A stretch of 35,149 nt of DNA from a bacterium (lineage in GTDB: Bacteria; Babelota; Babeliae; Babelales; Vermiphilaceae), in the NCBI GenBank assembly GCA_021827875.1, contig JAKAUA010000006.1, positions 1 through 35,149 on the forward strand, in the 5' to 3' direction. A model generated the notes under the pieces. The model was not told the origin of the DNA. It made no database searches and saw nothing but the letters and a program-made list of their open reading frames with translations. Positions 1 to 35,149 of the stretch are shown here, in pieces (the stretch's first letter is position 1; every line of letters starts with the position of its first letter). The position numbers were made by a program, and so were the translations under genes.

Positions 1-792
1 GCTCTTGCTCTTTATTCACATACGATACTATTCAGTAATTCTTTGGCAATCGAATTTGATCAGGCATTGGCAAATCCGGATGATGTAAAAAATGCTGCGA
101 TTATAGGTCGCTATAGCGCAATACTTGATCATGAAATAGGTCATATGAAGCACAATGATGTGATGAACCGATTTGCTTTTATGGGAATGATAGCCGGTGC
201 ATTTGCAGCTACCCAGCAGGCTATTATACATATGGGTTATGCTCCATGGCTTACCAATAAATTGGAAGAAGCCGCTTTAGGGGTAAATCGTCTTAAATAT
301 AATATGGCTTTCTTTGTATCTTGGCTGTCTTTTACAGCTCTTTCGCATGAAGCATCTAATTGGTACACGAGATCAATTGAAAGAAGCGCCGATGAGTTTG
401 CCATACAACACGCACAAACACCAAGCTCATTACGAGAAATGGCACAATGGCTGAGCGCTCAAGAAAAACTTAATTTGCAATGGGTTCTCATAACCGGCCA
501 ACCTCTATCTACAGGACTCATTGGTATTATGAGACAAGCATATCTACGCAATAAACTACTGAAAGAATATATTAATGAAAAATATGCAGGAAATGGCGCT
601 GCACAAAATACACAAGAATTTTGGGATGCTTTTGTAACCTGGGTTATGGAATGCCGCTCTGATGACGCAAACTTTTTTATGAAAACCCTTTTTGCTTCTG
701 CTGATCATCCGAGCGCAGATGAGCGCGCACAAAAGCTTAATCAAGCAGCAGATGAGCTTGATAAAAAATTACTATCCGAGCATCATGTATAA
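1..792 (+). CDS. M48-family zinc metallopeptidase (HtpX/Ste24-like), 5' end outside the window
   Basis: The frame is open from nt 1; the listed ORF starts at a TTG at 43 with no upstream stop. HEIGH zinc motif (LDHEIGHMKHND), later SIERSADEFA and C-terminal DHPSADERA. This is the usual M48 layout HExxH...ExxAD...HPxxxxR. Confidence 0.75.
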   Translation, partial: ALALYSHTILFSNSLAIEFDQALANPDDVKNAAIIGRYSAILDHEIGHMKHNDVMNRFAFMGMIAGAFAATQQAIIHMGYAPWLTNKLEEAALGVNRLKYNMAFFVSWLSFTALSHEASNWYTRSIERSADEFAIQHAQTPSSLREMAQWLSAQEKLNLQWVLITGQPLSTGLIGIMRQAYLRNKLLKEYINEKYAGNGAAQNTQEFWDAFVTWVMECRSDDANFFMKTLFASADHPSADERAQKLNQAADELDKKLLSEHHV

Positions 793-831
793 TTGAACCC
801 TTAAGCTATAGCTTAGAATAGAAGAAAATTT

Positions 832-880
832 GGCCCGCAAATCCTGCCCAAGGAATTTACGGGCCATTTGTATTTATATT
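832..880 (+). terminator. Rho-independent terminator candidate downstream of the M48 gene
   Basis: GGCCCG (832-837) pairs with CGGGCC (860-865), with inner AAATCC/GGA(A)TTT pairing. It is followed by T-rich ATTTGTATTTATATT. Confidence 0.5.
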
Positions 881-991
881 GATGTCGCTGATCAATAGCA
901 GCAATTGCACTAAGTAGAACAAGTATCTTGCAGAATCTAAATAATTGGATTTACTATACAAGGAGCGTTAAAAACTTCTTAATCTGCAAGG

Positions 992-2317
992 ATGCATATG
1001 AATGCTCTGATAACTGATCATCGCCACTCAAACGTCAATGACGCAACAATTGCCAAACTTGGCACGCGGCTCCTGAGCGAAATTATACGGATTAACCAAG
1101 CGCAAACACTCGGTTATGATACTGATTATGCATTTGTTAACATAGTTAATGACGCGAAGTTATTCGATGAAATTAAAGAATTAGTGCACGCAAAGCAAAG
1201 GCTAAAGCCAACTATAATGCTTGTTGTCGGCATTGGAGGCTCTAATTTGGGCACGCTGGCAATACAACAAGCACTTTATGGTCTTTTTTATAATGAACAC
1301 GACCCAGAAATTAAAGTCTATTATCTTGATACGGTCGACAGCGATTACACTAATGACATCTTGCTGTTAGCGCAACAAGCATTAGAAAAAGATGAAACTG
1401 TATTGCTGAATATTATCAGCAAATCGGGCACTACGACTGAGAGCATTGCTAACTTTGAAATTTTTTTGAATCTTTTCAAATCCTATTATGAAGATGAATA
1501 TAAGCATTATATCATTGTTACGAGTGATCATGGTTCAGCGCTTTGGCAATTGGCTCAAGATGAACAATTTGCCACGCTAACTATTCCTAAAAAATTAGGT
1601 GGTCGCTATTCTGTCTTCTCTGCGGTAGGGCTTTTTCCACTGGCTATGATTGGCGTTGATATTTATCAATTGTTGCGCGGTGCACAATCAGCAATTCCTA
1701 ACGCACTCACCACTGATATTTTTGAAAACAAAGCAGCATTAAGCGCTGCTCATATGTATGCGCATTACAAACAACAGATCGCAATTCACAATTTTTTTAT
1801 TTTTTCTGTTGATTTGCAAGGCATTGGTGCATGGTATCGGCAACTTATGGGAGAGAGCATTGGCAAGGCGCAATTGCGCTCAGGAGAAAAAGCAGCGATT
1901 GGCATTTTGCCCACAACATCAATTGGCAGTACTGATCTGCACTCAATGGTGCAATTTTATCTTGCGGGGCCTAATAGTACGTATACTACCTTTTTATCAG
2001 TTGAAACTAATAAATCAGACCTGATTATCCCTGCGCAACAGCAGTTTGAAAAAATTGTGCATAATATTCAGGATAAGTCTCTTGCAACTATTATGCGCGC
2101 TATTTTGCACGGAGCGTTCCAAGCATACCAAGAAAAAAATCGTCCTTTTTCAACTATTACTCTGCAAGAAAAATCTGCGTATTGCATTGGCCAATTATTG
2201 CAGTTTAAGATGTTTGAAATTATCTATCTTGCAGCATTGCTTTCGATTTCTCCTTTTGATCAAAATGAAGTAGAATTGTATAAACAAGCAACACGAAAGA
2301 TTTTGGCTCATGAATGA
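992..2317 (+). CDS. pgi: glucose-6-phosphate isomerase
   Basis: 441 aa with GIGGSNLG, ISKSGTTTE and GGRYSVFSAVG sugar-isomerase motifs. Size matches short bacterial PGI. The ATG at 998 has better spacing from AAGGA than the ATG at 992. The stop overlaps the zwf start (ATGAATGA). Confidence 0.9.
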   Translation: MHMNALITDHRHSNVNDATIAKLGTRLLSEIIRINQAQTLGYDTDYAFVNIVNDAKLFDEIKELVHAKQRLKPTIMLVVGIGGSNLGTLAIQQALYGLFYNEHDPEIKVYYLDTVDSDYTNDILLLAQQALEKDETVLLNIISKSGTTTESIANFEIFLNLFKSYYEDEYKHYIIVTSDHGSALWQLAQDEQFATLTIPKKLGGRYSVFSAVGLFPLAMIGVDIYQLLRGAQSAIPNALTTDIFENKAALSAAHMYAHYKQQIAIHNFFIFSVDLQGIGAWYRQLMGESIGKAQLRSGEKAAIGILPTTSIGSTDLHSMVQFYLAGPNSTYTTFLSVETNKSDLIIPAQQQFEKIVHNIQDKSLATIMRAILHGAFQAYQEKNRPFSTITLQEKSAYCIGQLLQFKMFEIIYLAALLSISPFDQNEVELYKQATRKILAHE

Positions 2318-3749
2318 TTGTACCATTATCTTGCTGGGCGCAACCGGTGATTTATCAAAGAAAAAAATTATTCCCGCACTGTATCGCTTGATTGAGCGCG
2401 GTATCATGAAGAATTGTATTATTGTGGGCGCCGCACGCGAACAAGTTGCTGCAGCTGAAATAATAAAGCGAGCGCAAGAATTTATTGGCCCCATTGACGC
2501 CGCTGCGTGGCAAACATTACAAAATTCATTTTTCTATCATCAGCTTGATTTCACTCATCAGAGCGATTATCAAACTTTGAACTATCGCGTAAAAGAATAC
2601 GAAACAAAATATAAGCTGAGCGGAAATCGTATTATTTATATTGCAGCCGCATCACCATTTTTCTGCGCTATAACGCGCAACGTTGCTTCCTCTGGCCTTG
2701 CCCAGCGCTTGGATGCTGATGCTCCGGTATGGCATCGTCTCGTGTACGAAAAGCCATTTGGTTCTGATCTAAAATCGGCACAAGAGATAAATCGTTGCAT
2801 TCATGCATCTTTTTTTGAGCATCAGATTTATCGTGTTGATCACTTTTTAAGCAAAGAATTAGTCAGTAATATCGCACTCCTACGCTTTACCAATATCTTC
2901 TTTGAACCATTGTGGAACAGTCATTACATAGAACATGTACAGATTATCTTAGATGAGCCGATGGGCATAGAGGGCCGAGGTGGCTATTATGACAAAGCCG
3001 GAGCACTTTCAGACGTAGTGCAAAATCATATGCTTGAGATGCTTGCCTTAATTGCGATGGAAAGCCCTGCTACGCTGCAGCCCGATGATGTGCGCAATGC
3101 ACGTGCAGAATTACTCACTCATGTACAAGTAGTAGACGGTATTTTGGGACAATACGAAGGCTACACACAAGAACAAAATGTAGCTCCAAACTCAAAAACA
3201 GAAACGTTTGCTGCTGTTATACTGCAAATTGATAATGATCGTTGGGGTTCAGTGCCATTTTATTTGAGAACGGGGAAAAAACTAGACAAAAAACAAACAG
3301 GCATTTATGTGACATTTAAAAAAGTTGCCTGTTTGTTAGCAAGACAATGCCCAACAGCACAAAATTCTTTGAATATACAAATAGATCCATCACCCTGTTT
3401 TGCTATGCTCGTTAATGCAAAAAAAGTAGGTACCTTTGAAGAAGTTGAACCGATTCCTATGGAATTTTGTCAGAATGGTATCTTGCCATTGGCTTACGAG
3501 ACATTACTTGAATCGGTGTACAAAGGAGATCACGCTATAGCTACGCGCTTTGATGAAATAGAGTATGCCTGGAAAATAACTGATACCATAAAAGCTGCTC
3601 ATTTTCCTCTGTACCCATATAAGCAAGGGTCACATGGTCCTGTTGAATTAGAAGCGTTAAACAAAAAATACGATATAGGTGATACATATGAAATTGGGAA
3701 TCATCGGTTTGGGAAAGATGGGAAACGCAATTGCCCAACGCGCAATTGA
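2310..3749 (+). CDS. zwf: glucose-6-phosphate 1-dehydrogenase
   Basis: N-terminal GATGDLSKKKIIPALY dinucleotide-binding motif, EKPFG, and RVDHFLSKE (equivalent of the RIDHYLGKE active-site motif). 479 aa. The 3' end runs 62 nt into gnd. Confidence 0.9.
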   Translation: MNDCTIILLGATGDLSKKKIIPALYRLIERGIMKNCIIVGAAREQVAAAEIIKRAQEFIGPIDAAAWQTLQNSFFYHQLDFTHQSDYQTLNYRVKEYETKYKLSGNRIIYIAAASPFFCAITRNVASSGLAQRLDADAPVWHRLVYEKPFGSDLKSAQEINRCIHASFFEHQIYRVDHFLSKELVSNIALLRFTNIFFEPLWNSHYIEHVQIILDEPMGIEGRGGYYDKAGALSDVVQNHMLEMLALIAMESPATLQPDDVRNARAELLTHVQVVDGILGQYEGYTQEQNVAPNSKTETFAAVILQIDNDRWGSVPFYLRTGKKLDKKQTGIYVTFKKVACLLARQCPTAQNSLNIQIDPSPCFAMLVNAKKVGTFEEVEPIPMEFCQNGILPLAYETLLESVYKGDHAIATRFDEIEYAWKITDTIKAAHFPLYPYKQGSHGPVELEALNKKYDIGDTYEIGNHRFGKDGKRNCPTRN

Positions 3750-4590
3750 TGGCGGCCATCAAGTTATCGGTTTTGACCCTGCGCAAGAGGCATCCGCACA
3801 GGCAGAACAATTAGGAGTTACTATTGTTCCATCGGTCACTGATGTTGCAAAGCATGCACGTATCATCTGGCTTATGATTCCTGCGGGTCATATTGTTGAT
3901 GCTACACTTTCTCTGTTACAACCACATTTACACAAAGATGACATTATTATAGATGGTGGCAACAGCCATTTCAAAGATTCTATTAGACGCGCAAAAGATC
4001 TAGAACAGCATGGTATTTATTTTCTTGATTGCGGTACCTCTGGCGGATTGCAGGGCAGAGAAATTGGCTTTTCTTTAATGGTTGGCGGTGATGAAGCAAG
4101 TTATATTAAGATTCATTCATTATTTGAGGCTATAGCCGCTCCGGGTGGATTAGGACTTGTTGGGCCGTCAGGTGCCGGGCACTATGTAAAAATGGTGCAC
4201 AATGGCATTGAATACGGCTTATTGCAAGCGTATGCAGAAGGTTTTCAATTAATCAAAGAAGGGGATTTAAAAAAGTATGACCCCGACCTTGAACAGATCA
4301 GTAGAATTTGGAGCAATGGCGCGATAATACGATCATATATTCTTGATCTCGCACATACTATTTTTGAACAAGATCAAGAACTTAGATCAATATCAGGTTA
4401 TATAGGTCAAAATGGCACCGGACAATGGGCTGCTGAAGATGCTCAAGAGAATAATATTTCTGTCCCCGTTTTGCAAGCGGCATTAAAAGTGCGCGCAGAA
4501 TCTGAACAAACAGGTGGCAATTATGCTACTAAAATTGTCGCACTATTGCGTCATGCCTTTGGTGGCCATCCTTTGGGGAAAAAAGGATAA
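3688..4590 (+). CDS. gnd: 6-phosphogluconate dehydrogenase, short (~300 aa, YqeC/GntZ-like) form
   Basis: MKLGIIGLGKMG Rossmann N-terminus, GGNSHF, CGTSGG and HYVKMVHNGIEYG motifs. The ATG at 3688 is preceded by AGGTGA at good spacing. The ORF-track start at 3679 is a GTG alternative. Confidence 0.85.
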   Translation: MKLGIIGLGKMGNAIAQRAIDGGHQVIGFDPAQEASAQAEQLGVTIVPSVTDVAKHARIIWLMIPAGHIVDATLSLLQPHLHKDDIIIDGGNSHFKDSIRRAKDLEQHGIYFLDCGTSGGLQGREIGFSLMVGGDEASYIKIHSLFEAIAAPGGLGLVGPSGAGHYVKMVHNGIEYGLLQAYAEGFQLIKEGDLKKYDPDLEQISRIWSNGAIIRSYILDLAHTIFEQDQELRSISGYIGQNGTGQWAAEDAQENNISVPVLQAALKVRAESEQTGGNYATKIVALLRHAFGGHPLGKKG

Positions 4591-4611
4591 CTATTGTAAC
4601 TCTTCAACATA

Positions 4612-4776
4612 AAAATACTACCGCCGCTCGCCCTGAGTGGCGGCTTTATAGCCGCTGTATCGAAGGGTTAGGCGGATAAAATAGAATGACATAAGGATAG
4701 CAGGCATACATTTTTTTAAAGCCCGCATGGTTCGATACGATTTCTACGAAATCACTCACCAACGAGCGGACTTTTG
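4612..4776. ncRNA. candidate structured RNA element (unclassified), strand unresolved
   Basis: GC-rich island in an AT-rich spacer between convergent gnd and pth. Long-range inverted repeats: CCGCTCG (4624-4630) with CGAGCGG (4763-4769); TGAGTG (4634-4639) with CACTCA (4753-4758); GTATCGAA (4657-4664) with TTCGATAC (4731-4738). Local hairpins GCGGC-TTTATA-GCCGC (4640-4655) and ATTTC-TAC-GAAAT (4740-4752) complete a compact four-way junction. An A-run lies upstream and a T-run downstream on both strands. Confidence 0.35.
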
Positions 4777-4842
4777 CATATCTTTAACAAAATATTGCAA
4801 GAACGCTAAGCACAACACATTTTACTGCGTTGATTGACATGG

Positions 4843-4863
4843 ATCCTGAAACGAGTTCAGGAT
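4843..4863. other. perfect 8-bp inverted repeat (hairpin), function unknown
   Basis: ATCCTGAA-ACGAG-TTCAGGAT, about 80 nt downstream of the pth stop. No U-run on either strand, so it is not a canonical terminator. Confidence 0.5.
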
Positions 4864-4943
4864 GACAAACTATAGTCAATACTCTTTTTTCATTTTTACA
4901 TTTTTAAATGGATCACATAAAATTGTATTAAGAATCCAAGTAA

Positions 4944-5459
4944 CTATTCTTCAATTAAAGCAATTGCCTTTGTAATCATATCTTCAACAGTAGCTTTTGG
5001 CTCATTAAAATTTTCTAGCACATAATCAGGTACCTTTTCTCGTTCTTCAGGACGGCCAATACCAACACGAAGACGGCTAAACGAATCACCACAGGCAGCA
5101 ATAATAGATTTAAGTCCATTATGACCTTTGGCACTACCGCCTTGCTTGATTTTTACTTGCCCAAAAGGAAGTTCAAGTTCATCATGCACGACTAAAATAT
5201 TTTCTGCTTTGATACCTTTTTTCTGCAAATAAGGAATAACTTTTCCTGATGTGTTCATATAGGTCTGCGGCTTGACCAAAATGATGTTGTTTCCATCTAA
5301 TGTGACTTCTGCCATTTCCATATCTTGTATCTTGCGCCATGTTGCATGATATTTGTCTGCGAGCGCATCTAATACACGAAAACCTATCGAATGGCGATGA
5401 TAATAATATGATGCTCCTGGATTGCCCAGGCCAATAATTGCCTTAATATTTTGATTCAT
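4944..5459 (-). CDS. pth: peptidyl-tRNA hydrolase
   Basis: 171 aa with GLGNPG...YYYHRHSIGF, VVHDELELPFG and GGSAKGHNGLKS motifs characteristic of Pth. Confidence 0.92.
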   Translation of the reverse strand: MNQNIKAIIGLGNPGASYYYHRHSIGFRVLDALADKYHATWRKIQDMEMAEVTLDGNNIILVKPQTYMNTSGKVIPYLQKKGIKAENILVVHDELELPFGQVKIKQGGSAKGHNGLKSIIAACGDSFSRLRVGIGRPEEREKVPDYVLENFNEPKATVEDMITKAIALIEE

Positions 5460-5474
5460 AGTTGATTACCCTTA

Positions 5475-6374
5475 TTACAAATATGGTATAACTGCTTTGC
5501 TGATATCAAATACTTCTAGTGATGTAGCATCTTGTAATAATACAGGAACTGAATTGGAAACAAAAATGGTAGTAAACTGTTTAAAAAGTAATGGTATATT
5601 TTCTTTTTTAGAAAAAATACCGTGAATAAAGCAGCCGTACACCTCCTGCACACCCTTTTCTTTTAAATCACGTGCGACTTGCAGCGCAGTACCACCGGTA
5701 TCAATAATATCATCAATAATAATAGCTTTTTTATGCAGGCTAAAATCGGTGCTACTTTCTAAACGTATGGTGTCAACTCCGATTCTTTTTTTATGATAGG
5801 CAATAACAGGTTTATTTAATAACTGTGCTATTTTTTGCGCTCTCTCATAAGCGCCGGCATCGGGCGCTACAATACAATAATCACCGGTTATTTTTGTTGT
5901 AAGATAATCAGTCAACAATGGAGCAAGAATAACCTGCTTCATAGGCATGACAAAAAAATCTTGATCCTTCTCATCATGCAATTCAACAGTAACAAAGTGA
6001 TCAATAGGTAGCGATTCTAGTAATTGTATGATCATGTGCGCTTCCGAAGGAATATGAGACATAATAACCTTGGTATGGCGCGAATAACCTAGGTAAGGAA
6101 TGAGTGTCACTAGTTCTTTGCACCCTGCTGCTTTAATTATGCGCGCTAACAGAGTAAGCACTATAATTTCTTCTGCCACTCTTGGACAGGTAGGGTGAAC
6201 AAGCAGCACCTTTTTATCATAGAAAAGAGCAGGGTTTTCAAAAAAAATCTCTTTTTCACCGTCAGCAAAGGTAGTTATTTTGGGAATAATAAGTTGCTTG
6301 TCATAATGGTCTGCCAGTGCTTGTGCAAGGTACAACTGACGCGCTGCTACTATAACAATATCATCATATTTCAT
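5475..6374 (-). CDS. prs: ribose-phosphate pyrophosphokinase
   Basis: 299 aa. DDIIDTGGT PRPP-binding loop and VAPDAGAYERA. The prs-pth adjacency is widespread in bacteria. Confidence 0.9.
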   Translation of the reverse strand: MKYDDIVIVAARQLYLAQALADHYDKQLIIPKITTFADGEKEIFFENPALFYDKKVLLVHPTCPRVAEEIIVLTLLARIIKAAGCKELVTLIPYLGYSRHTKVIMSHIPSEAHMIIQLLESLPIDHFVTVELHDEKDQDFFVMPMKQVILAPLLTDYLTTKITGDYCIVAPDAGAYERAQKIAQLLNKPVIAYHKKRIGVDTIRLESSTDFSLHKKAIIIDDIIDTGGTALQVARDLKEKGVQEVYGCFIHGIFSKKENIPLLFKQFTTIFVSNSVPVLLQDATSLEVFDISKAVIPYL

Positions 6375-6392
6375 AGCTAAGACTCTTTTAAA

Positions 6393-6424
6393 TGAGAAAA
6401 GCGACCGTTGTAACGATCGCTTTT
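6393..6424 (-). terminator. Rho-independent terminator after the Skp-like gene
   Basis: GCGACCG-TTGTAA-CGATCGC hairpin (6401-6420, one mismatch). On the minus strand it reads AAAAGCGATCGTTACAACGGTCGCTTTTCTCATTT, so it is followed by a U-run. Confidence 0.6.
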
Positions 6425-6450
6425 ACTCTTCTCTATAATTTCAATTAAAT

Positions 6451-7107
6451 TTAGGCAGCTGCGGTATGAGCGCCGGTTTTTTTGTTATCTGCTAACACAG
6501 TTGCCGGTGTGGCAGTAGCTTTTTGGTTAGCTGCAAACTTAATATTCATAGCATCAACAAGCTTGTTAGTTACATTCGCGCTTTCTGAGCTGTAAAGAAT
6601 TTGGCCGGTTGTTCTATCAACGATAACATCAATATTTTCTGCACGAGCTATGATAGTAGAATTATCGCGCACTTCTTTAAGCATTCTTTCTGAAGATTTT
6701 GCTTGCATCATTTGGAATTCTTGATTTTTTTCTTCGATTGAAACTTGGTAGTCTCTTTTTGCTTTTGTTAGGCGTCTTTCTTCTTTTTCGCGTGCTGATT
6801 CGCTCATGGTCACTTTTTTACTATCAAAAGCTAATAATTCTTGTTCTAACTCTTTGCCTTTTAGAGTAATTTCAGCTGCCCATTTTTGATTGGTGTCTGA
6901 CAATTCTTTAGTAATTTCAGCACCGAGCAATGATTTTTGCATTACTTCAAAGGCATCAACTACGCGAATCTTAAGGTCAGGTGACGCTACTTTGACAGCC
7001 GGTTTGTCTGCAACTTTTGCCTCAGGTACTTTGGTTACCTTATCAACAGAAGCCATACCGGTTAGTGATAAGCCCAAAAGACTTAATACAATTTTGTTAT
7101 TTTTCAT
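6451..7107 (-). CDS. OmpH/Skp-like periplasmic chaperone
   Basis: 218 aa with an N-terminal signal peptide (MKNNKIVLSLLGLSLTGMAS). Long charged coiled-coil core (KELEQELLAF...KEERRLTKAKRDYQ...) and C-terminal IDVIVDRTTGQILY...VTNKLVDAMN, typical of OmpH family proteins. Confidence 0.65.
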   Translation of the reverse strand: MKNNKIVLSLLGLSLTGMASVDKVTKVPEAKVADKPAVKVASPDLKIRVVDAFEVMQKSLLGAEITKELSDTNQKWAAEITLKGKELEQELLAFDSKKVTMSESAREKEERRLTKAKRDYQVSIEEKNQEFQMMQAKSSERMLKEVRDNSTIIARAENIDVIVDRTTGQILYSSESANVTNKLVDAMNIKFAANQKATATPATVLADNKKTGAHTAAA

Positions 7108-7224
7108 AAGATTTTTTCCTTTTAAAGGGGTGTACTCTCAATTTCATATTTTCTAGTAACTTTAGTTCGTTTAGATTATTTAGTCAAATTTATGGTAAGT
7201 AACGTTAACACCAGACAAGATGAC

Positions 7225-9255
7225 TTAACCTTGGACATATTTTTCTATCATTTCAGAAATTATCTGTTGATCCGTAATAGGACGCAAAAGACGATGATAC
7301 ACATAGACATCATTACCTTTTTTTCCAAACGTATATTCTGCACGACATACTATTATTTGGCCATCTTTCTTTTGACGAATCACTAATCCTGTCAGCGCCT
7401 CGTCCGTTTCTCCCCGTATATTCAAAATGGGCACATAATGTCCAAATTGCTGCATGAGATAGTCAAGTTTTTGTGCAAAAGTATGATTATAGGCCATTTT
7501 TATTGGTACTGCATCACCCTGCCTTAGTGCAATTCTCTCATGATATCTAAAAGGAGGTATTATCCTGCGCTTTTTATGAAGATCATCCGTCACGATAAAT
7601 AATAATTTTTCTTCCATCTTGAGATCATTGGCAACAACTATCTTTTTATCATAATCAATCTTTTCAACAGTGCTGCCATCATCAGTTGGAAACCAATCAT
7701 CATTCCAAACTTCGATTGTTCCCAACATTCCTTTGATATCAAGCTCACCAGTCTCAAGCTCTGTTATTGGTGCTGAACTCTCATGATCAGCATGCGAAGA
7801 TGTCGCCTGCGCTAGACAAGCGACAGATTTCATTGTACTAGGTTGTTTCTTTTTTATCTTGCCAGCAGCAGTAGCAGTTGCTTTAGCTTTGTTTTTCTTA
7901 GCGCTTGATCTGCTTTCGCCTTCTAGTAATTCTTGCATAGCTCGTTCACGGGTTTGTTGAGCGGCAGCATTTATCTTTGCTAAAGCAGCTTGTATTTCAG
8001 CTTCTTCACGTTCTTTTAATTGTTCTATTTCTGCTTTTATTTGAGGAAAGAAGATACCGAATTGTACCGTATCATTAACAGTGATATGGTCTATGTTTGC
8101 ACGAATTACTTTCATTGCTTCTTCTTTGTTGACAGGAATTCCTCCCAGTCCAAGCGATTGCATATAACCATATGCTAATCTTGATGCAGCATTATGTGCG
8201 CGATACTTGACAATATCATTAAAATAATCCTGCGCTTTTGTTGCATCTTGTTCTACACCATAACCAAAAGAATAAGCGATTCCCAGTTGCAGCTTAGCCA
8301 AAAATATAACTTCAAAATCACCCACTAATGATTTTTCAAGGCGGGCAATCCCTTCACTATTTTTACCGCTCATAATAAGGTGGCATCCGTAAAAAACACC
8401 TATCTCATTATCTTTTTCAGCCCCTTCTTGCACAATATTCAATGCCTCTTCTTTATCGCCCGGCAATTTATCAGTCAAAATTAAACGCGCCTTATTTAAT
8501 CTTCCCATCAAAGGAAGAGTCTTACTCAATGCATCCTTCGTTTTTTGTGATAAAGGAGACATAGACATGCCTTCACTTTCGTGTGAGTCAGCTTGCTCAA
8601 AGAGGCGGCATGCCTGCTTAATATCAGCTTTTTTTCCCGGAATAAGACCATTCTCCCACAGATGTGCCAGGCTCAATCGTGCATACGGCTTGCTCGCATC
8701 AGTATAATAGTGTTTATATTCCTTTAATCTTAAAGCATTCTCAAGTAGTGAATAAGCTGTTGGATAATCTTGTCTATCCATTGCATATAATGCCAAACCT
8801 AAAGCACCCGCACTGAAGCCTTTCTTTTTTAAATCAGTAAAAAGCTTGTTTGCTTGCGTATGCGCAGTATTATCTTCTTTGCTAAAATGATCTCTATAAA
8901 GAAGCGCTAAAAGATCTTGCGCGGCTGCAGTAAGATCTTCATCGATGCCTGCAATTGCCACTTCCAAATGTTCTTTAGCCTTTTTAGGATCATATGATGC
9001 TTTATGCACTAACTTTGTACCGGTAAAAAAATTTTCCACCTGCGGAATCAATAAAGTAGCGCCTGGTTGATTACTCTTCTTAATCTGTGCTATACATGCT
9101 TCATATAAAGGTTTAGTATCGCCTTGATTTGCCATTTCCAGTAATTCTCGCATATGGTCATCCATTGCCGCGCAAGAATTCCAGATTAATAAAATAAATA
9201 TAAGATAGAGTGCTTTAATATGATTTGTTTTAAATAAGATATGAACAATAAGCAT
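7225..9255 (-). CDS. secreted Sel1-like-repeat (SLR/TPR) protein with coiled-coil linker and unassigned C-terminal domain
   Basis: 676 aa with a hydrophobic N-terminal signal. Several SLR units (for example LSLAHLWENGLIPGKKADIKQACRLFEQA, LQLGIAYSFGYGVEQDATKAQDYFNDIV). Then an EIEQLKEREEAEIQAALAKINAAAQQ coiled coil, a basic patch AKKNKAKATATAAGKIKKKQ, and a C-terminal domain of about 180 aa that I cannot assign. Confidence 0.7.
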   Translation of the reverse strand: MLIVHILFKTNHIKALYLIFILLIWNSCAAMDDHMRELLEMANQGDTKPLYEACIAQIKKSNQPGATLLIPQVENFFTGTKLVHKASYDPKKAKEHLEVAIAGIDEDLTAAAQDLLALLYRDHFSKEDNTAHTQANKLFTDLKKKGFSAGALGLALYAMDRQDYPTAYSLLENALRLKEYKHYYTDASKPYARLSLAHLWENGLIPGKKADIKQACRLFEQADSHESEGMSMSPLSQKTKDALSKTLPLMGRLNKARLILTDKLPGDKEEALNIVQEGAEKDNEIGVFYGCHLIMSGKNSEGIARLEKSLVGDFEVIFLAKLQLGIAYSFGYGVEQDATKAQDYFNDIVKYRAHNAASRLAYGYMQSLGLGGIPVNKEEAMKVIRANIDHITVNDTVQFGIFFPQIKAEIEQLKEREEAEIQAALAKINAAAQQTRERAMQELLEGESRSSAKKNKAKATATAAGKIKKKQPSTMKSVACLAQATSSHADHESSAPITELETGELDIKGMLGTIEVWNDDWFPTDDGSTVEKIDYDKKIVVANDLKMEEKLLFIVTDDLHKKRRIIPPFRYHERIALRQGDAVPIKMAYNHTFAQKLDYLMQQFGHYVPILNIRGETDEALTGLVIRQKKDGQIIVCRAEYTFGKKGNDVYVYHRLLRPITDQQIISEMIEKYVQG

Positions 9256-9311
9256 GATACTTTTTCACCATTTAAGTTAACCGACATTACAAAACTTAAG
9301 CAACTTAGTTA

Positions 9312-11102
9312 CTACTCATTTTCATTTGTTTGTTGATCCCACAGGCGGCGATAAATGCCTTGCTTTGCCAACAATTCTGTGTGAGTTCCTTGTTCTGCGA
9401 CATGTCCTTCTTGCAGCACTACAATATGATCTGCATTAACTACGGTTGAAAGACGATGTGCTATGATGATGGTTGTCGAATCTTTAGATATCTCATCAAT
9501 ATTTTTTTGAATTTCTCGTTCTGTTCTCGTATCGAGTGCTGATGTTGCCTCATCAAAAATATACATATGCGGTGATTTTACTAACACGCGTGCAATGGCC
9601 ACACGCTGTTTTTCTCCGCCTGATAATTTTAACCCTCGTTCACCTACCTTAGTTTCTATACCATCAGGCAATTCACAAAGTAAAGCATCTAAATGCGCCA
9701 GTTGAATTGCTTGCTCAATTTGATTCGCTGATGCATTAATATTACCATAGGCAATATTATAATAGAGGGTATTGTTAAAAAGCATGGTATCTTGGGGCAC
9801 TACGCCAATGAGAGCACGTAATGATTCTTGTGTAATGTCACGCACATCAACACCATTCACCAAAATACGGCCGCTAGTAACATCATACAATCTCATAAGC
9901 AAACGAGTAATGGTCGACTTGCCCGACCCGGTAGATCCAACAATAGCTACTGTTTTGCCGGCAGGTATTCGAAATGAGACCCCTTTTAATATGGGGCGCT
10001 GCGAGTCGTATCCAAAAAACACATTATCAAAGGTAATCTCAACCATTTCGGCACTTAAAACTTTAGCGTTCGTACGGTCAACAATTTCGGGTTTAATTTC
10101 TAGCAACTTGATTGCTTCTTCCATGTCACCCAAACCACGTCTAATATGGCGCAAAATGATACCAAAAAAGCTGAGCGGATAGATAAATTGCAACAAATAA
10201 CTATTAATTAAAACAAAATCCCCCGTTTTCATAGTGCCATTTAAAACAGCTGTACCTGAAATCCAGGTAAAAATGAGCAGTCCTAACCCCATAATAATAC
10301 CTTGGCCCATATGAACCAATTCTGAATGTATATTGCGCTTAGTTAATGCATTTTCAAGCTCTACGAGCGTTTGGTTAGTTTCATCATGCTCAAGCTGTTG
10401 ATTGTTAAAATATTTTACTGTTTCAAAGTTCAAGAGGCTATCGACCATTCGTGCGGCAACCTGTTCTTCTTTTTGCAAGCTTAAGGTCAATGCTTTGGAC
10501 GACCAATCAATACCGACAATGCTAAATATCACGTATAAGCTTAAAATCAAAAATAACAAAAGCCCATACACAAAAGAATAAAAATACCAAAGCACGCCGA
10601 CTGCTATAATAATTTCTATAATAGTGGGTAATAAAAAGATAAAAACTTCTAAGAAAATATCAGGAAATGCTCGCTGTAAACGAGAAATAATAGTTGCGAT
10701 TGCGCCTGTTTTTCGCTCAAGGTGAAAACGCAAAGACAGAGATTGTAGATGATCAAAAACCGCTATGCTCAACTTGCGCACCCCGCGCCCAATAACGCGT
10801 GCTAAGACAATCTCACGCATTTGCAAGGTGATTTTACTGCAAACCCAGGTGGCACCATATACAATAAAAAGTAACTGCACCATGCCGGCAGGAGTGCCAA
10901 TACACGCCGATAACTCATTGATAATCTGCTTGAATATAAGGGGAATACTCATATTAAGGCACATGGTAACTATTACAAATAATGATGCCCAAACGAGGCG
11001 TAAACGTATGCCAAGCTCGCTACCGTTCCATAAATAATGGAAAATGAGCCGAATAATTTTGCCGTACTCTCTTTTCCCCCAAAAATGCAGGTCTATTGCC
11101 AT
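9312..11102 (-). CDS. ABC exporter, fused permease-ATPase, Atm1/HMT1-like
   Basis: 596 aa. N-terminal six-helix TMD opening with YLWNGSELGIRLRLVWASLF...LNMSIPLIFKQIIN (Atm1-type leader). Walker A GSTGSGKST, signature LSGGEKQRVAIAR, Walker B IFDEATSALD, H-loop IIIAHRL. Confidence 0.85.
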   Translation of the reverse strand: MAIDLHFWGKREYGKIIRLIFHYLWNGSELGIRLRLVWASLFVIVTMCLNMSIPLIFKQIINELSACIGTPAGMVQLLFIVYGATWVCSKITLQMREIVLARVIGRGVRKLSIAVFDHLQSLSLRFHLERKTGAIATIISRLQRAFPDIFLEVFIFLLPTIIEIIIAVGVLWYFYSFVYGLLLFLILSLYVIFSIVGIDWSSKALTLSLQKEEQVAARMVDSLLNFETVKYFNNQQLEHDETNQTLVELENALTKRNIHSELVHMGQGIIMGLGLLIFTWISGTAVLNGTMKTGDFVLINSYLLQFIYPLSFFGIILRHIRRGLGDMEEAIKLLEIKPEIVDRTNAKVLSAEMVEITFDNVFFGYDSQRPILKGVSFRIPAGKTVAIVGSTGSGKSTITRLLMRLYDVTSGRILVNGVDVRDITQESLRALIGVVPQDTMLFNNTLYYNIAYGNINASANQIEQAIQLAHLDALLCELPDGIETKVGERGLKLSGGEKQRVAIARVLVKSPHMYIFDEATSALDTRTEREIQKNIDEISKDSTTIIIAHRLSTVVNADHIVVLQEGHVAEQGTHTELLAKQGIYRRLWDQQTNENE

Positions 11103-11260
11103 GCTAAATCCCTTTTATTACAAAAAACGATGCGTCATCCCTAACAATTATTTATATTACAACATACTCTTCATATTTGACACTACTTTATAAAAAAGAG
11201 ATTAAAAATTTTTAGTGGGAAAAAAGAAAAGAATTGGCTTGTAAAAGATAAAAATGATAC

Positions 11261-11962
11261 CTATTTTTTCTCAAAAATAGTGATGCCAAAGAAGCGCAGT
11301 ATAAGTGGAATACATGCAATTAATGCGAGCGCTACGAATGCTAGGATAATTTTTAATGAAAATATATCATGAGCAGAATTGAGATTCTGTAATTGGCTTC
11401 CCGCAAATGCAAATACTACTATACCGGGAACAAGACCTAAAAAAGTTGTCCATGCAAACGTCCAGGTTGAAATAGTGGTTAATCCCGCCACAATATTTAA
11501 TAAAAAAAGCGGAACTATGGTAACAAAGTGAATGAAAACTAAAAATTGTGCGCCATAATGTGCCACTGCCCGATTAAAGGCGCTCAGATAATGGCCATAC
11601 TTTTGTTGAAAAAAAGCTCCAATAAAATAGCGCACACTCCAAAATGCCAAAACAGATCCTGCTGTCGAAGCAAGCGTACTGAACAGGGCGCCAGACAACG
11701 TGCCAAAAAGAAATCCACCCGCTACCGCGAATAAAAAAGCTGCCGGCATAGAAGTAGCAACCGCTACAGCATAAATAGCCATAAAGATGCATAGAGAAAT
11801 CAAGTAATGGCGTTCAACATACAACTGTAAATAAGCGCTATGCTGTTTTAATTCCTCAAATGACAAAAAAGTAAACAATCCTGATGCATGTAACACAATA
11901 ATACCCGCGATAACGAGCACACCAATTAAGAGGCGCTTTGTTAGTTTATTCATCATACTCAC
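11261..11962 (-). CDS. TVP38/TMEM64 (DedA-related, 'SNARE-associated') family membrane protein
   Basis: 233 aa multi-pass membrane protein. Family-typical core MPAAFLFAVAGGFLFGTLSGALFSTLASTAGSVLAFWSVRYF and later IVPLFLLNIVAGLTTIS. Tandem paralog of the next gene. Confidence 0.7.
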   Translation of the reverse strand: MSMMNKLTKRLLIGVLVIAGIIVLHASGLFTFLSFEELKQHSAYLQLYVERHYLISLCIFMAIYAVAVATSMPAAFLFAVAGGFLFGTLSGALFSTLASTAGSVLAFWSVRYFIGAFFQQKYGHYLSAFNRAVAHYGAQFLVFIHFVTIVPLFLLNIVAGLTTISTWTFAWTTFLGLVPGIVVFAFAGSQLQNLNSAHDIFSLKIILAFVALALIACIPLILRFFGITIFEKK

Positions 11963-11972
11963 CGTTTGCTTC

Positions 11973-12659
11973 TTAGATATGATAATATTTTTTTATGCGT
12001 TTTATTGCCACAGGAATAAGAGATAACAATGCTAAAATAAGCAACATGCCAATTGTTTGCCATGACAATAAATCATGCATTGACTTTATAGAACCCAATC
12101 TACTTCCCGCCGCAACATACACAATCAGAAAGGGCAATGTTCCTAATGCAGTTGTCCATATCATAGTTTTTAGCGGAAGATCTGCCAAAATTGCCACCGA
12201 ATTGATCACAAAAAAAGGAACGATTCCTAAAAATTGTAGCATGAGTAGATAGCTTGCACCGCCTTTTTTGAGCTCATGCTCAAATTTAGCAAATTTGGTT
12301 TTATACTTTTCTTTAATGAGGTTATAAAAAAATGATCTATAAATAAGAAAGGAGGTAATTGCACCAAGAACTGCGCCTACTTCACTATAAATAACGCCAT
12401 ACACCGTTCCAAATAAATAGCCGGCTACCAGAGCAAATAGCGGTACCAATGGCAACCCGAACAGTAAAACGACAATGAGTGCTAAAACATAAGCAGCAAC
12501 GCCGCCAACATAGTGACGTGATACAAAATCTTTGAACATGCCGCTATGCATTTGAAACATTTCTAGTGATACATATTTGGCTATGAAAAAGCGATATGTG
12601 CAATATATTGCCGCTATGACAACCACACACCAGAGTAGTTTTTTTATACCGGAATTCAT
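11973..12659 (-). CDS. TVP38/TMEM64 (DedA-related) family membrane protein, tandem paralog
   Basis: 228 aa with the same architecture: LPLVPLFALVAGYLFGTVYGVIYSEVGAVLGAITSFLIYRSF and IVPFFVINSVAILADLP. Confidence 0.7.
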   Translation of the reverse strand: MNSGIKKLLWCVVVIAAIYCTYRFFIAKYVSLEMFQMHSGMFKDFVSRHYVGGVAAYVLALIVVLLFGLPLVPLFALVAGYLFGTVYGVIYSEVGAVLGAITSFLIYRSFFYNLIKEKYKTKFAKFEHELKKGGASYLLMLQFLGIVPFFVINSVAILADLPLKTMIWTTALGTLPFLIVYVAAGSRLGSIKSMHDLLSWQTIGMLLILALLSLIPVAIKRIKKYYHI

Positions 12660-12737
12660 TGTCCCTTAGCCCCGATCATTTTTCCGACGTTTATAATAAA
12701 TAAGTATATAAAAAAGTGATTTATTATTACTAGTGTT

Positions 12738-13523
12738 CTAGTTATTACTGCTGTAACCAATCTGCTTTGGTTGATTTGACGACTGAGGTGTAACCATTAA
12801 ACCGGATAATGCTAAGCTTCTTGGTATTTGATTAATACCATTCATAACAGCATTGTGTTGATTAGCTAGTTGCCGTTCAATCCTGTTTTGAAATGCAATT
12901 AATCGATCGTTAACCGGATTAATTTTTTGTTGAATGTCTTCTCTAGTTGGCAGTTGAGCAATTCTTTCTTCCAATGCACCCAAGCTAGCTTGAAATGTAG
13001 ACATTTGAGTTCTTAATGCATCTAATTGCTCTTCAAACTGCCGTACCAGTACATTAGTATCGCTCGATGAAGAAGCAACTTCGGCAAGTAATTTCTCTGC
13101 TTTTCCAATCGCTGTTCCCATCGCGAGTAATTTTTGATTCATCTCTTCACGAGCTTCTTGCGCATTTGTAAGACCAAGCTCTACATCTGTCTGCAATGTA
13201 GAAAATTGTTGTTGTAAATCAGAAAAATGACTTAAAATTTCGCTGCTTTTATTTGCAAAACTAAGCTGTAAATCTCCAACTTTTTTATCCACACCATCAA
13301 CTTTTCCGTTCAACGCGCTAACTTTTTGATCTACTACATCAACTTTTGCTTCAACACGCCTTACACTGGCAAAATGATCTCTTGCTCTATATGCGAGTAG
13401 GCCTCCTGCCATTACTATCAATGGTAATACTTTTGCCACAGGCCATAATTCCATCGCTTGTGATGATGTCATAAACATATTCATCGCAAGACATATAAGT
13501 ACTATTTTATTTTTTAGATTCAT
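12738..13523 (-). CDS. membrane-anchored coiled-coil protein, unknown function
   Basis: 261 aa with a signal-like N-terminus plus a hydrophobic helix (VLPLIVMAGGLLAY). Then four consecutive heptads with fixed KV (EAKVDVV DQKVSAL NGKVDGV DKKVGDL) and a long Q/E/L-rich coiled coil. Confidence 0.5.
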   Translation of the reverse strand: MNLKNKIVLICLAMNMFMTSSQAMELWPVAKVLPLIVMAGGLLAYRARDHFASVRRVEAKVDVVDQKVSALNGKVDGVDKKVGDLQLSFANKSSEILSHFSDLQQQFSTLQTDVELGLTNAQEAREEMNQKLLAMGTAIGKAEKLLAEVASSSSDTNVLVRQFEEQLDALRTQMSTFQASLGALEERIAQLPTREDIQQKINPVNDRLIAFQNRIERQLANQHNAVMNGINQIPRSLALSGLMVTPQSSNQPKQIGYSSNN

Positions 13524-13593
13524 AGCATTCCATAAGTAAAAATTAGGAAAAACATTTTAAACAAGCAGTTTATTACTACTGTGCGCTTGAATA

Positions 13594-13623
13594 TTGCAAA
13601 GTATAAGTCATTTTAATTAAAAT
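13594..13623 (+). promoter_or_regulatory. sigma70-like promoter candidate for the + strand membrane protein gene
   Basis: TTGCAA (13594-13599), 18-nt spacer, TAAAAT (13618-13623), about 40 nt upstream of the ATG at 13662. Motif match only. Confidence 0.25.
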
Positions 13624-13661
13624 GCCAAAAGAAAAGGTTTTTTGAAAAATAAGGGTTTTAC

Positions 13662-14330
13662 ATGTGTTTTTCTGCTAACGTAAGTTTTCTAGCTGCCGGT
13701 GTACTCAGCGTCATTGGTTTACTCAGCCTTTATATTTCACGTACACGAGCAGAAAAGACAATTGCCTGCACACCGCTCTTTTTTGCCATACAACAAGCAA
13801 CTGAAGGGCTCGTCTGGCTAACCTTACCTGTGGGTACCGGCCTTATTGCGTATTTGGGTGTCTATGCATATCTTTTTTTTGTCTTTATTTTTTGGCCTCT
13901 CTGGATGCCAATCGCAGTCTCATTCTATGAGAATGAATGGAAGCGAAAAATTGCTATGTATTGCTGCACAGCGGCCGGCGGATGTTTAGCATTATATTTC
14001 TTATATATATTGCTTTTATATGGTGCCAATGCACAGATAGAAGGGCACCATATAAAATATGCTTTTAATGCTCATTTTACTTTTTTTGAAGAACTCATAG
14101 GAAATGCGTTTTACTGCGTCGCCGTTCTAGTGCCATTGTTTATTTGCAGCAAGCCTCGTGTCTGGTATTTCGGAGCTGCATTGGCCGCTTCGTATGTTAT
14201 TACATACATTTTTTATTATGCTGCATTTACTTCCGTATGGTGCTTTTTTGGCGCATTATTAAGCCTTTTAACGCTCTATATTATTTATTACAATCAACAC
14301 AGAGAAAAACACATCCATAAAAAACACTAA
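13662..14330 (+). CDS. polytopic integral membrane protein, unknown function
   Basis: 222 aa starting MCFSANVSFLAAG, with about 6-7 hydrophobic helices. It is the only + strand gene within about 30 kb. Its stop overlaps the sufS stop by 4 nt in convergent orientation. Confidence 0.55.
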   Translation: MCFSANVSFLAAGVLSVIGLLSLYISRTRAEKTIACTPLFFAIQQATEGLVWLTLPVGTGLIAYLGVYAYLFFVFIFWPLWMPIAVSFYENEWKRKIAMYCCTAAGGCLALYFLYILLLYGANAQIEGHHIKYAFNAHFTFFEELIGNAFYCVAVLVPLFICSKPRVWYFGAALAASYVITYIFYYAAFTSVWCFFGALLSLLTLYIIYYNQHREKHIHKKH

Positions 14331-15526
14331 GCCAGTAATTTATGCAATGTCGCAATAAGCGCATCCACTTCTTCTGTTGAGTTGTATGCATAAAAACTGA
14401 CACGTACCATGGCCTCAACTTGTAAAAAACATGCCAATGGCTGTGCGCAATGTTGCCCGGCGCGCACGCAAATCCCTTGTTGCCCTACATAGGCAGCAAT
14501 GTCATGCGCATGATGACCATCAACTACAAAGCTTACCAAATGTCCTTTTTCTTTGAGCTGTTCGATAGGTCCCATTATTTTTATCTGCTTTAAATCTTGT
14601 AAGCCATCGATCAAGCGCGCGCAGAGTGCTGCCTCATGCTGTCGCAACGCATCAAAATTAATGTTGTTTTTAATATAACGTACTGCGGCGCACAAACCCA
14701 CTGCCTGTGCAATCGGTGGCGTTCCCGCTTCAAATTTTTGTGGTGCTTTGAGCCACGTTGCACTGTATTCAGATGCTTGTGCTATCATACCACCACCAAA
14801 CTGATAGGGCTGTATAAGATCATGCAGATCTTTTTTGATATATAAGCCACCAATACCTGTTGGACCAAGCATTTTGTGCCCTGAAAAGGCAAGAAAATCG
14901 CAATCTAATTCTTTAACATCTACTGCTTGGTGCGCTACTGATTGTGCCGCATCAATTAAAAACAATGCACCTACTTGACGTGCATAGTCACGCAAAGCAT
15001 GCACATCGTTATGAATGCCTAACACATTACTTATGTGCGACACGGCAATAATTTTTGTTTTTTTATTGATTAAATGCGGAACTTGATCCATCTGTAAAGT
15101 GCCGTCCCGATACAGCGGAATCGCTTTTATTACCGCGCCCTTGCGTTTTGCAACCTGTTGCCAAGGAATAATATTTGAATGGTGATCCATGGTACTGATA
15201 ATAATTTCATCACCTTCATTTAGATAATCATTACCCCACGCCGTTGCAACAAAATTAATGCTTTCTGTTGTTCCTTTGGTAAAGATAAGCTCATTAGCTT
15301 GCGCACCTATAAATTGTGCAACTTCAGCGCGTGCATCTTCGTATAATTGCGTAGCTTGTTCTGCTAATGCGTAAATTCCACGATGCACATTTGCATTGGA
15401 ATGAGTATAAAATTTTGTTAATGCATCAACTACTACTTGAGGCTTTTGTGTTGTTGCGGCGTTATCAAGATACATAATGTTCTGTTGTAGCAACGGAAAA
15501 TCTTGTTTGATTTTTGCACTATCCAT
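14327..15526 (-). CDS. sufS: cysteine desulfurase SufS (class II aminotransferase V)
   Basis: 399 aa. PLP-lysine motif FSGHKMLGPTGIGGLY, active-site loop RAGQHCAQP, and operon position after sufD. Confidence 0.9.
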   Translation of the reverse strand: MDSAKIKQDFPLLQQNIMYLDNAATTQKPQVVVDALTKFYTHSNANVHRGIYALAEQATQLYEDARAEVAQFIGAQANELIFTKGTTESINFVATAWGNDYLNEGDEIIISTMDHHSNIIPWQQVAKRKGAVIKAIPLYRDGTLQMDQVPHLINKKTKIIAVSHISNVLGIHNDVHALRDYARQVGALFLIDAAQSVAHQAVDVKELDCDFLAFSGHKMLGPTGIGGLYIKKDLHDLIQPYQFGGGMIAQASEYSATWLKAPQKFEAGTPPIAQAVGLCAAVRYIKNNINFDALRQHEAALCARLIDGLQDLKQIKIMGPIEQLKEKGHLVSFVVDGHHAHDIAAYVGQQGICVRAGQHCAQPLACFLQVEAMVRVSFYAYNSTEEVDALIATLHKLLA

Positions 15527-16259
15527 TATGCTCCTTCTCTATCTTTTTCATTATTTTTTCTATTATTTCTTCGTACTCTGACGTAGATAATTCTTGTAAC
15601 ACATCAGCTATAAATCCTTGCAGTAATAAATGTCGCGCCTGTCTTTGCGCCATTCCTCTACTCATTAAATAAAGTAATTGATTGCTATCTATCGGCCCCG
15701 TTGCACTACCGTGAGAACATTTTACTTCATTAGTCTGGACTTCTAAGCTTGGTCTGGCATAGGCACGGGCATATTCAGACAATAACATATTTTTATTTTG
15801 TTGTGCTGCAGTAGTATTGTGTGCTTGTTTGTCAACACTAATAAGTCCTTCGTACTTCAATTGTGCATAATCTGCAAGCAAAGCTTTAACTATTACCTGG
15901 CTTTGTGTATGCGATGCGCTATGTTTTTGTACTGTTTTTATGGTTATTGATTCGTGAGCATCCAATGCGATAATGCTTTTAACTTCTGCGTCTGCTCCAT
16001 CACCATGCAAGAGCAATTCAATGGTAATGGTTTCTATCGTCTGTTCTGTTACACAAAGATATATTTGCGCACGTGCATTGCGTAATAAAGTAATATGCAC
16101 GGTGTTATTTTGAATTTTAGCAGTTGCATTTTGCAAAATAATAGTTGAGCTCACATTTTCTTCAATGGTAAGGACCGTGTCATCATGTGACAATACAATA
16201 TACATTGTATTGGAGGTGGACTCTGCTGTAATTTTTGTTGATGCACTCGCGTAGTTCAT
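15519..16259 (-). CDS. sufD: Fe-S cluster assembly protein SufD, short form
   Basis: 246 aa. Position between sufB and sufS with ATGA-type overlaps. The C-terminal region ...[39 protein letters not shown] parallels the SufB C-terminus ([34 protein letters not shown]). Confidence 0.75.
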
Positions 16260-17611
16260 CCTATTGATCCTTCCATTTCCATGGCAATCAAGCGATTAAT
16301 TTCAACGGCATATTCCATAGGCAACTCTTTTACAAAAGCATCAATAAAGCCATTCACTATCAAGGCACGCGCCGTCGCCTGACTCAACCCTCGACTCATT
16401 AAATAAAAAATCTGTTCATCACTCAATTTACTTACTGACGCCTCATGTCCCACATCAGCCGTTGCGCAGTTAACTTCAACGGTAGGATACGTATCTGAGC
16501 GCGACCACCTATCCATAAGCAATGCATCACATTGCACGCGCGAGCGGCTATTTTGTGCCGATTTTGCAATCTTGAGCAATCCGCGGTAACTGGCACGCCC
16601 ACCGCCACTGCTTATTGATTTTGAAATAATATTTGACGACGTATTGGGAGCAAGATGAATTACTTTGCCGCCGGCGTCTTGTTGTTGTCCTTTACCGGCT
16701 ATAGCAATGGAAATAATTTGTGCTTTTGCATTGCGTCCCTTGAGCACAACACAGGGGTATTTCATAGTAACTTTACTGCCAAAATTACCATCTATCCATT
16801 CAACCGTTGCATTTTCATACGCAATGGCACGCTTGGTAACCAAGTTATAGACATTATGCGACCAATTTTGAATAGTAGTATACCGAATTTTTGCGCCGGG
16901 CAATGCAATAAGCTCAACAACGGCCGAATGCAGAGAATTCTTGCGATACAAGGGTGCGCTGCAGCCTTCTACATAGTGCACAAAGCTGTCTTCATCAGCA
17001 ATAATTAAAGTACGTTCAAATTGCCCCATACTCGCACTATTAATGCGGAAATACGCTTGTAGTGGCATATCTATATGCACCCCTTTGGGCACATAGATAA
17101 ATGAGCCACCGCTCCATACTGCGCTATTCAACGCGGCAAATTTATTATCATGAGGCGGAATTACAGTGCCAAAGTATTTTTTAAACAGTTCAGGATGTTC
17201 GCGAATTGCGACACTCATATCCAGAAAGAGAACGCCTTGATCGGCCCATTGCTTTTTGAGTCGTTTATATACCATTTCTGATTCATATTGCGCGCCAACA
17301 CCGGCCAGAAATTGTTGCTCAGCTTGAGGAATGCCAAGTTTTTCAAAAGTATTTTTAATATCATTGGGTACATCTTTCCATGATGTCTTTTGCTCATCAA
17401 ATGGCTTGATATAATAGTGGATATCTTGATGATCCAATTCGCTTAAATCAGCACCCCATGATGGCATTGGTAATCGTTCAAAGATACTCAGCGCATTAAG
17501 GCGAAAATCAGTCATCCAGTCTAGTTCATTTTTTTGTTTTGATAATGCGGCGACAACGCTGCGGTTTAAACCCTTATCAAATTTCTGTTTGTTGGTATGC
17601 ACCATAGCCAT
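16256..17611 (-). CDS. sufB: Fe-S cluster assembly scaffold SufB
   Basis: 451 aa with conserved SufB blocks ([58 protein letters not shown]). Confidence 0.92.
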
Positions 17612-18329
17612 TCTTTTCTATTTGTTCTGCCAGCTCAGGGCCAGATGAATGTACGAGTTTGCCCTGATGCATAATATGAACATAATCAGGAATAATATAC
17701 TGCAGAATACGATGATAATGCGTGATAATCAAAAAAGATGTTTGCGGATTTTCTTTACGCACTACATTCAATGCAGAGCAAACCAACTTTAAGGCATCAA
17801 TATCCAGCCCGGAATCTATCTCATCCAAAATAACCAATTTTGGTTTAAACAAAAGCACTTGTAGCATTTCAAATCGCTTTTTTTCTCCGCCGGAAAAACC
17901 TTCGTTAACTGCACGCTGTGCAATTGTATGATCTATAGATAAAAGATCCATTTTTTCATGCAAAAGCGAGGTAAAATCGGTAACTGAGATCGGCTTTTGT
18001 GTAATTGCCTGATATGCAGACTTTAAAAAGGTAAATATACTCACGCCAGGAATTTCATATGGATATTGAAATACTAGAAAAAGTCCTTTTTGTGCGCGCT
18101 TGTCCGGTGACAAATCCAACAAAGAAATGCCATCAAATAACACTGATCCGGAAATAACTTGATATGAGGGATGTCCCATCAATGTATGTGCAAGTGTTGT
18201 TTTCCCCGAACCATTGGGACCCATAATAGCGTGGATGCACCCTGGTATGATCTGTAATGAAAAATCGCGAACTATTGGCGTGTCATCAACAGCAACCGAC
18301 AATGAATTAATAGATAAAAGATACGACAT
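17577..18329 (-). CDS. sufC: Fe-S cluster assembly ATPase SufC
   Basis: 250 aa. Walker [10 protein letters not shown], SufC-type signature [13 protein letters not shown], Walker [14 protein letters not shown]-loop IITHY. Confidence 0.92.
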
Positions 18330-18333
18330 AATC

Positions 18334-18768
18334 TTATTTTTTTTGACCTAAATTAGTTGTAGAAGAGGCTCCATTTGGGAAAAAGTAATTACAAGTCCAC
18401 ACTGTTGCTGCGCCAAGAGTAAAACCGCCTATTGCCCACCCTGCAGTTTTTAGGTTATAGTTCCAATCTGTTTCTTGCTTAAAATGAGCCCTTGCTAAAT
18501 TCCACGCAGCAATCTCATTACCCTGATCAACCGCATATGAAAATCCCTGTTCTAATTGACCTTTTACTGCCCCTTCTTGAGGTACATTGCCCTGAGCATA
18601 TTTAATAAGATCAGAATGTCTTGCTGTTTCTGCTTGCTTAGCAAGTTGTTTAATGCGAAATGTATAGAGCAGTTTTGGTTTTTCAAAAGACCTATTGTTA
18701 CCATTATCCTCAGCCGCATTTAATGACAAAATACCAAGCATACCAAATACAAAAAATAATCGTTTCAT
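18334..18768 (-). CDS. hypothetical secreted/membrane-anchored protein
   Basis: 144 aa with a signal peptide (MKRLFFVFGMLGILSLNAAE) and a C-terminal hydrophobic helix (GWAIGGFTLGAATVW). Its stop lies 4 nt upstream of the sufC start. No recognisable family. Confidence 0.45.
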   Translation of the reverse strand: MKRLFFVFGMLGILSLNAAEDNGNNRSFEKPKLLYTFRIKQLAKQAETARHSDLIKYAQGNVPQEGAVKGQLEQGFSYAVDQGNEIAAWNLARAHFKQETDWNYNLKTAGWAIGGFTLGAATVWTCNYFFPNGASSTTNLGQKK

Positions 18769-18850
18769 AAGAAAAACCCCCTGAAAATAAAAAATTATGA
18801 TTGTAATTTACATCATACTATTTATTTAAAAAAAAGCGATTCTTATAGGA

Positions 18851-20035
18851 TTAGTATGCGACGCGCAGCAATTCGTCAAGCGTAATAATGCCTTGAGCCA
18901 CTTTGCGTCCGCCATCAATTATAAGCGGCTGTAGTCCATCTGCGCGTGTCTGTTCAGTAATAGCATCAAGCGAAGGTGAATGTACAATTAATGAGCGCAA
19001 CTTGCTGGTCATAACCAGTAGTTCAAATATACCAATTCTTCCTTTATAACCACGTCCTTTGCAACTGGCACAGCCTGCACCTTTATACAACATAGAAAGA
19101 GGAAGTCCTATACGTTGTAACATCTGGTATTCCTCTGCCGTTGGCTCTACCATGATGCGACATGACAAGCAGATTTTTCTGGTTAATCGCTGCGCAAGAA
19201 CGCCAGTTAATGATGCATTAATTAAAAATGGCTCGATACCCATATCCATTAAGCGCATAATAACACTCGGTGCATCATTGGTATGAATAGTGCTCAACAC
19301 TAAATGGCCCGTGAGTGACGCTTCAAGCGCGATTTGCGCTGTTTCTTTATCTCTGATTTCGCCCACCATGACAATATCAGGGTCTTGGCGTAACAAAGAA
19401 CGCATACCGGTTCCAAAGGTAAAGCCCGCATCAGGATTAACTTGCCCTTGTGTTACACCTGCAAGGTTATATTCGACAGGATCTTCTAGGGTAATAATAT
19501 GTTTTTCTGCAGAGTTGAGCGCCGCAAGTGCGGCGTACAAAGTAGTTGTTTTACCGGCACCCGTAGGGCCACAAACCAGCAAAAAACCTTGCGAGCGCTG
19601 CAATAACTCTTGTACGGTCTGCTTCATGCTATGATCAAAGCCAAGCGTATCAAGTTGAATAGTCTGTGCTGCACGGTCAAGGATACGCACTACCAGATTC
19701 TCCCCATATAACGAAGGGAAGGTAGAAACACGCAAATCTATCTCTTTTTGCTCATAGGCGATGCGAAATTTGCCGTCTTGTGGAATGCGCTTTTCTGCAA
19801 TATCAATACGAGCCAGAACTTTAAAGCGCGCGTTGAGTTGATTCATAAAGGGTGCTTCAATCATTTGTTGATCATGCAAAACACCATCAATACGAAAACG
19901 TATTCTTCCCAAATTCGCAGTAGGCTCTATATGAATGTCTGAGGCAGATTGATCTATGGCAGCATATAACAAAGAATTGGCTAGTCTAACAACCGGCATT
20001 TCTTCATACAGCGTATGCGATTGCAAGACGTTCAC
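18851..20035 (-). CDS. PilB/GspE-family secretion ATPase core (N2 + ATPase domains only)
   Basis: 394 aa with a GTG start. Begins at the region normally following the N1 domain (PVVRLANSLLYAAIDQSASDIHIEP). Walker A GPTGAGKTT, Asp box, Walker B DPDIVMVGEIRD, His box GHLVLSTIHTNDA, tetracysteine CLSC...CASCKGRGYKGR. Confidence 0.9.
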   Translation of the reverse strand: MNVLQSHTLYEEMPVVRLANSLLYAAIDQSASDIHIEPTANLGRIRFRIDGVLHDQQMIEAPFMNQLNARFKVLARIDIAEKRIPQDGKFRIAYEQKEIDLRVSTFPSLYGENLVVRILDRAAQTIQLDTLGFDHSMKQTVQELLQRSQGFLLVCGPTGAGKTTTLYAALAALNSAEKHIITLEDPVEYNLAGVTQGQVNPDAGFTFGTGMRSLLRQDPDIVMVGEIRDKETAQIALEASLTGHLVLSTIHTNDAPSVIMRLMDMGIEPFLINASLTGVLAQRLTRKICLSCRIMVEPTAEEYQMLQRIGLPLSMLYKGAGCASCKGRGYKGRIGIFELLVMTSKLRSLIVHSPSLDAITEQTRADGLQPLIIDGGRKVAQGIITLDELLRVAY

Positions 20036-20604
20036 TCTACGTCCTCATCGCCTTCTTCTTCAGCTTCTTTGAGATCTTCGTGCTCTTCATCTTCAGATTC
20101 TAGGTCTTCGACCAAGTCATAATCATCAGTGAGTGATTTGTCGTAATATTCTTTTACGGCATCTTCTATATCACGCGCAATACCGACATAAAATTGAATA
20201 TCATCATCGGTATATTTTCTTAAGTCTGAAAGTAATGATGGGTTCGAAGGGTCAGCAACAACAAAAACAAGAATATCTTCGTCAATTTCCATAGGAATCA
20301 TGTTATGACGCAATAAGAAGCCTTTGGGGAAATCACGCACCAAAAGATGATCAAAGAAATGACCTTCAACATCAAAAAAAGGTACTTGATAATATGTCGA
20401 AAGTGCCTTGAGAATATTTTCTTTATCTACAAATGCTTCTTCCAATAAAAATTCTACAAACCAATCATGTGACGAGCGTGCAAAACCTTTTTGTAGATCT
20501 TCTGCCTCTTGCTCCGAAATAACTGATTGCTTCACTAAGATACTGGTAAGTCCTTGTGCGAATGTCTTTTGATCCATAGCAGCTACTCTCCCTTTTTTAT
20601 GCAT
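20032..20604 (-). CDS. stand-alone T2SSE_N/MshEN-type N-terminal domain protein with acidic tail
   Basis: 190 aa. ILKALSTYYQVPFFDVEGHFFDHLLVRDFPKGFLLRHNMIPMEIDEDILVFVVADPSNPSLLSDLRKY matches the GspE/PilB N1 domain pattern. Ends in DLESEDEEHEDLKEAEEEGDEDVE. Its TGA overlaps the GTG of the ATPase ORF (GTGA). Confidence 0.8.
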   Translation of the reverse strand: MHKKGRVAAMDQKTFAQGLTSILVKQSVISEQEAEDLQKGFARSSHDWFVEFLLEEAFVDKENILKALSTYYQVPFFDVEGHFFDHLLVRDFPKGFLLRHNMIPMEIDEDILVFVVADPSNPSLLSDLRKYTDDDIQFYVGIARDIEDAVKEYYDKSLTDDYDLVEDLESEDEEHEDLKEAEEEGDEDVE

Positions 20605-20982
20605 TTAACATCTAAGACCAATCAAAAGTCCAATGATAAAGCTCACTGTCAATGAGCCATTAATTTTGATCCAATCCCAAAATATCGATATAGAATCACC
20701 CGAAATATGTGTTGACTGTATGCCAAATGTTTCTTCTACCTTAGGATGATTAATATATATCTGCAAAAGCTCAAATTTTTGCAAAACCATAATAAAAATA
20801 ACAAATATGATGAAGGCACATACATAGTGTGCATAGCGCTTTAAAAAGAAGCCGACTGCGAAACCTACGCCTGCGGCAACAACTAAATCAAATAATTTAT
20901 GTTTAGTAAGATTGATTTTTTCTAAAAAATTTTCCGCCATATTTTTAAGTTTATCGAATAAGCTCACTGCTTGTTCTTGCAT
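20605..20982 (-). CDS. small 3-TM membrane protein (possibly FUN14-like)
   Basis: 125 aa. AAGVGFAVGFFLKRYAHYV..., a second helix, and C-terminal SLTVSFIIGLLIGL. Abuts the next ORF with no spacer (20604/20605). The FUN14 assignment rests on remembered pattern only. Confidence 0.45.
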   Translation of the reverse strand: MQEQAVSLFDKLKNMAENFLEKINLTKHKLFDLVVAAGVGFAVGFFLKRYAHYVCAFIIFVIFIMVLQKFELLQIYINHPKVEETFGIQSTHISGDSISIFWDWIKINGSLTVSFIIGLLIGLRC

Positions 20983-21109
20983 AATAAATCCCCCAAACCT
21001 TTCATCGTATATAAATAGTTGTTGTAAGTGTATAAATATAGTAATACAAAGCTCAAGCTTTTACTATGCATGCAAAAATGCATGGTAACCAAAGATTTTT
21101 TCAACACAA

Positions 21110-21433
21110 TTATTTTTTTGGATGCAACCACTGCTCCCATGACCATAGAGAAAACCAAGATTTTATTCTGTTTGCTGCTGGCGAATACCATATTTTAAGC
21201 AGTTCTTGCTTGTTCTGACTGATTGGCTTAGTGTCTTTATCATTCTCAAGCCGTTCTGTGCTCCTAGCATTCTTATAATACCATGTTGCATAAGCTGCAG
21301 CGCCAACCACAGCAAGCGGGGCCGCTACATACAAAGCTGCCTTTTTATACCAAGCATTATTTTTTTGCTCTGAAGCGGCACAGGGTACGAGTAATACCAT
21401 TGTTAAGCAAAGTGATACATAGGATAATTTCAT
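21110..21433 (-). CDS. hypothetical small secreted/membrane protein
   Basis: 107 aa with an N-terminal signal (MKLSYVSLCLTMVLLVPCAAS), a second hydrophobic helix (AALYVAAPLAVVGAAAYA) and a Trp-rich tail. No family recognised. Confidence 0.4.
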   Translation of the reverse strand: MKLSYVSLCLTMVLLVPCAASEQKNNAWYKKAALYVAAPLAVVGAAAYATWYYKNARSTERLENDKDTKPISQNKQELLKIWYSPAANRIKSWFSLWSWEQWLHPKK

Positions 21434-21475
21434 AAAACTATTCCTCCATTGTTAAAAATATACATCAATGATGCT

Positions 21476-21559
21476 CCACGGCTTGAAAGCCGTGGTTTCT
21501 AGAATGGAATTGCGTCTTACATCCCCGAGCTAAAGCACGGGGGTTTTACGACGCGCAAT
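21476..21559. other. two adjacent GC-rich hairpins in the hup-downstream spacer
   Basis: CCACGGC-TTGAAA-GCCGTGG (21476-21495), a perfect 7-bp stem. A long imperfect hairpin ATTGCGTC..TCCCCG-AGCTAAAGCA-CGGGGG..GAC(GC)GCAAT spans 21509-21559. Confidence 0.5.
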
Positions 21560-21590
21560 AAAAAAGGAGAGGTTTTTATGCCTCTCCTTC
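21560..21590 (-). terminator. Rho-independent terminator of hup
   Basis: The minus strand reads AAGGAGAGG-CATAAAAA-CCTCTCCTT followed by TTTTA. The 9-bp perfect stem starts about 25 nt after the hup stop. Confidence 0.8.
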
Positions 21591-21614
21591 TAACTAGATA
21601 GTCTTAGTATAAAA

Positions 21615-21887
21615 CTATTTAATCATATGACGCAATGCTTTGCCCGGTCTAAATTTAGGCACTTTTTTAGCAGCAATTTGCATCTTTTTACCGGTAGCTG
21701 GATTAACACCAACTCTGGCTTTTCTTTTCATTACGGTGAATGCACCAAAACCGGTCAACACAACTGTTTTACCTGTTTTTAATGCATGACTGACTGTGGA
21801 TATAAAAGCTTCTAAGCACTCTTTGCAAGTTGATTTAGGCAACTTGGTCACTTTTGCCATGCTTTCAACTAATTTTGCCTTATTCAT
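21615..21887 (-). CDS. hup: HU/IHF-family DNA-binding protein
   Basis: 90 aa from the internal ATG (MNKAKLVESMAKVTKL...). GFGAFTVMKRKARVGVNPATGKKMQIAAKKVPKFRPGKAL is the classic HU beta-arm. AAAGGAA lies upstream of the ATG at 21887. The 22-codon N-terminal extension in the ORF track is unlikely. Confidence 0.88.
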   Translation of the reverse strand: MNKAKLVESMAKVTKLPKSTCKECLEAFISTVSHALKTGKTVVLTGFGAFTVMKRKARVGVNPATGKKMQIAAKKVPKFRPGKALRHMIK

Positions 21888-22112
21888 GTATAAATTCCTT
21901 TTTTCAGATTGACCATAGCGCAACAAACAAAAAGCTAGTACTAATTGGTACAATAGTAACAGGAGATTTTTATGTCAAGGTTTTTGTGTGAGAGATAAAA
22001 TTGTCTGTCATGAGACGAATAATTTTTATTTAATCAATTTAATTCATTATTAGCGAATGATGGCTGTGCCATGCGAAGCTTGCCGAGCCTGAAGGCCCGG
22101 ATAAGCGAAGCA

Positions 22113-22200
22113 TGGTGCCGAGAGCCGGACTCGAACCGGCACAGGCTATAAGCCCGAAGGATTTTAAGTCCTTTGCGTCTACCAATTTCGCCATCCCGGC
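22113..22200 (-). tRNA. tRNA-Leu (anticodon UAA), CCA encoded
   Basis: Hand-folded cloverleaf: acceptor GCCGGGA/UCUCGGC, D arm GCG-AAAUUGGUAGA-CGC, anticodon arm AAGGA-CUUAAAA-UCCUU, long variable arm CGGGCUUAUAGCCUGU, T arm GCCGG-UUCGAGU-CCGGC, then A-CCA. Confidence 0.95.
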
Positions 22201-22348
22201 ACACCATTTTATAAGATCTGCATTTCTAAGATTTAGTGCGATACAACTGATTTTTAATCCATTGTACGCTTGCTTTGTCTGGCCCGTCATCGCTCTTCGA
22301 GCTTTTTTGGGCTCTTGTTACGGAGCCTGACGAAGCCATAGCGAAGCA

Positions 22349-22422
22349 TGGAGGCGGCACCCGGATTTGAACCGGGGATCAGGGTTTTGCAGACCCTTGC
22401 CTTACCCCTTGGCTATGCCGCC
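22349..22422 (-). tRNA. tRNA-Cys (anticodon GCA), CCA encoded
   Basis: Hand-folded cloverleaf: acceptor GGCGGCA/UGCCGCC, anticodon arm AGGGU-CUGCAAA-ACCCU, T arm CCCGG-UUCAAAU-CCGGG, then U-CCA. Confidence 0.95.
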
Positions 22423-22445
22423 TTACCAACTCTAAAAAAGATAGA

Positions 22446-22928
22446 TTACTTGTTGAGTAATCCTGCTTTTTCCATTTTTTCTTTTAATTGCTCTGCAGTG
22501 ATTAATGGTACGGTAACTTCACCATTGTGATGCTTATTTTCAGCTTTCAAATATGGTCTTTGGCATACTCCCTCTACCGGAAATTTCTTTTGTGCCCAAT
22601 CAGCCATACCGGCTTCATAAGCCCATACATGCTTAAAGCCTTTTGAAATTAAATCGCCGGCAACTTGACCACTTGCACTGCACATATAATTACTGCAATA
22701 GATTACCAGTTCTGTATCTTTATTCAACTGAGCAGTAAAAGAATTTACCTTTTCAAAAGGGACACTTATTGATCCCTTAATGTGACAATCATCGTAAAAT
22801 GGCTTATCAAGTACGTTGATCACATACAAAGAAGCTTCAGCTTGTTTACCACCAAAAAGATCTTTTAGAAAACAGCCCGGTAATACAACAATCAAACTTG
22901 CCATGAGCAATAGTATATTTTTATTCAC
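22446..22928 (-). CDS. rhodanese-domain (sulfurtransferase-like) lipoprotein
   Basis: 160 aa. Signal plus lipobox-like LPGC. Single rhodanese fold pattern (HIKGSISVPF...ELVIYCSNYMCSASGQVAGDLISKGFKHVWAYEAGMADW) with a candidate catalytic Cys in the IYC loop. Confidence 0.6.
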   Translation of the reverse strand: MNKNILLLMASLIVVLPGCFLKDLFGGKQAEASLYVINVLDKPFYDDCHIKGSISVPFEKVNSFTAQLNKDTELVIYCSNYMCSASGQVAGDLISKGFKHVWAYEAGMADWAQKKFPVEGVCQRPYLKAENKHHNGEVTVPLITAEQLKEKMEKAGLLNK

Positions 22929-23039
22929 TCTTATTCCTTTTACTTTTTAAAAAAGTATTTTAAATGTAACAAAATCTCTATATTCCGCAATAAAATAGTA
23001 CATTGTTTTTAACATCGTAACAGGAGATATTTTCATTGA

Positions 23040-23957
23040 TCAACTAATAAATTGTAAGCAGCGATTTTTGCGTATGCGATTAAAGAAATCGACGGGATGT
23101 CTCAAAATATCAAAAATCCACCAATCATATTCACTATCTACCGATAATATTCTAAATATAATTCTGCCGTGAATGAGATTGCCCTCCAATGGCCCAAAGA
23201 AGCGAGAATCTCTACTTCCTTCTCTGTTATCACCCATTACCCAATATTGATTGGCGCCCAATTTTACAAAAAATTCATCCGTACAGTTCCAATGATTTAC
23301 GCCCTCACGATGTTCTTGATCATAACGTTCATCTCTGACCAGCGGTGTCCCCGGTTCCAACAATAATAAATCTTGTTTCTTTTCATCACGTAATAAACGA
23401 TTTTCTTTTAGTCGGTAAAAAGGTTGTTTATCAAAAGGAAGATCAGGATCATAACTATAAGGGCTAGAAGCCTGCTCAACATCTCCGGAGAATGTTTTTA
23501 AATCAAAATCTTCATTAAGGCTAATAACCAAAGGATATGTATTAACATAGGGTTCGGTTATTTGTTTGTTATTCACATATACGACCGGCTTGCCATCTTC
23601 AACTATGCCCCATACACTATCGCCGGGAATCCCGATCACGCGCTTGGTCCAGTTACTTGGCCCCCATACATAATTTTGAAATAAAGCCTTAATGCGAGAA
23701 GGAGAATAATTAAACAGAGGGTCATTAAATGAAATAATTTCGCCCCGTTGCGGCTTGCGAAAAAGATAGGTTGCTTTATCAGCAAAAAAACGCTCACCAA
23801 CAAGCATAGTCGTTTCCATAGAGCCGGTTGGTACCTGATAAATACCAAAACCAAAAGTTCTTACTAAAAAAACTACCACTATCAGAAAAACTATTTCGTA
23901 CCAGCCCGACTCTGTTAATTGTCCGCGTGGTTTAAGCGGTTGTTTTTGATTTGCCAT
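23040..23957 (-). CDS. lepB: signal peptidase I
   Basis: 305 aa with an N-terminal TM. Box B TGSMETTM, box D TKRVIGIPGD, box E GDNREGSRDSRFFG. Confidence 0.88.
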   Translation of the reverse strand: MANQKQPLKPRGQLTESGWYEIVFLIVVVFLVRTFGFGIYQVPTGSMETTMLVGERFFADKATYLFRKPQRGEIISFNDPLFNYSPSRIKALFQNYVWGPSNWTKRVIGIPGDSVWGIVEDGKPVVYVNNKQITEPYVNTYPLVISLNEDFDLKTFSGDVEQASSPYSYDPDLPFDKQPFYRLKENRLLRDEKKQDLLLLEPGTPLVRDERYDQEHREGVNHWNCTDEFFVKLGANQYWVMGDNREGSRDSRFFGPLEGNLIHGRIIFRILSVDSEYDWWIFDILRHPVDFFNRIRKNRCLQFIS

Positions 23958-24547
23958 GATATATCTTCCCTTTTTATCTCTTCATGTATATATGTAGGAT
24001 GCATCTTAGATATATAGGCTACTAATTTTTCAAACAGGCGAACAACAGATCGTTCTTTTGTTGGCAATGTAGCGATGCCAAAATCAAACCATTCTAATGC
24101 TTTTGATTCATTGTTTTGCACAATAGTTTCATCGCTCATCACGTGCAACAAAAAGCGTATGTCATAATGATAATGCTCTGGCTCTTTTTTATTGGCTGGG
24201 ATCAGATGAATATCTACATCAAAAATTTCAACATTCAATGGCTCAATCGCCATAATACCCGATTCTTCTTGTGCTTCTTTTATAGCGACCTGCATTACAT
24301 CATGCTCACCATCGCAATGTCCGCCAAGCTGCACCCATAAATTAAGCTTGGCATGGTGCATAAGCAGCGCTTTGGTATGATCTTTATTCAAGAGCATTGC
24401 CGATGCAGTGATGTGCCCAATCTGCAATGAGCGCTCAAAACAGTCAGGGTTTGCATGTATGAAGTCAATAATGCTACTTTTGTATGCGACTTCTTCAGTT
24501 TTCGGTGTATAGCGATCAAGTAGTTGCAAAAGCATATTTCTTTTCAT
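23915..24547 (-). CDS. NUDIX hydrolase
   Basis: 210 aa with Nudix box GHCDGEHDVMQVAIKEAQEESGI (K replaces the consensus R). The 3' end overlaps the lepB start by 43 nt. Confidence 0.8.
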   Translation of the reverse strand: MKRNMLLQLLDRYTPKTEEVAYKSSIIDFIHANPDCFERSLQIGHITASAMLLNKDHTKALLMHHAKLNLWVQLGGHCDGEHDVMQVAIKEAQEESGIMAIEPLNVEIFDVDIHLIPANKKEPEHYHYDIRFLLHVMSDETIVQNNESKALEWFDFGIATLPTKERSVVRLFEKLVAYISKMHPTYIHEEIKREDISWQIKNNRLNHADN

Positions 24548-24565
24548 TACAAATTTCTATGCATG

Positions 24566-25588
24566 TTAACGCACAAACTGCAAGCAACGACTCCAGCGGA
24601 TGCGTTTTATAAAATCGATTGGATGGAGCAATAAATGGAAAATCATCCACGAATAGCCACTATCAACCGAGAAAATTCTGAAAACCATTTTGCCATGAAT
24701 TAATGAGCCATTAATAGGACCAAAGGCGCGGCAATCATAGCTGCCCTCACGGTTGTCCCCCATACCCCAATATTGATTTGGTCCGAGTTCGATATAAAAT
24801 TCGTCATAGGATTTGTCGCTACGAGTCCAATAATTTTTTCCTTTTTCACATTCTTTGTGTCTTGGCAATGGTGTACCGGGCCAACGTAACTCTAATTTAC
24901 CTTTTGCATTACGTATAAGTAATTTTTCTTCTAAGTTATAGAATGGCTGTTTATTAAATGGCTTTGAAGGGTCATATGTTTTCCAGCGCATACTCTCTAG
25001 TGCCTGTCGTATTGCAAATTCAGAAGATTTATTCTGTAATTCATCAATAGTCAAATCTCCATTGCGCACATATTTAAAATTTTCTCTTTCAACTTCGCGT
25101 GCACGCTCTTTTGGATCAAGACCATAAACACCGACCAGTGGATATTGATTAAGATAAGGCTCATCTAGCTTTTTACCATTGAGATACACGGCTGTCTTGC
25201 CATCTTCTATTTTACCTTCAATTACATCGCCCGGAATTGCGATTAAACGCTTGGTCACATTGGTTGGCCCCCATACATAATTTTGCCACCAGCGCTTTAT
25301 CGGATTGGTAGAATATTTAAAAGTAACATCATTGAGTGAAATGATTTCGCCACGGCGCGGTGTGCGGAACCAATAAGTCAATTTATCTGCCACAAAGCTT
25401 TCACCAATAAGCATGGTGGTCTCTGCAGATCCACTTGGTACTTGATAGAGGCCAAAAATAAACGTTCTCACCGCAAAAATGATGAGAACCCACATGATCA
25501 GTTCGCTGATGCTATTATTGCTGAAAAATTTTCTATCAGTACCAAATATCTTTTTTAAAAATGATTTGTTGTGTTGATTTTCTATCAT
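24566..25588 (-). CDS. lepB: signal peptidase I, second paralog
   Basis: 340 aa. Box B SGSAETTM (Ala replaces the Met after the nucleophile Ser), box D TKRLIAIPGD, box E GDNREGSYDCRAFG. Long collinear identity with the 23040-23957 paralog. Confidence 0.85.
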   Translation of the reverse strand: MIENQHNKSFLKKIFGTDRKFFSNNSISELIMWVLIIFAVRTFIFGLYQVPSGSAETTMLIGESFVADKLTYWFRTPRRGEIISLNDVTFKYSTNPIKRWWQNYVWGPTNVTKRLIAIPGDVIEGKIEDGKTAVYLNGKKLDEPYLNQYPLVGVYGLDPKERAREVERENFKYVRNGDLTIDELQNKSSEFAIRQALESMRWKTYDPSKPFNKQPFYNLEEKLLIRNAKGKLELRWPGTPLPRHKECEKGKNYWTRSDKSYDEFYIELGPNQYWGMGDNREGSYDCRAFGPINGSLIHGKMVFRIFSVDSGYSWMIFHLLLHPIDFIKRIRWSRCLQFVR

Positions 25589-25628
25589 TGCAATCCAGTC
25601 CTTGCTAAATTTTATGTCTTAAGTCAAA

Positions 25629-25673
25629 TAATACATGGGATTTACTCGTTTGCCAAACTTATACACTTCAAAA
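25629..25673 (-). repeat. 45-bp direct repeat, copy 1: displaced 3'-end relic of an M23 peptidase gene
   Basis: Exact copy of 27768-27812. It reads FEVYKFGKRVNPMYY then L-T-stop in frame, but an in-frame TAA lies 8 codons upstream of FEV and there is no gene body. Confidence 0.9.
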
Positions 25674-25733
25674 AACGCAGGCACATATGCGCCCTTTTAT
25701 TATCCCGCCGTTTACCAATATGGGGTTCTCTGG

Positions 25734-26273
25734 CTAATTACAAAAACATTCTCCGTCATTAAGTGCCTTTGTTCTTCTATCTAACTCAACCATTCCGGCT
25801 GAAAACGCGAAAAGAAGCGCCGCCTCTTCGCATGCTTCCGGCCTACCTAAAGAATTTCGCTCAAGATCCTTTTTATGTGCTTTAAGACATTTAATAAATT
25901 CATCTTTTGCTGCTGCTGGCCGTGAAGCTTTTTCTTTTAGTAGAGCTCTAAGCTTTTCTTCGGTAGTTTGTAAAACGTAAGGCCTTGCTACTTTAACAGC
26001 CATTAATCCCAACCCGACTTTGGTTGCTATCGTTGTTGAAGCGATCGCAGTTGCGGTTTTAGCTGTCACCGCTGCGACTGTAGTACATACGACTATAATA
26101 GTACTCATTGGCATAACTACAGGCGCTACTATAATAGCTCCGGCGCCCACCGTAACATAAAACATAGTCGTCTCAAATGCCGATGATTCAGGCTCTCTAC
26201 AAGTACATTGTTCAGCTTCTGTCGCAGCTAATAAACTTACGCTGAGTATTAAAAGAAAAAATAATTTACGCAT
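25734..26273 (-). CDS. cassette protein A: secreted/membrane protein with conserved C-terminal two-Cys module
   Basis: 179 aa with a signal peptide and an Ala/Thr/Val-rich hydrophobic core. C-terminal TTEEK-x18-FIKC-x15-PEACEE module shared with 26276-26896 and 27240-27734. CTC near the N-terminus and CFC at the C-terminus. Confidence 0.6.
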   Translation of the reverse strand: MRKLFFLLILSVSLLAATEAEQCTCREPESSAFETTMFYVTVGAGAIIVAPVVMPMSTIIVVCTTVAAVTAKTATAIASTTIATKVGLGLMAVKVARPYVLQTTEEKLRALLKEKASRPAAAKDEFIKCLKAHKKDLERNSLGRPEACEEAALLFAFSAGMVELDRRTKALNDGECFCN

Positions 26274-26275
26274 AT

Positions 26276-26896
26276 TTATGTCCGACTATGGGCAAATTTA
26301 AAATTTTCACTCATTTCAATGAACGCATCTTTACTGCCTGCTATGATAAATAAGTTTGCCAGCTCTTCACATGCGGAAGGAAGTCCTGAACCATTCATCT
26401 GTCCTTTAATATTTTTTATAAGACAATCTCTGAAATTTCTTTTAGCTTCATAAAATTGAATTTTTTCGCGAGCTTCCTCTATCTTTGCGACCTTCTCTTC
26501 GCTTGGGTAAACATATGCATAAAAATCCTTACCCGCATTAACCAAGTCTTTAACCCCATAAAAGAAAATAACCGCACCTACAACAGGATAAAGTGCTTTA
26601 ACCGCATCAGCCCCTAATTCTTTTGATGCCTTTGCAACATTGTCAGATGTTATTTTTGCTAACTCGACAGCTCCATCAGTCGTAATTTTTGTTGCTTCAA
26701 TCCCAGTATCAGAAAATATTTGTGCTGCTTTTACTATTTCTTGCGTGGCATCAGATCCAACTGTCTTTGCTGCTTCTTTTAAACCCTCAGATAAGGCTTC
26801 AGCTGCTACTTTACCGATATTATCTCCGATGCATAAAATATCGAACATTGAGAAAATTGATATGGAGAGTAGTGCAATGTTTTTAATATTTTTCAT
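26276..26896 (-). CDS. cassette protein B: paralog with conserved C-terminal two-Cys module
   Basis: 206 aa with a hydrophobic N-terminus, an amphipathic Ala/Lys/Glu-rich helical region and one TM (LYPVVGAVIFFYGV). C-terminal PSEEK-x19-FRDC-x14-PSACEE module. Confidence 0.6.
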   Translation of the reverse strand: MKNIKNIALLSISIFSMFDILCIGDNIGKVAAEALSEGLKEAAKTVGSDATQEIVKAAQIFSDTGIEATKITTDGAVELAKITSDNVAKASKELGADAVKALYPVVGAVIFFYGVKDLVNAGKDFYAYVYPSEEKVAKIEEAREKIQFYEAKRNFRDCLIKNIKGQMNGSGLPSACEELANLFIIAGSKDAFIEMSENFKFAHSRT

Positions 26897-26932
26897 AATC
26901 TTGTTAGCCTATTTATCACTAAAAATTAAACA

Positions 26933-27250
26933 CTATTCCGTTAATCCTGCACGTATTTGTGATATGCCAAATACAATAATTGCCAATATTATTAATGGCT
27001 TCAGTTCATTCAAGGCACCCAAACCAAACTCTCTAGCAGCCTTTACATCAGCCTCTGCTTTTATTTTTGCTGCTTCAATTTGTTTTTGTCTGATTATTTT
27101 TGCTGCTTCAATTTGTTTTTGTCCAATTACTTTAGCTGTCTTAACAATAAGGGAGTCATTTGGGTCTTCTTTGAGAGTTGACTCATCAAATGCAGGTCTA
27201 TTGCATGCAATCAAGCATAGTGCACTTAATAGTATATATTTATATTTCAT
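26933..27250 (-). CDS. cassette protein C: small lipoprotein with internal 11-aa tandem repeat and C-terminal TM
   Basis: Starts at MKYKYILLSALCLIAC (lipobox LIAC). The upstream extension in the ORF track is unlikely. Repeat GQKQIEAAKII/RQKQIEAAKIK and C-terminal LKPLIILAIIVFGI. The ATG overlaps the stop region of protein D by 11 nt. Confidence 0.55.
   Translation of the reverse strand: MKYKYILLSALCLIACNRPAFDESTLKEDPNDSLIVKTAKVIGQKQIEAAKIIRQKQIEAAKIKAEADVKAAREFGLGALNELKPLIILAIIVFGISQIRAGLTE
27061..27126. repeat. 33-bp tandem repeat x2 inside the lipoprotein gene
   Basis: TTATTTTTGCTGCTTCAATTTGTTTTTGTCTGA followed by TTATTTTTGCTGCTTCAATTTGTTTTTGTCCAA. The first 30 nt are identical. Confidence 0.9.
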
Positions 27251-27734
27251 GATGATTCCTTCCGTTATTTCTATATTGATTATAAATAGCATTAACTCTA
27301 TCTACCTCATTTTTGCCGCCTAACAGTATAAGCATGCTTGCTATTTCTTCACAAATTTCCGGTTGACCGGCTTCAGTTCTTTGAGAACTGTTCCGATTTT
27401 GAACCATACACTTCTGAAATTCATTCTCGGCAGTAATTAAAATATATTTTTCAACAATTTCTTGTGCGTGAGCCTTTTCTTCTACTGTTGGAAAATTGTG
27501 CTTTCTTATTTCTTCGCATAAAGAATAAGATTGAAGAACAATGCTGACATAAGGACTAGCAGCTGATAATCCTTCCAATGTCTTGCCTACCATTTCCTCA
27601 ATACCAGCCGAAGCTGTTTTAGTGGCTATTTCTTCCATTGCACATGTCTTCAAGAAGCCGAACACGCAAACAACTAAAATCGAATAAAAAACTGTCTTAT
27701 ATAACACAATATTCATTGTTAAATTTTGCTCCAT
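27240..27734 (-). CDS. cassette protein D: paralog with conserved C-terminal two-Cys module
   Basis: 164 aa with an N-terminal TM/signal (FYSILVVCVFGFLKTCA). C-terminal PTVEEK-x18-FQKC-x15-PEICEE module. The start may instead be the ATG 6 codons downstream. Confidence 0.6.
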   Translation of the reverse strand: MEQNLTMNIVLYKTVFYSILVVCVFGFLKTCAMEEIATKTASAGIEEMVGKTLEGLSAASPYVSIVLQSYSLCEEIRKHNFPTVEEKAHAQEIVEKYILITAENEFQKCMVQNRNSSQRTEAGQPEICEEIASMLILLGGKNEVDRVNAIYNQYRNNGRNHHEI

Positions 27735-27757
27735 TAATTAAGATTTTTAGAACTGAT

Positions 27758-28684
27758 TCACGCTAAGTAATACATGGGATTTACTCGTTTGCCAAACTTA
27801 TACACTTCAAAATGGAGATGTGAAGGATCTCCTTTGCGATGGGTGCTGCGCACTATGCCGGTATCACCCACGCGCCCAATTACTTCGCCTTGGCGCACCT
27901 TTTGGCCAACTTTTACTAAAATATCATTCAGATGAGCGTAGCGCGTTTTGTACTTATTGTTATGTAATATTACAATCGTTTTGCCAAATCCCGAGCCGTA
28001 ATGTGCTTCTATCACCATGCCCGCGTGTGCCGCTTTTACGCTCGTTCCCTTTAATGCGGCCATATCTACGCCATGATGAAATTTCCACGTCCCATTGGGC
28101 TGTTTGCGCGGGCCAAAAAATGAGCTTAACCAAAATTGCGCATTTTCTATTGGCCATGCGAGCGCAATATCCCGCTTGCCGTCAATCATTGGTGATTTTA
28201 ATTTAGTGACTTGGTGACTTGTTATACGCCGCTTACCCGGTTTATTGCTACGCACGGTATTGGTAGCATGTTCTAACAACTGCTCATGATAATCACGCCA
28301 ATCAGCGGCATTGAATGCTACTTCTTGAGCGCCAAAAAAATCTATCATTGATTGTTTTAAATAGAGCTTATCTCTATTTACGATAGTGAAAGATTCTTTT
28401 TGCTCATCCGTTATTTTTTTTTTTTCATTGCTCTGCTGATCGTTTTGAGCTTGTTCTTGTAATTGATTGTAATCATCAACTATTTTTTTTACCGCTACAA
28501 TATAGCCACGGTACTCTTCTTGTAGCTCCAGCAACCGCCCTGCCTGATATTTAAAATAAAAATATTCATAGCAGAGTAATGATCCTGTCACACCAACGAG
28601 CAGAGAAAAAGCAATCATGCCGGCAATAATATAATGCGTATATAGTTTTTTAATGTTGTTTTCCATGCACGTCCACATACTCAA
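27758..28684 (-). CDS. M23 (LytM-domain) peptidase with N-terminal TM and coiled coil
   Basis: 308 aa. TM IIAGMIAFSLLVGVTGSLL, coiled coil, HHGVDMAA (HxxxD) and SHLHFEV (HxH) zinc-ligand motifs. The start lies 5 nt after the batE stop. Confidence 0.88.
   Translation of the reverse strand: MSMWTCMENNIKKLYTHYIIAGMIAFSLLVGVTGSLLCYEYFYFKYQAGRLLELQEEYRGYIVAVKKIVDDYNQLQEQAQNDQQSNEKKKITDEQKESFTIVNRDKLYLKQSMIDFFGAQEVAFNAADWRDYHEQLLEHATNTVRSNKPGKRRITSHQVTKLKSPMIDGKRDIALAWPIENAQFWLSSFFGPRKQPNGTWKFHHGVDMAALKGTSVKAAHAGMVIEAHYGSGFGKTIVILHNNKYKTRYAHLNDILVKVGQKVRQGEVIGRVGDTGIVRSTHRKGDPSHLHFEVYKFGKRVNPMYYLA
27768..27812 (-). repeat. 45-bp direct repeat, copy 2: last 15 codons of the M23 peptidase gene
   Basis: TAATACATGGGATTTACTCGTTTGCCAAACTTATACACTTCAAAA, identical to 25629-25673 and 2139 bp away in direct orientation. 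Confidence 0.9.
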
Positions 28685-28689
28685 AACTG

Positions 28690-29394
28690 TTATAACTCTA
28701 GAATATTTTCTTGAGCTATCCAGCCTTTTAGCTGTTTATTTTTTATTTTTACCCATTGCTCACGCCGCTCTACTACTTTTACCTCTGTGCCTTTTTCTAG
28801 TGCTCCTACTTGCTGATAATCATTACGGGGCCCAATAAAAACCGGTGCCTGATCATGAATAACAAGAGCACGCTGTTGCCGCATCACATAATATTTACCT
28901 GCAACAGCGAGTGCCGACAAACCAACACAGCCAATTAGCACGATCAATGCTATTGTTCTTCTTTGTCGGTACCAATATGCCGCGCGCCAAAAAAGTATAC
29001 ACCAAAAAAATAAAAAGATGAGTTGTACTACTAATGGCTGCCATCCATCAATAAGGCGCCACGCTCGCCTATTAAAGGTAAGAGTTTTATTCAGTTTCTG
29101 CTCTACCGTTGCAATGTTAGCCATTGCCATTTTGTATTGCGCGGTTGAACATGATTGAGCTGCTTTGCACCAATATGCGTAGGCATTATAATAATCATGC
29201 AGCATATAAAAAGAGTTACCCATGTTGTACCACACTGCATTATTCTTTTTGTTAATGCGTTGATAACTAGATAAGGCATCTGCATATTTTTCTTGATTGT
29301 ATAGCTGATTGCCGCGTAAAAAAATTTCTTCATCAGAATCAGCAAAAGCTAAAGAAACACCGAATAAAAAAAATATCATAGAGAGTTTTTTCAT
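28690..29394 (-). CDS. batE: BatE-like TPR + SH3b domain protein
   Basis: Start taken at MKKLSMIFFLFGVSLAFA (signal), which removes the overlap with batD. TPR-like NQLYNQEKYADALSSYQ...WYNMGNSFYMLHDYYNAYAYW, one TM, and a C-terminal SH3b-like GTEVKVVERREQWVKIKNKQLKGWIAQENI. Last gene of the bat order. Confidence 0.7.
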   Translation of the reverse strand: MKKLSMIFFLFGVSLAFADSDEEIFLRGNQLYNQEKYADALSSYQRINKKNNAVWYNMGNSFYMLHDYYNAYAYWCKAAQSCSTAQYKMAMANIATVEQKLNKTLTFNRRAWRLIDGWQPLVVQLIFLFFWCILFWRAAYWYRQRRTIALIVLIGCVGLSALAVAGKYYVMRQQRALVIHDQAPVFIGPRNDYQQVGALEKGTEVKVVERREQWVKIKNKQLKGWIAQENILEL

Positions 29395-29396
29395 GA

Positions 29397-31124
29397 TCAT
29401 GCCTTCTTTCTGATGAAAAAGAGCCATTGCTTTGCCTGTTGATATAGTTGGTCAATATCTACTGTATAGGCTGAAAAATAATTAGCTTGATTTAGCTTAT
29501 TAAAAAAGTCCCGCCATTCTACAAGCTCTTGCTCTGTTGCACGTTGCGCCATCCAGCGATCAACATCCTCTCCTGTCACCTGTGAAATATGCTTATTCAA
29601 GAGATGTGCAAACACAGAAAGAAAAATAAAATGCCAATCATAGGGTATGCGATATGATTTGATCAATTGCGAATGCGCAAACCCAAACATCATGCGGCGC
29701 TTAACGCCAGGTAGCCATTTGCCAAGTGCATTTGTAAACAATTTTGCATTATTTTTTAATATAAATAGAACCGGAAGCAAACATAAGACTATGAACAGTA
29801 ACCAAGGAATATGCGTGATCCGACCATAGGCACCATAAAAATGACGTATAAGCCCTTTGATCTCTGGACGGTGCTTTTCTTTCTCTGTCACGCCATAGTC
29901 TTGGGCGGAGGCTGATTCTATGTTATCTTCAGGTATTAAAGTTTCTTGTTGACGCTCTGATTTTAAAATAGTGAAAGGCACTGTTGCAGTTGCCATTTTC
30001 CTATACTTATACAAATCAACATCAAAATAGGTCAGCTGCTGCAGCGGTATTTCAAACTCACCTGTTTTGGTCGCCTGCACCACATATTCAAAAAACTGCT
30101 TTTTATCATGAGTATATTTTTTTGATTCGTATACTTTTATGCCATCGGGCATATTCTGCAAAGGGAACTGCTCTATATCAATATCACCATCGATTGCTAT
30201 GGTTAGCGTAGCACCTTCTCCCTCACGCATTACTGCCGGGTGCAAGCTTGCATTAATGTTTTTAATATGGCCAATACCATCTACACGCTCTTGATAAGGA
30301 GGCAAAGGGTCTATCTTAATTGTTGCGGCATTTGAATAGATGGTTTTTGCTACACGCGCACCAAATAATGTTGAAAAAAAATCATAACGATCAGGCAACA
30401 CGGTATAATCAACACGATACGCAGGGATTATTATTTCACCCGTTTTGTTTGGATACAGCTCCCAACCCCATTCTATATAATCAGCAATAACGCCGTCTAT
30501 TTCTTCACGTCCGGTTATCGCATCTTTTTTATTTTTAATCACATAACCCTGATCTTTATGCTGTTCAGGCTCTGCAACAGTAAGAAATTCTACAGTAGGC
30601 TGTAATCGATAAAAACGTAAGGTAGCATATATTTTCTCACCAACTACCGCTTTACTACTACTTACCGATAAGCGTGCAATTGCCGCCTCGTCCTGCTGGG
30701 CTGATCGACGACGCTGCCCTTGCGCAACGGTTTGTTCTGCAACCTCTACCTCAATCGGATCAGATTCTTCAGCCCCTGCAGCACCGTGTACCACGGCAGG
30801 ACCAAAGGTATAGATGCCCGGTTTATCAATACGCGCTGCATATATATAGGTAGTGCGTGATGCTCCATTAAATGTCTCCATCCTAAAACCGGTGCGCTGC
30901 AACCTGCCTATGGGCGAAGCTATTTCCGGTGTACTAAAATCTTTTTGAGTCCCGTCAATAGTAACTTCTAAATTAAAAGGAACCCCAATACCAACTTTTT
31001 GCAACTTTTCACCGCGCATGCCACGCATACTCAATGTCACTTTGCCAAATGCGCCCATGTGCGCATTAAAAAGAATGAAGAATACTAGGCTTAATAAAAA
31101 TTTACCAACGCGGGGTATTACCAT
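29397..31124 (-). CDS. batD: BatD-like protein
   Basis: 575 aa with an N-terminal signal, a large extracytoplasmic beta-rich region, a single late TM (IPWLLFIVLCLLPVLFIL) and a cytoplasmic tail. Size, topology and position between batC and batE match BatD. Confidence 0.7.
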   Translation of the reverse strand: MVIPRVGKFLLSLVFFILFNAHMGAFGKVTLSMRGMRGEKLQKVGIGVPFNLEVTIDGTQKDFSTPEIASPIGRLQRTGFRMETFNGASRTTYIYAARIDKPGIYTFGPAVVHGAAGAEESDPIEVEVAEQTVAQGQRRRSAQQDEAAIARLSVSSSKAVVGEKIYATLRFYRLQPTVEFLTVAEPEQHKDQGYVIKNKKDAITGREEIDGVIADYIEWGWELYPNKTGEIIIPAYRVDYTVLPDRYDFFSTLFGARVAKTIYSNAATIKIDPLPPYQERVDGIGHIKNINASLHPAVMREGEGATLTIAIDGDIDIEQFPLQNMPDGIKVYESKKYTHDKKQFFEYVVQATKTGEFEIPLQQLTYFDVDLYKYRKMATATVPFTILKSERQQETLIPEDNIESASAQDYGVTEKEKHRPEIKGLIRHFYGAYGRITHIPWLLFIVLCLLPVLFILKNNAKLFTNALGKWLPGVKRRMMFGFAHSQLIKSYRIPYDWHFIFLSVFAHLLNKHISQVTGEDVDRWMAQRATEQELVEWRDFFNKLNQANYFSAYTVDIDQLYQQAKQWLFFIRKKA

Positions 31125-32130
31125 TTTTGCTCCTTTTTGGCTGCTGATTATCCATCATGATTTTTACTAGCTGCTTATTTAATTGCGCATCTTGTTTGTC
31201 TTGTTGCGCAACAATTTCTGCTAATGCAGCGTCTAGTGCTTGCAGGGATTTATTATTTTTTTGTTCTTGACCCGCACCACCAGCTTGCTTTTTCTCTTCT
31301 GCGCCCTGCTCCTGCTGTGCATTTTGTTGGGCATTATTTTGCTGATTACTTTGTGGAGATTGTTTTTGCCGATCATCTCTTCCTGGTTCTTGCTGCTTAT
31401 CTTGTTCACCAGCACCATTATTACGATCTTCTTGGCCATCTCTGTCTTTTGGATTATCTTGTCCTTCACTATCATTTTCTGATTGATCACCATTTTCGCC
31501 CTGCCGCTGATCATTTTGATCATTCTGTCCATCAGATTTTTGTTTTTCTGAAGAACCGTCTTGCTTTTGTTGTGAGTTAGAATTTTGATCTTTATTTTGA
31601 CCCGATCCCTGCTGCTGCTTCTGATCTTGCTGTTGCTGATTATTCTGATTATTTTTCTGTTGCTCTTCTTGTTTATTTTCTTCCTCTTTTTTCTTGAGGA
31701 GCTCTTCTACTATTTCTTTATTTTTCTTTGCACGCTCATTATCAGGATGTGCGCGTAGCAGATCTTCGTAAGTAGATAATGCTTCTTCTAATTTTTGTTG
31801 TTTGACATAACTATTGCCCAAATTGAATAATGCCTGCTCGTGCAATGATGCGTCTGATTGCGCACTCAATTCTGCGGCTTGCTTAAAATAAGTCGCCGCA
31901 TGCTCTGCGTCACCTTTTTTGTAGGCAAGCACACCCGCATCATACAAATGTGATGCTGAATCAGGCGTATCAGTCAATGCCGATGCTATCAGCCGTTCTG
32001 CCTGCGGCACATTACCCTTATGAGCTGCGGCTATCGCGCGATCATAAGAAAATAATGCAGTCATGCGCATATGCATAGACGCAAAAAGAAGTAAAACAAA
32101 TAGTACACTATTATTTTTTACAACAACCAT
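31102..32130 (-). CDS. batC: BatC-like TPR protein with long Q/N/D/E-rich tail
   Basis: 342 aa with an N-terminal hydrophobic segment. TPR units (HLYDAGVLAYKKGDAEHAATYFKQAAE, ALFNLGNSYVKQQKLEEALSTYEDLL). A low-complexity region of about 190 aa follows. Confidence 0.65.
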   Translation of the reverse strand: MVVVKNNSVLFVLLLFASMHMRMTALFSYDRAIAAAHKGNVPQAERLIASALTDTPDSASHLYDAGVLAYKKGDAEHAATYFKQAAELSAQSDASLHEQALFNLGNSYVKQQKLEEALSTYEDLLRAHPDNERAKKNKEIVEELLKKKEEENKQEEQQKNNQNNQQQQDQKQQQGSGQNKDQNSNSQQKQDGSSEKQKSDGQNDQNDQRQGENGDQSENDSEGQDNPKDRDGQEDRNNGAGEQDKQQEPGRDDRQKQSPQSNQQNNAQQNAQQEQGAEEKKQAGGAGQEQKNNKSLQALDAALAEIVAQQDKQDAQLNKQLVKIMMDNQQPKRSKNGNTPRW

Positions 32131-33119
32131 TCAATCACCAAACAAATAAAGGCCCCCAATACAAACCATGCATACTGTTCTTCGTATGTTTCTCGTTTTT
32201 TTTCATCAATTTTTTCTTTATCAAAAGTGGACAACTGCTCTATCATTCTCTGAATGTCTTGATTATCTTTGGTACTCTGTTGATAATAACCGCCCGTATC
32301 AGTTACTAACTTTTTGAGCAATGCGCTGTTCAAACGCGAAATGACAATAGCCCCTTTTTCATCTTTTTCATAACCTGCTTGTTTGCCTTGTAGGTCAAAT
32401 GCAGGTACCGGCGCTCCTTCTGCCGTGCCCACGCCAAATGCAAAAATCTTTAAATTAAGCGCGATGGCTTCTTTTTTAACCCGTGCAAGATCCGCAGAAA
32501 AATCTTCTCCATCGGTAAAGATCACCAGCAGCTTATTTTTACGTTCTTGCATCTTTGAAAATTGCGTAATGCCTTCTTTGATTACTTGATCAATTGCAGT
32601 CCCTCCCGCAGAGGTAGAAGATGAATCAACTTGATCCAAGAACATAAAGAAAGAATCATAATCAGTCGTAAGTGGACAAACCAGACATGGTGCACCGGCA
32701 AAAAGAATTAACCCAATTCTATCTGATGGTAAGCTATTTACCAGTGCATGAATTTTTGCTTTCGCAAAACTCAAACGATTCGGCGATAAATCTTTGGCAA
32801 GCATACTGCGCGAAATATCAAGCGCAATGAGCAGATCACGCCCCTGGTAGCTCACATTCTCTTCTTTCTTATTCCATTGAGGATGCAATAATGAGAGGAT
32901 CAACAATGCACATCCCGCAACAAAAAAGAATGATTTAATAATTTGTTTGATAAAAGAATAATGCTTAATCAAAAAGTGGCGTCGACCTTTATCAGTTAAA
33001 AAAGCAATAATCCGCTCTTTTTTGCGCAGTGCCAAGATCAGCATTACCATTATGGGAATAAGTAAAAGGAATAATGGTGCATATTCGCGCATGCCCCAAT
33101 GAATAGTAGGTATGTTCAT
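32118..33119 (-). CDS. batB: BatB-like vWA-domain membrane protein
   Basis: 333 aa with N-terminal TMs, vWA domain with MIDAS DISRSM...(T)DGED, and a C-terminal TM (WFVLGAFICLVIEWLL). Confidence 0.85.
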   Translation of the reverse strand: MNIPTIHWGMREYAPLFLLLIPIMVMLILALRKKERIIAFLTDKGRRHFLIKHYSFIKQIIKSFFFVAGCALLILSLLHPQWNKKEENVSYQGRDLLIALDISRSMLAKDLSPNRLSFAKAKIHALVNSLPSDRIGLILFAGAPCLVCPLTTDYDSFFMFLDQVDSSSTSAGGTAIDQVIKEGITQFSKMQERKNKLLVIFTDGEDFSADLARVKKEAIALNLKIFAFGVGTAEGAPVPAFDLQGKQAGYEKDEKGAIVISRLNSALLKKLVTDTGGYYQQSTKDNQDIQRMIEQLSTFDKEKIDEKKRETYEEQYAWFVLGAFICLVIEWLL

Positions 33120-34105
33120 AAGCTAAACCATATCCATGATGAAAGTAACAATTCTATGCATAGCAAAATCAGTGCCAAAGCAATAAATGGCATAAAAATA
33201 TCGTAACTGTGTGTATAGCGATCAACCTCATGTTTTGTTTTTTCAAGGGCGTCAATAGTATCATAAATTTCTCGCATATCTTTTGCATCATGTGCTTTAA
33301 AGTAGCGGCCGCCGGTCTGCTGCGCAATATCTTGTAATAATTTTTTATCAAACTCTTGCGTCGGTACCATACCAAGACCAGGTACAAAGAAATAGGGTCT
33401 ATAGCCACCTACACCAATGGTATATATTTTTACGCCCAACTGCTGTGCAATTGCTATTGCCACTTGGGGATCCATATCATTTTCGCCCGGTGCACCATCG
33501 GTGAGTAAAATAATTATTTTGCTCTTGGCTGATGAATTTTTTAATCTATTGGCCGCGGTAATAAGCGCGGTTGAAATACTCGTATCATTAGGGTCCAACA
33601 GCCCTATTTGTACGCCGGCGATAATATCTTTGATCATCTTTTTATCGAGTGTTAACGGGCAACGCGAGAATGCTTCTTTAGCAAATAGCACTAATCCTAT
33701 CGCATCATTGGTACGCTTATTTACAAAATGCAGCGCCTCTTCTTTTGCAATGGTAATACGCGGCCGTGGATCTTTTTCATCATCAATGCCATTCATACTG
33801 CCTGAAATATCAAGTACTAACATAATATCAATGCCGTGCATACTTGTTTTTGAATGGACGTCCACTAATTGAGGCATAGGGATAACCACAATAAGCAATA
33901 ATAATGCCAATGCCCTTATGCAAAATAAGATAAAGGTATGCGGATGTTTTGATGCATGGCCATGTGCATGCAGCTGTTCACCCAATGAATAGTTATACAC
34001 GACTTTTTTGGACCAAAAACGCTTAATATATAAAACGCACAAAAAAAGCGGTATCAAAAAGAGAAAATAGGTAGGATACGCGAATTGAAAATAGGTAGAT
34101 AACAC
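33116..34105 (-). CDS. batA: BatA-like vWA-domain membrane protein
   Basis: 329 aa with N-terminal TMs, vWA domain with MIDAS DISGSM...LTDGAPG, and a C-terminal TM. ATGA-type 4-nt overlap with batB. Confidence 0.85.
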   Translation of the reverse strand: MLSTYFQFAYPTYFLFLIPLFLCVLYIKRFWSKKVVYNYSLGEQLHAHGHASKHPHTFILFCIRALALLLLIVVIPMPQLVDVHSKTSMHGIDIMLVLDISGSMNGIDDEKDPRPRITIAKEEALHFVNKRTNDAIGLVLFAKEAFSRCPLTLDKKMIKDIIAGVQIGLLDPNDTSISTALITAANRLKNSSAKSKIIILLTDGAPGENDMDPQVAIAIAQQLGVKIYTIGVGGYRPYFFVPGLGMVPTQEFDKKLLQDIAQQTGGRYFKAHDAKDMREIYDTIDALEKTKHEVDRYTHSYDIFMPFIALALILLCIELLLSSWIWFSL

Positions 34106-34107
34106 AA

Positions 34108-34830
34108 CTATTCCTTGTTCTGTTCAATAAACCATTGATGCACGCGATCATGAAAAATTTCGTCCAATTCGCCCTCTTCCATACGCATTGGCTTGCCAAT
34201 GATTATGGTAACCGGCGCACGAGTTACCCAAAAAGAATCGCGCGGATACACCACATTAACTCCCTTAATAAACACTGGTACTATGGGGCGATTCATTTTT
34301 TTTGCCAGTATAACAAAGCCAGCAAAAAAATCATGAATTTTACCATCATCATAGCGGCCACCCTCAGGAAAGATTACTACATGAGTGCGCTTGCCATTCA
34401 CTTTTTTTATAGCAGCAATCAAACTACGCATACCGGCCAATGGACTACTGGTATCAACTAATACCGCAACTTTAGGCAAAATAAAGCGCAATAGACGCCA
34501 GCTCATCAAATAACTCAGCGCCATCCACAGATGAGGATAGCGATGCATAACCATAACAAGAAGCGGTATATCCAAATACGATTGGTGATTGGCAACAATA
34601 ACAGCCGGCTCGTGCGGCATGTTCTCTTGCCCCACGTACGTTATTGGTAGAAAGCAGAGTTTAAAAAGAAGCCAACAAAGACTGTATTCCAACCAATAAA
34701 ATAGTTTGCTTTCAAAACCATAGCGCGCAGGTAATAGCAAAAGAATCAGAAAAGGTACCAAATAAGTTGCTATTAAAATAAAGGCAATAAGTCGCGCATA
34801 GAGCGTCCACAATATTGTTGTTGCTTTCAT
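34108..34830 (-). CDS. plsC: 1-acyl-sn-glycerol-3-phosphate acyltransferase
   Basis: 240 aa with an N-terminal TM, the HX4D motif NHQSYLDIP, and FPEGGR. The stop lies 2 nt before the batA start. Confidence 0.85.
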   Translation of the reverse strand: MKATTILWTLYARLIAFILIATYLVPFLILLLLPARYGFESKLFYWLEYSLCWLLFKLCFLPITYVGQENMPHEPAVIVANHQSYLDIPLLVMVMHRYPHLWMALSYLMSWRLLRFILPKVAVLVDTSSPLAGMRSLIAAIKKVNGKRTHVVIFPEGGRYDDGKIHDFFAGFVILAKKMNRPIVPVFIKGVNVVYPRDSFWVTRAPVTIIIGKPMRMEEGELDEIFHDRVHQWFIEQNKE

Positions 34831-34850
34831 ACAATCCTTTTTAAATGTAA

Positions 34851-35149
34851 TTATTCTGAATAATAAAGGCTACGCTGTTCATGCATTTTTTTAATATAAA
34901 AGTTAGTTATATAACAGATAGGAAGAATAAACAAACATAATCCATACAGTAGTTGTACGAATAGTGCTATTGGAGAGCCTGAAGCTGCTATATAAGGAGC
35001 CACCCATTGCAATCCCCATGCCGGCAAACAATAACCAATAATCCAAAAAGGTATATTGTAAATGAAAAATTTAATTGATCGCCAAATGGAATGGAAAAAA
35101 TTTGAAATAGTAGCTGAACCACCAACAAAAAATAATACTGACAGACATG
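34851..35149 (-). CDS. C-terminal fragment of a polytopic membrane protein (5' end outside the window)
   Basis: Open minus-strand frame from the window edge to a TAA at 34851-34853. It translates to ...FWIIGYCLPAWGLQWVAPYIAASGSPIALFVQLLYGLCLFILPICYITNFYIKKMHEQRSLYYSE. Not in the ORF track because no start lies within the window. Confidence 0.4.
   Translation of the reverse strand, partial: CLSVLFFVGGSATISNFFHSIWRSIKFFIYNIPFWIIGYCLPAWGLQWVAPYIAASGSPIALFVQLLYGLCLFILPICYITNFYIKKMHEQRSLYYSE

Follow-up and report, generated by a model that had tools for sequence, protein, structure and literature searches.

Insertion of a small four-gene block at the 3' end of an M23 peptidase gene in a Dependentiae lineage

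In a 35,149-nucleotide stretch of contig JAKAUA010000006.1 from a Dependentiae lineage (hereafter, the window), the last codons of an M23 family peptidase gene occur a second time, without a gene body, just upstream of a signal peptidase gene, and four small genes lie in between. How did the end of one gene come to stand on both sides of an operon? A sequence-only reading of the window proposed site-specific integration into the 3' end of the gene and named a duplication and deletion history as the alternative. The features of the locus are the following.

27758..28678, minus strand: M23 family peptidase gene, 306 aa from the ATG at 28678; its ORF opens at a TTG at 28684
27768..27812, minus strand: distal repeat copy, attL-like, encoding FEVYKFGKRVNPMYY of the working M23 gene
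27758..27767, minus strand: imported tail C-TTA-GCG-TGA, closing M23 as ...Y-L-A-stop in codons unlike those of any orthologue
27240..27734, minus strand: cassette gene A, 164 aa, with an N-terminal hydrophobic segment and a conserved C-terminal two-cysteine helical domain
26933..27250, minus strand: cassette gene B, 105 aa, with a lipoprotein-like signal (LIAC) recognized by eye, an internal 33-bp tandem repeat, and a C-terminal hydrophobic segment
26276..26896, minus strand: cassette gene C, 206 aa, a paralogue of A and D
25734..26273, minus strand: cassette gene D, 179 aa, also a paralogue; motifs CTC (N-terminal) and CFC (C-terminal)
25669..25694, minus strand: terminator-like hairpin, GGGCGCATATGTGCCT then GCGTTTTTTG, after gene D; a pattern match only, not enriched over shuffles
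25629..25673, minus strand: proximal repeat copy, attR-like, the displaced original M23 gene end, without a gene body
25628..25656, minus strand: promoter-like match TTGGCA-17 nt-TATTAT within the relic, 40 nt upstream of the lepB2 ATG; weak, with 10/12 matches
25589..25628, minus strand: original M23 tail T-TTG-ACT-TAA and ancestral 30-nt spacer, colinear with the empty sites of L001, L002, and L030
24566..25588, minus strand: lepB2, signal peptidase I gene (Pfam Peptidase_S26), directly after M23 in all relatives

A search of the window identified exactly two copies of the 45-mer (25629-25673 and 27768-27812) in the same orientation and 2139 bp apart, bracketing four closely spaced minus-strand genes, as the sequence-only reading had described; the repeat reaches 48 nt if one mismatch is tolerated. 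No third copy was present in the window at ≤3 mismatches, and 100 shuffles also gave none. The 45-mer was not a dispersed repeat: a degenerate pattern of it matched once among 185,579 species genomes, at what is itself an ordinary M23 gene end, and showed no match in JGI metagenomes and IMG/VR. A separate attP-like copy was not found in the species genomes, the JGI metagenomes, or IMG/VR.

The distal copy forms the final 15 codons of the M23 gene, followed by L-A-stop, and it is this segment of the target gene that stands as a direct repeat at both ends of the block. The M23 ORF (306/308 aa) matched Pfam Peptidase_M23 over the full profile (1-96 of 96; E = 1.2e-30), the 306-aa form of its product is on record, and the orthologues are 64-82% identical. 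The working gene is intact, its last 19 codons consisting of the repeat and the imported tail. The proximal copy, 40 bp upstream of lepB2, reads FEVYKFGKRVNPMYY-L-T-stop and has an in-frame TAA 8 codons upstream, beyond which neither the protein reading nor the DNA alignment revealed M23 similarity. The two tails both spell Y-L-x-stop in different codons (TAT TTG ACT TAA in the proximal copy and TAC TTA GCG TGA in the distal copy), and the DNA alignment also bore out the abrupt end of similarity on the other side of the repeat. The identity of 45 bp is thus bounded by mismatches on one side and by non-homology on the other.

The M23-lepB junction was then compared in related genomes, as the sequence-only reading had suggested, and an empty site was found in six related Dependentiae lineages. 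M23 is followed directly by lepB2, with a gap of 31-36 nt, in L001-L004, L005, L006/L007, L021 (OY970172.1), and L030, and the relatives were colinear with the window after removal of 2,139 bp. In the BLAST comparison of L001 and L021 with the window, which was colinear, the lepB2-side alignments stopped exactly at 25673 and the M23-side alignments stopped at 27743 to 27763. Given this direct adjacency of M23 and lepB2 and this colinearity in the six lineages, the block is an insertion. The locus itself is a conserved housekeeping operon of Bat genes, M23, and lepB.

The duplication and deletion history would begin with a tandem duplication of M23, either whole or in its 3' region; the cassette would then arrive between the copies, and the downstream copy would be cut to its last 57 nt. 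Such a course would likewise yield a body-less gene-end relic. At least three independent events would be needed, and no tandem M23 was found in the relatives examined. The two copies showed 0/45 differences and then 7/12 differences in the adjoining bases, compared with 4-10/45 and 3-8/12 for orthologue pairs. Such a pattern agrees with recombination inside an identical segment and disagrees with a duplicate that diverged gradually; it would be left unexplained by the duplication history, as would the presence of the atypical tail on the working copy and not on the relic. We therefore consider this alternative of the sequence-only reading extremely improbable.

All six empty-site lineages read TAT TT[G/A] xxx TA[A/G] at the M23 end, and among these and the window, TAC, TTA, and TGA occur together at the working M23 end alone. 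The window spacer before lepB2, GACATAAAATTTAGCAAGGA, matches the L030 spacer, GAATATAAAAATTTAGTAAGGA. Because its tail (TAT TTG ... TAA) and spacer match the ends of the orthologues, the relic is the original gene end; the working tail matches no orthologue end and was therefore imported. M23 has accordingly been restored by sequence from the element that is a homologue of the displaced end but differs from it. An in-frame Tyr-Leu-x-stop is expected by chance at ~0.003 in random sequence of this composition (our own calculation from base composition), suggesting that the incoming DNA bore a homologue of the gene end and that the repeat is not a target-site duplication.

This value also bears on an illegitimate insertion with a long target duplication, in which a template switch or staggered-break repair recopied the 45 bp and the Y-L-A-stop coincidence was kept by selection. 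The lack of a recombinase and of terminal inverted repeats would agree with such an event, and the left boundary lies in a T-run common to the cassette terminator tail and M23 (GCGTT/TTTT versus CTCCA/TTTT, with the slash at the boundary), a possible microhomology. However, the in-frame tail would then be a chance event, and 45 bp far exceeds known target-site duplications; we know of none of this length, nor of illegitimate events that yield a clean in-frame gene-end replacement. An illegitimate origin is considered improbable.

The promoter-like match in the relic falls on conserved codons, and such sites are not enriched in the region; in the M23-end copy of the motif, the second hexamer is TATTAC.

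The four cassette genes are tightly packed, with the 11-nt overlap, 36-nt gap, and 2-nt gap of the initial reading reproduced from the ORF coordinates, and they are predicted to encode small exported or membrane proteins. The AlphaFold model of the gene A product was all-helical, with a C-terminal pLDDT of ~90. The 105-aa form of the gene B product is on record, and its tandem repeat is repeat family D12. Searches of the four cassette proteins against Pfam and PHROGs gave no match. The interval had been described as lacking a recombinase; the Pfam and PHROGs searches agreed, and no recombinase domain was found in the 38 ORFs scanned across the whole 35-kb window, which showed no integrase, excisionase, or transposase. 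Likewise, the block contained no transfer genes, and no terminal inverted repeats were found at its ends. Gene A begins 23 nt past the imported stop and the hairpin after gene D abuts the relic, which leaves no room for a decayed recombinase gene, and no trace of one was seen. The T-run of the hairpin and the first TTTT of the relic share bases, which places the abrupt boundary of the repeat within the T-run; microhomology at this left boundary fits an illegitimate or template-switch junction too.

Two other classes of element were rejected. Transposons and insertion sequences are marked by a transposase, terminal inverted repeats, and a duplication of 2-15 bp, whereas the block has no transposase and no inverted repeats at its ends, its duplication is 45 bp, and the homology runs into the tail. 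Integron gene cassettes carry an attC palindrome after each gene, with IntI and attI nearby; here, the window has no integrase, no Rfam or structured element was found (fold z-score, 0.5), and the four genes share one repeat pair.

The GC3 of the cassette was 0.255, compared with 0.323 ± 0.04 for 34 other window genes (p = 0.001). The cassette genes belong to an uncharacterized family of about 500 representative sequences, and the order A-B-C-(E)-D recurs in other Dependentiae at unrelated sites, including the following.

L008: module after tRNA-Arg and atpA
L011: module near an Ntox35 toxin gene
L013: module with a large serine recombinase gene, an HTH_17 gene, and an AAA_25 gene within 4 kb
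L016, L017, and L022-L025: module also present

Because its GC3 is low and its gene order recurs in unrelated contexts, the cargo module is foreign and mobile. Elsewhere, the module is larger, with A preceded by a Gly-rich gene and a small gene, whereas the window has the A-D part only; gene D is the last gene of the module in every other genome carrying it. M23 or lepB2 stood next to the module at 0 of about ten other loci. No long direct repeats flanked the module at the three loci scanned for them (L008, L011, and L013). At L013, where the module lies near the serine recombinase gene, the attachment site is beyond the contig.

We consider it likely that the block entered by Campbell-type single-crossover integration of DNA that mimicked the M23 end, giving an anatomy like that of e14 in icd. 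In such an event, 2,139 bp of foreign DNA would enter the chromosome of a Dependentiae lineage via one reciprocal crossover. The incoming DNA, presumably circular, would carry the four-gene operon and a look-alike of the M23 end of ~55 nt; the crossover would join the last codons of chromosomal M23 and the look-alike, with the exchange inside the 45 identical bases. The M23 body would then be closed by the imported ...Y-L-A-TGA, followed by 23 nt, genes A-B-C-D, and the terminator-like hairpin, and the original end ...Y-L-T-TAA, the spacer, and lepB2 would be displaced 2.1 kb downstream, the end remaining as a relic. Whichever catalyst acted, the block could still be lost precisely through the perfect repeats.

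Regarding the catalyst, we give about an even chance to a site-specific integrase, one that acted in trans or was lost later, in which case the block would be a CIME-like cargo-only remnant. The original proposal of site-specific integration into a gene 3' end was thus upheld for the insertion, the rebuilt end, and the displaced end; a site-specific crossover is conjectural: the window has no integrase, no second instance of the site was found, the module was without flanking repeats at the other loci scanned, and host homologous recombination over the 45 identical bases would leave the same scar. Two further observations run against the main reading: a single case of repeat-flanked insertion was found, and the recombinase near the module at L013 is of the serine type. 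Serine recombinases neither need nor create identities of this length.

Within single-crossover integration, the exchange may instead have been made by host RecA, acting on a circularized fragment of another strain in which the module already lay just downstream of M23; a dedicated attachment site or integrase would then never have been involved. RecA-dependent exchange usually needs roughly 25-30 bp of identity, which the 45 bp exceeds, and an identical segment with mismatches around it is favoured when diverged homologues recombine. The block and the window lack a recombinase, the repeat-flanked insertion is a unique occurrence, and the A-D part of a larger module looks like an arbitrary fragment. 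However, DNA of a related strain with two-sided homology normally replaces by double crossover without duplication, single crossovers over about 50 bp are rare, and no genome was found with the module natively beside M23; recA itself does not lie in the window. We regard this sub-case as rather unlikely, though a credible one. A bolder reading, which we hold to be doubtful, is that the block is an active recombinase-less mini-element, namely a 2.1-kb circle whose site mimics the last 19 codons of M23 and whose integrase is encoded elsewhere; it would spread the two-cysteine helical protein family among Dependentiae, and the displaced end would double as a lepB2 promoter behind the terminator.

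Raw-read data were considered through Logan, in which every 31-mer is kept distinct within a given accession (PMC12424806). The Logan contig L028 (2154 bp, run SRR13205815) is 100% identical to window positions 27797..25644 and consists of the 2094-bp unique interior and exactly 30 nt (k-1) of each repeat copy, as in a k=31 assembly; its ends overlap by 15 nt. The same repeat-bounded block was therefore recovered in an independent assembly, whereas the integrated and circular states that the read check was meant to distinguish were not separated at k=31. Since this contig fits both the integrated state and a free circle with an empty site, the deposited MAG contig is the sole evidence for integration. 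An assembler could have threaded a separate 2,139-bp circle sharing the 45-mer into an empty chromosomal site, or combined a strain mixture: L028 ends 30 nt into each repeat with a 15-nt overlap, so a circle is possible, and at k < 46 the circular and integrated states yield the same graph. The 35-kb MAG contig, however, crosses both junctions unbroken; with an assembler k of >45, this would need k-mers or reads that exceed the repeat in length. We consider such an artefact very improbable, and the biological conclusion would be little changed by it, since a circle would still bear a mimic of the M23 end that amounts to an attP.

The Dependentiae live as parasites inside protist cells and have not been cultured, and the ways in which they acquire new genes are poorly known. 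The locus provides a clean, recent acquisition for which the empty site and the two junctions are all available; the 45-bp copies show no differences, though one is now non-coding. It links a sizeable uncharacterized family of predicted exported proteins to horizontal movement, which makes the family a candidate for host-interaction functions, and it indicates that cargo can occupy a conserved housekeeping operon without damage to the target gene. If attB/attP junction reads exist, the block would be a very small trans-mobilized element and a handle for its integrase. The class of mechanism is textbook, and the value of the locus is therefore mainly that of a well-documented case in an under-studied phylum.

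Among known systems, Campbell homologous integration, as with suicide plasmids, likewise leaves a duplicated shared segment, requires no dedicated recombinase, and is reversible via the repeats; it is normally seen in the laboratory with hundreds of bases of homology, whereas 45 bp is shared here. To our knowledge, no natural case is documented for the phylum in which a foreign operon, as the circle, integrated in this way through 45 bp. CIMEs, cargo-only islands, and tycheposon remnants resemble the block in having cargo between att-like repeats. CIMEs have lost integration and transfer genes and keep attL and attR (PMC6323972); the block has perfect repeats and no recombinase or transfer genes, as CIMEs do, with its repeats being putative attachment sites. 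However, a CIME is defined against a parent ICE or IME using the same attachment site, and the block has no such known parent or integrase. In tRNA and tmRNA islands, the target is split and island sequence restores it, so that the restored target and a fragment mark the island ends (PMC4383910), and the identical block typically measures about 40 nt (10.1101/2020.12.28.424599). The block shares the split and restored target, but the target is a protein gene, not tDNA, and no tyrosine integrase lies at an end. [quoted passage not shown] Both e14 and phage 21 in icd share with this locus the protein-gene 3' end as target, the substitute end, and the displaced relic, and the block is a small, recombinase-less example of this known entry of mobile DNA into gene ends.

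The 45-mer TAATACATGGGATTTACTCGTTTGCCAAACTTATACACTTCAAAA occurs in two exact copies in the same orientation, 2139 bp apart, and extends to 48 nt if one mismatch is allowed. No third copy was found in the window at ≤3 mismatches, and none appeared in 100 shuffles. On the minus strand, the distal copy codes for FEVYKFGKRVNPMYY followed by L-A-stop and closes an ORF that spans the entire Pfam Peptidase_M23 profile. The proximal copy, the relic, reads FEVYKFGKRVNPMYY-L-T-stop, with an in-frame stop 8 codons upstream. A longer M23 relic upstream of the proximal copy was rejected, as tblastn showed no similarity and DNA alignment gave about 9/24 matches, which is near random. The features are as follows.

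27768-27812, distal 45-mer at the end of the working M23 gene (attL-like junction): M23 side CACATCTCCA + 45-mer + CTTAGCGTGA
27734..27240, minus strand, gene A, 164 aa
27250..26933, minus strand, gene B, 105 aa
26896..26276, minus strand, gene C, 206 aa
26273..25734, minus strand, gene D, 179 aa
25694-25679, terminator-like hairpin after gene D, whose T-tract runs directly into the relic
25629-25673, proximal 45-mer, the relic (attR-like junction): hairpin side GTGCCTGCGTT + 45-mer + TTTGACTTAA

The four genes are separated by an 11-nt overlap, a 36-nt gap, and a 2-nt gap. When the window was re-examined, the factual statements of the sequence-only reading on the 45-bp repeat, its two-copy anatomy, and the gene spacing were all correct. 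Its statement that the interval holds no recombinase was also borne out, and domain scans detected no recombinase, integrase, transposase, or phage domain in the block or anywhere in the 35-kb window. An Rfam scan returned only two tRNAs and no known RNA family on the repeat, and no unusually stable structure was found over it (fold z-score, 0.5). A transposon with target-site duplication was rejected, since there is no transposase, no terminal inverted repeats were found at the block ends, and the homology runs on past the repeat.

The window comes from the chromosome of a Candidatus Dependentiae (TM6) bacterium, a name borne by the best M23 homologues; one member of the cargo family goes by the name Candidatus Babeliales. 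On the minus strand, M23 is preceded by genes for an acyltransferase, two VWA-domain proteins, a TPR protein, BatD, and a TPR/SH3 protein; from M23 the order is M23, the cassette, lepB2 (signal peptidase I), NUDIX, lepB1, rhodanese, tRNA-Cys, and tRNA-Leu. Elsewhere the window carries housekeeping genes (PGI, G6PD, 6PGD, Pth, PRPP synthetase, OmpH, ABC transporters, the Suf system, T2SSE, and HU). The two VTT/DedA-domain paralogues at 11261-12659 (233 and 228 aa) adjoin each other as a tandem duplication.

The orthologous region was recovered from six related lineages (contigs L001-L004, L005, L006/L007, L021, and L030). M23 identity to the window was 82% for L001-L004, 68% for L005, and 64% for L006 and L007; lepB2 of L030 was 75% identical to that of the window, and L021 is part of a closed 1.09-Mb MAG (OY970172.1). 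The gap from M23 to lepB2 was only 31 to 36 nt in all six lineages. In the BLAST comparison of L001 with the window, two colinear blocks were obtained (L001:1652-5136 to window 31263..27743, and L001:5067-8366 to window 25673..22349), and L021 gave the same two-block pattern. About 70 nt of the relatives' M23 end aligns to both window copies, and the lepB2-side alignment starts exactly at the relic boundary, 25673. The window minus 2139 bp is thus the arrangement of every relative, and a single gain would be far likelier than six independent precise losses. Two further contigs, L014 and L015, were considered as closer relatives for the junction but were unusable, being patchworks with inverted lepB2 pieces. 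In these contigs (L014:1-1662 and L015:1-1466), apparently from different datasets and with an M23 fragment about 90% identical in protein sequence, M23 breaks off at ...NNKYKTR and continues into an internal lepB2 piece in inverted orientation, then into another lepB2 piece, with junction overlaps of 8 to 10 nt. This common junction is probably a chimeric assembly, yet the identical junction was seen twice.

The cassette proteins of the window, an NCBI MAG contig, are also present in Logan and ENA assemblies. A 2154-bp Logan contig assembled from raw reads (L028, SRR13205815) matches window 27797..25644 at 100% identity and covers the unique interior (2094 bp), reaching exactly 30 nt into each of the two repeat copies. 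In Logan contigs, every 31-mer is distinct within one accession (PMC12424806). The ends of L028 are diagnostic of a true repeat exceeding k at each end of the block. An integrated block and a free circle of 2139 bp beside an empty site are indistinguishable in L028 because both give the same graph at k = 31. The evidence for integration is the deposited 35-kb contig, unbroken through both junctions; it is quite improbable that this arrangement is an assembly artefact.

The two gene ends were then compared with those of the relatives. After the relic, the window reads TAT TTG ACT TAA, a 30-nt spacer, and the lepB2 ATG, colinear with the empty sites. The M23 end of L030 reads TAT TTG GCA TAA followed by GAATATAAAAATTTAGTAAGGA, and the window spacer is GACATAAAATTTAGCAAGGA. 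M23 ends in all six related lineages follow TAT TT[G/A] xxx TA[A/G], and compared with them the working M23 tail, TAC TTA GCG TGA, is the sole one uniting TAC, TTA, and TGA. Judged by both position and sequence, the relic is M23's native end, and the working tail was imported with the insert. The two window copies differ at 0/45 positions and then at 7/12, against 4 to 10/45 and then 3 to 8/12 for orthologous M23 ends; therefore, the identity block is not merely a slowly diverging duplicate, and a history of duplication and deletion, which the sequence-only reading had named as the alternative, is very improbable. The block is bounded by diverged homologous sequence on one side and by no homology on the other. 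Because the imported tail still spells Tyr-Leu-x-stop in frame, for which we estimate a chance of about 0.003 in random sequence of the same base composition, the comparison argues that the incoming DNA brought its own version of the M23 end and disfavors target-site duplication.

At this locus, a gene cassette recently inserted into the 3' end of a protein gene; the gene's end was rebuilt, and its native end was displaced. This anatomy had been proposed in the sequence-only reading, with the M23-lepB2 junction of related genomes named as the place to look for an empty site; the junction is empty in six lineages, with the window colinear minus 2139 bp, and together with the tails this upholds the proposal. 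The insertion would have arisen by a single reciprocal crossover between the gene end (body, core, and native tail) and a circle (left arm, core, substitute tail, and cargo). We consider this Campbell-type reading probable as a whole, because the observed scar geometry is that which one reciprocal crossover would give. An illegitimate or template-switch insertion, for which a T-run at the left junction offers possible microhomology, is improbable.

Under the Campbell-type reading, the catalyst would be either an integrase or the host's RecA, working on the 45 identical bp. The imported stop and the start of gene A are 23 nt apart, and the hairpin after D abuts the relic, so the block has no room for a decayed recombinase gene. 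Integrase systems characteristically bring a replacement for the end of their target gene on the element itself, and for this reason we lean to an integrase, giving that version about an even chance and regarding the RecA version as unlikely. Three points weigh against an integrase: the site is unique, there is no parent element, and the recombinase found near the same cargo in another contig (L013) is of the serine type.

Genes A, C, and D are paralogues, and their products have in common a C-terminal domain, about 85 residues long, in which two cysteines are invariant (consensus, P-T-x-EEK...F..C...N...G.P.ACE). Gene B, which contains an internal 33-bp tandem repeat, codes for a short protein with a signal of lipoprotein type and a hydrophobic segment at the C-terminal end. 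The B repeat (27061-27126) is a duplication in perfect register, 94% identical, that encodes a repeated (K)QIEAAKII; B homologues in contig L008 carry 90-nt repeats of similar composition. By eye, all four proteins start with a hydrophobic signal-like segment. None of the four matched Pfam or PHROGs. An AlphaFold model of A was all-helical (mean pLDDT, 73; about 90 in the conserved domain), and Foldseek found no neighbor in the PDB at E < 1. A word-indexed search yielded only nine further family members, and a full profile search yielded 504 representative sequences at E ≤ 0.001 and 263 at ≤1e-10. By these numbers, the cargo family is sizeable, and it is uncharacterized. Neither tblastn of gene D against PLSDB plasmids and INPHARED phages nor a D-type alignment against IMG/VR gave a match. 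Third-position GC was 0.255 in the cassette genes versus 0.323 ± 0.04 in 34 other window genes (Mann-Whitney P = 0.001).

Loci elsewhere were sought with the D-type alignment. The gene order A-B-C-(E)-D, E being an extra gene, recurs at unrelated sites in other contigs, often with a glycine-rich gene and a small membrane-protein gene ahead of it.

L008, module downstream of atpA and tRNA-Arg
L013, module start 3.7 kb from a large serine recombinase, with HTH_17 and AAA_25 genes between
L010 and L011, module near an Ntox35 toxin gene
L016, L017, and L022-L025, module on short contigs

None of these loci adjoins M23 or lepB2, and no long direct repeats flank the module in the three loci scanned (L008, L011, and L013). 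The cargo is a mobile module, and its attachment at the M23 end is so far unique to the window. In L013:1-8567, the order is a Gly-rich gene, A, an ORF in the B position (its similarity to B is not detectable), C, E, and D, and the recombinase has Resolvase, Recombinase, and Zn_ribbon_recom domains; this region looks like an integrative element with the same cargo, whose attachment site lies beyond the contig end. In L008:6201-7150, frameshifted ORF fragments follow tRNA-Arg(TCT) on the opposite strand, with the module beginning 900 bp further. They are tentatively likened to the coiled-coil C terminus of a large serine recombinase, and the stretch 6280-6700 may be a decayed one; it had no match in NCBIfam, PDB sequences, or PLSDB plasmids. 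A partial tRNA-Arg copy in L008 was rejected as a second flanked example, its score not exceeding that of shuffles. Just downstream of the L008 module, a 222-aa ORF is bracketed by two copies of a 110- to 300-nt segment (10931-11260 and 12133-12400), about 75% identical by eye; at the end of each copy, a GIY-YIG-like ORF (MYYVYLIRS...) begins. A 1,060-aa protein (L010:404-3586) that weakly matches the Ntox35 toxin domain, and after it a TPR protein, lie upstream of the module in L010, L011, and L024, which suggests a variable or accessory region.

The insertion may also have altered lepB2 expression. A promoter-like match, TTGGCA-17 nt-TATTAT, lies within the relic, 40 nt ahead of lepB2; in the M23-end copy, the second hexamer is TATTAC. 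The match overlaps conserved codons, and such matches are no commoner in the region than in shuffles. The relatives' M23-lepB2 spacer is too short for a promoter. Since a terminator-like hairpin now stands between lepB2 and upstream transcription and would cut it off, it is a weakly supported possibility that the displaced gene end now drives lepB2.

The same operon varies in other ways. At 23040-25588, NUDIX lies between two signal peptidase I paralogues (51% identical), and the NUDIX and lepB1 ORFs as listed overlap by 43 nt. NUDIX is also variable in the operon, because the lepB genes of L006 and L007 are adjacent without it. L003, one of four contigs with identical M23 proteins, alone has an extra 1.1-kb segment between lepB2 and NUDIX (L003:7590-8750; compare L001:6130-6165) with a 256-aa GNAT-like ORF (Pfam Acetyltransf_1; E, 3e-4). 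The segment was rejected as a second repeat-flanked example, having no flanking direct repeats and an unrelated family, and is a second strain-level insertion of a different kind.

Insertion of this type is already known, with tDNA islands, CIME-like remnants, and e14 in icd as its closest precedents. What makes the cassette notable is how small it is, that it carries no recombinase, the phylum of its host, and the family to which its cargo belongs. In e14, icd runs into the prophage on one side and icdC, a C-terminal pseudogene, lies on the other (PMC13626634); like e14, the cassette is flanked by a rebuilt gene and a body-less displaced end.
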